From: an uncultured Alphaproteobacteria bacterium
GTDB lineage: Bacteria; Pseudomonadota; Alphaproteobacteria; Rs-D84; CACZYB01
NCBI GenBank assembly: GCA_944390685.1
Contig: CALXQL010000016.1
Location: forward strand, 17,408 to 81,407
Direction of reading: 5' to 3'
DNA length: 64,000 nucleotides
Shown here: piece after piece, positions 1-64,000 of the stretch
How the letters are laid out: the number at the start of each line of letters is the position of its first letter
Position numbering within the stretch: the first letter of the stretch is position 1
Translations under genes and position numbers: made by a program
The notes under the pieces: model-generated
What the model was told of the DNA's origin: nothing
The model's database searches: none
What the model saw: the letters and a program-made list of their open reading frames with translations, nothing else

Positions 1-852
1 GGTATTAGTGTGCCAATTTGGCGTTATTTTTTTCCTCCTGTTTATTTCACTCAAACAAAAGAGTTATTTCCTTCTTGGCCTGTATTTGATTTTTGGGGAA
101 CAATTACTTTGTTTGCTGTTTCTATGACTATGTTAATTTTCCCTAAAATATTAGGAGGAATATTTGTTTCATTTAATGATGCAAAAAGTTTTGGGGGAGT
201 GTTGGGTGTGTGGATTAGTTTTATTTTTGAAACTTTGTTTAGTATTTTGATGGCTCCTATCATGATGCTATTTCAATCAAAGTTTATTTTTGAAATTTTA
301 TTGGGACTTGATTCCGGATGGAAAAGTCAAAATAGAACTGATGAAACATCTTTGTTTATGGCTATAAAAAGACATTGGGTGCATACAATCATTGGTGGGG
401 TTACTATGTTCATTGTTTATAAGTATGCGTTTAATTTATTTTATTGGATTTTACCTATTACTTTGGGACTTATACTTTCTATTCCTTTATCTGTATTTTC
501 ATCAAAGAAATCCATTGGTAAATTATTTAAAAAATTACATATTTTTATTACTCCGGAGGAATTAAAACAACCTGATATTATTTCTTTTACAAATAAGAGT
601 ATTGAATTTTTCAATCCTATTATTGAAAATAAATCAACAATTGAATTATTGAATAATCAATCCTATTTATCTTTGCATATATTTTTATTAAGTTTGAATG
701 ATGTTATGCCGGATTTTTCATTTAAATTGAAAGATGATGTTAAGCAAAAAGTAAAACTTCTTATAAATGGGGATAGTGTTAAATTTTCAAATGATGAAGA
801 AAAATATTTGCTTTATGATGTATCTTTGTTAAAGGAGTTAATTCTCATTTAG
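1..852 (+). CDS. C-terminal part (5'-truncated by the window edge) of a polytopic membrane protein that resembles the glucans-biosynthesis glucosyltransferase OpgH/MdoH C-terminus
   Basis: The reading frame is open from base 1. There are several hydrophobic segments and a motif GWKSQNRTDETSLFMAIKRHW that resembles the conserved GW.SQ.R.D...A.RRH block of OpgH. Confidence 0.4.
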   Translation, partial: GISVPIWRYFFPPVYFTQTKELFPSWPVFDFWGTITLFAVSMTMLIFPKILGGIFVSFNDAKSFGGVLGVWISFIFETLFSILMAPIMMLFQSKFIFEILLGLDSGWKSQNRTDETSLFMAIKRHWVHTIIGGVTMFIVYKYAFNLFYWILPITLGLILSIPLSVFSSKKSIGKLFKKLHIFITPEELKQPDIISFTNKSIEFFNPIIENKSTIELLNNQSYLSLHIFLLSLNDVMPDFSFKLKDDVKQKVKLLINGDSVKFSNDEEKYLLYDVSLLKELILI

Positions 853-921
853 TTTTTAGGCTTGCTTATCTCATATTTATATTATAATATTTTTATTGTT
901 TAACTAATATAGGAGTTAATT

Positions 922-1800
922 ATGGTAAAAGTTATTAAAAATAATAATGATGAATATAAATTACTTCATCAAAAATCTATTATAAAAAGAATTGCTTCTT
1001 TATTTAATATTTGTTGGGTATTGTTAATTGTCATACCTTTACAATATTTTATTTATACTAATTCAAATTCAATTAAAGAATTTGTAGTTGTAAAAGGAGT
1101 ATATGAAGCAAATAGTGCTTTGTTGGATCAATATACAGACCTTTCAAATAATTTAGTTTCTAAAATAAATATCAATAAGTATACAAGTAAAATAAAAATT
1201 CCTGAAATTAAATTAGATGCTATTGAAGATGCGACAAGTAAAGTTAATAAAACCGCTTCTATCGCTTCAAAGTTTGGTATTAAAGGAGCTGATAAGGTGG
1301 TAGATACTACTTCTCAACTTCAAGCTCAAGTGGATAAAATAAATAATCAAATTAAGACAGAAACTGCCAATTTAACAAAAACTTTGGAAAGTGATATCAA
1401 TAAGGCTTTGAAAGAAGAACTTAATAATCTTGCAACTTCTTCTATGCAAAAACAATTAGGTTTATCTGAGAAAGCTTATAAGAATCTTCTTGCTGGACGT
1501 TATGGCATTATGAGTGAAGCTCAAAGAAATGCAACAAAATCTATTTATAAAGAATTTGAAGTTTCTAAAAAAGATACTATCAAAGATGTGATTTCTATGA
1601 TTAACAAATATTTTGTTTGGTTTACTTTGGCTGTTATGTTAATTGTTTTTGTTGTGTCTTTGATTCCAGTTTATTTTGTTATGAAATTTTCAAAATTATT
1701 TACAAAGAATTTTAATAAATGCCCTTATTGTGGTAAGGTGTATTTAGCAAAACTTAATAAATTAAGTTTGCTTGGAATTTTCAAATTTTGGAATAAATAA
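922..1800 (+). CDS. hypothetical coiled-coil protein with a C-terminal TM helix and a CPYCG zinc-ribbon-like motif
   Basis: ORF of 292 aa preceded by an AGGAG RBS. It has a long K/E-rich predicted helical region, a hydrophobic stretch (FVWFTLAVMLIVFVVSLIPVYFV) and a CxxC motif. Confidence 0.5.
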   Translation: MVKVIKNNNDEYKLLHQKSIIKRIASLFNICWVLLIVIPLQYFIYTNSNSIKEFVVVKGVYEANSALLDQYTDLSNNLVSKININKYTSKIKIPEIKLDAIEDATSKVNKTASIASKFGIKGADKVVDTTSQLQAQVDKINNQIKTETANLTKTLESDINKALKEELNNLATSSMQKQLGLSEKAYKNLLAGRYGIMSEAQRNATKSIYKEFEVSKKDTIKDVISMINKYFVWFTLAVMLIVFVVSLIPVYFVMKFSKLFTKNFNKCPYCGKVYLAKLNKLSLLGIFKFWNK

Positions 1801-1810
1801 AAAATAATAA

Positions 1811-1838
1811 AAGGGCTTTTTATAAGCCCTTTTTTAAT
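1811..1838. terminator. bidirectional rho-independent terminator hairpin (AAGGGCTT-loop-AAGCCCTT followed by a T-run)
   Basis: A perfect 8-bp inverted repeat flanked by A/T runs lies between convergent genes. Confidence 0.5.
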
Positions 1839-2196
1839 GAGTTCTTCCATATATATCTTCGTATCGTTTTATATCATTTTCATCAAGTGTTTCACCAATT
1901 TGAATTTCAATGAAAGTTAATGGTTTATTTTCTTTATTTTCAATTCTATGTTTTGCTTTTAATGGAATATAAATTTCTTCATCGGGAGATTTTTCTATTA
2001 TTTTATCATCTAATGTTATAGTTGCTTTCCCATTTACTATTATCCAATGTTCTGTCCTATAATCATGAGATTGTAAAGATAGTTTTCCGTTTGGGTTAAC
2101 ATCAATTTTTTTTATACAATAATTGGAACCAACTTCTATTACTTCCCATTTTCCCCATGGGCGAATATCACTGCTTCCTTTTTTATAATTATTCAT
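1834..2196 (-). CDS. cupin-domain protein of the mannose-6-phosphate isomerase type II / ManC C-terminal cupin type
   Basis: 120 aa with a cupin-2 signature (WGKWEV...SLQSHDYRTEHWIIVNGKATI). Confidence 0.5.
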   Translation of the reverse strand: MNNYKKGSSDIRPWGKWEVIEVGSNYCIKKIDVNPNGKLSLQSHDYRTEHWIIVNGKATITLDDKIIEKSPDEEIYIPLKAKHRIENKENKPLTFIEIQIGETLDENDIKRYEDIYGRTH

Positions 2197-2210
2197 TTTT
2201 TCTCCTATTT

Positions 2211-4025
2211 TTATTCTACGGTTACGGATTTTGCTAAATTTCTTGGTTGATCTACATCTTTACCAAGAAAGTTTGCGATATAGTATGCAATTAATTGTAG
2301 AGGAATGCAAGTTATAAGTGGTGAGACATTTTCACTTATTTCTGGAATTTGTATTATATAATCAAATAAGTTCGTTAATGTTTCATCATTTGATGAGGTA
2401 ATGGCTATTAGTTTTGCCTTCCTTGCCTTTGCTTCTTGACAATTTGATATTAGTTTATCATAGGTTATATGATTTGGTATTAAAATAGCAATTAAAGGTA
2501 TGTTTTCGTCAAGTAATGCAATTGGTCCGTGTTTTAATTCTCCGGCGGGATAAGCTGTAGCATTTATATAACTTATTTCCTTTAATTTTAAAGCTCCTTC
2601 CATTGATGAGCCTATGTTGGTTCCTCTACTTATAAATATAAAATCTTTATAAGCACTTAATTTAATTGCTATATTTTCAATTATGTTTGTGTTATTTAAA
2701 ATTTGTTCCATTTTATTTGGAATTTCATTTAAGTGTGATTTTAATTCTTTTGTTTTTATATCATTTTTATTTTCAAGTTCACTTAAATGTATTGACAATA
2801 AATATAATGTTATTAATTGTGCAGTATAAGATTTTGTCGCTGCAACACTTATTTCTATACCTGCGTTTATGGGTAATATATAATCACCATATTTACAAAT
2901 GGAACTATCTTCACGATTGGTAATTATTATTGTTGTTGCATTTTTTTCCTTTGCTTGGCGTAATGCAGTTATTGTATCAGCAGTTTCCCCAGATTGTGAA
3001 ATGCCTATTACCAAACTATTTTTATTTGTTGTATTTTTTCTATATATATATTCACTTGCGCTTTCTGTTTCAACTGGAATTGAAGTTATATCCTCTATTA
3101 TATATTTTGCAATTATTCCAGCATGTAGAGATGTCCCACAAGCAATAATTTTTATATTATTTATATTTGTTGGAAGATTTTTTATTCTTTCTTTTACTAT
3201 ATTTGAATTTATAAGATTTCTTATTATATTTGGTTGTTCATTTATTTCTTTTAACATGAAATGTTTATAACCATCTTTGTTGAGGTTATCTTCTTTTATA
3301 TTCAAAATAGCAATATTCTTATTTATTATATTGTTATTGGAATCATAAACTTTTATATCTTCTTTTGTTATAATTGCTGTTTCATTATCATCAAGATATA
3401 TTACTTTGTTTGTTATGTTTATTATAGCTGGAATATCACTTCCAATTATATTTTCATTATTTCCTTTTCCTATAATTAATGGAGCAAATCGTTTTGTTGC
3501 AATTATTTCGTTTGGGTTATTTTCATTTATTATACAAAGTGCATATGCTCCTTTTAATTGCTTTGTGGCATTTATAACAGCAGTTTTTAAATCTTTTGTT
3601 TGTGTGTATTCGTATCCTATTAAATGAGCAATTACTTCGGTATCCGTTTCTGATTTAAAAATAGCACCTTTTGTAATCAAATCTTCTTTTAATTCTTTAT
3701 AATTTTCTATTATACCATTGTGGACTATTGCAATAGGTGCAAAATTTGTTGTATGAGGGTGGGCATTTATTTCATTTGGTATTCCATGAGTAGCCCATCT
3801 TATATGCCCTATACCAATATTGGAATTGCTCATTTCATTTCTTTTTTCATTTAGTAAATTTATAAGGTTTTGAAGTTTACCTTTTTCTTTATATACTTTT
3901 AATTCTTTATTATTGATGATTGCAATTCCGGCGGAATCATATCCTCTGTATTCCAATCTTTTTAATCCGTTTGTTAGATGTAAAATGCAATTATTATTGC
4001 CAATATAACCTATGATACCGCACAT
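2211..4025 (-). CDS. glmS: glutamine--fructose-6-phosphate aminotransferase
   Basis: It starts MCGIIGYIG (N-terminal nucleophile Cys of the Ntn amidotransferases), carries two SIS domains and is 604 aa long. Confidence 0.95.
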   Translation of the reverse strand: MCGIIGYIGNNNCILHLTNGLKRLEYRGYDSAGIAIINNKELKVYKEKGKLQNLINLLNEKRNEMSNSNIGIGHIRWATHGIPNEINAHPHTTNFAPIAIVHNGIIENYKELKEDLITKGAIFKSETDTEVIAHLIGYEYTQTKDLKTAVINATKQLKGAYALCIINENNPNEIIATKRFAPLIIGKGNNENIIGSDIPAIINITNKVIYLDDNETAIITKEDIKVYDSNNNIINKNIAILNIKEDNLNKDGYKHFMLKEINEQPNIIRNLINSNIVKERIKNLPTNINNIKIIACGTSLHAGIIAKYIIEDITSIPVETESASEYIYRKNTTNKNSLVIGISQSGETADTITALRQAKEKNATTIIITNREDSSICKYGDYILPINAGIEISVAATKSYTAQLITLYLLSIHLSELENKNDIKTKELKSHLNEIPNKMEQILNNTNIIENIAIKLSAYKDFIFISRGTNIGSSMEGALKLKEISYINATAYPAGELKHGPIALLDENIPLIAILIPNHITYDKLISNCQEAKARKAKLIAITSSNDETLTNLFDYIIQIPEISENVSPLITCIPLQLIAYYIANFLGKDVDQPRNLAKSVTVE

Positions 4026-4555
4026 TATATTTCCCCTAATTGTTTTAAAATTTTCATAATTTCTTCTTTGTTACGTGGTTTTAATTCTTTGATAGGTGTG
4101 CCAACATATACGGTCCATGGTTTGAATGGAAAATTTGGTGGAACAAAACTTAATGCACCTATACTTACACCTTCTGGTATATGATTATTTGGCATTATTA
4201 CGGAATTACTTCCTATGCCGGTATATTTTTCCATTGTGACATCGCCTTTTATTTCCTTTACATATGGAACATTGTGGGCAATTAAGTCGTTTACATAATC
4301 ATTGCTTGATAACCATATTCTTACGCCTGCAGCAAGTGATGAATAATCTTTCATTGTGAAAGTGTATTCACCATCTCCTCCGGCAATTGATGTATGTGTT
4401 GCGATTTCGCAATTTGAACCTATTTTACATTTTGATGATATATAGCAAAATTCAGATATTCTTACATTATTTCCAATTTCTAATAATTCAGGTTTTTTTA
4501 TAAATGCGGTTTTACCCAATATAAAATTATTTCCATGTTTGATTTTAGAATCCAT
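4025..4555 (-). CDS. left-handed beta-helix (hexapeptide-repeat) sugar O-/N-acetyltransferase
   Basis: Repeating [LIV]G..[..][LIV] hexapeptide pattern. Its stop overlaps the glmS start, so the two are co-transcribed in the sugar cluster. Confidence 0.55.
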   Translation of the reverse strand: MDSKIKHGNNFILGKTAFIKKPELLEIGNNVRISEFCYISSKCKIGSNCEIATHTSIAGGDGEYTFTMKDYSSLAAGVRIWLSSNDYVNDLIAHNVPYVKEIKGDVTMEKYTGIGSNSVIMPNNHIPEGVSIGALSFVPPNFPFKPWTVYVGTPIKELKPRNKEEIMKILKQLGEI

Positions 4556-4828
4556 ATTCTTCTCCTTTTTATATGGGAAGTGATTATATATCTTTATTTT
4601 AAAAAGACAAAGGTTTTTATTAAAATTATTGTTTTACAATTATTTTGACAATTTATAACTATTTTTATTATTGAATAATTATTTATTTAAAGATTTAGAT
4701 TAATAATTTGTTTAGTTTAAAAATAAATAAAAGAATCTTATATATTGACTTTTAATTTAAAATATCCTATTTTAGAATAATCTGTTTTTATTTAATTTAT
4801 TATTTTAAAAGGAAGTTGTGGAGTTTTT

Positions 4829-5275
4829 ATGAAAACATATTATATAGTATCTGGAGGGTTTGATCCAATACATGAAGGACATGTGGAAAATATACTTGAA
4901 AGTAAAAATAATTCAGATGGTGTTATAGCTCTTGTAAATAGTGATGAATGGCTTTGTCGTAAAAAGGGCAAAAATTTTATGAATTTTCAAACTAGAAGTA
5001 CTGTTGTTGGAGCTATAAAGGGTGTAATTGATGTAATTGCATTTGATGATAGTGATAATTCTGCTTGTGATGGTTTAAGAAAAGTGCGTGAAAAATATCC
5101 AAATGATATATTGGTATTTGCAAAAGGTGGAGACAGAACAGCAGATAATATTCCTGAAATACCTGTATGTAAAGAATTGAATATTGAAATTAAGTATAAT
5201 GTTGGTTTTTCTATTTCTGGACGTCAAAAACCAAACTCATCTTCTTGGATACTTAAAAATTGGGAGTCTAAATAA
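4829..5275 (+). CDS. cytidylyltransferase-fold nucleotidyltransferase (HxGH family; resembles the HldE/RfaE domain II adenylyltransferase)
   Basis: SGGFDPIHEGH nucleotidyltransferase motif; 148 aa. Its stop overlaps the next gene. Confidence 0.5.
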   Translation: MKTYYIVSGGFDPIHEGHVENILESKNNSDGVIALVNSDEWLCRKKGKNFMNFQTRSTVVGAIKGVIDVIAFDDSDNSACDGLRKVREKYPNDILVFAKGGDRTADNIPEIPVCKELNIEIKYNVGFSISGRQKPNSSSWILKNWESK

Positions 5276-5991
5276 TGGCTTTGTATGTTTTTGATATGGA
5301 TGGTACTATAACTCCCCCTAGATTACCTATGGATGTTTCTTTTGCAAAATTATTTTATCCATGGCAATTAAAAAATAAAACTTTTATTGCAACAGGATCT
5401 AATTTCCAAAAAGTTGAAGAACAATTACCTATTAATATTATAAATGCTTTTACTGGAATTTATTATTCTATGGGTAATGCTTATTATTCAAAAGGAAATA
5501 TTGTATATGAAAATAATTTTATTCCAAATGAGGCTTTGATAGAAAAATTAATTAATTATAGGAATAATACTAAATATCCATACACTTTGTTCCCTAATTT
5601 TATAGAACGTAGAATAGGGATGATTAATTTTTCTGTTTTAGGTAGGGATTGTCCTTATGATGAAAGAATAAAATATTATAATTGGGATAATGTTAATAAG
5701 GAAAGAGAAAATATAGTTAATGAACTTCAAAATATTTTCCCTAATTATGATTTTACTATAGGTGGAACTATTTCGATAGATATTACTAATAAAGGTTGTG
5801 GCAAAGGACAGATTGCAGAACGTTTAAGAAATACTTATCCAAATGAAAAAATAATATTTTTTGGAGATAAGACTTTTAAAGGTGGTAATGATTATGAATT
5901 ATCTTTGGCATTATCTTCATTAGATAACACAGAAGTAGTTCAGGTTAATACCCCTGAAGATGTATTAAAATTTTTAGGTATAAAGGAGTAA
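5275..5991 (+). CDS. eukaryotic-type phosphomannomutase (HAD-IIB, PMM family)
   Basis: [11 protein letters not shown] motif I, and a C-terminal [14 protein letters not shown] block that is characteristic of the PMM1/PMM2 family. Confidence 0.6.
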
Positions 5992-5993
5992 AA

Positions 5994-7070
5994 ATGAAAA
6001 AAATAGCTTTAATAACAGGTATAACAGGTCAAGATGGATCATATTTAACAGAACTTCTTTTGGAAAAAGGTTATGAAGTTCATGGAATTATTCGTAGAAG
6101 TTCTTGTTATGTGTTTCAAAGAATAGAACATTTAATGAATAATTCATCATTACATTTACATTATGGTGATTTGACAGATTCTGTTAATTTAATTCGTTTG
6201 GTAAAGGAAATTCAACCTGATGAAATTTATAATCTTGGAGCTATGAGCCATGTTAAAATTTCTTGGGATTGTCCAGAATTTACCGCGGAAACTGATGGTA
6301 TTGGAACTCTTCGCTTGCTTGAAGCTATTAGAGTTAATGGTTTGGAGAAAAAAACAAAATTTTATCAAGCATCAACTTCTGAATTATATGGTTTGATACA
6401 AGAACCAATACAATCAGAAACTACACCATTTTATCCTCGTTCACCTTATGGAGTTGCTAAACTTTATGGATATTGGATTACCGTTAATTATAGAGAAAGT
6501 TTTGGTATGTTTGCATGTAATGGTATATTATTTAATCATGAATCTCCTCGTCGTGGTGAAAATTTTGTTACTCGTAAAATCACTTTGGCAGCAACACGTA
6601 TTAAAGAAGGTTTACAAGATTGTTTATATTTAGGCAATTTAGATGCTAAAAGAGATTGGGGTCATGCAAAGGATTATGTGGAAGGAATGTGGAGAATATT
6701 ACAATCAGACAAACCTTCAGATTATGTTCTTTCAACAGGAGTAACAACATCAATTCGTGATTTTGTAAATATGACATTTAAAGAACTTGGTATTGAATTA
6801 GAGTGGTCAGGTGAGGGAGTAAATGAAAAAGCGATAAATAAAGCAACAGGAAAAACTGTTGTTGCAGTAGATCCAGCATTCTTCCGTCCAGCTGAAGTAG
6901 ATTTACTTTTGGGAGATAGTTCAAAAGCAAGAAAAGAACTTAATTGGAAACCACAATATGATTTACAAGCACTTTGTCATGAAATGGTTATGGAAGATTT
7001 GAAACTTGCTAAAAAAGAAAGACTATTAAAAGATAATGGTTTTGAAACTGATACACATTATGCGGAATAA
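5994..7070 (+). CDS. gmd: GDP-mannose 4,6-dehydratase
   Basis: N-terminus [33 protein letters not shown]. It is a 358-aa SDR with the extended Gmd signature. Confidence 0.9.
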
Positions 7071-7082
7071 TAAAGGTGTTAT

Positions 7083-7457
7083 ATGAATAATAAATTATTT
7101 GAATTTTTGGAACCTAATTTTTCATTTTCTGATGAAAGAGGTTTCCTTTATCAATTATGTCGTGATGGCTGGAAACAAGTTAATGTGTCAAAAACTGTGT
7201 CTGGTACTGTGCGTGGTGGGCATTATCATAAAGAGACAAAAGAAGCTTTCTTTATAATAGATGGTGAAATATATGCTACATTAGAAAATGAAGATAATAA
7301 AGAAGAAATTATATTTAAAACAGGAGATTTTTTTCTTATTAATCCTTATGTATTACACTCATTTAAATTTAATAAAGATACTTTGATGGTTGCTCTTTAT
7401 GATATAGGTGTTGAAAAACAAGATGGAACTAAAGATATTTATACTAAGGAGAAATAA
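7083..7457 (+). CDS. cupin-fold sugar-nucleotide ketoisomerase/epimerase (FdtA/WxcM-like)
   Basis: 124-aa cupin with a GGHYH metal/His motif. Sits immediately after gmd. Confidence 0.45.
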   Translation: MNNKLFEFLEPNFSFSDERGFLYQLCRDGWKQVNVSKTVSGTVRGGHYHKETKEAFFIIDGEIYATLENEDNKEEIIFKTGDFFLINPYVLHSFKFNKDTLMVALYDIGVEKQDGTKDIYTKEK

Positions 7458-7458
7458 A

Positions 7459-8334
7459 ATGTTTTTAATTGTTGGTGCAAATGGATTTTTAGGAAGTTAT
7501 TTAATAAAAAATATTTTAGAAATGACTGATGATACAATTTTAGCAACAGATTTAAAATCGTTACCTCAATCTACTGAACGTGTAAATTGGTTTAATTGTG
7601 ATATTACAAGTGATGAAGATCTTATAAAATTGTATGAAGTTACTAAAAATGAAAAATTAAAAGTTTTATTTTTAGCAGCATATCATCATCCAGATTTAGT
7701 TTTAAAAAATCCTAAAATTGCATGGAATGTTAATGTAGTTGCACTTGCAAAATTTTTAGGAATATTTGATAATATTGATGTTCTTTATTATCCATCAACA
7801 GAAGTTGTATATGGTGAAATGGTGGATAAACCTTTTGATGAAAATTCACTTTTACATCCGGTTAGCCGTTATGGTGAGCTTAAAACTGTTGCAGAAAAAA
7901 TGGTAAATATTGCAGGTTTTAATGTTGTCCGTTTTCCTGTTTTAATGGGGCCAAGTTTATTATCTGATAGAAAACATTTTTATGATGAAATTGTAGAAAC
8001 TATTAAAAATGGTGGAACAATGGAAATGTTTTATGATCAAAAACGTTCAATGATTGATTTTGATACAGCAGCTAAAACTGTTGTGCAATTAATAAATACT
8101 CCAGAAGCTCGCAAATATCCAATTGTAAATATTAGTGGAGATGAACCTTTGTCAAAATATGAATTGGGTGTAAGAATTGCTAAAAAATATAATCTTGATG
8201 AAAATAAAATTATACCTATTAGTATTGAAGGTAATAATGGTATTTTTACTGCTAAAAGAGCAAAAGAAACTTTATTAGATAATACATTAGTTAAAAAAAT
8301 TTTGGGATTAAAGGAATTAAAAATAAGGATATAA
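7459..8334 (+). CDS. NAD-dependent epimerase/dehydratase family protein (likely a 4-keto-6-deoxy sugar reductase)
   Basis: N-terminal Rossmann motif MFLIVGANGFLGSYL. The start was chosen at the internal Met, which has better spacing than the track start at 7408. Confidence 0.6.
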   Translation: MFLIVGANGFLGSYLIKNILEMTDDTILATDLKSLPQSTERVNWFNCDITSDEDLIKLYEVTKNEKLKVLFLAAYHHPDLVLKNPKIAWNVNVVALAKFLGIFDNIDVLYYPSTEVVYGEMVDKPFDENSLLHPVSRYGELKTVAEKMVNIAGFNVVRFPVLMGPSLLSDRKHFYDEIVETIKNGGTMEMFYDQKRSMIDFDTAAKTVVQLINTPEARKYPIVNISGDEPLSKYELGVRIAKKYNLDENKIIPISIEGNNGIFTAKRAKETLLDNTLVKKILGLKELKIRI

Positions 8335-8335
8335 A

Positions 8336-9451
8336 ATGATAAATTTAGAACATATACCTGTTTTTTATGAAGGACAAGATGATTTAATTGAAATATTAGC
8401 TACATCTATGGCTAGTGTTTGTTATAATACTAAATCATTTATTGATTTTTATATATTAGATTGTGGAATTTGTGATTTTAATAAAAAACAGTTGGAAACA
8501 TTGAAAGATAAATTTAATAATTTTTCTATTGAATATATTCCAGTTGATTTAAAAAAATTTGAAGGATTAAAAGGATGGGGAAGTGGTAATTATTTAGATT
8601 GTTACTCTAGATTATTAATACCGGATTTAAAAACGAATTTAGATAAAGTTATTTATTTAGATACAGATGTTATAGCATTAGGTGATATAAAAGATTTATA
8701 TGATATTAATTTAGGTGAGTATATTTATGGTGCTGTTCCTGATATAGGTTATGATAAATATTTTCAACAGAATTGTGTTAATAATTTAGGATTAAGTAAA
8801 AAACATATTTATCCAAATGCAGGAGTGCTTTTATTAGATACAAAAAAATGTCGTTCAATTGGCTTTACAGAGAAGATTCTTGAATTAGCTAAAGAAAAAA
8901 AAGATTATATTTTAGTTATTGTTGAAGATTTATTTAGTATGTTTTTTGGGGATAATAATTATAAAATACTAGATAATCGTTTTAATATGACAGATAGAGA
9001 TAATAAAATTAGAGAAATATGTGCACCTAATATTACAAAAGAGTATTTAGATAATGAATGGAAACATGTAGTTATACAACATTTATCTCCAGGAAAAGTT
9101 TGGAAATCTATAAAAAATAATTATAATAATAGAATATTAAAGATGTTTCATTCGTTTTGGTTTTTTGCTAAAATGACTCCTTTTTATGAAGGAATGCAAC
9201 AATCTTTTTTATTTCAAACAAATGAATTAATTGTTTGTAATAATTTAAATTATATATTATCATATTTTAGAAATCCTTTATGGTCTTCAATAAAACTATT
9301 TAATTTTATTACGATATTAAAAGTAAGAAGAAATAAAAATAAAATAATGTATTTTTTATTTAATTTTATTCCATTATTAAAAATAAAGAATAAATTAAAT
9401 AAAACTAAAATATATTTATTTGGATTTATACCTTTGTTAAAAATTAAGTAA
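8336..9451 (+). CDS. glycosyltransferase family 8 (LPS glucosyl/galactosyltransferase-like, WaaJ/RfaJ type) with a C-terminal repeat tail
   Basis: GT8 motifs YLDTDVIALGDI (DxD) and HLSPGK. The C-terminus carries three degenerate LFNFIPLLKIK repeats. Confidence 0.7.
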   Translation: MINLEHIPVFYEGQDDLIEILATSMASVCYNTKSFIDFYILDCGICDFNKKQLETLKDKFNNFSIEYIPVDLKKFEGLKGWGSGNYLDCYSRLLIPDLKTNLDKVIYLDTDVIALGDIKDLYDINLGEYIYGAVPDIGYDKYFQQNCVNNLGLSKKHIYPNAGVLLLDTKKCRSIGFTEKILELAKEKKDYILVIVEDLFSMFFGDNNYKILDNRFNMTDRDNKIREICAPNITKEYLDNEWKHVVIQHLSPGKVWKSIKNNYNNRILKMFHSFWFFAKMTPFYEGMQQSFLFQTNELIVCNNLNYILSYFRNPLWSSIKLFNFITILKVRRNKNKIMYFLFNFIPLLKIKNKLNKTKIYLFGFIPLLKIK

Positions 9452-9466
9452 TGTAAGGAATATTAT

Positions 9467-10510
9467 ATGAATAATAAGTATCAAAAACATATACCAGTTT
9501 TTTATGAAGGCCAAGATGATTTAATAGGTGTTTTAGCTACATCAATAGCTAGTGTTTGTGATAATACGGATGCATTTATAGATTTTTATATTTTAGATTG
9601 TGGAATATCTAAGATAAATAAAAAATTATTAAATAATTTGAAAAATAAATTTGATAATTTATCTATAGAATATATTTATATTGATTTATCTCAATTTAAA
9701 AATTTAACACCTTGGAGAGGAAAATTTTGGGATTGTTATGCAAGATTATTAATACCTGATTTAAAACCAAATTTAAATAAAGCAATTTATTTAGATAGTG
9801 ATGTTATATTACTAGATGATATTGAAAAATTATGGAATGAAAATTTAGATCAATATATTTTTGCTGCTGTTCCTGATATAGGTTATGTTTCTTTTGTTAA
9901 ATATAATGCTATTCATAATTTAGGGATTTCAAAAAATCATATTTATCCTAATGCGGGTGTTTTGTTAATTGATTGTAAAAAATGGAGAAAAAATAATATT
10001 ACAAAAATATTATTTGATATTGCTTATCAATATAGAAAACATATTTATATAATTTGTGAAGATATTTTAAGTATTGCCTTTAATAATAATAATTATAAAG
10101 TTTTAGATAATAGATATAATTTAGCAGATAGAGTTAATGAAATAGTTGATTTATATGATGGTAAGATTTCTAATGACTATATAAATCAAGAGTGGTTAAA
10201 TGGAGTTATACAACATCTTTCTCCGGGTAAACCTTGGAAAATGTTAAAAAATGATTATAATGGTAATACTTTAAAATATTTTAATTTATTTTGGTATTAT
10301 GCTAAAATGACAGAGTTTTATATAGGAATGAAGTGTTCTTTTGATGATTATTTAATTAAAAATATAGATATTAAAAAATCTATAAAAAAGTATAAGTTAT
10401 TTGGTATAATTCCATTTTTAGTTTGTAAAACAAATGGTAGAAAATCTATTATAAAATTATTTAATTTAATTACTATTTTAAAAATAAAAAGGAAAAATAA
10501 TGATATATGA
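9467..10510 (+). CDS. glycosyltransferase family 8 paralog (tandem duplicate of the gene at 8336..9451)
   Basis: The same GT8 motifs (YLDSDVILLDDI, HLSPGKPWK) and the same opening IPVFYEGQDDLI. Confidence 0.7.
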   Translation: MNNKYQKHIPVFYEGQDDLIGVLATSIASVCDNTDAFIDFYILDCGISKINKKLLNNLKNKFDNLSIEYIYIDLSQFKNLTPWRGKFWDCYARLLIPDLKPNLNKAIYLDSDVILLDDIEKLWNENLDQYIFAAVPDIGYVSFVKYNAIHNLGISKNHIYPNAGVLLIDCKKWRKNNITKILFDIAYQYRKHIYIICEDILSIAFNNNNYKVLDNRYNLADRVNEIVDLYDGKISNDYINQEWLNGVIQHLSPGKPWKMLKNDYNGNTLKYFNLFWYYAKMTEFYIGMKCSFDDYLIKNIDIKKSIKKYKLFGIIPFLVCKTNGRKSIIKLFNLITILKIKRKNNDI

Positions 10511-18260: not shown

Positions 18261-21200
18261 ATTCGGTTATTTCTATATTACTTTTTTTTGAAAATTTATT
18301 TTGCCACCACCATTTGAATTTTGCCCTTAATTGTACTCCTATCAATATCATACATGGAGTTACAATAAGAGTTAATATGGTTGCAAATCCCAATCCAAAT
18401 ATAACTGATTTTGAGAATGCTGCCCACATATCCATTGATGGGGATCCTATGGTTATATCGGCATTTATGAAGTCTATATTTAATTTCAATGCCATAGGAA
18501 CCAATCCCAATATTGTGGTAGTAGTTGTTAAGTATACTGGACGAATTCTTTGTAATCCAGTTCTTATCAATGCATCAAATGGATCACTTACTTTTTGTTT
18601 TATTTCATTATATGCATCAATTAAAACTATGTTATTATTAACAACTATACCAGCAAGAGATACTATTGCCAATCCAGTCATAACGATTGAAAATGGATCT
18701 TGCATTATAACTAATCCCAATACAACACCAATGGTTGATAGCAATATTGAAAATAGTATAATAAAGGTATCATAGAAACTATTGAATTGGGCTAGAAGTA
18801 TGAACCACATCAACATAATTGCAATGAAAAATGCCAATATAACAAATCCCATACTTTCTTGGCTATCTTCATCTTGTCCTGCAAAGGTGATTTCTATGCC
18901 ATCTTTTGGTGGAGTATTTTTTACATAGTTTTTCAATGCTGATATTTTTTCTGTTGCAAATGTTCCTTCTTCAACGTCTGCGGAAATTTTTATGATTCTT
19001 TTTCCATCAATTCTTTGAATTAAATTTACCTTTGGTTTTGGTAAAATATCAACAAAGGTTGATAGTGGAACTGAATTTATATTATTTGTTACAACATATA
19101 AATTATCAATCATGTTTAATGCTCTGAATTTTTTTGGGAAACGAGCAATGATATTTAATTCTTCATCACTATCAACTGGCATATATGTAGAAACAATTGC
19201 TCCTCTAGTCATCATTTGGACTATACCTCCAATAGATGCTATGTTTACACCAAATTTTGCCGCTTGGGCTTGGTTAATTTGCATTTCCCATTGGATACCA
19301 GGAAGTGGAAGAGTATCCTCTATATTTGTGAAACCTTTGATTTCATTCATCGCATTTCTTATATATTTATAACCTTCATTTATTAAATCTTGGTTATCAT
19401 TTTTTGCGGAAATTTCAATTTCAATAGGTTTTCCACTTACAGGTCCTTTATCTTCTTGTTGAATTTCTATGATGACACCGGACATATTTGCAAGAGTTTT
19501 TTCCATTTCATTTATTATTACATTTGCACGAGGGCGTTCTTGCCAATCTTTTAATTCAACTTGGATATATCCAATCACATCTTCGGCAGCATTATGAGAT
19601 TTTGCTCCGCTTCGTGAGTAGACATTATCAAAATATGGTAATTGATATATTAGATTTTCCGCTTGTCTTATGTATGCAGATTTTTCTTCTATAGATAAAT
19701 TACCTCTGGCATGAACATTTATATTTATGAAATCAGGTTCGGATTCAGGGAAGAATTCAACACCTACACCGAATTTTGCATATATGAAAAATGATGCAAA
19801 TAATGTGATGATTATAGTTATAAATACTTTCCATGGACGAGAAAGGGCAAATTTTAAGGCTTTATAATATACTTTCATATAACCTTTTAATTTATAGTAT
19901 TCGCCGTTTTCACTTGCCAATATTTGCACTTTTTCTTCATCTTTTATTGCACCTGCCTTTCCAAAAAGAGCACCCAAAACAGGTATGAATATCAAAGCAA
20001 CTAATAAAGATGCAGTTAAAACACAAATAACTGTTATTGGTAAGAATTTTAAGAATTCACCTATTACTCCTGGCCAAAACATTAATGGAGCAAAAGCTAC
20101 AAGAGTTGTTAATGTTGATGATATTACTGGCATAGCCATACGATCAGAGGCTTCGGCATAGGCATCAACTTTGTTTGCTCCTTCGGTCATTTTTTTATCG
20201 GCATATTCGGTTATAACTATGGCTCCATCAACAAGCATTCCAACAGCCAAAATTAAACCAAAAAGAACAACCATATTTATTCCCATACCTAAAAAGCCTA
20301 TAAATAATATACCAAGTAGGAAAGATATAGGAATTGAAAGTCCAACCAATAATCCGGTTCTTATTCCCAACATTAATACAACACAGACTATAACCAAAAT
20401 CATAGATGAAATAACATTGTTTTGTAAATCGGTTAAGTTATCATTTATTTTTTCAGATGAGTCATTTGTTAATTGTATTATTACGTTATCTGGAACGGTT
20501 TGTTTTGCTTCTTCAACAACTTTTTTTACCATTGTTAATATGTTTATTGTATTTCCTCCGGAACGTTTTTTTATTTCCAATGATAAACTTGGTTGTTGAT
20601 TCATACGGACATATTCTGTTGCGTTTTCAAAATTTCTTCTTACTTCTGCGATATCTTCTATTTTAATTACGGCGTCGCCTTCAATTTTAATTGGAAGTTT
20701 TTTGACGTCTTCAACATCTTCTATTAATCCAGGAACTTTGATAGGGAAAGCACCTTTTGATGTTTCTATATTTCCAGCTGGAATAAGTATGTTTGATGAT
20801 GCCAAAAATGAACTTACATTTGATAAGGCAAGTTTATATGAATCAAGTTTTGCTGGATCAATTAAAATTTCAATTTGTTCAGCTCTTTCTCCTCCTAATT
20901 CAGCTTCTAAAACACCTGGAACCGCTTCAATTGTATCTTGAAGATTTTCAGCAATATCCATCAATGTTTTTTCTGGTGCTGTTCCATAGATATTTACGAT
21001 ACCTATTGCGAATTCAGAAGTGTTTATTTCATCAATTACAGGTTCATCAATATCTTTTGGCATATATTGTTTTGCTTTATCAACAGCATCTTTTGTTTCA
21101 CGAAGTCCAATTTCAGGATCTGATCCTACTTCAAATTCAAGAATTACTTGGCAAAAACCTTCGTAGCATTTACTATTGGTTTCCTTTAATCCATTGATTG

Positions 21201-21417
21201 TTTTAAATTCTTTTTCAAGAGGTTTTGCAATTAAGCGTTCACCATCTTCTGGTGATATTCCCATATATGTTACGGTTGTTATAACCATAGGTATGTTTAC
21301 ATCTGGAAAAGATTCCTTTGGTAGACTATTATATGTCATAAGTCCCGCAATTGTGCATAAAAATAAACTGAATAAGAATACGCGGGTTCTTCCTATTGCA
21401 ACCTTTACAATTGACAT
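18259..21417 (-). CDS. RND-family multidrug efflux permease (AcrB/AcrD/MexB-like)
   Basis: 1052 aa with 12 TM segments and two large periplasmic loops; lies downstream of a membrane-fusion-protein gene. Confidence 0.85.
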   Translation of the reverse strand: MSIVKVAIGRTRVFLFSLFLCTIAGLMTYNSLPKESFPDVNIPMVITTVTYMGISPEDGERLIAKPLEKEFKTINGLKETNSKCYEGFCQVILEFEVGSDPEIGLRETKDAVDKAKQYMPKDIDEPVIDEINTSEFAIGIVNIYGTAPEKTLMDIAENLQDTIEAVPGVLEAELGGERAEQIEILIDPAKLDSYKLALSNVSSFLASSNILIPAGNIETSKGAFPIKVPGLIEDVEDVKKLPIKIEGDAVIKIEDIAEVRRNFENATEYVRMNQQPSLSLEIKKRSGGNTINILTMVKKVVEEAKQTVPDNVIIQLTNDSSEKINDNLTDLQNNVISSMILVIVCVVLMLGIRTGLLVGLSIPISFLLGILFIGFLGMGINMVVLFGLILAVGMLVDGAIVITEYADKKMTEGANKVDAYAEASDRMAMPVISSTLTTLVAFAPLMFWPGVIGEFLKFLPITVICVLTASLLVALIFIPVLGALFGKAGAIKDEEKVQILASENGEYYKLKGYMKVYYKALKFALSRPWKVFITIIITLFASFFIYAKFGVGVEFFPESEPDFININVHARGNLSIEEKSAYIRQAENLIYQLPYFDNVYSRSGAKSHNAAEDVIGYIQVELKDWQERPRANVIINEMEKTLANMSGVIIEIQQEDKGPVSGKPIEIEISAKNDNQDLINEGYKYIRNAMNEIKGFTNIEDTLPLPGIQWEMQINQAQAAKFGVNIASIGGIVQMMTRGAIVSTYMPVDSDEELNIIARFPKKFRALNMIDNLYVVTNNINSVPLSTFVDILPKPKVNLIQRIDGKRIIKISADVEEGTFATEKISALKNYVKNTPPKDGIEITFAGQDEDSQESMGFVILAFFIAIMLMWFILLAQFNSFYDTFIILFSILLSTIGVVLGLVIMQDPFSIVMTGLAIVSLAGIVVNNNIVLIDAYNEIKQKVSDPFDALIRTGLQRIRPVYLTTTTTILGLVPMALKLNIDFINADITIGSPSMDMWAAFSKSVIFGLGFATILTLIVTPCMILIGVQLRAKFKWWWQNKFSKKSNIEITE

Positions 21418-21438
21418 AGTTATCTCCTTATTTAAAAA

Positions 21439-22569
21439 TTATTTATTATCAGTTAATACTTGTAATTTTTCCTCATTTATAAATGTTGGGTCTACTTCTT
21501 CCCCTTCTTTTACAAATTCGCTTCCACTTATAATTACATTTGCTGTGTTTGGAAGTCCAGATACCCAAAGGCCTCCCTGTTCTTCCTTTATTATTTCAAC
21601 TGGATAAAAATGAACAATATTTTTATCATCAATTGTTTTAACACCAACTTCTCCATTTTCATTTAATGTTAGGCAGGATGAAACACCCAATTTTATTGCG
21701 GAAATTGTATCAAGAGGGAATAATATTTCGGCTGTTAAACCTTCTACTATTTTATTATCCTTATTATTTGCTTCTAATTCCAAACTGAATGTCCTTGTTG
21801 AAGTATTTGCAATTGAACTTATATATGTAAGCATTGCTTCAATAGTTTCTTTGTTTGAAAGATTAACTTTTGCAATAACACCTTTTTTTACACGGCTTAT
21901 ATATTTTTCTGGAATTTCCGCCTTTATTTTTATTGGATTTAGATTTACAAAAACACCAATATTTTCACTTGAACTTACATAAGAGCCTTCTTCTATTTTT
22001 AAATCATCAACAACACCATCAAAAGGGGCTCTTAAAATAGTATGATCTATATCCAAAATTATTTGTTCAAGGTTTGCTTTTGCTGATTTATATGTTGCTT
22101 CGTTAGATACAAATTCAACACGAGAAATTAAGTCTTGGGATAGTAATGTTTTAGCTGTATTATATTCAATTTCGGCTTTGTCTTTTGCTGCTTGAGCTGC
22201 ACGAAGTTTTGCCATTCTATCTTCCATTGCAAGAGTGATTATTGCATCACCTTTTTTTACATATTGTCCTTTTCTTTTATTTATTTTTTTTACTATACCA
22301 GATGTACGGATTTTTAAATCAACTTTTTCCATTGCTTCGGTATGTCCGTATATTAAAACGTCGGAAACAATAGGTTTTGATGTTAATTGTTCAACATTTA
22401 CTTTCATCTTTTTTATTTCTGGTTTTGGGGTTGGAGTTGATGTGGAAAAAATCATTCCAATTGAAAACCATAAAATCAAAGCAAATATTATTAAATATAC
22501 GAATTTGTTAGAACCTTTTTGTTGACCTAATCTTGAATTTTTATATCTTTCATGTAATTTTCTTATCAT
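21439..22569 (-). CDS. RND efflux periplasmic adaptor (membrane fusion protein, AcrA/HlyD family)
   Basis: N-terminal TM anchor, coiled-coil hairpin and lipoyl/beta-barrel domains; lies immediately upstream of the RND permease. Confidence 0.75.
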   Translation of the reverse strand: MIRKLHERYKNSRLGQQKGSNKFVYLIIFALILWFSIGMIFSTSTPTPKPEIKKMKVNVEQLTSKPIVSDVLIYGHTEAMEKVDLKIRTSGIVKKINKRKGQYVKKGDAIITLAMEDRMAKLRAAQAAKDKAEIEYNTAKTLLSQDLISRVEFVSNEATYKSAKANLEQIILDIDHTILRAPFDGVVDDLKIEEGSYVSSSENIGVFVNLNPIKIKAEIPEKYISRVKKGVIAKVNLSNKETIEAMLTYISSIANTSTRTFSLELEANNKDNKIVEGLTAEILFPLDTISAIKLGVSSCLTLNENGEVGVKTIDDKNIVHFYPVEIIKEEQGGLWVSGLPNTANVIISGSEFVKEGEEVDPTFINEEKLQVLTDNK

Positions 22570-22727
22570 TTATTTTATACTCCTTATTAAAATTTTCATA
22601 ACTATTTTAAATTTTTATTGCCAATAGTAAATTATCAGTATAGAATTTAAAACTATCTTTGTAAATAAAAAAAGTAAAAAAATATTGATTTTTTCTTATG
22701 TCAATAAGTAATTAAAAAGGTGAAATT

Positions 22728-25133
22728 ATGACAAAAAAATATGACTTTAATTTTATTGAAAAAAAATGGCAAAACATTTGGGAAAATGAAAAAACTTTCA
22801 GTGTTAAAATTGATAAATCAAAGAAAAAATTTTATTCATTAGTTGAGTTTCCTTATCCATCAGGGGAGGGACTTCATGTTGGTCATCCTCGTTCTTTTAC
22901 CGCAATGGATATCATTTCAAGAAAAAAAAGAGCTGAAGGTTTTAATGTGTTATTTCCTATTGGTTTTGATGCTTTTGGTCTTCCAACTGAAAGATTTGCA
23001 ATTAAAAAAGGTATTCATCCTGCTATTGCAACAAAAAATAATATTGCAAATTTTGTAAAACAACTTAAATCTATTGGTTTTTCTTTTGATTGGGATAGAG
23101 TTGTAAATACTACAGATCCAGAGTATTTTAAATGGACTCAATGGATGTTCATTCAAATGGTTAAAGCTGGACTTGCATATAAAGGTGAAGAAACTATTTC
23201 TTGGTGTCCAGAATGTAAAATAGGTATTGCAAATGAAGAACTTGAAAATGGACATTGTGAAAGATGTGGTAGTGAAGTGCAAAAAAAGAAAAAGTCCGCT
23301 TGGATTTTAAAAATGCAATCTTATTCCGATAAACTTTTAGATGGATTGAAAAAAGTTGATTTCCCAGATAGTGTGAAAAAAATGCAAACTGATTGGATTG
23401 GTAAATCTGTTGGTGCGGAAATTGATTTCCCTTTGAAAAATTTTGATGAAAAATTAAAAGTTTTTACTACAAGACCAGATACCATTTTTGGGGTTAGTTA
23501 TATGGTAATTTCTCCTGAACATCCGTTGATTGAAAAACTTGCTTCTTCTATTTCAAATATTGATGAAGTTCGTAATTATCAAAATGAAGCAAAAAAGAAA
23601 ACTGATTTTGAAAGATCTCAACTTAATAAAAATAAAACTGGTGTGAAATTAGATGGGGTGGTTGCTATAAATCCTTTTAATGATAATGAAATACCTGTAT
23701 TTATTTCTGATTATGTTTTAATGGGGTATGGAACTGGTGCTATTATGGCTGTGCCTGCGCATGATGATAGAGATTGGGAATTTGCAAAAAAATTCAATCT
23801 TCCTATTATTCCAGTTTTAAAAAGTGATTTTGATGTTAATGAAAAACCATTTACAGATGATGGCGTGCATATCAATTCTTTATTTTTAGATGGACTTAAT
23901 AAACAAGAGGCAATTGATAAAATCATTTCTATTTTGGAAGAAAAAGGATTTGGTAAAAAAGCTGTTAATTATCGTATGACAGATTGGGTTTTTACAAGAC
24001 AAAGATATTGGGGGGAACCTATACCTATGGTAAATTGTCCTAAATGTGGTTGGGTGCCAATGGATGAAAAAGATTTGCCTTTGATGCTTCCTGATGTTGA
24101 TGATTATATGCCAACAGATGAAGGCTTATCTCCTCTTGCAAAAGCAAAAGATTGGGTAAAAACAAAATGTCCAAAATGTCATGGTGATGCAGAAAGAGAA
24201 ACTGATACTATGCCTACTTGGGCGGGATCTTCTTGGTATTATCTTCGTTATATGGATCCAAAAAATAAAGATGCGTTTGCTTCAAAAGAAGCTCTTGATT
24301 ATTGGGGACAAGTTGATTGGTATGAAGGTGGGGCTGAGCATGTAACAAGACATTTACTTTATTCTCGTTTTTGGCATAAAGTATTGTTTGATTTGGGTTT
24401 GGTGCCTTTTGATGAACCTTATCATAAACGTTCTTTGCATGGTATGATTTTGGCTTCTAATGGTGAAAAAATGAGTAAGTCAAAAGGTAATGTCGTTAAT
24501 CCTGATGATATTGTTAGAGAGTTTGGTGCTGATACACTTCGTATTTATGAAATGTTCATTGGTCCATTTGATCAAGCTGCTGCATGGTCAACAAGTTCTA
24601 TGGTAGGGGTATTCAGGTTTTTAAATAAAGTTTATGATTTAGCTTTTAATGTTGCTAATGTTGAAATGACTGAAAAAGATGAGGCTATGCTTCATCAAAC
24701 AATTAAAGATGTTAGTGAACGTATTGATACTATGAAATTCAATACCGCAGTTTCAGCATTGATGGTTATGGCTAATTATATGGCGGAACTTGATAAAATA
24801 CCTTATCCTATGATGGAAGGATTTGTAAAATTACTTAATCCTTTTGCTCCACATATTGCAAGTGAAATTTGGGAGATGTTAGGTCATTCATCAAGAATTG
24901 ATTTTGAACCTTTCCCTGTTTATGATGTGGAAAAAATTAAGACTTCATCTGTGAATATGGTTATTACTATCAATGGAAAAAAACGATTGGAAGTTTTAAT
25001 GCCTGTTGATGAAGATGATGAAAATGTTAAAAAATTAGTATTGGAAAATAAAGATTTACAAACTTATATAAAAGATAAAGAAATAAAGAAAATTATCGTA
25101 GTGAAAAATAAGATTGTAAATATTGTGATTTAA
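22728..25133 (+). CDS. leuS: leucine--tRNA ligase
   Basis: HVGH class I (HIGH) motif as PYPSGEGLHVGH, and a KMSKS motif; 801 aa. Confidence 0.95.
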   Translation: MTKKYDFNFIEKKWQNIWENEKTFSVKIDKSKKKFYSLVEFPYPSGEGLHVGHPRSFTAMDIISRKKRAEGFNVLFPIGFDAFGLPTERFAIKKGIHPAIATKNNIANFVKQLKSIGFSFDWDRVVNTTDPEYFKWTQWMFIQMVKAGLAYKGEETISWCPECKIGIANEELENGHCERCGSEVQKKKKSAWILKMQSYSDKLLDGLKKVDFPDSVKKMQTDWIGKSVGAEIDFPLKNFDEKLKVFTTRPDTIFGVSYMVISPEHPLIEKLASSISNIDEVRNYQNEAKKKTDFERSQLNKNKTGVKLDGVVAINPFNDNEIPVFISDYVLMGYGTGAIMAVPAHDDRDWEFAKKFNLPIIPVLKSDFDVNEKPFTDDGVHINSLFLDGLNKQEAIDKIISILEEKGFGKKAVNYRMTDWVFTRQRYWGEPIPMVNCPKCGWVPMDEKDLPLMLPDVDDYMPTDEGLSPLAKAKDWVKTKCPKCHGDAERETDTMPTWAGSSWYYLRYMDPKNKDAFASKEALDYWGQVDWYEGGAEHVTRHLLYSRFWHKVLFDLGLVPFDEPYHKRSLHGMILASNGEKMSKSKGNVVNPDDIVREFGADTLRIYEMFIGPFDQAAAWSTSSMVGVFRFLNKVYDLAFNVANVEMTEKDEAMLHQTIKDVSERIDTMKFNTAVSALMVMANYMAELDKIPYPMMEGFVKLLNPFAPHIASEIWEMLGHSSRIDFEPFPVYDVEKIKTSSVNMVITINGKKRLEVLMPVDEDDENVKKLVLENKDLQTYIKDKEIKKIIVVKNKIVNIVI

Positions 25134-25137
25134 AATA

Positions 25138-25160
25138 TCCCCCTTTATGGGGGAGTTTTT
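25138..25160. terminator. bidirectional terminator (TCCCCC-TTTAT-GGGGGA followed by a T-run) between leuS and the convergent ftsY
   Basis: Inverted repeat read directly from the sequence. Confidence 0.6.
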
Positions 25161-26028
25161 ATAATTCCAATAATGTATTTAAAAATGTATCAGGTGAAAA
25201 GTTTTTTATATCTTCAATTTGTTCACCATCGGTTATGAAATATATTGGCTTTTTATATTTTTCAATTAAGGATATGATGAAACCGGATTTTGAACTTCCT
25301 TCGGTTTTTGTGATTATAAAGCCGTCAATTTTTATATTTTGTGAAAATTTTTCCATTTGAAGAAGGCTGTTTTGTCCCCCATTTCCATCTAATACTAATA
25401 TGGTTTTATTAGGAGCATTTGTATTTATTTTTTTTATAGTTTTTATGATTTTTTCTAATTCTGCCATTAAACTTTCATTATTTGCCAATCGTCCAGCAGT
25501 ATCAATTAAGACTATGTCATCGTTTTCCGCTTTTGCTTTATTATATCCATCGTATGCAAGTCCAGATGGGTTTGCATTTTCTTTTGAAATTAATTTTGCA
25601 TTTGCCTCTTTGACCCAATCGGCAAGTTGTTCTGTTGCAGCAATGCGGAATGTATCACATGCAATGACAGATACGGATTTATTTTCTTTTGTGTATTTAT
25701 TGGCGAGTTTACCTATGGTAGTTGTTTTACCACTTCCATTAACACCAATCATTATTATTGAAAAAGGTTTTTCTTTATCATCTATTATAAATTCTTCTTG
25801 ATAAGGAGAGATGATTTTTAATAATTCCTCTTTTAATATTTCTTTGATTTCTGTATCTTTTACATCTTTTCCAAATTTTTGTTTTTTGATTGTATTTATC
25901 AATCGTTCAGTTATGTCATAGGAAATATCCGCAGTGATTAAGATTTCTTCTAATTCTTCTAACATAGAATCATCTAATTTTTTATTTGTGAAGATTGATG
26001 TTATTTTTTTACCTAATTTTGTGAACAT
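25159..26028 (-). CDS. ftsY: signal recognition particle receptor FtsY (short form, NG domain only)
   Basis: IMIGVNGSGKTTTIGKLA P-loop and DTAGR motif; 289 aa. Confidence 0.9.
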   Translation of the reverse strand: MFTKLGKKITSIFTNKKLDDSMLEELEEILITADISYDITERLINTIKKQKFGKDVKDTEIKEILKEELLKIISPYQEEFIIDDKEKPFSIIMIGVNGSGKTTTIGKLANKYTKENKSVSVIACDTFRIAATEQLADWVKEANAKLISKENANPSGLAYDGYNKAKAENDDIVLIDTAGRLANNESLMAELEKIIKTIKKINTNAPNKTILVLDGNGGQNSLLQMEKFSQNIKIDGFIITKTEGSSKSGFIISLIEKYKKPIYFITDGEQIEDIKNFSPDTFLNTLLEL

Positions 26029-26099
26029 AAAAAATCCTTTGCTTATTTAGTTTTTTATTTTATATTATTTAAAAAATAAACTTTATCAAGGATTTTATT

Positions 26100-26978
26100 A
26101 TGCAAAAAAAAGTTAAAATTATTTGTGGTGCAACTGCAAGCGGTAAAAGTGCAAAGGCTTTGGATATGGCATTTAATGACAATGGGGTAATCATAAATGC
26201 AGATAGTCAGCAAGTTTATAAGGATTTGCCTATATTAACCGCTATGCCTTCGGTGGAAGATATGCAAAAGGTTCCTCATAAACTTTATGCTTTTATTGAT
26301 GGAACAGAGAGAATGGACGTTTCTAAATGGTGTGAATTTGCAGTTTGTGAAATTAAAAAAGCTTTTGAAAATGGACAGCAACCTTATATAGTGGGAGGAA
26401 CTGGATTTTATATTAAAGCTTTGACCGAAGGGTTATCTGTTATTCCTTCTGTGCCAGCAAAGATTAGAGAATTGGTTCGTAAAGAAGGGTTAAATGCAAA
26501 ATGTAGCGATTTACATAATATACTTGAAAAATATGATCCTGATTTGGCTCGTAAAGTGGCTGTTAATGATAAGCAAAGAATACTTCGTGGGATTGAGGTT
26601 TTTCGTGCAACTGGTGTGCCTTTATCTGCTTGGCAAAGAAATAAAAAAATTAAACCTTTGGGAGATATGGAATTTGATATTGATTTTATTGATTATCCTA
26701 TGAGTGAGCTTGAAAAACGAATTAAACTTCGTGCCTCTTTAATGTTTGATATGGGTGTGGTAGATGAGGTAAAGGCTTTGTTTAATCGTGGTTATGATGA
26801 AAGATCAGGTGTGTTCAAAATTTTGGGTGTTAAGGAAATAAAGTCCTTTATTGATGGGGAAATATCTTTTGATGAGGTGGTGGCAAAACTTGCTCTTATT
26901 ACACGTCAATATGCAAAAAGACAAAGAACATTTTTTAAAACTCAAATACTTTCTATAAAAAATACTTTAATTTCATAA
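26100..26978 (+). CDS. miaA: tRNA dimethylallyltransferase
   Basis: IICGATASGKSAKAL P-loop and QQVYKDLPILTA motifs. Confidence 0.9.
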   Translation: MQKKVKIICGATASGKSAKALDMAFNDNGVIINADSQQVYKDLPILTAMPSVEDMQKVPHKLYAFIDGTERMDVSKWCEFAVCEIKKAFENGQQPYIVGGTGFYIKALTEGLSVIPSVPAKIRELVRKEGLNAKCSDLHNILEKYDPDLARKVAVNDKQRILRGIEVFRATGVPLSAWQRNKKIKPLGDMEFDIDFIDYPMSELEKRIKLRASLMFDMGVVDEVKALFNRGYDERSGVFKILGVKEIKSFIDGEISFDEVVAKLALITRQYAKRQRTFFKTQILSIKNTLIS

Positions 26979-27042
26979 TTCTTTTGCTTTCATGCTTTTT
27001 TTATGGTATTATATCTTTACCAGTAATTAAAAGGAGAAAAAT

Positions 27043-28188
27043 ATGGCTAATGAAGAAAAGAGACCTTCTTTACTTAGAAGTGCAGAAGAAATGAGGAAAA
27101 AAATGGGATTTGATGATGCTACTGATAAATTAGAATCTCAAATGCCAAATGAGGAACTTCTAGTTGAGGAAGAACAAACTCAAGATGATGAATTCACTCT
27201 TGCTTTGCAACAAATAGGGGCTGTGGCAAGTGAAGGTATGAGTAATAAAGTCGTTGAGAAAATTTTGGATTTTTATAATTCACAATATGAAAATAAAGAT
27301 AAACTTAAAGAAAAAATTATTACTATTTCTAATTGGTGTAGGGATACTATTACTAAAATAAATCAAGAAGAAGAGGATTGGAATAATAAGGAAACTCTAC
27401 GACATAATTTAAATTTAGTTATGAATTATTTGGAAAATGGGGATATTTCTCATCAAACTTTTGATACAATATTATCTTATCTTAATACTTTTAATGTTGA
27501 AAATATTTTTGAAGGTTTTTTATCTGAAGCTCTTGTAAATTCCGGATATATGGATGAACAAGTTGAAAATGAAAAAAATGAAATTTTGCCTATTTTATCT
27601 TATGTCCTTGATAATGTTTTAGATGAGGATAAGGATAATGTGAAAGTTGATGAAGATGCCGATTTAGATGAAGAAAATTATACTTTTTTTGATAAAAAGG
27701 TAAAAATTTCTGATAATTCAAAAGTAAAATTTAAATCAGAAAGTGGTAGATTTGATTCTAATGTCATTGGAGATTCAAATAAAAATTCTTTGGTATTTTC
27801 TCATGATAAAGGTGTTAATGCTCCACAAAATGCTGTAAATTCTGTTTTTTATGGAATGATTGATTTTATGGAGGAGAAAAATCAAATTCCTTTTGAATTT
27901 AATATCAATACCAAAACAGAAGAATTTAAAAAATCATTATTTGAAATTATTAAATTAAATCAACAAAAGGATATACTTATTGATAATGATGATATAAATT
28001 CAATTAATAAAGATGATAAATTTAAAGATAAAGTTTCAAAATTTATTATTGATGGTGTGGAAATTTCTTACAATCAATTTAATACATTTAAAAATTTTGA
28101 AGATTTTAAAAATTTCCAATCTAAAGTTAATAAAATGGATACTCAAAATAATGAATTACCAGAAATTCTATCTTCAAGAGAAAGGTAA
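27043..28188 (+). CDS. hypothetical acidic (D/E/N-rich) protein with no recognisable domain
   Basis: ORF of 381 aa with an RBS; no signal peptide. Confidence 0.5.
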   Translation: MANEEKRPSLLRSAEEMRKKMGFDDATDKLESQMPNEELLVEEEQTQDDEFTLALQQIGAVASEGMSNKVVEKILDFYNSQYENKDKLKEKIITISNWCRDTITKINQEEEDWNNKETLRHNLNLVMNYLENGDISHQTFDTILSYLNTFNVENIFEGFLSEALVNSGYMDEQVENEKNEILPILSYVLDNVLDEDKDNVKVDEDADLDEENYTFFDKKVKISDNSKVKFKSESGRFDSNVIGDSNKNSLVFSHDKGVNAPQNAVNSVFYGMIDFMEEKNQIPFEFNINTKTEEFKKSLFEIIKLNQQKDILIDNDDINSINKDDKFKDKVSKFIIDGVEISYNQFNTFKNFEDFKNFQSKVNKMDTQNNELPEILSSRER

Positions 28189-28299
28189 TTTTTGTTATAT
28201 TTATTGCCACCATATTTATATGGTGGTTTTTTTATGTTTTTTACCCTTTACATAGTGTTAAAAAAATGATATAATGTATTATAAATTTAGGAGAGATTT

Positions 28300-30111
28300 A
28301 TGAAAAATACAGGAAAATTCTTTATTTTTACACTTGCTTTTATTCAAGTTTGTATTTCTTTTCAAAGTGATATTTTTGCACAAAGTAAGAAAAGAGCAGT
28401 GAAATCAACAAAAAAAACTACATCTACAAGAAGTAAGTTATCCTCTCCTACTGCAGGTATTGTTGAAGATACTTCAAGGGCAAATTTGAGTACACGTGCT
28501 GGTCGTGTGCCTTCTGGAACTGGATCTTCAACTTCTTCTACTCCTGTTGATGAAGATTCTGCTGCACAACTTTTGGCTGATAATTTACAGGCTTGTATTC
28601 AATCTCAATGTGATGGAGATGTGCCTTTTGAAAAATGTTTTAAAAGTGGACAAGCAGAGTATTTGGTTCGTATAAACACTACTTGTAAAGCAATGTATGA
28701 TGGTGCTTCATCCGATGTGGTTAGGGTAAAGGCTATGAATCTTCTTAATACAAAAATTAAGGGATATTTTAATGAATCTTGTTCTTCTGCGGGTGGTAAA
28801 GTTTCCGGAAATGATTGTAAGGTGGATATTTGTTATTTCGCAAAAGGTGGTGAAGGTAAAAATGCAAGAGAAGTAAAAAGATGTAATTCATATAAAATTG
28901 GGCAATCTTTTACTTGTTCTGCAACTACATTTGGTCTTAATGATCAAGATTTGGAATATAATGAGGGGTTGTCTTCTACGGATATTGCTACTTTGGTTCA
29001 ATCCGGTATGGGGATTTTAAATGGTGCAATTACAACAACTATGAGTGCAATTGATGCCGCTCAAGCGTCAAAGGAATTAAGACTTAAAAGTAATGTCATA
29101 GGAAGAAACTGTGTTTGTGATTGGAGTTTTGATACTAATACTTTGACTTGCTCTTCATCAAATTGTAAAGAAACTTGGACAAAGTGTGGTACGGAAGGTA
29201 AAGCAAAAGAATGTAAAGGGGATAATAAAAAAGTTGATAGTTATGGGGTTTATTATCTTGTAGCAGATAATACAGAATATAAACCTTTAGATCCTAACAA
29301 CCTTTGTTCAAAAATTAAAGTGGGTAGTAATGAAACTAAAAGTGGTTCTTGTCAAATTGAAATTCCAGAATTGACAGAGGTAGCAAGACTTGAAAAAGAG
29401 GCGGAGCTTTACAAAAAATATACTGATTTTAACAAATTAAAGTTGAATGATAATATCAATAATATAGTTAATGTTGCAACTCAACAAGCTGCATTTGCAC
29501 AATTTGGTAATGATATTGGTCTTTCAACTCAAACAAATGAGATTGATTGTGGTGTGCCAGTTGGAGTTGTGATGGGAAATAGTTTGGGACAATTAGTTGT
29601 TGATTATAATAAGAATAATCCATCTTCTAAAGTTACCTCATCTTGTCAAGTTTCAAATAATGGTTTATATGTTTGTAAAAGAGATAGTTCAAATTGTATG
29701 AATGCTGTATTTAGAAATGGAACATATATTGCAACAAATTCAACAACACCTAATATTGGTAATGTAGGTAATGCTGTAAATACTTTGACTACTTCTTTGG
29801 CAAATGCTAATCTTTCCACTAATAATTATTCTTCTGCTGTGTCAGAATATAATGAGATGGTTAAGTCAGCAAATGAAAAGAAAAATGAATTAGAGGAATT
29901 GAAGAATCGTAAGGAAGATGGTCTTTCAAATGCAATTGCCTCTGGAACTGCGACTTTGGTTCAACAAGGTGCTGCAATGACTACAACATTGGTATCCGCA
30001 GCAAATAATAAAGGTGTTATGAGTGGTGCTTGTTATTTAGGGGATCCTCAAAATGGTGGTGTGTATTTTGCAAGTGATGGACAATCAAAGAAATTAACAT
30101 GGAAAATGTAA
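28300..30111 (+). CDS. hypothetical secreted cysteine-rich protein (signal peptide, S/T-rich linker, about 34 Cys)
   Basis: N-terminal signal peptide MKNTGKFFIFTLAFIQVCISFQSDIFAQ, numerous Cys residues and asparagine-rich segments. Confidence 0.55.
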   Translation: MKNTGKFFIFTLAFIQVCISFQSDIFAQSKKRAVKSTKKTTSTRSKLSSPTAGIVEDTSRANLSTRAGRVPSGTGSSTSSTPVDEDSAAQLLADNLQACIQSQCDGDVPFEKCFKSGQAEYLVRINTTCKAMYDGASSDVVRVKAMNLLNTKIKGYFNESCSSAGGKVSGNDCKVDICYFAKGGEGKNAREVKRCNSYKIGQSFTCSATTFGLNDQDLEYNEGLSSTDIATLVQSGMGILNGAITTTMSAIDAAQASKELRLKSNVIGRNCVCDWSFDTNTLTCSSSNCKETWTKCGTEGKAKECKGDNKKVDSYGVYYLVADNTEYKPLDPNNLCSKIKVGSNETKSGSCQIEIPELTEVARLEKEAELYKKYTDFNKLKLNDNINNIVNVATQQAAFAQFGNDIGLSTQTNEIDCGVPVGVVMGNSLGQLVVDYNKNNPSSKVTSSCQVSNNGLYVCKRDSSNCMNAVFRNGTYIATNSTTPNIGNVGNAVNTLTTSLANANLSTNNYSSAVSEYNEMVKSANEKKNELEELKNRKEDGLSNAIASGTATLVQQGAAMTTTLVSAANNKGVMSGACYLGDPQNGGVYFASDGQSKKLTWKM

Positions 30112-30114
30112 GAG

Positions 30115-30140
30115 ATAGCCTCATATTGAGGCTATTTTTA
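30115..30140. terminator. bidirectional terminator hairpin (ATAGCCTCA-TAT-TGAGGCTAT followed by a T-run)
   Basis: A 9-bp inverted repeat lying between convergent genes. Confidence 0.55.
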
Positions 30141-30756
30141 TTCCCAAAAGTTTTGATAGGATAGTTGCTTGATATGGATTGACTATCATTCCCTTTAATT
30201 CATGAAAGTCATTAGAAATTACTATGTTTTCAATTTCGCAAGTGGTAAAATCTATATCCTTTAATCTTGTTTTAAAAAAATTTGTGCCGGTGTAAATTGT
30301 ATTTTTTGTTATGAAATTTTTTAGTAGGCATTCACTTAATGATGATGAATTAAAATCGCTTTGGTTTATTTCTGTGTTATTAAAATTTATTTTATCCAAA
30401 ATGGAATATTTGAAATTTGAATCGTTTATTTTTGTTTGTTTTATACTGGATTCTTCTAAATTACATCCAACAAATTTTGATGAAATTATTTCGCTTTGGT
30501 TTATATAATTTTCTTTCATATTAGAGTTTGAAAAATCACAATTTTTTAAAATAACATCTATAAATTCGCATTTTGTAAAATCGCAATTTGTAAATTTACA
30601 TTTTTCAAAAATGCTGTTCCTAAATATAGAGGAGGTGATATCAACCCCCTCTAATTCCATATTTTTTATATGGTTATATTCAATATAACTTTCTGATACC
30701 ATATTACCATTAAATATAGTTAAATTTTGTGGTATATTTGGTGAAAGAATTGTCAT
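30121..30756 (-). CDS. pentapeptide-repeat protein (Qnr/McbG/MfpA-like fold)
   Basis: Tandem A(D/N)LxF-type pentapeptides (CKFTNCDFTKCEFIDVILKNCDFSNSNMKE...); 211 aa. Its start overlaps the tkt stop. Confidence 0.7.
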   Translation of the reverse strand: MTILSPNIPQNLTIFNGNMVSESYIEYNHIKNMELEGVDITSSIFRNSIFEKCKFTNCDFTKCEFIDVILKNCDFSNSNMKENYINQSEIISSKFVGCNLEESSIKQTKINDSNFKYSILDKINFNNTEINQSDFNSSSLSECLLKNFITKNTIYTGTNFFKTRLKDIDFTTCEIENIVISNDFHELKGMIVNPYQATILSKLLGIKIASI

Positions 30757-32738
30757 TATAAAGATTCCTTTATTCTTTGTGCCAAATCTTCCGGTGTGAA
30801 TTTAAATTCTTTCAATAAATCCTTATATGGTGCGGAAAGTCCAAAGTGATCCAATCCTATTTTTATATCGGCGTATTTGTCCCAACCATAGGTGGAACCT
30901 GCCTCAATTGATATACAAATGGTTTCAAGTGGAAGTATGCTTTCCTTATATTCATCACTTTGTTCTTCAAATAAATTCATTGATGGCATGGATACAACAC
31001 TTGCATTGATGTTATCTTTTGTAAGAAGAATTTTTTGAGCCTCTATTGCAAGGGCTACTTCACTTCCTGTTGCAATTATTGTTAAAAGTTGTGGTATATC
31101 TTTTTTTGCCTTACTTATTATATATGCACCTTTTGATGTTTTGTTTTCATCTATATCCTTTCTTAATAAAGGGGTATTTTGACGAGTGAATAAAAGTGCA
31201 GTTGGTTTATCGTTTGTTTTAAGTGCAATTTCCCATGCTTCGGTTGCTTCTATTGCATCGGCTGGTCTTATTACATTGATATTAGGTTGTGCACGTAGCA
31301 TTGCAAGATGTTCAATAGGTTGATGTGTTGGACCATCTTCTCCCAACATGAAACTATCGTGTGTGAATATATATATCACTCCTTGTTTCATTATTGATGA
31401 TAGGCGAAGAGATGGTTTTAAGTAATCTAAAAATGTAAAAAATGTTGAACAAAAACTTTTAAATCCAGATAGGGATAATCCGTTTGACATTGCGGACATT
31501 AGGTGTTCCCTTATTCCATATTCAATGAAGTTTCCAGAAAAATCATCACTTGTGATTGGTTTTGTGTTTTCATTTTTTGTTTCGGTTGGACCGCTTAAAT
31601 CTGCTGTGCCTCCTACCAATGTTGGAAGTTCATTTATAATTGATTTCAATATGATACCATTTGCATTACGGGTGGCCTTTGAAAAATCTTCATTTATAAA
31701 ATATTGTTTTATTGATTGGAATGTTTTTGTTATATCAGGTTGGTTGTGTGTAGAAAGTTGATTTAAAAACTCCTTTTGATTTATTGGTAAATTATTTACT
31801 TTTTCTTGCCAAAGATTTATTTCGTTTATGTATTGGGTGCCTATTTCATTCCATTCTGTTAATATATCTGTTGGTATTTCAAATGGGGGATATTCCCAAT
31901 TTAGGTTAAGGGCTAATTTATTTCTTTGTTCTTCACTTAAAGGTGAGCCGTGAACTTTACTTGTGTTTTCGGTTTCCTCTAATCCCTTTCCTATGGTTGT
32001 TTTAACGAAAATAAATGTTGGTTTTGTAGAAGATTTTGCAAGAGTTAAGATGGTGTCAATTTCTTCAAAATCATAACCATTTTTTATTTCGTATGTTTTC
32101 CAATTATTCGCTTTGAACCTTTCAATCATATTTGTATTATTGGTCATAGTGGCTTTACCATCTATAGTAATATTATTGTTATCCCAAAGGACTATAATAT
32201 TATTTAAATTCAGTGTGCCAGCAAGTGATATTGCCTCTTCCGATATTCCTTCCATAAGGCAACCATCACCTGCAAGAACATATATTTTATTATCTATAAT
32301 TTCCTTTGAAAGGTGCGCTTGTTTTATTTTATCGGCAAGGGCTATCCCAATTGAAGTTGCTATGCCTTGTCCCAAAGGTCCAGTTGTGGTTTCTATACCA
32401 TTTAGGTATCCATATTCTGGATGTCCCGCTGTTTTTGCATGAAGTTGGCGAAAGTTTTTTATTTCATTTATATTTATATCTTCGTATCCGGTTAGGTATA
32501 AAATACTATATAATAATGCTGATCCGTGTCCTGCGGATAAAATAAATTTATCACGATTTTCCCATTTTGGATATTTACTTGAAAATTTAAGATGTTTTGC
32601 AAATAATGTTGTTATGAGTTCCGCAGTTCCCATTGGAAGTCCGGGATGTCCCGATTTTGCCTTTGTTATCATATCTACGGATAACATTCTTACAGCATTT
32701 GACATTTTTTGAAGTAAATCTTTTTCTTTTTGTTGCAT
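30756..32738 (-). CDS. tkt: transketolase
   Basis: ThDP-binding motifs (GHPG..., GDGCLMEG) with pyrimidine-binding and C-terminal domains; 660 aa. Confidence 0.95.
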   Translation of the reverse strand: MQQKEKDLLQKMSNAVRMLSVDMITKAKSGHPGLPMGTAELITTLFAKHLKFSSKYPKWENRDKFILSAGHGSALLYSILYLTGYEDININEIKNFRQLHAKTAGHPEYGYLNGIETTTGPLGQGIATSIGIALADKIKQAHLSKEIIDNKIYVLAGDGCLMEGISEEAISLAGTLNLNNIIVLWDNNNITIDGKATMTNNTNMIERFKANNWKTYEIKNGYDFEEIDTILTLAKSSTKPTFIFVKTTIGKGLEETENTSKVHGSPLSEEQRNKLALNLNWEYPPFEIPTDILTEWNEIGTQYINEINLWQEKVNNLPINQKEFLNQLSTHNQPDITKTFQSIKQYFINEDFSKATRNANGIILKSIINELPTLVGGTADLSGPTETKNENTKPITSDDFSGNFIEYGIREHLMSAMSNGLSLSGFKSFCSTFFTFLDYLKPSLRLSSIMKQGVIYIFTHDSFMLGEDGPTHQPIEHLAMLRAQPNINVIRPADAIEATEAWEIALKTNDKPTALLFTRQNTPLLRKDIDENKTSKGAYIISKAKKDIPQLLTIIATGSEVALAIEAQKILLTKDNINASVVSMPSMNLFEEQSDEYKESILPLETICISIEAGSTYGWDKYADIKIGLDHFGLSAPYKDLLKEFKFTPEDLAQRIKESL

Positions 32739-32798
32739 TTTACTCTCCTTTATTTATAATTCTTTATATTAACAATAATTGTTGGAGAAAATCAAGTT

Positions 32799-33233
32799 AT
32801 GAGTGAAAAACTTTTTATTTATACCGATGGCGCGTGTAGTGGCAATCCTGGTAAAGGGGGGTGGGGGGCTTTGTTAATTTATGGTGAACATAGAAAAGAA
32901 ATCTATGGTGGTGAATATGATACCACCAATAATCAAATGGAATTAAAAGCTGTTATTGAGGCTTTGAAATCCCTTAAAAAACCTACTTCAATTGATTTAT
33001 GGACGGATAGTCAATATGTAAAAAATGGTATTACAGAATGGATTACCAATTGGAAAAAAAATGGTTGGAAAAATGCTCAAAAAAAGCCTATTAAAAATAA
33101 AGAATTATGGTTGGAACTTGATAATCTTGTTTCTTTACATGATATTTCTTGGCATTGGGTCAAGGGGCATAATGGACATACGGAAAATGAACGTGTTGAT
33201 GAATTGGCTAGGTTAGGTATTAGTGAATTGTAA
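32799..33233 (+). CDS. rnhA: ribonuclease HI
   Basis: [20 protein letters not shown] and TNNQMEL motifs; 144 aa. Confidence 0.9.
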
Positions 33234-33949
33234 TGAAACCTTTTGAATATTCTTTTGTTATTAAAAAGGGTGGGGAAGAAGTTCAAGTAATCCCAGTGGA
33301 ATTTGTTTGTTCAATTTCCGCAAAATCTATTAAAATAACCCCTAATTTAGCAAAGCAAATTGTTAAAGTTTCTTATCCTTTTTTTGTAAGTAGAAGTAGG
33401 GCGGTTGCTTTTTTGGAAAGTAAAAAAGATTGGGTTGCAACTCAGTTGGAAAAAGTTCCCGATAAAATTATTATTGATGATGGTGTGGAAATTTCTTTGC
33501 TAGGTAAAAAATATAAAATTTCTCATATTCCTAATGCAAGAAGAGGTGTATGGTGTGAGGGGGAATATATCTTTGTTTCTGGAAATAGGGAATTTTTAAA
33601 TAGAAGAGTTAAGGATTTTATTAAAAATGAAGTTAAAAATTATTTTACATCAAAAGTAAAATTTTATGCAAATATTTTAAATGTTGATTTTGGTAAAATT
33701 TCCGTAAAAGATACCACTTCACGTTGGGGAAGTTGTGCAAGTAATGGAAATCTTTCTTTTTCTTGGCGACTGGCTTTTGCTCCTTTGTTCGTTATTGATT
33801 ATATTGTTGCGCATGAAGTTGCTCATTTAGCTGAACTTAATCATTCTTATAGGTTTTGGAGAGTAGTAAAAAATATTTATGAGGGAGATGTGGATAAGGC
33901 TCAAAAATGGCTTTCAAGAAATGGTCTAACTTTATATGCTATAAATTAA
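33233..33949 (+). CDS. YgjP-like (DUF45/M48-fold) zinc metallohydrolase
   Basis: HEVAHLAELNH (HExxH) motif; it is translationally coupled to rnhA by a TAATG overlap. Confidence 0.6.
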   Translation: MKPFEYSFVIKKGGEEVQVIPVEFVCSISAKSIKITPNLAKQIVKVSYPFFVSRSRAVAFLESKKDWVATQLEKVPDKIIIDDGVEISLLGKKYKISHIPNARRGVWCEGEYIFVSGNREFLNRRVKDFIKNEVKNYFTSKVKFYANILNVDFGKISVKDTTSRWGSCASNGNLSFSWRLAFAPLFVIDYIVAHEVAHLAELNHSYRFWRVVKNIYEGDVDKAQKWLSRNGLTLYAIN

Positions 33950-34015
33950 ATTTTACTTGCAAGAGTGGATTTTTGATTATAAAATAACCCTGTTTTAAAT
34001 TTTTATGAGGTAGAA

Positions 34016-36622
34016 GTGGAAAATTTTGAAAATAAAAATAATATTGATGAAAAGGAAAATATTCCTTCCAATAATAATGTAAATAATCCTTTGAACCAAT
34101 TGGATAGCATTAAGTTATCTTCAAATATGGAAGTTAATAAAAATCTTGGGAAAAAGAAAAAATCTAAATTGGAAATATTTTTTATGGGGTTGTTTTTCTT
34201 TTCCATTATGTCTTTATTATTATTTATTTTCATTTTTATGAAGTTTGGTGTTAATCTTCCCGATTATAATCAATTGGCTGAATACAAACCTCCCGTTACA
34301 AGTAGGTTTTATGCCGGTGATGGATCTTTGCTTACCGAATATGCAACGGAACAACGAATCTATGTTCCTTTGAAAGATGTTCCACCGAATCTTGTAAATG
34401 CCTTTGTTGCAGCAGAGGATAAAAACTTTTGGACCCATAGTGGTATTGATTTAGTAGGTATCATGAGGGCTATTTTAACAAATATTAAAATAAAGCTTCT
34501 TGGTGGTGGAAGAATGGTTGGTGCATCAACAATTACTCAACAAGTTGCAAAAAATTTCTTCCTTTCATCTGAGCAATCTTTTACAAGAAAAATTAAGGAA
34601 ATTATTTTGGCTTTGAAAATGGAAAGGGCTTTTTCAAAACGTCATATTTTAACTCTTTATTTTAATCAAATATTTTTAGGTTTCCGTTCCTATGGTGTGG
34701 CAGCAGCAGCACTTAATTATTTTAATAAATCATTAGATGAATTAACTCTTGCTGAATGTGCATTTTTGGCGGGACTTCCTAAAGCTCCTAGCACATATAA
34801 TCCAATTACTAATAAGGAAAAGGCTATAAATAGAAGAAATTATGTTTTGGATCGTATGGAAGAAGACGGATATATCACAAAAGAAGAGGCAGAATCAGCA
34901 AAGCAAGAAGATATTGTTGTAAATGAAAATTTCATTTCAAAACAACAACGTTATTCTTTATATTTTTCCGAAGATGTTCGTAAAGAATTATCAAATATTT
35001 ATGGTGAAGAACAGCTTTATGGTGGTGGTTTATCGGTAAGAACTACTATCAATCCTAAATATCAAGAAATTGCAACAAAAGTTTTGCGTAAGTCTTTGAT
35101 TGATTTTGATAGAAAGCAAGGTTTTAGAGGTGCGGAAAAAAATATTGATATAAACGATCCTGTTTGGTTGCAAGATGCTTCAATTGTAAAACAAGTTGAA
35201 AATAATGATAAGGAATTATGGCAAATATTATTATCACGAACAAATATTGTATCAGGTATGGAAGATGATGGTTGGAAAAAATCTATTGTCTTAAATGTAA
35301 ATGATAGTCTTGCAGAATTAGGTTTTGTTGATGGTAAAAAGGGTAGTTTGCCTTTATCCGATTTATCATGGGCAAAGCATGGTATTAAATCTGTTAAAGA
35401 TATTTTAAAAGTTGGTGATGTTATCTTTGTAAAGCTTGTTAATAAGGATAATAATATTTATTCTTTGCAACAAGTGCCAGAACTTAATGGTTCTATGGTT
35501 GTATTGGATCCTCATACCGGTCGTGTGTTTGCCATGGTTGGAGGTTTTTCTTATACAAGAAGTAAGTTCAATCGTGCAACACAAGCATATAGACAACCCG
35601 GTTCTACAATTAAACCTTTTGTATATTTAACCGCTTTGGAAACTGGTAATTATACTCCGTCATCAGTTATTCTTGATGCCCCAGTGGTATTGGAAAAAGG
35701 TGATGGTGAATTATGGAAACCGGAAAATTATGATAATGCTTTTGCAGGTGAAATTACTTTTAGAAGAGCATTGGAAAAATCAAAAAATAATCCAACAATT
35801 AGAATTGCAAAAGATGTTGGCGTTTCTAAATTTATTGATACAGCTTTAAAGTTTGGTGTTTATAAAAAAGTTGATGAACCAAACCTTTCTATGGCTTTGG
35901 GTAGTGGTGATACCACTCTTATTGATTTGACTTCCGCTTTTGCAAAGTTAATCAATGGTGGTAAGCAAATTGAAACTATTTTAGTTGATAGGATTCAAGA
36001 TAGAAATGGAAAAACTATTTATAATTCGGATAAAAGAGTTTGTGAAAATTGTGCCAATATTATGTGGACTGATAACCTTACTCCTCCGGAAATTAAAGAT
36101 GAAAGGGAACAACTTGCCGATCCTGTATCTGTTTATCAAATAGTTCATATCTTAGAAGGTGTTGTGGAAAGAGGTAGCGGTTGGAAAGCAAGAATTACAG
36201 GTAAAACAATTGGTGGAAAAACTGGAACTTCAAATGACCAAAAAGATGTGTGGTTTGTGGGTGGAACTCCTGATTTAGTGGCTGGTGTATTCCTTGGATT
36301 TGATCAACCAAAAAGTTTAGGTAATTATGCTGCAGGTGGATCTTTGGCTGCACCTATATTTAAAGAATTTATGCAAGAAGTTTTAAAGGATAAAAAAGAT
36401 GTTGCTTTCCGTGTGCCAGAAGGGGTTAGTTTTGTTCGTGTTAATCGTGAAACTGGAAAACCTGCTTCTGTAATGGATAATAATTTTAATGTGATTTTGG
36501 AGGCTTTTCGTGAGGGAACTGAACAATCTATTTTAGATAAGGCAAAGTCGTCTCCTAATCTTAATAATGTGGATAATTCTGGTGTTGTTGGAACGGAAAC
36601 TAATTTTGATGGAATTTATTAA
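34016..36622 (+). CDS. mrcA: penicillin-binding protein 1A (bifunctional transglycosylase/transpeptidase)
   Basis: GT51 motifs (EDKNFWTHSGID, RKIKE), transpeptidase motifs STIKP and KTGT, and an N-terminal TM anchor. The start codon is uncertain (GTG/ATG). Confidence 0.9.
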   Translation: MENFENKNNIDEKENIPSNNNVNNPLNQLDSIKLSSNMEVNKNLGKKKKSKLEIFFMGLFFFSIMSLLLFIFIFMKFGVNLPDYNQLAEYKPPVTSRFYAGDGSLLTEYATEQRIYVPLKDVPPNLVNAFVAAEDKNFWTHSGIDLVGIMRAILTNIKIKLLGGGRMVGASTITQQVAKNFFLSSEQSFTRKIKEIILALKMERAFSKRHILTLYFNQIFLGFRSYGVAAAALNYFNKSLDELTLAECAFLAGLPKAPSTYNPITNKEKAINRRNYVLDRMEEDGYITKEEAESAKQEDIVVNENFISKQQRYSLYFSEDVRKELSNIYGEEQLYGGGLSVRTTINPKYQEIATKVLRKSLIDFDRKQGFRGAEKNIDINDPVWLQDASIVKQVENNDKELWQILLSRTNIVSGMEDDGWKKSIVLNVNDSLAELGFVDGKKGSLPLSDLSWAKHGIKSVKDILKVGDVIFVKLVNKDNNIYSLQQVPELNGSMVVLDPHTGRVFAMVGGFSYTRSKFNRATQAYRQPGSTIKPFVYLTALETGNYTPSSVILDAPVVLEKGDGELWKPENYDNAFAGEITFRRALEKSKNNPTIRIAKDVGVSKFIDTALKFGVYKKVDEPNLSMALGSGDTTLIDLTSAFAKLINGGKQIETILVDRIQDRNGKTIYNSDKRVCENCANIMWTDNLTPPEIKDEREQLADPVSVYQIVHILEGVVERGSGWKARITGKTIGGKTGTSNDQKDVWFVGGTPDLVAGVFLGFDQPKSLGNYAAGGSLAAPIFKEFMQEVLKDKKDVAFRVPEGVSFVRVNRETGKPASVMDNNFNVILEAFREGTEQSILDKAKSSPNLNNVDNSGVVGTETNFDGIY

Positions 36623-36651
36623 ATTTTTCTTAAGTATGTAAGGAGTTTTTT

Positions 36652-37977
36652 ATGGATTATTTTAAAATAAAAGGTGGATGTACACTTAATGGTTCAGTCA
36701 ATATTAGAGGTGCAAAAAATTCCGTGTTGGAATTGATGTCTGCATCTATATTAACTGATGAACCTATGATTCTTCATAATGTGCCTAATTTAGCGGATAT
36801 TCAAACATTGATAAATTTACTTTCAAATTTTGGAACTATTGTTGATTGGGATAAAGAAAATCATACAATGAAACTTCATACCCCAGAAATTAAATCTATA
36901 AAAGCTCCTTATGAAATTGTAAAAAAAATGCGTGCTTCCATTTATGTATTGGGAGCATTGATGGGTAGATGTGGGGAGGCAAAAGTTTCTTCTCCTGGTG
37001 GTTGTGTGATTGGTCAAAGACCTGTCAATATTCATCTTTTAGCTATGGAAGCTTTAGGAGCAAAAATTGAAATGCATCATGGATATATTGTTGGTGAAGC
37101 TCCTTCTATGAATGGTATCAAAAGACTTCAAGGGGGAATTATTAGTGGACTTGTGCGTATTCAAGATGGTATCCCTATTACTACTCATGGTGGTAATGTT
37201 AATGCAATTGAGGCGGCGGTTTTAGCTGAAGGTGAAACAATTATTGAATATGCTTCTCTTGAACCGGAAATTGATGATTTGATTGATATGCTTAATAAGA
37301 TGGGGGCAAAAATTTCTCGTGATGTTAAGGATGGTGTAAATATTATTAGAATACAGGGAGTGGAAAAACTTCATGGCTGTGAATATTGGGTTATGCCTGA
37401 TAGATTAGAGGCTGGAACTTATGCTATTGCAGCAGCTATGACCGGTGGATGTGTGGAAATTTGTAATGCTGATATTTCAAAAATGGAAATAGTCATTGAA
37501 AAACTTCGTGATGCTGGTGTTAAAATTACTCCTACAAATAATGGTTTTATTTGTGATGCAAAAGGGGTAGAATTAAAACCTGTGGATGTTGATGTGGCTC
37601 AATATCCTGGATTTCCAACTGATATGCAATCTCAATTTATGACTTTGATGACTATTGCAAATGGAACTTCAACATTAAAGGAAACTTTATTTGAAAATAG
37701 ATTGATGTATGTTCCTGAACTTGTTCGTATGGGGGCTGATATTGAAATTTTAGGTGATGGTATTGCAAAATTTCATGGAGTAAAAAAACTTTATGGTGCT
37801 GATGTGATGGCTTCTGATTTAAGATGTGGCGCCTCACTTGTAATTGCTGGATTGATAGCAGATGGTGAAACTATTTTACATAGGGTGTATCATATTTATC
37901 GTGGGTATGAAAACTTTGTGGAAAATTTGGTTGCATTGGGTGCTGATATTGAAGTGTTAAATGAAACTATGGATTAA
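36652..37977 (+). CDS. murA: UDP-N-acetylglucosamine 1-carboxyvinyltransferase
   Basis: 441 aa with a K22-type motif (RGAKNSVLELMSA) and active-site Cys loop (SPGGCVIGQRP). Confidence 0.95.
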   Translation: MDYFKIKGGCTLNGSVNIRGAKNSVLELMSASILTDEPMILHNVPNLADIQTLINLLSNFGTIVDWDKENHTMKLHTPEIKSIKAPYEIVKKMRASIYVLGALMGRCGEAKVSSPGGCVIGQRPVNIHLLAMEALGAKIEMHHGYIVGEAPSMNGIKRLQGGIISGLVRIQDGIPITTHGGNVNAIEAAVLAEGETIIEYASLEPEIDDLIDMLNKMGAKISRDVKDGVNIIRIQGVEKLHGCEYWVMPDRLEAGTYAIAAAMTGGCVEICNADISKMEIVIEKLRDAGVKITPTNNGFICDAKGVELKPVDVDVAQYPGFPTDMQSQFMTLMTIANGTSTLKETLFENRLMYVPELVRMGADIEILGDGIAKFHGVKKLYGADVMASDLRCGASLVIAGLIADGETILHRVYHIYRGYENFVENLVALGADIEVLNETMD

Positions 37978-37988
37978 GGAGTTTTTAT

Positions 37989-38558
37989 ATGAGATGTCCT
38001 TTTTGTGCTTCTGTTGATACTCAGGTTAAAGATTCAAGAATGGCGGAAGATGGATCCTATATCAAAAGACGTAGGTTTTGTTCCGAATGTGGATCGCGTT
38101 TTACAACTTTTGAAAGAATTCAATTAAAGGATATTATGGTTAAAAAATCAAATGGTGTTGTAGTGCCTTTTGAAAGAGAAAAACTTTTGAAATCTATTCA
38201 AGTTGCTTGTAAAAAAAGACCAATTTCAGATGAAAGAATTGAAAAAATTGTTTCTTCTATTCAACGACAACTTGAAGCTAATACTGATGGCGAAATTACA
38301 TCTAAAGAAATTGGTGTATTGGTGATGGATATTCTTTCAAATTTGGATATAATTGCATATATTAGATTTGCTTCTGTTTATTATAATTTTGATAAAAAAG
38401 AGGATTTTTTAACTTTTATTGATACTATTAAAAAAGAAATTTCTATTTTTGATGAGGGAAATAAAAATTTAGATGCTATGTCTTATAATAAATGCACTAT
38501 AAATCCGGATTTTCCAAATAATCAAGTTAATGATAAAAATGATTTATTTGAAAAATAG
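37989..38558 (+). CDS. nrdR: transcriptional repressor NrdR (with a ~40-aa C-terminal extension)
   Basis: MRCPFCASVDTQVKDSR...CSECGSRFTTFE zinc ribbon followed by an ATP-cone. Confidence 0.9.
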   Translation: MRCPFCASVDTQVKDSRMAEDGSYIKRRRFCSECGSRFTTFERIQLKDIMVKKSNGVVVPFEREKLLKSIQVACKKRPISDERIEKIVSSIQRQLEANTDGEITSKEIGVLVMDILSNLDIIAYIRFASVYYNFDKKEDFLTFIDTIKKEISIFDEGNKNLDAMSYNKCTINPDFPNNQVNDKNDLFEK

Positions 38559-38565
38559 AATTTAG

Positions 38566-39894
38566 TTAAAATAATTCTCCTTGTTCATCTTTCTTTATAA
38601 TAGTTTTATTTTTATGTGGTTTTTGATTGGTGGTGAATATATCAATTTTTCCATTTGCAAATTCAATTGTTGCAGTGTTAAGTTTTTGTAAAGCGTTTTT
38701 ATCACTTATTATTTCATCTTTATTCCAAACAATTGAATAACCTCTTTTTAATACATTTTTAAATGAATAACTTTCCAACATTTTATTAGAATAATTTATC
38801 TTATCTTTTAATATATTGATTTTATTTTTTGTTAAGATATCAAGTTTTGATGTTTTTTCATCAAGTCTTTGAAAAGCATCGTGTATGAATTGAGTTGGAT
38901 TTTTTATTTTGTTTGATAATGTTTCTATTTTCAATTTAAAATTATCGTATAAACGATTTATTGTATGAATGAATCTTGATGAATAATCATTTAGTGTTAT
39001 AAGAATTTCTTTTTTGACTGGAACTGCTTTTTCTGCCGCACCGGTTGGGGTAGGGGCTCTTAAATCTGATACATAATCAATTAATGTGGTATCGGTTTCA
39101 TGTCCAACAGCAGATATTATTGGTATGGTTGAGTTATATGTTGCCCTTACAACATTTTCTTCATTAAATGGCATTAAATCTTGCATGCTTCCACCACCTC
39201 TTGCAACTATTATTACATCAGGTCTATTATCATCATTTATTTTATTGAAGTTATTTATTGCTTCGGTGATTTGTATATCGGCGCCTTCTCCTTGGACTGC
39301 AACAGGATATAATAAAATTCTTGTTGGATATCTATCACTTATTCGGTGAATTATATCTTGAATAACGGCACCAGTTGGAGAGGTTATAACACCAATTATT
39401 TTTGGATATTTGGGAATAGGCTTTTTATGTGAATCATCAAAAATTCCTTCTTTTCTTAATTTTTCTTTTCTTTCTTCTATTATTTTTAATAAAGCTCCAA
39501 TGCCTGCAATCTCAATATTTTCAACGGTTAATTGGTATGAGGAACGTCCAGTATAAGCCGTAATTTTGCCGGTTATTATTACTTCAAGTCCATCTTCTAT
39601 TTTGGTGTTTATTTTAGTCCATTTCCATAATACACAATTTAATATATAATCCTTTGCATTAAGTGTTTCCTTTAAATCAAAATAGTATGTGCCAGAGGAA
39701 TGTTTTTTTAAGCCTATGATTTCACCTTTTATTTTTATATGAGAAAAGGTGTTTTCTAATGTTGATTTTAGTATGTTTGATAATTCCGCAACAGAGAAAA
39801 TTATTTCATTGTTTTCTTTTTCTTTAAGGGGTTCTTGTGATATTTCACCTATTAAATCATCAAAGATACTCATTATAAATCCTCTAAATTCCAA
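38566..39894 (-). CDS. xseA: exodeoxyribonuclease VII large subunit
   Basis: N-terminal OB fold, with RGGGSMQDL and AVGHETD motifs. Confidence 0.85.
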   Translation of the reverse strand: MEFRGFIMSIFDDLIGEISQEPLKEKENNEIIFSVAELSNILKSTLENTFSHIKIKGEIIGLKKHSSGTYYFDLKETLNAKDYILNCVLWKWTKINTKIEDGLEVIITGKITAYTGRSSYQLTVENIEIAGIGALLKIIEERKEKLRKEGIFDDSHKKPIPKYPKIIGVITSPTGAVIQDIIHRISDRYPTRILLYPVAVQGEGADIQITEAINNFNKINDDNRPDVIIVARGGGSMQDLMPFNEENVVRATYNSTIPIISAVGHETDTTLIDYVSDLRAPTPTGAAEKAVPVKKEILITLNDYSSRFIHTINRLYDNFKLKIETLSNKIKNPTQFIHDAFQRLDEKTSKLDILTKNKINILKDKINYSNKMLESYSFKNVLKRGYSIVWNKDEIISDKNALQKLNTATIEFANGKIDIFTTNQKPHKNKTIIKKDEQGELF

Positions 39895-40883
39895 CGTGGT
39901 TTTGGTGTGGTTGTATATGGAGAGGTTTTGCCGTTTTGATAGTTCAATAATCCAGCATAGGCAATCATTACTCCGTTATCCGTGCAATATTTTGGTGGTG
40001 CAAAGGAAACGTTTATATTTAATTTATTTCCTATATTTTCCAAAGTTTTTCTTATTTGAGAATTGCTTGAAACACCACCACCGGCGACAAGATATTTTAC
40101 ATCATTATTCATTTTTAATGCATCAGTTAATTTTTTATTTATTATATCAATTATTGATGCTTGGAAACTTGCACATATATCATTTTTTGTTGTTTCATCA
40201 ATGTTATTTAATTTTTCAATTTGTGTGCGAAGAGCTGTTTTTAATCCGGAAAAGGAAAAATTTAAATCGTGTGAGTGTAGCATTGGACGTGGAAAATCAT
40301 ATTTTGTTTCATCCCCTTTTTGTGCGGATTTTTCAATTTCTTTTCCACCCATATAATCCCAACCTAACATCTTTGCTACTTTATCAAAACATTCACCACA
40401 TGCATCATCAATCGTTGTGCCAAGAAGTTTATATTGTCCAACCCCATAGACTTTTAATATTTGTGTATGTCCACCGGATACCAATAATAACATATATGGA
40501 AATTTCAAATCTTTATTAAACATCATTGGCATTAATGCATGGGCTTCAAGATGATTGACCGCAACAAATGGTTTTTGTAGAGAATAGGCAATTGATTTTG
40601 CTATGCTTGAACCTACTATTAAACCGCCAATCAATCCAGGCCCACTTCCTGCACATATTACATCAATATCGTTTAGAGTAATTTGTGCTTCAATTAAAGC
40701 ATTTTTTATCAATTTATCAACGTAATTTAAGTGGCTTCGTGATGCAATTTCGGGAACAACACCGCCGTATTTTGAGTGCTCATCAAATTGTGTTATTATT
40801 TGATGTGCTAAGATTTCATTTTTATCATTTATTATAGCTACGGCTGTATCGTCGCAACTACTTTCTATTCCTAAACTTATCAT
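39873..40883 (-). CDS. tsaD: tRNA N6-adenosine threonylcarbamoyltransferase
   Basis: GIESSCDDT, VSGGHT and GGVSSN motifs; 336 aa. Confidence 0.9.
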   Translation of the reverse strand: MISLGIESSCDDTAVAIINDKNEILAHQIITQFDEHSKYGGVVPEIASRSHLNYVDKLIKNALIEAQITLNDIDVICAGSGPGLIGGLIVGSSIAKSIAYSLQKPFVAVNHLEAHALMPMMFNKDLKFPYMLLLVSGGHTQILKVYGVGQYKLLGTTIDDACGECFDKVAKMLGWDYMGGKEIEKSAQKGDETKYDFPRPMLHSHDLNFSFSGLKTALRTQIEKLNNIDETTKNDICASFQASIIDIINKKLTDALKMNNDVKYLVAGGGVSSNSQIRKTLENIGNKLNINVSFAPPKYCTDNGVMIAYAGLLNYQNGKTSPYTTTPKPRWNLEDL

Positions 40884-40963
40884 TTTATTTATTGCATTTT
40901 TTTTAAATTTATTATATTTCTTATATTATAAAAGTTTTTTTATTTATTTAAAAGAGGAAAGTT

Positions 40964-41581
40964 ATGAAAAAAGGTTTTTTATTTTGTTTTTTGGGGCTGA
41001 TGGCTTGTTCTTCTACAAATGAAATGGTGGATATGTCATTGGTTAATTATTCTTCTCTTTCCGCAAAAAGTAAGATTGTGCAAAAACCTACTCTTATTAA
41101 ATTGGGGATTGAACCTTTGAAAATTGAAGAATCTAGACCTTATATGATGAATTTGTTTAGAACTTTGCTTCCAGAATTAGAAAAAACCAATATTACTTAT
41201 CAAATGGCGGGACCTGATATTATTTTGACTATTCAATCTCATATTCTTTTAGATAGTAATATGAATATCTTAGATAGTATCAAACCTCAACTTGATAATA
41301 TGATTTTCATTTTAACTCAATTTGATAGAAATTTCATTGAGATTACTGGGCATACTTCTAGTGTAGGGCCAAAAAGTCAAAATTTAATCATTTCTAAACA
41401 AATGGCTTCTTCGGTTGCAAAATATTTTTTAAATACTATTCAAAATGGAAAGTTTAAAATTATTCCAGAAAGATTGTTTGTGAATGGTATGGGTGAAAGT
41501 ATGTGGATTGCCGATAATTCTACAAGAGAAGGGCAATTGCTTAATCATAGAATAGAAATAAGAATATCACCACTCATTTAA
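40964..41581 (+). CDS. OmpA-family lipoprotein (peptidoglycan-binding domain; Pal-like)
   Basis: Lipobox LMAC and a C-terminal OmpA-like block (ITGHTSS...NHRIEIRI). Confidence 0.6.
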   Translation: MKKGFLFCFLGLMACSSTNEMVDMSLVNYSSLSAKSKIVQKPTLIKLGIEPLKIEESRPYMMNLFRTLLPELEKTNITYQMAGPDIILTIQSHILLDSNMNILDSIKPQLDNMIFILTQFDRNFIEITGHTSSVGPKSQNLIISKQMASSVAKYFLNTIQNGKFKIIPERLFVNGMGESMWIADNSTREGQLLNHRIEIRISPLI

Positions 41582-41610
41582 AAAAAATCCCCGAATATGG
41601 GGATTTTATT

Positions 41611-42000
41611 TTATTTTGATGTTGGAACTTGAGGTTTTGAATTTGCCTCTTGTTTTATCATTTCTTTTTTTACATCATCTTCTGGTATTTTTTTTACCGA
41701 TGGAGTTTTAACTTGTTTTACAGATTGTTCTTGTTCCATCATGGTTTCAACAAAAGATTTTTCTTTATGGTTATTTCTTGACACTAAAAAGGCAAGGGCA
41801 ATACAGATTATAAAGAATAATGCACCCAAAATATAGGTTAATTTAGTAATCAATGTTGTTGCGGATTTTGTTGTGAATATTCCATTTTTTGAACCGCTTC
41901 CACCCATACCCAACACACCACCTTCACTTTTTTGAAGTAAAATTATGGAAATTAGTAATATTACAACTATAATATTAAGAACAAGAAGTGTATTTATCAT
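41611..42000 (-). CDS. secG: preprotein translocase subunit SecG
   Basis: MINTLLVLNIIVVILLISIILLQKSEGG...GG, a SecG-type two-TM protein. The start was taken at the internal Met rather than the track start at 42084. Confidence 0.7.
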   Translation of the reverse strand: MINTLLVLNIIVVILLISIILLQKSEGGVLGMGGSGSKNGIFTTKSATTLITKLTYILGALFFIICIALAFLVSRNNHKEKSFVETMMEQEQSVKQVKTPSVKKIPEDDVKKEMIKQEANSKPQVPTSK

Positions 42001-42074
42001 TTTATATTCCTTTATTTTGTTTATGAATGAAATATATTCTATAAAAAATTTAGAATCAAGAAAAAACAATAAAA

Positions 42075-42097
42075 AAACCTTCACATAATGAAGGTTT
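42075..42097. terminator. terminator hairpin (AAACCTTCA-CATAA-TGAAGGTTT)
   Basis: A 9-bp inverted repeat between the small ORF and secG. Confidence 0.5.
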
Positions 42098-42101
42098 TTA
42101 A

Positions 42102-42269
42102 TTATTTTTGAAGAGAATCTTTCGCTTTCATTGCTTCATCAACTTGTTTTGCAACAGCTTCGGCTTTTTCAATAGCCTCCTTTTCACCTTCTTGTAAAAA
42201 TTGTAAATTAACAAGTCCAGCACCCTGTTCAAACATTGCATTTTTTTGTTTTACATCTTTTTCTGACAT
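42102..42269 (-). CDS. small hypothetical protein (55 aa, below the ORF-track cutoff): MSEKDVKQKNAMFEQGAGLVNLQFLQEGEKEAIEKAEAVAKQVDEAMKAKDSLQK
   Basis: Translated by hand. A strong RBS AGAGGTAAG lies 5 nt upstream of the ATG, and a terminator follows. Confidence 0.35.
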   Translation of the reverse strand: MSEKDVKQKNAMFEQGAGLVNLQFLQEGEKEAIEKAEAVAKQVDEAMKAKDSLQK

Positions 42270-42437
42270 AACTTACCTCTTCTTTGTTTTTTCTTATGAT
42301 ACCATAAAAAAATAATCTTGTAAAGTTTTTTTATAAATTTTATTTTCTTTTATATTATATAAAAAATATTATTTGTCAATACTTTTTTTTTAAAAATTTA
42401 TCTTTTATTTTAAAATTTATGTGTCATAATAGAAAAT

Positions 42438-43355
42438 ATGAGAAGGAATTCAAATTTTAATTATATAATATTGTCGCTTCTTGTCGTGTTTATGCTTCAA
42501 GGGTGTGATATTTACTCTTTTAATAAATTTGCCGATACTGTTAATGAAAAAACATCTAATTTTATTGAGTCTGTCATCAATTATAATTATAGTGAATTTT
42601 TTTATAAGTTAAAAATGGCATATAAAACAACAAAACGTGAAAGATATCCTGAAATACAATTCATTGATATTGCTACTCAAAGAGATGGACAATTATATGC
42701 TTACAATGGTGTGATTGAAGAATGTAAATTGCTTCCTTGTAATATAAAGGAAAGCATTATAAATAGAAATACTATATTTCCAGAAAATACTATGGCAAAG
42801 TTGGTGATTGAGATACCGGTTGTATCGGCTCAGGCTTTTTTAGATGCCATTTCAAAATATGGTAAAATTGTAAAAAATAAAAATCAAAAAGATATGTTTA
42901 TCTCAAAAGATTTAGATTATTACAATAATGAAATTCAATCTTTACAGCTTATTAAGGATAATATTGAGGCTAATTTATCAAAAAAAGATGTTTTTAATCC
43001 AAAACAAGTTGAGGAGTTGGAAGAGGAGTTATCTTCTATCAATAATAAATTACTTTATTTGACAAGTGATATAAAATATTTAAATGATGTGCAATTAAAT
43101 AAGTTGATTAAAATAAATATCAATAAAGAATTTAACTCAACAAGTAATAAAGTAAAAACTAAATTACAGAATTTTATTTATTTCTTAAGTGATTATTTAC
43201 ATATAATTATTTTAATAATTGCTTTTGTGATTATTTATAAAACTATTAAACTTTTAAAAAATGGTATAGTGTTATTGTTTAAAAGTATTAAAAATAGAAA
43301 AAAGGTTGTAAGTCAGGTTAGCGTTTCAAGCGAGCCTCATTTACCAAAATTTTAA
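42438..43355 (+). CDS. hypothetical lipoprotein (lipobox MLQGC) with a C-terminal TM segment
   Basis: Signal peptide plus Cys, and a hydrophobic helix HIIILIIAFVIIY near the C-terminus. Confidence 0.5.
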   Translation: MRRNSNFNYIILSLLVVFMLQGCDIYSFNKFADTVNEKTSNFIESVINYNYSEFFYKLKMAYKTTKRERYPEIQFIDIATQRDGQLYAYNGVIEECKLLPCNIKESIINRNTIFPENTMAKLVIEIPVVSAQAFLDAISKYGKIVKNKNQKDMFISKDLDYYNNEIQSLQLIKDNIEANLSKKDVFNPKQVEELEEELSSINNKLLYLTSDIKYLNDVQLNKLIKININKEFNSTSNKVKTKLQNFIYFLSDYLHIIILIIAFVIIYKTIKLLKNGIVLLFKSIKNRKKVVSQVSVSSEPHLPKF

Positions 43356-43373
43356 AAAAAAAGGAGTGTCGTT

Positions 43374-44006
43374 ATGGTAAAAATAATAAATCCATCTTAT
43401 GAAATATTAACACCTATAAATGGAAATGAAATTTTAAAGTTAATTGAACTTGCGGGAAGGACTTGTTATAAATCTCATGATTTGATTACCGACGAATCGG
43501 CAAAAAATTTTGTGCAAAAAATCGCTCAACGTGGACATGAATCTGTTATAGAACATTTTAATATTAGTGTTAGATTTATTTGTAATAGAGGTTTTACTCA
43601 TGAACTTGTAAGACATAGATTGGCGGCATATTCCCAAGAATCTACTAGGTATTGTAATTATTCAAAGGATAAATTCGGTAATGAAATTACAACAATTAAA
43701 CCTTTTGAAGTAGAAGAAGGAACAAAGGAATTTGATTTATGGAAAGAGGCTATGGAAAATGCTGAAAAATCATATATGGCTATGATTGAAAATGGCTCTA
43801 AACCAGAAAATGCTAGGGGAGTGCTTCCTATTGATATAAAAACTGAAATTGTTATTACAACCAATCTTCGTGAATGGAAACATATTTTTAAATTAAGAAC
43901 AGGAAAAGCGGCTCATCCAAGTATGAGACAACTTATGATTCCTTTATTAAAAGAATTTCAAGAAAAAGTTCCAGTAATTTTTGATGATATTGTGCCAAAT
44001 TCTTAA
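43374..44006 (+). CDS. thyX: flavin-dependent thymidylate synthase
   Basis: ThyX motif RHRLAAYSQESTRY and a RGHESV block; 210 aa. Confidence 0.8.
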   Translation: MVKIINPSYEILTPINGNEILKLIELAGRTCYKSHDLITDESAKNFVQKIAQRGHESVIEHFNISVRFICNRGFTHELVRHRLAAYSQESTRYCNYSKDKFGNEITTIKPFEVEEGTKEFDLWKEAMENAEKSYMAMIENGSKPENARGVLPIDIKTEIVITTNLREWKHIFKLRTGKAAHPSMRQLMIPLLKEFQEKVPVIFDDIVPNS

Positions 44007-44029
44007 AAAAAAGTTGCAAAAATTAACTT

Positions 44030-45601
44030 ATGGTTTATATTTTAAAGATAAGGAGAGAGAAAATTTTAAATTTTATTAAACATACTATTTTAAATACTTC
44101 AAAAAATCTTTGGTTTTTTGTTAGTTGTATGTTTGTTTCTTTTTCTTCATTTGCAAACTTGCCTGTAAAACATAATAATTATGTTGATACAATTAGAAAT
44201 ATTGATTTTTATTCCAATAAAGTAAAAGATAAGTTCGCAAATTCTTTGTCTTATGAATATAAATCACTTGCTCTTTATAAATATCAATATGCAAATGATT
44301 TAGATGATGCAAATCATTTTGCAATTAAGGCTTTGTCCGCTTATCATGGGGAAAGGGTCAAGCCTGATAATATTTATAAAAGAAATCTTCCTTTGAAAAA
44401 TATTGTCGCTATTAGTAATTCTTATGATGAATTATTAAATATTTTGGGAACGGATATTAAAAATGAATATCCTCAATTGATGGCGGAAGCTCAAGTTAAA
44501 TTTGATTGTTGGGTGGAAAGTGAAGAAGCAGGTTTGAAAAAACAAGCTGTTAATTGTAGAAATCGTTTTATGAAAGCAAAGGATAAATTACTTGGTATCA
44601 TTTCTGATGATTGTTTCAAATGTAAAGAACAACTTAAAAAGAAAGAAGAAACAACTATTTCAAAAGAAGATAAACTTAAAAATTTTGATGGTCAACATCT
44701 TAACCTTCCAAAGTGGCCTAATATGCCTATGATACGGAATAATCCTCCTAAACCTGTTATAATGAATCAAACAAGTAATGGTTTCATTGTTGCAAATAAT
44801 AATAATCAAGCTAGTTTAAAAGAAATTAAGGCTATAAGTGAATCTATTAAACAACTTGAAAAAGAAATATTTAAATTGAGAAACCAAAAACCTTCTACTC
44901 AAGTTTTAAGAACTTCTCAAGGTGAAAAAACTATTGTCGTATCAGATCCAACAAATGCAAATAAAACTGATATTTATGAATTAAAAGAAATTTTGGCTGA
45001 TATGCAAAAACAGATAAATTCTGCCAATAAGGGGGATATTGCTGAATTGAAAAATGCTTTGATGCAACTTCAAATGCAATTAGATGAGTTAAGGCTTGCT
45101 ATACCAGAACCAATTGATAATACCGATATCATTCGTGAAGATATTATGTATTTGGAAGAGGAGATTTTGGCTTTGTCTCAACAAATTGAAAATATTGAAA
45201 TGCCTGAATGTGAAATCCCTTATAATCAAATGAATCAAGATGATTATATGGAAGAAGAAATTTTTGATGAACCTTCTTCTTTATTACCTTATGAAGTATT
45301 TTTTGATTGGGATAAGGATAATGTGGATTATAAGTTTTTGCCTCAATTAAAAGATATTGTTAATAAAGCTTTGTCTTCAAAAGAAACTATTATAATTCAA
45401 GGTCATACCGATACTTCGGGTGATGAAAATTATAATAAAGATTTATCAAATAGAAGGGCTTTGGCTGTTGCAAAAATTATTGAATCTTTGGGCATTCCTT
45501 CATCAAAAATCACTATACAAGCGATGGGGTCAACAGATCCAAAAATTCCAACGGAAATTGGTGTCAAAAAACCTGAAAATAGAAGAGTTGTTATAAAATA
45601 G
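44030..45601 (+). CDS. OmpA-domain protein (N-terminal signal/anchor, central coiled-coil, C-terminal OmpA peptidoglycan-binding domain)
   Basis: C-terminal QGHTDTSGDENYNKDLSNRRALAVAKII...NRRVVI OmpA signature. Confidence 0.65.
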   Translation: MVYILKIRREKILNFIKHTILNTSKNLWFFVSCMFVSFSSFANLPVKHNNYVDTIRNIDFYSNKVKDKFANSLSYEYKSLALYKYQYANDLDDANHFAIKALSAYHGERVKPDNIYKRNLPLKNIVAISNSYDELLNILGTDIKNEYPQLMAEAQVKFDCWVESEEAGLKKQAVNCRNRFMKAKDKLLGIISDDCFKCKEQLKKKEETTISKEDKLKNFDGQHLNLPKWPNMPMIRNNPPKPVIMNQTSNGFIVANNNNQASLKEIKAISESIKQLEKEIFKLRNQKPSTQVLRTSQGEKTIVVSDPTNANKTDIYELKEILADMQKQINSANKGDIAELKNALMQLQMQLDELRLAIPEPIDNTDIIREDIMYLEEEILALSQQIENIEMPECEIPYNQMNQDDYMEEEIFDEPSSLLPYEVFFDWDKDNVDYKFLPQLKDIVNKALSSKETIIIQGHTDTSGDENYNKDLSNRRALAVAKIIESLGIPSSKITIQAMGSTDPKIPTEIGVKKPENRRVVIK

Positions 45602-45665
45602 TATTGTAATATGAATTTTTTTATAATAATATATTTTTGATTTTAACAAAAAAAGAGGTCTTAAT

Positions 45666-46859
45666 ATGTCAAATTTAAAAACTATAAATGATATTCAAGA
45701 TTTAAATGGTAAAAAGGTTTTGGTGCGTGCTGATTTGAATGTGCCAACAGAAGGTGATAAAATTACAGATGATAGTCGTATTGTAAGATTTGCTCCTACT
45801 GCTAAATTATTATCTGATAAAGGTGCAAAGGTGATTATTGTTACCCATTTTGGTCGTCCAAAAGGTAAAACTTTGGAATTTTCAAATAAAATTTTGGTAG
45901 AAAATTTATCAAATGCTATTGGTAAACCAGTTGATTTTATTGATGATACTATTGGTGATAAAGTAGAAGAAAAAATAAACAATATGAATAATGGCGATAT
46001 ACTTCTTTTGGAAAATGTTCGTTTTTATAAAGAAGAAGAAGAAAATAATCCAGATTTTGCAAAAAAATTATCTTTATTAGGTGAAGTTTTTGTAAATGAT
46101 GCTTTTTCTACTGCTCATCGTGCACATGCTTCAACCGAAGGTGTTACTCATTATCTTCCTTCTTATGCTGGACTTTTGATGGAAGAAGAAGTGAATGCTT
46201 TGACAAAGGCTCTTGAAAATCCTGTGCATCCTGCAATTGCAATAGTTGGTGGTTCAAAGGTATCAACTAAATTAGCGGTGCTTGAAAATATTACCAAAAA
46301 AGTTGATGCAATAGTTATTGGTGGTGCAATGGCAAATACTTTCTTACTTGCTCAAGGTTATGGTATAGGGGAATCTATGGCTGAACCTGATATGAAAGAT
46401 ACTGCATTGAAGATTATTGAAGAAGCTAAGAAAAATGGTTGTGAAATACTTCTTCCAATTGATGTATGTGTGGCAAAAAAGTTTGAAGCAAATGCCGAAA
46501 ATGAATTTAAGGGTGTTGATGATGTTGATGGCGATTGGAAAATATTTGATGTAGGTCCTGAAACTTCAAAAATATTAGAAACAAAATTTAATGATGCAAA
46601 AACTATTCTTTGGAATGGTCCTTTGGGTGTTTTTGAACTTGTTCCATTTGATAGAGGAACAAATGAATTGGCTCGCGTTGTTGCAAAATTAACAAAAGAT
46701 GGAAAAGTTGTTTCTGTAGCAGGTGGTGGAGATACTGTTTCCGCTTTGAATAATGCCGGTGTAGCAAATAATTTTTCATATATATCAACTGCGGGTGGTG
46801 CATTTTTGGAATGGTTAGAGGGAAAAACTCTTCCTGCTATACCACCACTTATGAAATAA
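45666..46859 (+). CDS. pgk: phosphoglycerate kinase
   Basis: LVRADLNVP, FGRPKG and AGGGDT motifs; 397 aa. Confidence 0.95.
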   Translation: MSNLKTINDIQDLNGKKVLVRADLNVPTEGDKITDDSRIVRFAPTAKLLSDKGAKVIIVTHFGRPKGKTLEFSNKILVENLSNAIGKPVDFIDDTIGDKVEEKINNMNNGDILLLENVRFYKEEEENNPDFAKKLSLLGEVFVNDAFSTAHRAHASTEGVTHYLPSYAGLLMEEEVNALTKALENPVHPAIAIVGGSKVSTKLAVLENITKKVDAIVIGGAMANTFLLAQGYGIGESMAEPDMKDTALKIIEEAKKNGCEILLPIDVCVAKKFEANAENEFKGVDDVDGDWKIFDVGPETSKILETKFNDAKTILWNGPLGVFELVPFDRGTNELARVVAKLTKDGKVVSVAGGGDTVSALNNAGVANNFSYISTAGGAFLEWLEGKTLPAIPPLMK

Positions 46860-46862
46860 ATT

Positions 46863-46894
46863 GATGCTCTTGATAAAAATCAAGAGCATTTTTT
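46863..46894 (+). terminator. rho-independent terminator (GATGCTCTTGAT-AAAAAT-CAAGAGCAT followed by TTTTT)
   Basis: A 12-bp stem (one mismatch) plus a T-run after pgk. Confidence 0.65.
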
Positions 46895-46915
46895 ATATAA
46901 TAAAAAGGAGAAAAT

Positions 46916-47092
46916 ATGAAGCAAGTAAATGTTGTGGGAGCTAATATATCTCAAGAAGAATATCATGATGCAGTTTTAATTTTCTTAAATTTAGAATCTG
47001 TTTCAAATTCTGATTTAACAAAAAGAGAAAGAAAATTATATAGAGATGCTGAAAAGATTATTAAAAATTATACTTTAGAAAAAACTAAATAA
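46916..47092 (+). CDS. small hypothetical protein (58 aa, below the ORF-track cutoff): MKQVNVVGANISQEEYHDAVLIFLNLESVSNSDLTKRERKLYRDAEKIIKNYTLEKTK
   Basis: Translated by hand; a strong RBS AAAAGGAGAAAATATG precedes it. Confidence 0.4.
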   Translation: MKQVNVVGANISQEEYHDAVLIFLNLESVSNSDLTKRERKLYRDAEKIIKNYTLEKTK

Positions 47093-47150
47093 TTATAGAT
47101 AAGTTTTTTAAAATGTGATATACTTTATTTATATAAATAAGGAGTATGTT

Positions 47151-47702
47151 ATGAAATTTAAATTAGTTTATACTGGAGAATTAAAGATAAATCCAAAAAA
47201 AAGAAGTCAACATTTGCATGATATTCGTATGGCTTTGTCACCACAACTTGAAAGGTTAACAGAAATTTCTCCTTATAATACTATTAAAGAAAAAATGCAA
47301 AAAAGACCTTTGAAGGGGATAAGAGAAATTGATGGTGCTAAATTTTTCCCTATTATTAGACCGGAACTTAATTTAGTGGCTGAACTTGATATACAAATAC
47401 TTCATCCGGAATTATTGGAAACTCCTCGTGCAGATATTGATAATAGAATGAAGACCTTACTTGATGCGTTGAAAAGACCTCAAAGTGCACATGAATTGTG
47501 TGAAGGAATAAATAAAGATGAAGTTATTTATACATTGCTTGATGATGATCATTTGGTAACAAAAATGCTTATCAATACAAGTCATCTTTTATATAAAGAA
47601 TTGAATCCTAGTCCAAATAGGGATTATGAATTGTTGGTTATTATCACTGTGAATATTAAGGCGTCTAAGGGGACTACGGATAATTTGGCAATAATCGTTT
47701 AA
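47151..47702 (+). CDS. hypothetical protein (183 aa)
   Basis: ORF with an RBS (AAGGAGTATGTTATG). The start was taken at the internal Met of the track ORF 47115..47702. No domain recognised. Confidence 0.45.
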   Translation: MKFKLVYTGELKINPKKRSQHLHDIRMALSPQLERLTEISPYNTIKEKMQKRPLKGIREIDGAKFFPIIRPELNLVAELDIQILHPELLETPRADIDNRMKTLLDALKRPQSAHELCEGINKDEVIYTLLDDDHLVTKMLINTSHLLYKELNPSPNRDYELLVIITVNIKASKGTTDNLAIIV

Positions 47703-47705
47703 TAT

Positions 47706-47730
47706 ATCCCCTATTTATAGGGGATTATTC
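47706..47730 (+). terminator. putative terminator hairpin (ATCCCCTAT..ATAGGGGAT)
   Basis: A 9-bp inverted repeat with a tight loop and a weak T-run. Confidence 0.35.
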
Positions 47731-47768
47731 TTGACTTTTGCTATATTTTATTATATTGTTATAGTAAT

Positions 47769-47843
47769 GCTACTGTGGCTCAGTGGTAGAGCACACCCTT
47801 GGTAAGGGTGGGGTCGTGAGTCCGATTCTCACCAGTAGCACCA
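47769..47843 (+). tRNA. tRNA-Thr (anticodon GGT)
   Basis: Acceptor GCTACTG/CAGTAGC, anticodon stem CACCC/GGGTG, loop TTGGTAA and a CCA end. Confidence 0.85.
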
Positions 47844-47875
47844 TTTTTCTTTTATAATTTCATTTTATACAATAA

Positions 47876-47904
47876 AAAAACTCATCATTAAGATGAGTTT
47901 TTTT
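47876..47904. terminator. bidirectional terminator (AAAAACTCATC-ATTAA-GATGAGTTTTT)
   Basis: Inverted repeat with A/T runs on both sides. Confidence 0.55.
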
Positions 47905-47919
47905 GTGGTTTAGTTTTTA

Positions 47920-48621
47920 TTAATCAATTGTTGTATTATTCAAAAGCCAATCTTTAAATTCAACTACATTATTAACTTCGGCATCAAATTTTCTATCTGA
48001 TGGAGTGTCTGTTGTAAATCCTGGACGGCAACGAACTGCATGCATACCAACTTTTAAAGCTGTATCACAATTGAAAATTCTATCATCAACCATAACAGTT
48101 TCTTCTGGAACAAGATTATATTTTTTGAGGCATTCTATTATTCTTTGTTCCTTTTCACCGACCATAGCTTTTCCATGAGAAGCATCACTTGTTGATTTTT
48201 GATGTTCTACAACTTCAATAGTTACGAAAGATAATTCAGGTCCAAGTGTATCTGCAATCATTTTTCTTTTTATTTCAGCATTGAAACCAGATGACATTGT
48301 AAATTGTCTATATCCTTTTTCATGAAGTTCTTTCAATGTTTCAACAACATTTGGGTAAAGAGGTCTATCAAAATAAATTTCACCAGAGTTATGGCAAAAA
48401 TCGTGATTGAATTCCTTTCCCATTGTTGGATGAGATGTTAATTCTAATGAACCAAATTTTGGATCAATTGGTAGAGCTTTTGGTAAATCTTCCCATTTTA
48501 AGTCTTTATATTGATCCTTATAATTTGGATGTTCTGTTAAAAAACGATAATAGGCATTATCAAGGTTTGCAAGAACCTCGTCAACATCCCAAAATATATT
48601 TTTTATTATAGGTTTTGACAT
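47920..48621 (-). CDS. HAD-superfamily hydrolase (5'-nucleotidase-like)
   Basis: WDVDEVLANL motif I (DxDxV) and a C-terminal VDDRIFNCDTA motif. Confidence 0.6.
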   Translation of the reverse strand: MSKPIIKNIFWDVDEVLANLDNAYYRFLTEHPNYKDQYKDLKWEDLPKALPIDPKFGSLELTSHPTMGKEFNHDFCHNSGEIYFDRPLYPNVVETLKELHEKGYRQFTMSSGFNAEIKRKMIADTLGPELSFVTIEVVEHQKSTSDASHGKAMVGEKEQRIIECLKKYNLVPEETVMVDDRIFNCDTALKVGMHAVRCRPGFTTDTPSDRKFDAEVNNVVEFKDWLLNNTTID

Positions 48622-48691
48622 TATATTCTCCTTTTGTTATTAATATAACTAATTTATTATATTATATTTTTTATTTTTTTGCAATTTTTGA

Positions 48692-49154
48692 TTAATGAGA
48701 GTTTTCACTTACTGAATGTAATAAGTAGTTAACATCTATGTTTTCCCTATCTATGAGATTTTGAAGATGTTGTTCATCAAGGATATTATTTTTATAAATT
48801 TGAACTGATGTTAAACCTGTATTACATACAAGTGCAGATTTTATGCCGTAATTATTAGCACCTTTTATATCATTTTTTATAGAATCACCAATCATTAAAA
48901 TCCTATCTTTTGGATAAGGTAAATCACTTAGTGCATTTTCAAAAGTTATTTTTAATGGTTTACCAAATTCAACTATTTCTAAACCTGCTTTGTAAGGGGG
49001 TTCAGTAAATAATTCTTTATATATTTTTTTGTCAATATTTATTACTTCTTTTATTATTGCATTTTGATTTTTTGAATATATACTTTTAGAGATTAGGAAT
49101 TGAGAGAGAAAATGAAATTTTTTAAATACTTTTATATATTTTTCTTTATTTGTT
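48692..49154 (-). pseudogene. C-terminal fragment of a HAD-IA hydrolase with no N-terminal catalytic half. The track gives only 48692..48895; the frame stays open upstream to 49154 and overlaps the start of the outer-membrane-protein gene.
   Basis: By hand translation, ...EFGKPLKITFENALSDLPYPKDRILMIGDSIKNDIKGANNYGI matches the HAD motif III region. There is no DxD motif and no ATG upstream. Confidence 0.4.
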
Positions 49155-50491
49155 TTTCAAGTAATCTTGTTTATGCAAGTGATAGTAAAAATCAAGGAGA
49201 TAATTCCGTCGTTGTTGCAAAAGATGGGGTTATATCCTTAACACCTGTGCAGATTATAAATCTTTCTAAAAAATTTATTGAAGATAAGAATTTTCATGAT
49301 GCTAAAATGCTTTTATTAAAAAGTTCATTTAATGTTTTGGAATTGGAAATTGAAAGACTTCATTTATTGGCTCAAATCGCTATTTTAGAAGATAATATTG
49401 ATACGGCAATTGATATTTATAGATTTATTCTTGATTATCAGCCAAATATTTCTTCCATTAGATTTAAACTGGCTCAACTTTATATGCTTAAAAAATCTTG
49501 GTATAAAGCGGATTATCATTTTCGTTTGGCTGCAACTGATAAAGGTTTACCAGATGAAGTGAAAATGGAAATTGCAAAGGCTTTGTTTATTACAAGACAA
49601 AATAAAAATTGGAATATATGGTTTAATATTGGTGCGGCTCCGGATAATAACATAAATAATGCTCAATCAGGTGAGCAGTGTATTGCAACAATTTTTGGGG
49701 TTTTATGTAATCAACTTCCTTATCCTGAAAAAGCTATTGGCTTTAATACTTCATTTGGTGGAAATTATGAATTCATTTTAAATGATAATTGGAGAATTAG
49801 AAATGAGTTAGTTGTGTCTAATTCCATGTATGATAAAAATGAATATGATGATTTATATATTGGATATAATATAGGTCCAAAATATGTTTTTAGAAAAGGT
49901 GAAGTTGCTTCTTATTTAACAACATATAGAAGATGGTTAGATCATTCTCCTTATAGTTATAGTGTTGGTGTAAGAGTTGATGCAAATTATGATTTAACAA
50001 ATAGATTGAGTGTTGGAGCAGGGCTTCGTTTTTCACCAACTTTTTATGATGATTATGGAGATTATCTTGATGGAAATGTCAGTGGTATTGATAGTAGATT
50101 AGTTTATTCTTTTGATGCTTCTAAATATATTATTTTTAGAAATTATTATGAAATGGAAAAAACTGAAGATCCAATTTATTCTAATAATAGATTCTTTTTA
50201 TCTTTGGGCTTTGGTATTGAACTTCCTTATGGATTCTTTGTTTATTTGGAACCTTCTGTTTTATTTACAGATTATAAGGAAGAAAGACCATTCATCAAAG
50301 ATTTATCTTTTGAAAATATTAAGGAAGAGGATATTACAAGAAAGTATATGATTTCTTTTTCAAATAGAAAAATTAAATTTTGGGGATTTACTCCGACATT
50401 TTCTTATACCTATACAAATAAAAGTTCAAATGTTTGGCAAAGAGAATATAAGAAATCCGCTTTTGAATTTACTATTAATCAAAGATTTTAG
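49112..50491 (+). CDS. outer-membrane protein with an N-terminal TPR-like helical domain and a C-terminal beta-barrel ending in Phe; the architecture is Slam/DUF560-like (surface lipoprotein assembly modulator)
   Basis: Signal peptide (FFICFSSNLVYA), helical TPR-like repeats (residues ~60-150), then an aromatic/Gly-rich region of alternating beta-strand pattern, and a terminal ...EFTINQRF. The start was taken at the second Met. Confidence 0.5.
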   Translation: MKFFKYFYIFFFICFSSNLVYASDSKNQGDNSVVVAKDGVISLTPVQIINLSKKFIEDKNFHDAKMLLLKSSFNVLELEIERLHLLAQIAILEDNIDTAIDIYRFILDYQPNISSIRFKLAQLYMLKKSWYKADYHFRLAATDKGLPDEVKMEIAKALFITRQNKNWNIWFNIGAAPDNNINNAQSGEQCIATIFGVLCNQLPYPEKAIGFNTSFGGNYEFILNDNWRIRNELVVSNSMYDKNEYDDLYIGYNIGPKYVFRKGEVASYLTTYRRWLDHSPYSYSVGVRVDANYDLTNRLSVGAGLRFSPTFYDDYGDYLDGNVSGIDSRLVYSFDASKYIIFRNYYEMEKTEDPIYSNNRFFLSLGFGIELPYGFFVYLEPSVLFTDYKEERPFIKDLSFENIKEEDITRKYMISFSNRKIKFWGFTPTFSYTYTNKSSNVWQREYKKSAFEFTINQRF

Positions 50492-50504
50492 TTAGTTTTG
50501 GATA

Positions 50505-50702
50505 TAAAAAATCACTTAAAAAGTGGTCATCTTTAAAAGTGTTAGATATTTTTTCTATCAAAGTATAAATATATAATATCACGATTCGTGGATTTTTGCA
50601 AGTAAGAAAATATTCTTTTTATTATTGAATGAAGGTTAAAAATATGATATAATTCCTTTTGTAATGATATTGAAATAACCAAAACAAAAGGAGGAAAAAT
50701 AA
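50505..50702 (+). promoter_or_regulatory. conserved lipoprotein-family upstream element, copy C
   Basis: Near-identical to copies A, B and F. Confidence 0.7.
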
Positions 50703-51678
50703 ATGAGAAAAACAATATCACAGATAAGTCTAATAACAATGTTATCATTATTAAGTGCATGTGGTGGAGGAAATCTAGCTGAAAACTTGCCAAATCTACC
50801 GGGGGGGAACAGAAATAGAACCTAAACCAGAACCTAAACCAGAACCGGAAGAATTAACATTTGATAAAATATTCCCTAATAAAGATGCACTTGCCGGTAT
50901 GGTGGGAGGAGACGGAGAGCCAGCTTTTTCTATAAAAGATGCAGAAGGTGACCAACCTGAAAAATTAGTGTTTAAAAATCTACCAGAGTGGGAATTCCCC
51001 ATAACAAGTTTTGAAGATAAAAGTGATTTTTATTATGCATATATAGAATCTGATACAAAATCTGATGATGAAAATTATTATAAAACTTATTATAATTTAG
51101 TATTACCTAAAGATGTTAATATTTCTTATGGAAGTTTCTTTCTTGTAGGTTCTGGACAATTTGATTCTGAAACTAATAATGGTGTGAATGGATATAGATT
51201 TTCTCCAAGTTTTCAATATGATCCATCAAAAAAAATTGATGTTGCAACTTTTGAAAATGATATGACTTTTAAGGGTAATTCCATTTTAGGAATAACATCA
51301 ATTTATGGAAATTCAAAAGAAGATTATGCAATATTAAATGGTGATGCAAATTTAACATTGAGTAAAGATGGTTCAATTAATGCTAAAATAGAATTTGATG
51401 ATTTTTATACAATTAACTTTAATAATAATAGTGATGATAATTTTATCACATTAACTGATAAAAATAAGATTTCAGATAATATAAAGAAAGTTATTGGAGA
51501 GATAGAATTTGATGGAAAAAATGAAGTAAAAGTAGATAAATTACGTTATGATTCTTATGTCATATTAGGAAGTGATAATAAAATTCCAGAAGAAATTTTA
51601 GGGACCTATGGTTTTTCATGGGGTAATGAAGAAAAAGGTTATTACGCCACTGGATCCTATGGTGTAAAAAAACAATAA
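50703..51678 (+). CDS. surface-lipoprotein family member 3, phase-variable. It is out of frame at a G7 tract: the signal-peptide ORF from 50703 stops at 50822 and the mature domain resumes in the +1 frame (track ORF 50899..51678).
   Basis: The lipobox MRKTISQISLITMLSLLSACGGG is followed by G7 at 50801-50807. Removing one G fuses it to the ORF 50899..51678, which carries the family motifs (FDDFYTINF, KISDNIKKVI, PEEILG, YGVKKQ). Confidence 0.65.
50801..50807 (+). repeat. homopolymeric G7 tract (phase-variation switch) in the lipoprotein gene
   Basis: Counted directly from the sequence. Confidence 0.85.
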
Positions 51679-51705
51679 ATGTTTATTTTTTATCATTTTT
51701 TAAAT

Positions 51706-51728
51706 CCCGCCGTTGTGCGGGAATTTTT
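51706..51728 (+). terminator. rho-independent terminator (CCCGC-CGTTGT-GCGGG-AATTTTT), identical to the one at 16988
   Basis: Identical hairpin sequence. Confidence 0.65.
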
Positions 51729-51732
51729 ATAT

Positions 51733-51779
51733 AAAAAATCACTTAAAAAGTGGTCATCTTTAAAAGTGTTGTTTTATTT
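51733..51779 (+). promoter_or_regulatory. orphan partial copy D of the lipoprotein upstream element (operator palindrome only), abutting tRNA-Ser
   Basis: AAAAAATCACTTAAAAAGTGGTCATCTTTAAAAGTG is identical to the 5' end of the element; the rest is absent. Confidence 0.6.
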
Positions 51780-51784
51780 TTTAC

Positions 51785-51874
51785 TGGCGGATGGGGAGGG
51801 ATTCGAACCCCCGGTGGAGTTGCCCCCACAACGGTTTTCAAGACCGCCGCATTCGACCACTCTGCCACCCATCC
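51785..51874 (-). tRNA. tRNA-Ser (anticodon TGA), long variable arm
   Basis: The reverse complement reads GGATGGG...GCGGT-CTTGAAA-ACCGT..., with a long extra arm, GGTTCGAATCC T-arm and CCA. Confidence 0.85.
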
Positions 51875-51926
51875 GTTAAAGATATATGAATTATATAGTA
51901 ATTTTCTTTTTATTGCAACTATTTTA

Positions 51927-52895
51927 TTAAAATTTCTTATTTAATTCCCAATTCCATGCAGTTTTTATTATATCTTCTATATCATAAGATGGTGTCCAAT
52001 TAAGGATTTCCTTTGCTTTTTGATTACTTGCAATAAGAATTGCTGGATCTCCTTGTCTTCTTTTATCTATTTGTATAGGACAGGTTTTTTGTGTAATTTT
52101 TTCCGCTATTTTTATTATTTCTTTTACACTATTTCCTTTTGATGTGCCTAAATTTATTGAACCAGAATAGTTTTCAATTTTTTCAATAGCTAATTTATGT
52201 GCCATTGCTAAATCTTTTATATAAATATAATCTCTTATACAAGTGCCGTCCGGAGTCTCATAATCATCACCAAAAATTTTTATGTATTCTTTTTCTCCTT
52301 TTATTGCTTTTAATATAAGTGGTATTAGGTGGGTTTCTGGATTATGGCTTTCACCTATGATACCATCTTCATCGCAACCAGATGCATTAAAATATCTTAG
52401 TGCTATATAATTTAGGTTATAGGCTTTATGATAATCTTTTAAGATATGTTCAATCATCAATTTACTCATTCCGTATGGATTTATTGGATTTGTTGGATGA
52501 GATTCATCAATTGGTGTATAAATTGGATTTCCAAATATTGCAGCAGTTGAGGAAAATACAATGTTTTTTACATTATGTTTTAGCATTATTTCAAGAAGGT
52601 TTAAAGTGCCTATTACATTATTTGTATAATATTTCATTGGATTTTCAACACTTTCTCCTACAGATATAAATCCAGCAAAGTGTATTACAACATCAATTTT
52701 ATATTTTTCAAATATGTTATTTAGACTTTCCTTATCCATTAAGTCCGCATATTCAAAATGCTTTGTTAATATAGCTTCTTTGTGTCCGTATTGAAGATTA
52801 TCTGCAACTATTACATTATAATCATTTTCCAATAATAATTTTGTTGTGTGGGAGCCTATATATCCGGCACCTCCAAAAACTAAAATAGTTTTCAT
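51927..52895 (-). CDS. galE: UDP-glucose 4-epimerase
   Basis: ILVFGGAGYIGSH, YxxxK and the GalE-typical blocks; 322 aa. Confidence 0.85.
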   Translation of the reverse strand: MKTILVFGGAGYIGSHTTKLLLENDYNVIVADNLQYGHKEAILTKHFEYADLMDKESLNNIFEKYKIDVVIHFAGFISVGESVENPMKYYTNNVIGTLNLLEIMLKHNVKNIVFSSTAAIFGNPIYTPIDESHPTNPINPYGMSKLMIEHILKDYHKAYNLNYIALRYFNASGCDEDGIIGESHNPETHLIPLILKAIKGEKEYIKIFGDDYETPDGTCIRDYIYIKDLAMAHKLAIEKIENYSGSINLGTSKGNSVKEIIKIAEKITQKTCPIQIDKRRQGDPAILIASNQKAKEILNWTPSYDIEDIIKTAWNWELNKKF

Positions 52896-52969
52896 ATTTA
52901 CCTCTTTATTTATTTTATTTATAATAGTATAATAGGAATATATTATAATTTAAAGCAAAAAGGTATAGT

Positions 52970-53557
52970 ATGTTTGATGAATTAGAAAATATTAGGCTTA
53001 AATGTCTTGGATGTCAAAAATGCCAATTATGTAAATCAAGAAATAATATTGTTTTTTCTGATGGTGTTCCCAATAGTAATATTGTATTGATTGGGGAGGC
53101 TCCTGGATTTTATGAAGATCAAGAAGGAAAACCTTTTGTCGGTAGATCCGGACAATTATTGGATAAAATTTTTGAATCAGTTGGTTTATCAAGGCAAAAT
53201 GATATTTATATTTGTAATACCATTAAATGTAGACCTCCGGAAAATAGAAATCCTTTGCCGGAAGAAAAAGATGCTTGTCGTGAATATTTAGATGCTCAAT
53301 TGAATATATTGAAACCTAAAATAATATTGCTTTGTGGAGCAGTGGCGGTGCAATCTTTACTTCCCGATTTAAAATTAGGTATCACAAAAATAAGGGGACA
53401 ATGGTTTGATGGACCTTTTGGTGCCAAAATGATGCCTATATTTCATCCATCTTATTTATTAAGAAATCCTTCAAAGGAAGTTGGTAAACCAAAATGGTTA
53501 ATGTGGCAAGATATGAAGGAAATTAAAAAACTTTATGATGAAATAAAAAATAAATAA
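52970..53557 (+). CDS. uracil-DNA glycosylase, family 4 (Fe-S type)
   Basis: Cys cluster CxxCxxC..., GEAPG motif and HPS motif (IFHPSYLLRNP). Confidence 0.75.
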   Translation: MFDELENIRLKCLGCQKCQLCKSRNNIVFSDGVPNSNIVLIGEAPGFYEDQEGKPFVGRSGQLLDKIFESVGLSRQNDIYICNTIKCRPPENRNPLPEEKDACREYLDAQLNILKPKIILLCGAVAVQSLLPDLKLGITKIRGQWFDGPFGAKMMPIFHPSYLLRNPSKEVGKPKWLMWQDMKEIKKLYDEIKNK

Positions 53558-53562
53558 TCCCT

Positions 53563-53660
53563 ATTGCAAAACTTTGCGAATCATGATATTATATATTTAT
53601 ACTTTGATAGAAAAAATATCTAACACTTTTAAAGATGACCACTTTTTAAGTGATTTTTTA
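53563..53660 (-). promoter_or_regulatory. orphan partial copy E of the lipoprotein upstream element (reverse orientation), lying 3' of lipoprotein gene 4 with no gene of its own
   Basis: Its reverse complement matches the copy-B variant (...CACGATTCGCAAAGTTTTGCAATAGGG). Confidence 0.6.
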
Positions 53661-53666
53661 TTAGAT

Positions 53667-54557
53667 TTAATTTTGAAAATTATTTATTTTTTTTACACCA
53701 TAAATTCCATCAATAAAAGTTTTTTTATCATTATTTTCTATATTAAATGTAAAATTACCAACAACTTCTTCAGGATTTTTGTTTTCACCTAAAATATTGA
53801 ATTGATGATTTTTTAATTTTGTTTTATAATTATCGTGAACTAATGCTAAATTATCATAAAAATCTTTTGGAATTTTATTGTTATTAAATAATGTGATTTC
53901 ATTTTCTTTTATATTTACAGAATAAAAATTATCAAAATTCATTGTTAAATTGTATTGTTCGTTTGGATATAAAATTAAATTAGCATTTCCTGTAATAGTT
54001 TCATCATGATTATTAATATTAACATTATTTTTACTAATAGAGAAAAAATTAAGAAGTACTTTACCATTAAAATTGATTGTTTCATCTATTTTATTTATAA
54101 TAGTATCATTATTAATAGTTAGTAATGGGTAAAAAATTACTTGATTATATCCATTTGAAGTATATCCCAGTAAAGCTATATTTCCATAAGATAAATCTAA
54201 ATCCTTTATAAAACTAATACTTGCTTCACCATATTCAACCGAGTTAACAGCTTTATAATAATTATCTTTATTTTCAAAACTAGATAATGGAAATGAATAT
54301 AAATCTGGATTTATGGAAACTGATAAAGTTTCTTCCCCATCAACTTCATTTAAATTCATTGTAAAATTATCTAATGTAGAAAAAGAGGAAATTTCCTCTT
54401 TATTATAAAAAATATCTTGGAATTCCAATTCATCTTTGTTTTGTGATATATCATTATTGCTTATTTCAAATTTTGATAAATTAGGTAGGTTTGATCCACC
54501 ATTTCCACTACAAGATGCAAGTAATAAGTATAATACTAAATATAAATTATTTTTCAT
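53667..54557 (-). CDS. surface-lipoprotein family member 4 (lipobox LLASC)
   Basis: Signal peptide plus Cys and the family motifs (YNLTMNFDNFYSVN, NPEEVVG, IYGVKK). Confidence 0.7.
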   Translation of the reverse strand: MKNNLYLVLYLLLASCSGNGGSNLPNLSKFEISNNDISQNKDELEFQDIFYNKEEISSFSTLDNFTMNLNEVDGEETLSVSINPDLYSFPLSSFENKDNYYKAVNSVEYGEASISFIKDLDLSYGNIALLGYTSNGYNQVIFYPLLTINNDTIINKIDETINFNGKVLLNFFSISKNNVNINNHDETITGNANLILYPNEQYNLTMNFDNFYSVNIKENEITLFNNNKIPKDFYDNLALVHDNYKTKLKNHQFNILGENKNPEEVVGNFTFNIENNDKKTFIDGIYGVKKINNFQN

Positions 54558-54732
54558 AAATAAATTCCATAAATTATCATTATTATATCATATTTTTAAC
54601 CTTCATTCAATAATAAAAAGAATATTTTCTTACTTGCAAAAATCCACGAATCGTGATATTATATATTTATACTTTGATAGAATTTATATCTAACACTTTT
54701 AAAGATGACCACTTTTTAAGTGATTTTTTATT
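54558..54732 (-). promoter_or_regulatory. conserved lipoprotein-family upstream element, copy F (reverse orientation), in the divergent intergenic region shared with the RND efflux operon
   Basis: Its reverse complement is near-identical to copy C through ...GAAGGTTAAAAATATGATATAAT. Confidence 0.7.
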
Positions 54733-54814
54733 TTCTAGGAATATTGACTTCTTGTATAAATAAATAGTTTTTTATATTCTCTTCTTAATTGATAATTCAA
54801 TTTGGGAGGGAGTG

Positions 54815-55954
54815 ATGCAAGATAAGCATTCAATTAAAAAAAGTATTTTTGGTGCTTTGATATTTTTAATCTTTATTATTGGAGGATATTTGATTTTTTC
54901 CTCCTATAAATTTAAAAACATTGTAAAGGTTGATAATAGATTACCTGTTGATGTTTTAGATTTACATTCAAAAGATGTTTTAGTCCAACGCAAATATGTT
55001 GGCTTTATAACACCAATTAATGCTGTTGATGTATTACCTTTTGTATCAGGTTTCATTGATAAAGTTAAAGTTGTGGGTGGGCAAGATGTAAATATAAATG
55101 ATATTTTATTTGTCATAAATCAAGATGAATATAAGGCTTTACTTGATGCATCTTATGCTCAAGTATTAAATGCAAAAGCTAAACTTGAAAATGCAAAACT
55201 TTATTATGAACGTATGAGTAAAGCTGGGGGAAGGGCTGTTTCAAAAACTGATTTAGATAATGCAAAAACCGCTTTCTTATCAAGTGAAGCAGAACTTGCT
55301 CAAGCAATTGCAAATTATGAAAAAGCAAAAGTGGATTATAATTATACTATCATTAAAGCTACTATTTCCGGAATTGTGGGTGATGTTAATATTTCAAAGG
55401 GGGATTATGTATCTCCTCAAGGTAAGGCTTTATTAAAAATTATTCAATATAATCCTATTAGAGTTGTATTTTCCATAAGTGATAAAGAATATATAAATGA
55501 AGTTAGTAAAAATGCCAATAAAAAACCTTTTAGTGATTGGAATATAAAACTTCGTATGGCAAATGGTGAAATATTTAATGAAATTGGTAAAGTTAAGTTT
55601 TGGGATAATGAAGTGGCTTCATCCACATCTTCTGTTAAAGTGTTTGCCGATTTCAAAAATCCAAATAGGGTATTATATACAAATGCCTATGTAGATGTAA
55701 TTATGGAACGTATGGTAAAAAATGCTATTTTAGTTCCTCAAAGTGCCGTATATCTTAATGATAATCAAGATTATGTATATATAGTTTCTAATGATGATAT
55801 GCCAAAAAAAGTATCAATTGATTTAGGAGATCAAGTCGATAATTACTTTGTAGTAAATAAAGGACTTAATGCAGGGGATAAACTTATTCTTAATAAACTT
55901 TCTTTACAAGATTTGAATAAAAAACTTTCTTTTGAGATAAAAAATATGGAGTAG
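54815..55954 (+). CDS. RND efflux periplasmic adaptor (membrane fusion protein)
   Basis: N-terminal TM anchor and a coiled-coil (LLDASYAQVLNAKAKLENAKLYYERM); lies upstream of the RND permease. Confidence 0.75.
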   Translation: MQDKHSIKKSIFGALIFLIFIIGGYLIFSSYKFKNIVKVDNRLPVDVLDLHSKDVLVQRKYVGFITPINAVDVLPFVSGFIDKVKVVGGQDVNINDILFVINQDEYKALLDASYAQVLNAKAKLENAKLYYERMSKAGGRAVSKTDLDNAKTAFLSSEAELAQAIANYEKAKVDYNYTIIKATISGIVGDVNISKGDYVSPQGKALLKIIQYNPIRVVFSISDKEYINEVSKNANKKPFSDWNIKLRMANGEIFNEIGKVKFWDNEVASSTSSVKVFADFKNPNRVLYTNAYVDVIMERMVKNAILVPQSAVYLNDNQDYVYIVSNDDMPKKVSIDLGDQVDNYFVVNKGLNAGDKLILNKLSLQDLNKKLSFEIKNME

Positions 55955-55957
55955 TAT

Positions 55958-64000: not shown

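Follow-up and report, generated by a model that had tools for sequence, protein, structure and literature searches.

Whether an uncultured gut alphaproteobacterium possesses a Slam (type 11 secretion) system for switchable surface lipoproteins is the question raised by the locus described here. Slams combine a TPR domain with a 14-strand DUF560 barrel, and roughly one in two has a neighbouring lipoprotein with an 8-stranded barrel (PMC5449769); Slam serves as the translocon and Skp as the holdase (PMC9090332). Slam systems and their TbpB-fold cargo are relevant to vaccines, and studies of them come almost entirely from Neisseria, Moraxella, Pasteurellaceae, Acinetobacter and Xenorhabdus. We analyzed a 64-kb stretch of host DNA (about 28% GC), referred to as the window. 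The relatives of this bacterium are Candidatus Enterousia, placed in order Rs-D84, which have reduced genomes of mostly <1 Mbp and possibly rely on a partner organism (PMC12306168). An earlier note had proposed a Slam-like translocator gene directly upstream of the gene for a phase-variable surface lipoprotein. Our data make it very probable that the locus is a Slam system with four variable cargo lipoproteins, with switching at poly-G tracts as the most likely source of on/off variation.

A Slam-family outer-membrane protein

The gene at 49112..50491 (+ strand) begins with an ATG at 49112, stops at 50491 and encodes 459 amino acids, not the 460 given previously. Inspection of the translation by eye bears out the proposed signal peptide, predicted to be of the Sec type and to comprise residues 1-22 (49112..49177, +; MKFFKYFYIFFFICFSSNLVYA, followed by SD). 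The reported C-terminal QRF was also found: the protein ends in TINQRF, NQRF is conserved, and 25 homologues show little or no variation in the terminal QRF. As evidenced by a match to PF04575 (SlipAM) with E=2.8e-30 and 106.3 bits (cutoff 22), residues 167-459 (49610..50488, +) form the DUF560/SlipAM membrane barrel domain, spanning the entire profile (positions 1-288 of 288).

The N-terminal part, about residues 47-160 (49250..49591, +), is a predicted periplasmic TPR region, as the earlier note had suggested. With the single sequence, PF24575 (TPR_Slam) scored 26.5 bits on residues 87-134, under the cutoff of 35.2, while a family profile built from the 25 homologues matched solved TPR proteins, namely consensus TPR and OGT TPR chains, over positions 73-134 with E values from 4e-41 to 1e-10. 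Many of the homologues also carry precomputed TPR_Slam or TPR_19 matches. We collected 319 homologues, and those named by their source are called DUF560 or 'surface lipoprotein assembly modifier'. Sequence searches found no solved Slam structure. By its sequence, the product of 49112..50491 is a typical member of the Slam (type 11 secretion) outer-membrane translocator family. The gene directly upstream encodes a HAD hydrolase and is split.

Four lipoproteins with a predicted Slam-cargo fold

Using tblastn we obtained exactly four members of the lipoprotein family in the window, the number stated before. LP-A (16015..16980, +) is intact with 321 aa and the lipobox LSGC, and LP-B (17215..18214, +) is a paralogue broken at a G tract. 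LP-C (50703..51678, +; lipobox LSAC) adjoins Slam as described earlier, with its ATG at 50703 lying 211 bp downstream, and is broken at a tract of seven G. LP-D (53667..54557, -) is intact with 296 aa and the lipobox LASC, and is the protein used for the structure model. The start codon of LP-C is preceded by a GGAGG site, and its N-terminus reads MRKTISQISLITMLSLLSA, followed by CGGG. By inspection, the lipoboxes of the four copies are LSGC, LTAC, LSAC and LASC, and a Gly/Pro-rich linker follows in each. The four proteins end in AYGGKVNK, SFGAVRK, SYGVKKQ and IYGVKKINNFQN; the C-terminal pattern [YF]G(G/A)(K/V)x(K/Q) proposed for them holds loosely, but the actual core is [YF]G-x-[KV]-[KRV].

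Each cargo gene has a promoter module of its own. The module of LP-C (50510..50653, +), defined by exact repeats, alignment of upstream regions and a promoter scan, contains exactly repeated elements of 34 bp (50510-50543) and 35 bp (50554-50588) and a predicted promoter, TTGAAT-17-TATAAT with a TG extended -10 (50625-50653). A terminator-like hairpin lies 3' of LP-C (51705..51722, +), with an identical hairpin 3' of LP-A, and the exactly repeated 34-bp element recurs at the end of the LP-C cassette (51737..51770, +). The modules of LP-A and LP-B are located at 15847-15997 and 17019-17200. That of LP-D, found by the same three approaches, lies at 54582..54725 (-), and an orphan copy downstream of LP-D (53577..53655, -) forms a direct repeat with 54647-54725. 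LP-D, situated between these direct repeats, is missing in a conspecific strain, and in strain scaffold_111 its absence comes with an extra cassette. Since a nearly identical strong promoter module precedes each of them, the cargo genes probably share their regulation and have transcripts separate from that of Slam.

A comparison of the lipoproteins with the TbpB beta-barrel/Lipoprotein_5 family had been suggested as a check; they matched neither TbpB_B_D nor Lipoprotein_5 of Pfam. The window lipoproteins and the members of their alignment gave no match to TbpB_B_D (PF01298) or the fHbp-type Lipoprotein C family at E up to 1, nor did ten Slam-adjacent relatives at E up to 0.1, and NCBIfam and all other Pfam models did not match either. 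A search of PDB sequences with the family profile returned nothing at E up to 10. Using hhalign with an approximate fHbp sequence, the expected G..EV.G motif was aligned without significance (E=0.037, probability 1.4%). Searched exhaustively with HMMER, 1.84 billion representatives yielded only 14 clusters, and word-indexed searches with the lipoproteins returned only 4 and 3 proteins. Because the family is invisible to current Pfam and NCBIfam models, annotation-based surveys of type 11 secretion cargo would miss it.

Structure prediction supports the TbpB-like barrel that had been suggested. An initial AF2 model from a 4-sequence alignment was discarded (pLDDT 54); the model of LP-D from a 16-sequence alignment has a mean pLDDT of 79.4, and most of residues 70-293 exceed 85. 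It displays seven strands at residues 65-148 and then eight at 161-290, a predicted handle followed by an 8-stranded barrel, so that the variable N-terminal β-strand handle or pedestal of Slam cargo is found in the predicted structure of this family too. In a Foldseek search of the PDB, the best match was the TbpB C-lobe (5kkx, E=2e-6), with TbpB, fHbp, HphA and LbpB next (probability 0.99-1.00); the leading fold neighbours are fHbp, the TbpB C-lobe, NHBA, HphA, Hpl, HpuA, PmSLP and LbpB. As modeled, the family has the Slam-cargo fold, yet it falls outside the TbpB_B_D and fHbp-type sequence families.

The synteny between Slam and this lipoprotein family extends to relatives, as seen in a profile search of their loci. 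A profile built without any locus sequence matched 23 of the 300 ORFs in 22 Slam loci, and a family member ends <400 bp upstream of Slam in 15 of these 22; a profile made only from the window lipoproteins selects largely the same genes. The position of the cargo gene differs, being downstream of Slam with its own promoter here and immediately upstream of Slam in the relatives. Three Elusimicrobia MAGs contain close Slam homologues with the same adjoining lipoprotein. If their binning is correct, the system extends past the Proteobacteria, where the literature places type 11 secretion. The 26 window ORFs scanned against Pfam include housekeeping, LPS/sugar and RND-efflux genes; neither a TonB-dependent receptor nor any other partner gene was detected among them.

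Poly-G tracts and variation between strains

The only runs of at least seven G or C in the window are the G10 of LP-B (17313..17322, +) and the G7 of LP-C (50801..50807, +), for which the composition of the window predicts 0.001 G10 runs and 0.22 G7 runs. Both lie in the linker-coding region and occupy a homologous codon, and GGG makes up 7.6% of Gly codons. In LP-C, signal peptide and lipobox are read in one frame and the mature protein in the +1 frame past the tract; removal of one G yields a 324-aa lipoprotein. A tract of G6 or G9 would thus place LP-C in frame, and G9 would do so for LP-B. A separate signal peptide for the post-tract frame from an upstream start was ruled out, as stops close this frame upstream of the tract. 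A run of G6TG6 at 32856-32868 was rejected as a related tract, being in frame within rnhA. The database ORF P0138 lacks a signal peptide; it simply begins at a mutated ATG and reads through G10.

LP-C carries G7 here and G10 at the same site in the conspecific strain L032; the difference between these two strains is exactly three bases, and therefore the frame relation is kept. We found seven distinct poly-G alleles, all from closely related strains: six are G10 and one is G7, all of length 3n+1, and 0 of the 7 is in frame. A full-length in-frame form was absent from the HMMER search of 1.84 billion representatives and from a cluster look-up, the tract flank had no match when JGI metagenome contigs were scanned for it, and database look-ups of the 268-aa LP-B ORF gave no record. 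The term 'phase-variable', as worded earlier, therefore goes too far for a locus at which only out-of-frame tract lengths were seen; here phase variation is a deduction.

The coding regions past the tracts appear to be maintained. The post-tract frames of LP-B and LP-C are open for 235-268 codons, which has a chance of about 1e-10 in random sequence of the same composition, and LP-B alleles that are only 49% identical still keep this frame open. Between strains, the dN of LP-C is 0.060, compared with 0.002-0.007 for seven housekeeping genes and Slam, and dN/dS is 0.62-0.84, below 1.

The uniform 3n+1 state across seven alleles is not predicted by free on/off switching. It would be expected if 3n+1 were the selected normal state, a conserved decoding signal that gives LP-B and LP-C constitutive expression at a fixed level, either through programmed +1 ribosomal frameshifting at the rare GGG codons or through slippage of RNA polymerase on the G run, with no heritable switching. 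The three-base change in LP-C, the lack of a full-length in-frame form in the HMMER search and look-up, the rarity of GGG and the conserved open frames downstream of the tract fit this reading as well. On the other hand, the G run has no recognisable frameshift stimulator, no stop or rare codon directly after it and no Shine-Dalgarno-like sequence a few bases upstream. Programmed transcriptional slippage, moreover, is recorded mainly for A/T runs. The alleles are few and nearly identical at their 5' ends, and their strains are closely related, so that descent or gene conversion could account for the spread of G10. In Campylobacter, changes at G8 tracts are biased towards insertion and those at G11 tracts towards deletion (PMC3401435), and a similar bias combined with selection against the on state could make G10 a common off length. 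We therefore consider recoding unlikely; if true, it would link an uncommon form of recoding to Slam cargo in gut bacteria with reduced genomes.

LP-B and LP-C might instead be decaying pseudogenes in a reduced genome, with incidental G tracts and with LP-A and LP-D as the only functional copies. That neither gene is in frame in any assembly, that relatives have reduced genomes (PMC12306168) and that a split gene lies just upstream of Slam would agree with decay. Their post-tract frames, however, stay open at 28% GC against odds of about 1e-10, even in alleles 49% and 90% identical, which argues that they are not pseudogenes; dN/dS is below 1, promoter, ribosome-binding site, signal peptide and lipobox are undamaged, and the sole lesion is the same homopolymer in every copy. 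Decay is accordingly hard to credit. It also seems very improbable, if marginally less so, that the DUF560 protein exports another substrate and that the lipoproteins face the periplasm beside it by coincidence. Some DUF560 clusters seldom co-occur with barrel cargo (10.1101/2024.09.26.615229), and the cargo gene has an unusual position here, with a promoter of its own. Nevertheless, the family adjoins Slam in 15 of 22 related loci, and its fold neighbours are nearly all proven Slam cargo.

Proposed mechanism and comparison with known systems

We favor the reading as a Slam system with switchable cargo, which would work as follows. The 459-aa Slam, a DUF560 barrel with a TPR domain in the periplasm, would be exported by Sec and inserted into the outer membrane. 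LP-A to LP-D, with their SPII signal peptides, would be acylated at the lipobox cysteine, traverse the periplasm unfolded and then pass through, or be flipped by, Slam, which would recognise them by the C-terminal 8-stranded barrel. One Slam gene in the window may thus serve four cargo genes. Surface exposure of the lipoproteins and their dependence on this Slam are what we infer: the lipid would anchor them via the Gly/Pro-rich linker and the variable β-sheet handle would point outward. Slipped-strand mispairing at the poly-G tracts most likely turns LP-B and LP-C on and off, presumably reversibly, and the sequenced populations would be in the off state with one surplus G. Recombination between copies of the promoter module may add or remove whole cassettes. 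Rapid divergence of the lipoproteins together with switching would create a variable repertoire of surface antigens or ligand-binding proteins. Cassettes with a shared promoter, two of them with poly-G, and fast divergence between strains suggest that a variable surface is important for persisting in the gut. With this locus, uncultured gut Alphaproteobacteria near Candidatus Enterousia (Rs-D84) join the bacteria that carry a complete Slam-cargo pair, and the accepted view of how Slam works is unchanged by these findings.

The arrangement resembles that of Neisseria meningitidis, where Slam2 is found with HpuA and Slam1 with TbpB, LbpB and fHbp: the gene for a TPR and DUF560 protein adjoins a lipoprotein gene, a single Slam serves several cargoes, and the cargo has a Gly-rich anchor linker, a β handle and a C-terminal 8-stranded barrel, as predicted here. 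It differs in its host, an uncultured, reduced-genome gut alphaproteobacterium, in the one repeated promoter module shared by four cargo cassettes, and in a lipoprotein family without detectable sequence similarity to HpuA, TbpB or fHbp. Unlike for HpuA-HpuB, the 26 window ORFs compared with Pfam models include no detected TonB-dependent partner. The hpuA gene switches via a poly-G tract within its reading frame (PMC3786947), whereas only out-of-frame tract lengths were seen here. In AT-rich Campylobacter, hypermutability is known for G8-G11 tracts (PMC3401435). Like the contingency loci of Campylobacter and Neisseria, the tracts described here are runs of G7-G10 towards the 5' end of the coding sequence of genes for surface proteins, in a host-associated bacterium with AT-rich DNA (PMC3401435), but on and off variants are documented in those loci and only 3n+1 alleles here.

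Compared with PmSlam and PmSLP / fIbp of Pasteurella multocida, the structural alignments show a sequence identity of only 8-11%. PmSLP is not known to be under poly-G control. Cargo of the hemophilin type (HphA of A. baumannii and V. harveyi, and Hpl, with an HsmA-type Slam) is secreted and unlipidated, unlike the four lipoproteins, which all have a lipobox. Finally, NilB-NilC of the animal-gut symbiont Xenorhabdus is a type 11 secretion pair of a DUF560 and TPR outer-membrane protein and a host-association surface lipoprotein (PMC8406197, PMC9100927); compared from literature descriptions alone, the present locus likewise pairs a DUF560 and TPR protein with a lipoprotein.

The Slam-type protein and its relatives

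The window has a GC content of about 28% throughout and carries ordinary chromosomal genes (glmS, leuS, transketolase, PBP1A, xseA, pgk, thyX, LPS/sugar genes and two RND efflux operons). At 49112..50491 (+) it encodes the proposed Slam protein, directly followed by a lipoprotein gene, as the earlier note had observed; the translated ORF has 459 residues and not the 460 reported there. The protein starts with a hydrophobic Sec-type leader, MKFFKYFYIFFFICFSSNLVYA followed by SD, and ends in TINQRF. Using Pfam we obtained a full-length match to PF04575 (SlipAM, formerly DUF560) over residues 167-459 (profile positions 1-288 of 288, E=2.8e-30). The TPR region claimed in the same note was not recovered from the single sequence, on which TPR_Slam scored 26.5 bits at residues 87-134, under the cutoff of 35.2, but emerged from a profile of 25 homologues, whose positions 73-134 match solved TPR proteins with E-values from 1e-10 (OGT) to 4e-41 (multi-repeat designed TPRs). 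Sequence and profile searches of structures matched no solved Slam structure. As judged by its sequence, the protein is a Slam/type 11 secretion (T11SS) outer-membrane protein with the published architecture, a periplasmic TPR N-domain and a DUF560 barrel that would have 14 strands (PMC5449769).

The identical protein is found on ENA and Logan metagenome contigs. Searches yielded 319 homologues; those that bear a name come from MAGs and are annotated 'DUF560 domain-containing protein' or 'surface lipoprotein assembly modifier'. A GTDB genome scan yielded relatives with 39-66% identity. Three of the MAGs are labelled Elusimicrobia; the others carry the labels Alphaproteobacteria or Candidatus Enterousia and include sheep, goat and yak gut samples. 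Enterousia is placed in the order Rs-D84, whose gut-dwelling members mostly have genomes <1 Mbp (PMC12306168). MAG LOHA32_bin.034 encodes two Slam paralogues (loci L004 and L006), 66% and 46% identical to the window Slam, and a lipoprotein of the window family adjoins only the closer one.

Upstream of Slam, a HAD-family hydrolase looks split into a 233-aa ORF (47920-48621, -) and a 67-aa ORF (48692-48895, -) with a weak precomputed Hydrolase_like match on metagenome contigs; a pseudogene and a pair of genes are both conceivable. ORFs at 27043-28188 (381 aa), 28300-30111 (603 aa), 42438-43355 (305 aa) and 47115-47702 (195 aa; only a weak RusA-like match, E=0.034) had no significant Pfam match. 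A 523-aa OmpA-family protein (44030-45601), with a long low-complexity, coiled-coil-like middle before its C-terminal OmpA domain, is split into two genes on metagenome contig L002.

The lipoprotein family and its predicted fold

Four paralogous lipoprotein genes were detected in the window by tblastn. LP-A (16015..16980) and LP-D (53667..54557, -) are intact, while LP-B (17215..18214) is broken at a G10 tract (17313-17322) and LP-C (50703..51678), the neighbor of Slam, at a G7 tract (50801-50807). LP-C starts with an ATG at 50703, 211 bp past the end of Slam and preceded by a GGAGG site, and its N-terminus, MRKTISQISLITMLSLLSA followed by CGGGNLAENLPNLPGG, is a signal peptide with lipobox. 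Each lipoprotein cluster immediately adjoins an RND efflux operon (18259-22569, -; 54812-60506, +) encoding a membrane fusion protein and an AcrB-type pump, the second also an outer-membrane factor; this adjacency may be coincidence.

The family is very narrow, with 14 clusters among 1.84 billion representatives in an exhaustive HMMER search. No Pfam or NCBIfam family was matched by the four lipoproteins or by ten Slam-adjacent relatives, and no PDB sequence matched the family profile. The distant members are lipoproteins too, with ...ACGGGG... at the start and FG[GV]K[RK] at the end. The aligned C-terminal domain conserves L.Y.DFG, F.G.A, G.A.LT, FD.[FW]Y, G...P.E.VG and the terminal FG.K.

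AlphaFold2 modeling of LP-D from a 16-sequence alignment yielded a mean pLDDT of 79.4 (residues 70-293 mostly >85), with seven strands in residues 65-148 and then eight more in 161-290. Foldseek against the PDB matched the TbpB C-lobe 5kkx (E=2e-6), further TbpB entries, fHbp, LbpB and Vibrio harveyi HphA (TM-score 0.52 on target), the listed cargo chains having probabilities of 0.99-1.00. Structural scores were 12.2 for fHbp, 11.6 for the TbpB C-lobe, 11.5 for both the NHBA C-domain and V. harveyi HphA, 11.1 for Hpl, 11.0 for Acinetobacter baumannii HphA, 10.9 and 10.2 for HpuA, 10.5 for PmSLP-1 and 10.4 for fIbp. Matches to two-domain cargo extend over 160-180 residues and hence take in both handle and barrel; 8-stranded membrane barrels of the generic kind (OmpW, NspA, OmpA) scored lower over about 100-120 residues. 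In hhalign against fHbp, the expected motif aligned at a non-significant score. The TbpB-type fold anticipated in the earlier note is thus borne out by the model and the Pfam family match is not: the lipoproteins are, on the predicted structure, members of the Slam-cargo class that fall outside the Pfam families TbpB_B_D and Lipoprotein C.

Poly-G tracts and repeat-bracketed cassettes

The two tracts are the sole G/C runs of at least 7 in 64 kb (expected 0.22 for G7 and 0.001 for G10), and GGG makes up only 7.6% of Gly codons. Both occupy the same linker codon. The LP-C frame stops eight codons past G7, the one-base-shifted frame is open to 51678, and a 324-aa lipoprotein results if one G is removed. 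Neisseria hpuA, whose product is Slam2 cargo, is a contingency-type poly-G locus (PMC3786947, PMC5449769), and Campylobacter has contingency tracts of G8-G11 (PMC3401435); by analogy, the window tracts carry a contingency-locus signature.

All retrievable alleles are one G over in-frame (3n+1): G10 in window LP-B, G7 in window LP-C (the same in all three contigs with that allele), G10 in the three alleles LP-X, LP-B' and LP-C' of the conspecific scaffold_111, and G10 implied in further short contigs by 41-aa N-terminal peptides or the read-through ORF P0138. The LP-C tracts of the two strains differ by exactly three Gs. Neither the HMMER search nor a cluster look-up returned a full-length in-frame form. 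Gene decay is very unlikely, as the post-tract frames of the interrupted genes stay open for 235-268 codons (chance probability about 1e-10) despite between-strain identities of 49% for LP-B and 90% for LP-C; for Slam and seven housekeeping genes, identity is at least 98.7%. LP-C has a dN about 10 times the housekeeping level, and dN/dS is 0.62-0.84. The uniform 3n+1 lengths and the missing in-frame form would also fit programmed frameshifting or transcriptional slippage at the tracts, which we consider improbable. In our reading of the sequences, LP-B and LP-C are putatively phase-variable, the off state prevailing in the populations sampled. The predominance of G10 may stem from insertion/deletion bias (PMC3401435) together with gene conversion among near-identical 5' ends. 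In two more distant relatives, the G7 runs are located ahead of the Slam-adjacent lipoprotein gene and not within it (locus L022, 453-459; locus L024, 8580-8586 and 8691-8697), and may represent promoter-located phase variation.

Ahead of each of the four lipoprotein genes is a module of about 150 bp, almost the same in every copy, with a promoter (TTGAAT/TTGATA-17-TATAAT, TG extended -10) and a 35-bp element present five times in the window. The module also includes the 34-bp element AATCACTTAAAAAGTGGTCATCTTTAAAAGTGTT, which has the inverted repeat CACTT-AAA-AAGTG within it and is found in six exact copies (15847-15880, 17019-17052, 50510-50543, 51737-51770, 53622-53655 (-) and 54692-54725 (-)) where chance predicts none; the element may serve to bind a regulator, to support recombination, or both. 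As it recurs past LP-C at 51737 and a partial module past LP-D (53577-53655, -), every lipoprotein gene is bracketed by direct repeats. The partial module faces the end of udg with no lipoprotein gene behind it and probably marks the place where a cassette was lost. Scaffold_111, 98-99% identical to the window in DNA, is without 53663-54633 (LP-D), retaining a single module copy at the junction (L032 10481-10581), and carries an extra poly-G lipoprotein cassette between a merR-like gene and LP-A (L028 2596-3800). Gain or loss of cassettes thus takes place at the repeats, and homologous recombination would be the simplest route.

Comparison with known Slam systems

Slam acts as a translocon in the outer membrane, with TbpB-like lipoproteins that Skp keeps unfolded as its substrates (PMC9090332), and the common cargo feature is a C-terminal barrel (PMC5449769; 10.1101/2024.09.26.615229). 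For the window we propose that LP-A to LP-D are displayed on the surface by its Slam, that the handle domain binds some host, partner or nutrient ligand, and that LP-B and LP-C are switched through changes in tract length. The Pfam scan of 26 window ORFs returned no TonB-dependent receptor, and there is hence no local sign of a bipartite receptor of the TbpA/HpuB type.

With a profile restricted to window and database sequences, 23 of 300 ORFs (≥150 aa) in 22 related loci were matched; in 15 loci a match on the Slam strand ends <400 bp upstream of that gene, and locus L023 has four family genes in tandem there. A profile of the four window genes picks largely the same ORFs with weaker scores. 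The window differs in that its cargo gene lies downstream of Slam with its own promoter. In the three MAGs labelled Elusimicrobia, including Candidatus Avelusimicrobium, a lipoprotein of the window family ending AAYGM(K/Q)KQ lies directly upstream of a Slam homolog with 41-44% identity (L019 5653-8405, L020 8537-11263, L021 8552-11263).

In the literature, 52% of 353 neighborhood-curated Slam homologs adjoin a lipobox gene (PMC5449769). Slam beside a TbpB-fold lipoprotein is the textbook arrangement, and the central claim of the earlier note is therefore correct but unsurprising. What is new is the host lineage for such a pair, a cargo family beyond the reach of current domain models, the cassette and promoter-repeat organization with gain and loss at strain level, the uniformly 3n+1 tracts, and the homologous pair in Elusimicrobia-labelled MAGs, for a system that the cited Slam/T11SS papers describe as proteobacterial.

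Follow-up and report, generated by a model that had tools for sequence, protein, structure and literature searches.

The window analyzed here, a stretch of 64,000 nucleotides (64 kb; 28% G+C) from an uncultured alphaproteobacterium, carries a repeat of 150 to 200 bp (the ~200-base element) that holds a 13-nt dyad, CACTTAAAAAGTG, in six copies. The question raised by this locus is whether the dyad is an operator through which a family of lipoprotein genes is regulated jointly, as the original prediction held. The dyad sequence has exactly six matches in the window (15850, 17022, 50513, and 51740 on the plus strand; 53640 and 54710 on the minus strand), where shuffled sequences are expected to give 0.16, and no diverged copies with up to two mismatches were found above background in the window. 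The repeat itself is real, and its six copies, delimited by repeat finding and alignment, have the extents originally described. An alignment of 18 copies, taken from the window and three other assemblies, divides the element into modules: a 40-nt core with a sharp outer edge, the rest of module A (~60 nt, containing ATATAATATCA...TTGCAA), and module B (~55 nt), after which follows a 5′ UTR of one of three types. The copies in the window are as follows.

15841–16014, plus strand: copy c1, 5′ of lipoprotein gene 1, with the promoter-like site P2 at 15963–15991.
17011–17214, plus strand: copy c2, 3′ of gene 1 and 5′ of lipoprotein gene 2, with P2 at 17137–17165.
50504–50702, plus strand: copy c3, in which the core and the remainder of module A are followed by module B and a long 5′ UTR, ending at the gene 3 ATG.
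51731–51770, plus strand: copy c4, the 40-nt core alone, after the gene 3 terminator.
53662–53542, minus strand: copy c5, ~120 nt, an orphan module A with the core and the antisense promoter-like site Pas, without module B.
54731–54558, minus strand: copy c6, 5′ of lipoprotein gene 4.

The description of the repeat as preceding each lipoprotein gene holds for four of the six copies, since c1, c2, c3, and c6 abut the start codons of the four lipoprotein genes. It does not hold for c4 and c5, which are orphans with no lipoprotein gene downstream of either; c5 is bordered by the 3′ end of lipoprotein gene 4 on one side and by that of the UDG gene on the other. The genes and the terminator beside the element are listed below.

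16015–16980, plus strand: lipoprotein gene 1.
17215–18214, plus strand: lipoprotein gene 2, with a poly-G tract at 17313–17322 (10 G).
49100–50491, plus strand: Slam (surface lipoprotein assembly modulator) gene, PF04575 with E = 2.8e-30, directly 5′ of c3.
50703–51678, plus strand: lipoprotein gene 3, encoding a lipobox signal peptide, an EPKP linker, and a TbpB-like body.
51704–51730, plus strand: terminator T1 of gene 3, G+C-rich, TCCCGCCGTTGTGCGGGA followed by a T-run.
54557–53667, minus strand: lipoprotein gene 4.

By reading, the lipoboxes are LSAC, LSGC, and LASC, and the bodies of the four lipoproteins share 26 to 31% identity. An AlphaFold (AF2) model of the gene 4 product (pLDDT 74.5, pTM 0.75) was compared with known structures by Foldseek, which returned the C-lobe of TbpB as the top match (E = 4.8e-5) together with whole TbpBs, fHbp, and NHBA. 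Because of the lipobox, the adjacent Slam gene, and these fold matches, we regard the four proteins as TbpB-like, Slam-type surface lipoproteins; lipobox, Slam, and a modeled TbpB-like barrel/handle fold occur together, and surface display is predicted. The family is narrow, with seven clusters among 5.8 billion, all from the few assemblies of this organism, and its profile gave no match in metagenomes. The host synteny is plsX-fabH-ihfA-merR, and as the nearest FabH among species-representative genomes is only 59% identical, no close species was available for comparison. Poly-G switches had been proposed for every gene of the family; tracts are present in two of the four lipoprotein genes, that of gene 3 lying at 50801–50807 (7 G, out of frame), but the other two have none.

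The symmetry of the dyad was the starting point of the operator proposal. Perfect palindromes with 5-nt arms and a 3-nt spacer number 157 in the 64-kb window, or 0.5 per 200 nt, and those with 5-nt arms and spacers of 0 to 10 nt reach 5.2 per 200 nt. Because such palindromes are frequent by chance in this window, the palindromy of CACTT-AAA-AAGTG is insignificant and its repetition alone is significant; the perfect dyad is indeed present in six copies, but its symmetry does not exceed what base composition would give. The second, overlapping near-dyad that had been described, GTCATCTTTAAAAGTG, turned out by reading not to be self-complementary, with only three of eight positions pairing. The true second symmetry is CACTTAAAAAG / TGGTCAT / CTTTAAAAGTG, in which nine of 11 positions are complementary over 29 nt. 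At c3 this imperfect palindrome occupies 50513–50541 and the 13-nt dyad 50513–50525. Palindromes with 11-bp arms and up to two mismatches arise by chance at 1.26 per 200 nt. By reading, the core also contains a 13-bp direct repeat (CTTAAAAAGTGGT / CTTTAAAAGTGTT) and three AAGTG motifs. For annotation, the lesson is that in AT-rich DNA a palindrome, however striking and perfect, says little by itself, and that the informative signals here are differential conservation, module boundaries, and strain polymorphism.

Differential conservation singles out the 40-nt core, ATAAAAAATCACTTAAAAAGTGGTCATCTTTAAAAGTGTT, which lies at the outer edge of module A (50504–50543 in c3) and contains both the 13-nt dyad and the 29-nt palindrome. 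None of its 40 columns is variable, compared with 17 of the other 63 columns of module A (Fisher p = 1.8e-4), and it is the unique minimum of variability among 137 sliding windows. Within the species, the core is invariant in 15 of 16 copies, a shallow conservation, as it covers only three to four near-identical strains, all of them metagenome assemblies prone to breaks at the repeats. The sole variant core is that of c4 in strain 2, in which AAGTG is changed to AAGAG and GTGTT to GTGAT; these changes break the small dyad, while the 29-nt hairpin is hit only in its loop and flank and keeps its stem intact. The extent of the core equals that of the c4 stub, which was truncated independently and is found in three strains, and 16986–17052 is a 100% match to the 67 nt that T1 and the core make up together. 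Being uniquely invariant and having the same limits as the c4 stub, the core appears to be a discrete, constrained unit.

Two promoter-like sites, given here for c3, lie in the remainder of the element.

50625–50653, plus strand: P2 in module B, TTGAAT-17-TGaTATAAT with an extended −10, 49 nt before the gene 3 ATG.
50573–50601, minus strand: Pas, an antisense promoter-like site in module A, TTGCAA-17-TGaTATTAT.

The consensus of module B is TTGATA or TTGAAT, 17 bp, and TGnTATAAT or TATTAT, so that P2 has the two hexamers at 17 bp and the extended −10 TG of a sigma-70-type promoter. P2 scores 10 to 11 of 12 positions plus TG in all four gene-proximal copies (11 of 12 plus TG in c2) and is the best site in 20 kb, on a scale where promoter-consensus scans of this DNA discriminate poorly (39 sites observed against 37 expected; 153 against 142). 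It is placed 23 to 50 nt from the ATG, upstream of a Shine–Dalgarno sequence. Upstream of gene1 in strain 2, module B is the sole module of the element and stands directly behind a strong terminator. Module B is thus, on these sequence features, the part most likely to drive the lipoprotein genes. The TATAAT box that had been placed about 45 bp past the dyad does exist (50572–50577, 47 nt on), but as a promoter (P1) it has no conserved −35; the region where its −35 would be expected is the most variable block of the element.

Pas, which involves the −10 region of P1 as read on the other strand, has the general form TTGCAA-17-TGnTATTAT. Its hexamers and TG are invariant, while its spacer (TGGAT or CAAAG) and flank vary. 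The pattern TTGCAA-N17-TATWAT has seven matches against 0.2 expected. Five are in module A, and the two independent sites lie exactly 5′ of tRNA-Ser (51918–51890) and of a HAD-hydrolase gene (48684–48656). The Pas of c6 (54634–54662, plus strand) faces an MFP-RND-OMF efflux operon (54812 onward); at c1 to c3 no gene is placed for an antisense promoter to serve. With Pas on the opposite strand, the element resembles two divergent promoters placed back to back, and the dyad falls within the short transcript predicted for Pas.

Comparison with a second strain, represented by a 365-kb scaffold (strain 2; loci L001 and L087), revealed how the element changes. While the housekeeping genes of strain 2 and the window are 99.3 to 99.7% identical, orthologous copies of the element are 89 to 97.5% identical between the strains, and the differences are block alleles that are also found in paralogous copies. 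For two blocks 40 nt apart, all four allele combinations exist. Because block alleles are shuffled in this way, the element appears to be a recombining mosaic whose cassettes are gained and lost by recombination between copies, although part of the mosaicism may be an artefact of the metagenome assemblies. Strain 2 has an extra cassette (geneA) after c1, with the junctions of the indel in module B, and as a result the dyad is missing ahead of its gene1 ortholog, where only module B is left behind a strong terminator. The gene 4 cassette is missing from strain 2, where a single module A lies between UDG and the MFP gene. The left junction of this solo module A is that of c5 and its right junction that of c6, and its Pas faces the efflux operon; the gene 4 indel is bordered by a module A copy on either side. 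The body of gene 2 in strain 2 is a different allele.

Such mosaicism raises the possibility that the 40-nt unit has no function and is simply the edge of a recently duplicated promoter region homogenized by gene conversion, with the orphans as scars of unequal recombination. Cassette indels between repeat copies and the short time for divergence (housekeeping-gene identity exceeds 99% in all strains) are what this explanation would predict. However, homogenization should be weakest at the edge of a homology block, yet the core at this edge is the element's sole 40-nt window without variation, and all other blocks have two to three alleles among paralogs whose bodies are 26 to 31% identical. 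That the boundaries of the invariant block coincide with those of the c4 stub, which was truncated independently, also argues against it, and we consider this explanation distinctly unlikely.

The polymorphisms could instead reflect a dedicated recombination site, in which the 29-nt palindrome (11-7-11, with an A-tract in the 40-nt unit) would be the core site of an unlinked site-specific recombinase that shifts promoter-plus-gene cassettes between docking sites. Three of the four lipoprotein genes lie between directly repeated cores, one site is left where strain 2 misses the gene 4 cassette, and c4 is an exact 40-nt unit adjoining a tRNA gene; the spacer is invariant as well. Nevertheless, a scan of 28 window ORFs and the precomputed Pfam annotations of the called genes in L001 and L087 revealed no domain of a recombinase or transposase, the geneA indel junctions are in module B rather than in the core, and palindromes of the 11-bp-arm class are expected by chance at the frequency given above. 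The palindrome bears no likeness to dif by reading, and homologous recombination accounts for all the polymorphisms. A recombinase site is therefore highly improbable in our view. The docking sites under such a scheme would include one behind Slam/tRNA-Ser, another following merR, and a third between UDG and the efflux operon. If it were true, Slam-type surface antigens of an uncultured alphaproteobacterium would be carried on a system of chromosomal cassettes.

With these polymorphisms in hand, the operator proposal can be weighed. In its strongest form, the dyad or the whole 40-nt unit would be a transcription-factor site controlling all lipoprotein promoters jointly. The unit is upstream of all four lipoprotein genes of the window, it combines dyad symmetry with a 13-bp direct repeat, its invariance in 15 of 16 copies covers bases that are unpaired in any hairpin, and Operator 2 of the Borrelia erp genes offers a precedent (PMC2938228). 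Protein binding at the core would be compatible with this extra conservation. The position of the dyad argues otherwise, as its center is ~141 bp upstream of the predicted P2 start and thus outside the promoter-adjacent position of an operator, and P1, as noted, has no conserved −35. Nor does the dyad mark the co-regulated genes and these only: it is missing at gene1 of strain 2, yet it is present without a lipoprotein gene behind tRNA-Ser and behind UDG. The palindrome is at chance level, and in ~105 kb of the organism's DNA no other copy points to a wider regulon. The conservation of the dyad in orthologous loci amounts to the same 15 of 16 invariant copies in strains that are more than 99% identical, and in the nearest relative found, the analogous element lacks it. 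The product of the MerR-family gene at 15246 was suggested as a possible regulator, but a merR gene comes after ihfA in 57 of 62 alphaproteobacterial loci in which neither Slam nor these lipoproteins occur; because the fabH-ihfA-merR synteny is so generic in Alphaproteobacteria, its adjacency is uninformative on regulation, and there is no Fur box in the element to suggest another regulator. Taken together, a joint operator is unlikely. What survives of the proposal is the co-regulation of the family, which is plausible because the four genes share a conserved 5′ region with promoter-like sequence, although probably not through the dyad as operator.

Several known sites were also compared with the element. 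The best Fur-box match in any copy was 13 of 19, where the background has 26 sites at 14 and three at 15. By reading, no convincing CtrA (TTAA-N7-TTAA), sigma-54 (GG-N10-GC), or Irr ICE box sites were seen, and the one near-match to an IHF site, TATCAAAGTATAA, was unconvincing. The core pattern CACTTAAAAAGTG-N7-TTTAAAAGTG had no match in species-representative genomes or in JGI metagenomes, and a search for further copies beyond the window through the flanking proteins returned short contigs only, with none found on them.

If the core is not an operator, its layout on the other strand becomes relevant. Read on the minus strand, the core consists of 2 nt, the 29-nt hairpin, and then AUUUUUUAU (a U6 run), so that a hairpin directly precedes a U-run as in an intrinsic terminator. 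However, the stem lacks the stability of one, with a fold of −5.2 kcal/mol, where the evident terminators of these genes reach −9.7 and −15.1 kcal/mol. In the DNA of the window, chance alone often gives a hairpin of −4 to −6 kcal/mol with a T-run, and because such weak sites are too common, the core does not stand out by energy. Its placement, on the other hand, is that of the end of transcription units on the same strand: at c4 the core is 14 nt past the 3′ end of tRNA-Ser (51785–51874, minus strand), at c5 about 100 nt separate it from the UDG stop codon without another terminator between, and in all long copies it sits ~25 nt after the predicted start of Pas. From the sequence, a terminator, a protein site, and a recombination site are all candidates for the 40-nt unit. 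An invariance of 40 nt that includes the loop and the internal loop would exceed the needs of a terminator and would better fit a protein site or an RNA seed. The dyad itself more likely belongs to a hairpin or stop on the antisense strand, or to another kind of autonomous site, than to an operator of the lipoprotein genes.

We tentatively favor a modular divergent promoter region flanking cassettes of TbpB-like, Slam-type lipoprotein genes, in which the 40-nt unit would act on RNA and not as an operator. Module B (~55 bp), with its extended −10 promoter of the sigma-70 type, would transcribe each lipoprotein gene. Module A (~100 bp) would be read on the opposite strand, where Pas is followed after ~25 nt by the 29-nt hairpin holding the dyad and then by the U6 run, and the 40-nt unit may serve there as a weak stop or a leader hairpin for transcription in the opposite direction. 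The sources of such transcription could be the divergent promoter, tRNA-Ser in the case of c4, and UDG in the cases of c5 and the solo copy of strain 2. The direct repeats that flank the cassettes would allow their gain, loss, and reshuffling by recombination inside the repeats.

An RNA role of another kind is that module A is a multicopy small-RNA gene, in which Pas would direct a transcript of ~60 nt to the hairpin and U-run that acts, in trans or as a cis-antisense RNA, on the lipoprotein genes or on other surface functions. The compact promoter-to-terminator layout, the sharp boundaries, the stand-alone copy in strain 2, and the combination of a variable 5′ part with an invariant 3′ 40 nt are consistent with such a gene. 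The targets are not: as duplex partners, the initiation regions of the lipoprotein genes rank only 21, 45, 52, and 54 among 55, and the best target, at −26.5 kcal/mol, is equaled by 25 of 300 shuffles. In Rfam, nothing but tRNAs was found at gathering thresholds, and the element itself gave only noise at E < 10. With a weak hairpin in addition, a small-RNA gene is very unlikely.

The modular promoter region that we favor can be compared with known systems. The family of Mycoplasma vsp, vlp, and vpma genes varies through poly-A promoter spacers or through a dedicated recombinase with a single expression site. The present cassettes resemble these in having a constant 5′ region and signal peptide, divergent bodies, tandem arrangement, and frequent recombination, and differ from them in that a separate promoter module stands before each gene and that none of the neighboring genes encodes a recombinase. 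Poly-G phase variation is a feature of hpuA, and homopolymeric G tracts are found here early in two genes. HpuA belongs with TbpB, LbpB, and fHbp to the Slam-dependent surface lipoproteins of Neisseria, Moraxella, and Pasteurellaceae (reviewed in PMC7857515). The adjacent Slam gene, the lipobox, a predicted TbpB-lobe-like fold, and the C-terminal FGAVRK / YGVKKQ motif link the present proteins to that group. However, they are single-lobe proteins of 260 to 320 aa in an alphaproteobacterial host, which is unusual, and have neither a TonB-dependent receptor partner alongside nor a Fur box.

In Neisseria meningitidis, REP2/CREN repeats of ~150 bp lie upstream of nhba and other genes (PMC9031163, citing Morelle et al. 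2003). The likeness lies in repeated intergenic elements of ~150 bp that immediately precede several genes, a surface lipoprotein gene among them, that are thought to confer a common promoter or regulation and whose presence upstream of the same gene depends on the strain. The present element has no sequence relation to REP2/CREN, occurs in an uncultured low-GC alphaproteobacterium, and is modular, tied to one paralogous family, and equipped with an invariant 40-nt hairpin unit that also occurs solo. The erp genes of Borrelia burgdorferi have conserved 5′ DNA in which Operator 2 is bound by BpaB, BpuR, and EbfC (PMC2938228). Both systems are multicopy surface-lipoprotein families with conserved 5′ noncoding DNA and short palindromic motifs, which in erp bind proteins. 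Operator 2, however, adjoins the transcription start, and its deletion derepresses (PMC2938228), whereas the dyad described here is at the distance from the likely start given above and is dispensable or misplaced in several copies. By analogy with the Neisseria REP2/CREN, Borrelia erp 5′ region, and Mycoplasma vsp/vlp systems, the arrangement would be of a kind that is already known.

A search for Slam homologs gave 375 at E < 1e-10, and the nearest that is not from this organism is 65% identical (locus L096). In this relative, two tandem lipoprotein genes beside Slam share an upstream element of 135 nt (95% identical) and a signal peptide, and a third copy of 65 nt stands inverted in front of Slam. 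The element has the promoter-like sequence TTGACA-16/17-TAAATT on both strands. The CACTT/AAGTG dyad is absent from it. Homology between the two elements was found neither by nhmmer in either direction nor by relaxed blastn, which stayed at background, and a similarity of ATTCGTG/TATATAAT in a MAFFT alignment was discounted for that reason. The lipoproteins of the relative are larger and were missed by the family profile search. Judging from the layout of the two loci, the design of the element recurs in this relative, and the dyad does not.

Overall, our analysis tentatively supports the reading of the repeat as a promoter region that the cassettes of a variable surface-lipoprotein family have in common, modular in build and subject to recombination. 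If this modular reading is true, an uncultured low-GC alphaproteobacterium would vary its surface in three ways: through a constant expression module (promoter, signal peptide, and linker) around hypervariable TbpB-like bodies, through poly-G switching of some genes, and through swaps of whole cassettes by recombination in the flanking repeats. It would then follow the strategy of Neisseria and Mycoplasma in a lineage whose Slam-type lipoproteins have barely been studied.

The two strains are more than 99% identical, yet their content of lipoprotein cassettes, in which a lipoprotein gene is flanked by copies of the repeat, is unequal. Strain 2 carries an additional lipoprotein gene ahead of gene 1 but no gene 4 cassette, and its gene 2 position is occupied by another allele (75% identity over part). 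The differences map to the following intervals:

L001 (strain 2) 8909-9848 and 9916-10000, cassette-content differences
L087 (strain 2) 12650-12837, cassette-content difference
window 53542-54731, cassette-content difference

At the 3' side of two lipoprotein genes, whose protein bodies are only about 29% identical, lies a 67-nt block that combines a G+C-rich terminator (TCCCGCCGTTGTGCGGGA) with the 40-nt core of module A. Its two copies (window 16986-17052 and 51704-51770) are 34.7 kb apart and 100% identical, and the lipoprotein cassettes appear to share it as a conserved 3' module. At repeat copy c1, the first bases of the core are overlapped by the stop codon of a 61-codon ORF that follows merR (window 15659-15844); this ORF is kept in strain 2 with 98.9% nucleotide identity, and no Pfam match was found for it.

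Module A also carries a putative antisense promoter, which is the closest promoter-like site 5' of an MFP-RND-OMF efflux operon, both at c6 and at the solo copy of strain 2:

window 54634-54662, plus strand, antisense promoter of module A (c6) ahead of the efflux operon
L087 12659-12687, antisense promoter of module A (solo copy, strain 2) ahead of the efflux operon

A transcript of the operon starting there would have a leader of ~145 nt that includes the core hairpin and U-run, which could act as an attenuator. The start region (window 5230-5290) of a phosphomannomutase-like gene (5275-5991) contains a sequence resembling the core (ATACTTAAAAATTGGGAGTC). Among the duplexes predicted for the hypothetical antisense RNA of module A, the one with this region was the strongest (-26.5 kcal/mol), but 25 of 300 shuffled RNAs paired equally well.

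In L096, the locus of the nearest relative found (Slam 65% identical), two tandem lipoprotein genes have a common upstream element of their own, unrelated to that of the window, with a third, inverted copy 5' of Slam (copies at 4612-4746, 6330-6464, and 7920-7984). Inside it, TTGACA-16/17-TAAATT sites on both strands stand face to face.

Other repeats in the window include a tandem array of a 139-nt unit (12204-12558; 2.6 copies, 91% matches) that starts at the final ~16 nt of tRNA-Leu(gag). Each unit holds a T-arm-like tRNA fragment (GTGGAAGTTCAAGTG...), and the array has the appearance of repeated tRNA 3'-end scars. A surface-polysaccharide gene cluster contains a tandem pair of family-8 glycosyltransferase paralogs (8336-10510), with a DNA identity of 72-78%.

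Within the lipoprotein genes, poly-G tracts are followed on the 3' side by a linker of short EPKP/ESKP-type repeats:

window 17313-17322 and 50801-50807, poly-G tracts
L001 about 9007-9016 and about 11300-11309, poly-G tracts
L087 9870-9879, poly-G tract
L089 (another locus) about 259-268, poly-G tract
window 17334-17360 and 50813-50860, EPKP/ESKP-type linkers
L087 9894-9950, EPKP/ESKP-type linker

The linker, encoded by (GAACCTAAACCA)n-like DNA, varies in length among paralogs and strains, and its DNA is a second slippage-prone tract beside the poly-G. All six poly-G tracts seen, from four assemblies, consist of 7 or 10 G, while the in-frame lengths are 6 or 9. Each tract exceeds an in-frame length by exactly one G, so that all the lipoprotein genes with a poly-G tract share one "off" frame. 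With random and independent frames, such agreement would be unlikely. It could reflect selection for the off state, a bias in slippage, or frameshifting during transcription or translation.

Follow-up and report, generated by a model that had tools for sequence, protein, structure and literature searches.

What is known of Slam-dependent (type 11 secretion, T11SS) cargo and of poly-G contingency loci comes mainly from pathogens in culture, among them Neisseria, Haemophilus, Moraxella, Pasteurella and Campylobacter. The closest described counterpart of the locus considered here is hpuA of Neisseria meningitidis and N. gonorrhoeae, which encodes a phase-variable, Slam2-dependent haemoglobin-haptoglobin lipoprotein. 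Its switch is an intragenic poly-G run, in some cases interrupted and then described by an "effective tract length" (PMC3786947), and the gene adjoins a Slam gene (PMC5449769). Slam-dependent surface lipoproteins (SLPs) have been defined by Hooda et al. by a lipobox, a handle domain followed by an eight-stranded barrel, and adjacency to Slam (PMC5449769). A second point of comparison is provided by the poly-G/C contingency loci of Campylobacter jejuni, in which intragenic G runs of 7 - 11 are found in surface-structure genes and poly-G lengths cluster at G9/G10, because tracts of 8-9 G tend to gain bases and tracts of 10-11 G to lose them (PMC3401435). A third is provided by Slam/T11SS cargo without a switch, such as hemophilin (HphA), fHbp, PmSLP-1/fIbp and NilC.

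The locus described here lies in a stretch of 64,000 nucleotides (hereafter the window) from an uncultured gut alphaproteobacterium, and it seems rather probable that one of its genes, gene B (50703-51678, forward strand), is an hpuA-like poly-G phase-variable (contingency) gene that was OFF in the populations sampled. As in hpuA, the length of a run within the gene would set the ON or OFF state, and a Slam gene is adjacent. Gene B differs from hpuA in having no sequence similarity to it detectable by Pfam, NCBIfam or PDB sequence searches, in the lack of a TonB-dependent partner nearby and in its host, a gut alphaproteobacterium rather than a Neisseria; moreover hpuA tracts range from G4 to G19 and about 65% of isolates are ON, whereas the tracts here are nearly fixed at G10 and all are OFF. 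The C. jejuni loci likewise belong to a low-GC, host-associated bacterium, but they represent other gene families, and among strains as well as inside single populations they occur in several lengths and in either state, a spread not seen here. Compared with the switch-less Slam/T11SS cargo, the present family has no Pfam model, and its linker homopolymer is specific to this species as far as it has been sampled.

Gene B is a single gene, surrounded by one promoter, one Shine-Dalgarno sequence and one terminator. The promoter (50625-50653), located by a promoter scan, has a -35 element TTGAAT (50625-50630), a 17-nt spacer and an extended -10 element TGATATAAT ending at 50653; the Shine-Dalgarno sequence GGAGG (50690-50694) was read directly from the DNA, 8 nt 5' of ATG 50703, and an intrinsic-terminator-like hairpin with a T run (51705-51722, forward strand) marks the end of the transcription unit. 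As the gene stands in the genome, the frame that opens at ATG 50703 (frame 0) runs only to 50825 and comprises a lipoprotein signal peptide (MRKTISQISLITMLSLLSAC, cleaved before GGGNLAENLPNLPGG) with the lipobox LLSA/C (LSAC), in which the Cys is codon 20 (50760-50762), a Gly/Pro linker, a homopolymer of exactly seven G at 50801-50807, as the earlier note had reported, and five out-of-frame codons (N-R-N-R-T) before a TAA. There are 40 codons in all. The earlier note had thus recognised the premature stop in frame 0 but had misplaced it at 50822, which is the last sense base, the TAA occupying 50823-50825. Its placing of the family-domain ORF 50899-51678 (259 aa) in the +1 frame was correct, and this frame is in fact uninterrupted from 50803, inside the G7 run, to a TAA at 51676-51678, so that the +1 coding region (50803-51678) encompasses a Pro/Glu/Lys linker, ELTFDKIFPNKDAL, a handle domain and a C-terminal eight-stranded barrel. 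When the tract was edited in silico, removal of one G fused the two halves as had been predicted, G6 giving a single ORF of 324 aa and G9 one of 325 aa, while G8 led to an early stop different from that of G7. A change in repeat number is therefore sufficient, in silico, to toggle an otherwise intact gene, G6 and G9 restoring it and G7 and G8 truncating it. In the OFF state the predicted product is a 40-aa prolipopeptide.

Directly 3' of the G run there is a second repeat, consisting of 6-nt units that encode Pro-Glu or Pro-Lys (50808-50850 in gene B, 17323-17360 in its paralog A and 7880-7950 in contig L002 of another strain). The number of units differs by copy and by strain, the distance from the tract to EELTFDKI being 28, 34, 40, 52 or 70 nt; as the changes are always in-frame, it is the length of the surface tether that is polymorphic.

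Immediately 5' of gene B and on the same strand lies a gene (49100-50491) for a surface lipoprotein assembly modulator (Slam), the outer-membrane protein of the T11SS, which matches the full Pfam model PF04575 (SlipAM) with an E value of 2.8e-30 and, weakly, TPR_Slam; its probable start is ATG 49112, giving 459 aa. This arrangement is kept in two other strains, in which the Slam protein is 99% identical. The remaining neighbours of gene B are a tRNA-Ser (51785-51874, reverse strand), an epimerase, UDG and RND pumps. No TonB-receptor domain was detected in any ORF of at least 600 aa in the window, nor beside gene B, and the lipoprotein is thus taken to be a stand-alone SLP, not a co-receptor of the TbpB/HpuA type. 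Elsewhere in the window, a 67-aa ORF (48692-48895, reverse strand) is probably what is left of a gene, since its match to a HAD-like hydrolase (PF13242, E 3.6e-07) is confined to the C-terminal part; it adjoins a complete HAD hydrolase of 233 aa and is kept in the gene calls of other strains. A 603-aa ORF (28300-30111, forward strand) has no Pfam family; and a 195-aa ORF (47115-47702, forward strand) just 5' of a tRNA-Thr (47769-47843) has only a very weak Pfam match, to RusA.

Lipoprotein B has a C-terminal eight-stranded beta-barrel after a beta-rich handle, a TbpB-like fold. The comparison figures for it against known proteins were 11.5, 11.4 and 11.1 for hemophilin, 11.3 for fHbp, 10.3 for HpuA, 10.2 for the NHBA C-domain, 10.1 for the TbpB C-lobe and 10.0 each for LbpB and PmSLP-1. 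The likeness is one of fold only: the protein does not belong by sequence to the TbpB_B_D or GNA1870-type families, searches of Pfam and NCBIfam with the fused proteins and with paralogs C and D gave no family at E values up to 1, and a PDB sequence profile search gave no match at E values up to 10. The Sec/SPII signal peptide and lipobox Cys (MRKTISQISLITMLSLLSA/C) read from the N-terminal sequence are present in the joined product only. From the lipobox, the fold and the position of the Slam gene we infer that gene B encodes a surface lipoprotein dependent on Slam, that is, on type 11 secretion.

Gene B is one of four paralogs in the window with pairwise identities of 27 - 38%. Paralog A (17215-18214, forward strand) begins at ATG 17215 with the same 5' cassette and has a G10 tract at 17313-17322, which places its family-domain ORF (17408-18214) +1 out of frame; it would be in-frame at G9 or G12 (332 aa). 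The tracts of A and B are preceded by the same 15 bases and their 3' flanks differ by one base (AACGG and AACAG), and the earlier claim of a tract at the homologous site of a paralog, also off by one, is thereby upheld. Paralog C (16015-16980, forward strand) and paralog D (53667-54557, reverse strand) are intact lipoproteins of 321 and 296 aa, neither of which has a tract. An upstream element of about 150 nt that includes the promoter is common to all four (50506-50653 on the forward strand in the case of gene B), as shown by an alignment of the four upstream regions, the promoter scan and six perfect copies of a core sequence within the window. The similarity between A and B is far more extensive, since 17011-17401 and 50502-50892, which cover the promoter, 5' UTR, signal peptide, tract, PE/PK linker and ELTFDKIFPNKDAL, are about 90% identical in nucleotide sequence, but beyond ELTFDKIFPNKDAL protein identity falls to roughly 30%. 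It would seem that a 5' cassette for expression and switching, joined to divergent bodies, has evolved in concert or undergone gene conversion.

The 38-nt core, AAAAAATCACTTAAAAAGTGGTCATCTTTAAAAGTGTT, occurs six times with zero mismatches (15843-15880, 17015-17052, 50506-50543, 51733-51770 and, on the reverse strand, 53622-53659 and 54692-54729). It is found 5' of all four paralogs and also 3' of B and D, so that direct repeats bracket these two cassettes; the copy downstream of gene B lies between the terminator and the tRNA-Ser. Another strain precisely lacks cassette D and has one more, X, the breakpoints lying in the 38-nt repeats. The repeats suggest that cassettes may be gained and lost by recombination, or alternatively that the core could be strongly constrained because a regulator binds there. 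Exact-pattern scans of JGI metagenomes with a 36-mer signal-peptide pattern and a 34-mer from the repeat core gave no match.

Several lines of evidence support the earlier proposal that the two halves of gene B are one gene. Two conserved blocks compared between the tract and ...KDAL contain five variable sites; read in the fusion frame, each is a third codon position at which the change is synonymous, and because these sites lie 5' of ATG 50899 translation must enter in the fusion frame from the signal-peptide ORF. The fusion frame 3' of the tract is uninterrupted for 261 - 296 codons in all eight complete copies and for 101 of 101 codons on the truncated contig L006. Between strains dS is 0.11 - 0.19 for B and 0.38 - 0.50 for A, with no stop and no second frameshift. 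Separate translation of the 259-aa ORF was considered and rejected, as inspection of the sequence revealed no Shine-Dalgarno-like motif 5' of ATG 50899, the product would have no signal peptide, and the same-frame constraint extends to sequence 5' of its ATG. Between-strain dN is approximately 0 - 0.01 in a conserved core, with other segments at a dN/dS of about 1 and an overall value of 0.5 - 0.9; the pattern is patchy, the ratio being close to 1 for the handle and for portions of the barrel loops and close to 0 for the core, and the region forms a local diversification hotspot. Slam (49100-50491) is 99% identical between the window and contigs L002 and L003, whereas the adjoining lipoprotein B (50803-51678) is only 89% and 80% identical, and a conserved Slam together with a diverging lipoprotein and the gain and loss of cassettes is the behaviour of exposed, selected surface antigens.

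An exhaustive HMMER search of 1.84 billion representative proteins gave six strong matches, apparently of the same family, and about 20 weak ones, the ten best of which have no convincing Pfam domain. Together, the contigs with relatives of either the lipoprotein family or Slam number a few dozen and come nearly all from metagenome assemblies. The nearest Slam relatives are 65 - 66% identical and the next 39 - 48%, most of them in metagenome-assembled genomes (MAGs) labelled Alphaproteobacteria or Candidatus Enterousia, and several from gut samples of sheep, goat, yak and reindeer; Enterousia is placed in the order Rs-D84, whose genomes are smaller than about 1 Mb (PMC12306168). It is on this single protein, Slam, that the window has been placed taxonomically. 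Slam homologs 41 - 44% identical were also found on three contigs (L030, L031 and L032) in MAGs labelled Elusimicrobia or Avelusimicrobium, the other matches being alphaproteobacterial, which reflects either the horizontal passage of Slam loci among lineages of the gut or errors of binning or labelling. The Slam-adjacent lipoproteins of the two closest genera are single intact ORFs that start MKNNLKISLIALSTLLTACGGG(N/G)... and end FGAKRK or FGLKRD, and in the one stretch of DNA that was read their glycine linker uses mixed codons. No G run of seven or more was present in a lipoprotein gene at the Slam loci of 22 relatives. The relatives being single ORFs with no G run, the fused architecture is ancestral and the homopolymer, within the range sampled, has arisen in this species. 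The loci in these genera (L034, 1404-5779; L015, 53-1192) have one to three tandem intact paralogs of 366 - 536 aa directly 5' of Slam, with near-identical signal peptides, which suggests that Slam-linked lipoprotein families are widespread among the gut MAGs of this group.

The tracts of A and B are the only runs of G or C longer than six in the window (28.7% GC). Dinucleotide-preserving shuffles contained a mean of 1.35 G7 words per window, so a lone G7 is not rare for this composition; the non-random feature is the position of the tract, which coincides with the frame break and occupies the homologous codon in both paralogs. A run G6-T-G6 at 32856-32868 was considered as a third, locked tract and rejected, since it consists of the in-frame GGG codons of the conserved GKGGWG motif in an ordinary RNase H gene (32799-33233); it does indicate that GGG is not avoided in this low-GC genome. 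A census yielded nine well-supported tracts at three loci in three or four closely related strains, a small sample in which the tracts are not independent: G10 in A and G7 in B in the window, G10 in X, A and B of strain 2 (ERZ16268197), G10 in an A-like locus and B of strain 3 (ERZ16268202), and G10 in an A-like locus and X of sample ERZ17292904. All nine are OFF and in the same register (n = 1 mod 3), and eight of the nine are exactly G10.

The orthologous tract of gene B is therefore G7 in the window strain and G10 in two other strains, and a comparison of strains bears out the expected variation as regards length, but not as regards phase, because all nine tracts are OFF. Nor can active slippage be deduced, as it had been in the earlier note, from the presence of 7 and 10 G in two paralogs, which differ by three and hence leave the phase unchanged. 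The sole in-frame allele encountered was on contig L006 (ERZ24773515), where the tract of A is G-C-G7 (9 nt), reminiscent of the interrupted runs of hpuA, and the called gene spans the junction. This contig has a coverage of 2.9x, five of its six differences fall within 26 nt of the tract, and elsewhere the sample from which it comes matches the window at 100% identity (contig L010). The allele may be genuine, either as a minority variant or as a product of gene conversion, or it may be noise. A full-length ON protein was not found among 5.8 billion clustered database proteins, and database records of the 5' ORF consist of only six distinct peptides of 40 or 41 aa. When the fused protein, the N-terminal cassette and a profile of the family were used in word-indexed protein searches, only members from the same species and no ON form were returned, an exact-pattern scan of GTDB genomes with the 20-mer preceding the tract gave no match, and the 268-aa ORF of paralog A was not on record in an exact-product look-up.

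The interpretation that we favour is that the poly-G run, situated in the linker just after the lipidated Cys, would determine which frame is read. A run of 6 or 9 G would join the signal peptide to the handle and barrel, and the adjoining Slam could export the lipoprotein and flip it to the surface; with 7 or 10 G a stop would be reached five codons past the run and the only product would be a prolipopeptide of 40 or 41 residues. The length of the run would be altered by slipped-strand mispairing during DNA replication, and paralog A would constitute a second such contingency locus. That switching is reversible and frequent, and why OFF predominates, are matters that we infer. Two aspects of the census are awkward for a phase-variable gene: G7 is at the low end of mutable tract lengths, which counts against a switch, and the uniform G10/OFF register is a small but real puzzle. 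When C. jejuni step rates were used as a proxy, and the tracts were assumed, doubtfully, to be independent, it was calculated that a neutral tract would spend 49% of the time at G9, which is ON here, and that the probability of finding nine of nine OFF would be about 0.0025. On the same proxy and assumption G10 would be the expected mode of tracts that are OFF (54%), and the probability of at least eight of nine being G10 would be about 0.04. The low probability of finding all tracts OFF implies that OFF is strongly selected in the gut, or that the 5' cassettes evolve in concert, or that this is not a free-running switch. It is plausible that ON is counter-selected in the gut populations sampled, or that the near-identical 5' cassettes homogenise one another.

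The same uniformity raises the question of programmed recoding, in which the out-of-frame G10 or G7 would be retained and only some of the messages or ribosomes would yield full-length lipoprotein. RNA polymerase might slip on a C10 template and produce transcripts with G9 or G12, or the ribosome might make a +1 slip, with tRNA-Gly moving on GGG-GGA. Rescue of homopolymer frameshifts by transcriptional slippage is known from Blochmannia and Buchnera, and the Blochmannia genome paper reportedly treats conserved homopolymer frameshifts along with such slippage. These cases likewise involve an out-of-frame homopolymer whose register is constant from lineage to lineage and which is flanked by two intact ORFs, but their tracts are poly(A/T) in the housekeeping genes of intracellular symbionts, whereas the tract here is poly(G) in a variable family of surface proteins. 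Recoding would account for a register shared by nine of nine tracts and a length shared by eight of nine despite downstream dS values of 0.1 - 0.5, for the difference of exactly one codon between G7 and G10, for coding constraint on both sides of the break and for the absence of an ON allele from protein databases. It nevertheless strikes us as unlikely. Bacterial transcriptional slippage is best documented on A/T runs; a G7 tract would slip poorly and leave copy B of this strain nearly silent; the run is followed by AAC rather than by the rare or stop codon of a classic +1 site; and GGG codons are in normal housekeeping use, for example in the RNase H motif at 32856-32868. A downstream RNA structure as frameshift stimulator was looked for and rejected, the RNA 3' of the tract being less folded than shuffled sequences (z = +1.0 to +1.35). 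We accordingly think it doubtful that G10, with G7 as a variant shorter by one codon, is a conserved recoding site rather than a stochastic DNA switch, with the surface lipoproteins expressed at a low level; were it so, it would be a poly-G analogue of the poly-A rescue of endosymbionts, serving the surface antigens of a genome-reduced gut symbiont.

It might also be supposed that gene B is a plain pseudogene, inactivated by a homopolymer frameshift and now decaying in a reduced genome, as no strain has it ON, a tract of only seven G mutates poorly, the overall dN/dS of 0.5 - 0.9 is high and paralog copy number varies. The retention of a frame of 261 - 296 codons at 29% GC across dS of up to 0.5 with no second lesion is difficult to reconcile with decay, as are the purely synonymous changes across the junction region and core segments with dN of about 0; nothing is damaged in the promoter, Shine-Dalgarno sequence, signal peptide or lipobox, which are conserved to about 90% from one paralog to another, and the break is always at the same homopolymer and nowhere else. 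Decay is for these reasons a very unlikely explanation. A sequencing or assembly error splitting a tract that is truly in-frame is extremely improbable, for although long G runs are error-prone in short-read metagenome assemblies and, to judge from the discordant L006, two assemblies of one strain need not agree on a tract, the same G7 is present in the window, ENA ERZ28614080 and ENA ERZ24773515 (100% identity over 7 kb), G10 recurs in contigs of three other assemblies (with scaffold-style and k87-style naming), random error would not yield the same length each time, and the earlier view that the split is no artefact is borne out by its recurrence in independent assemblies.

The locus combines a Slam gene, a small hypervariable family of handle-plus-barrel lipoproteins, a common promoter and 5' cassette, and a homopolymer right after the lipidated Cys. 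The design familiar from Slam cargo and contingency loci is thus encountered in an uncultured, low-GC and probably genome-reduced alphaproteobacterium of the gut. This suggests that such poorly understood gut organisms vary their surface under pressure from the host, from phage or from partner cells, and the locus provides concrete surface molecules with which this may be studied.
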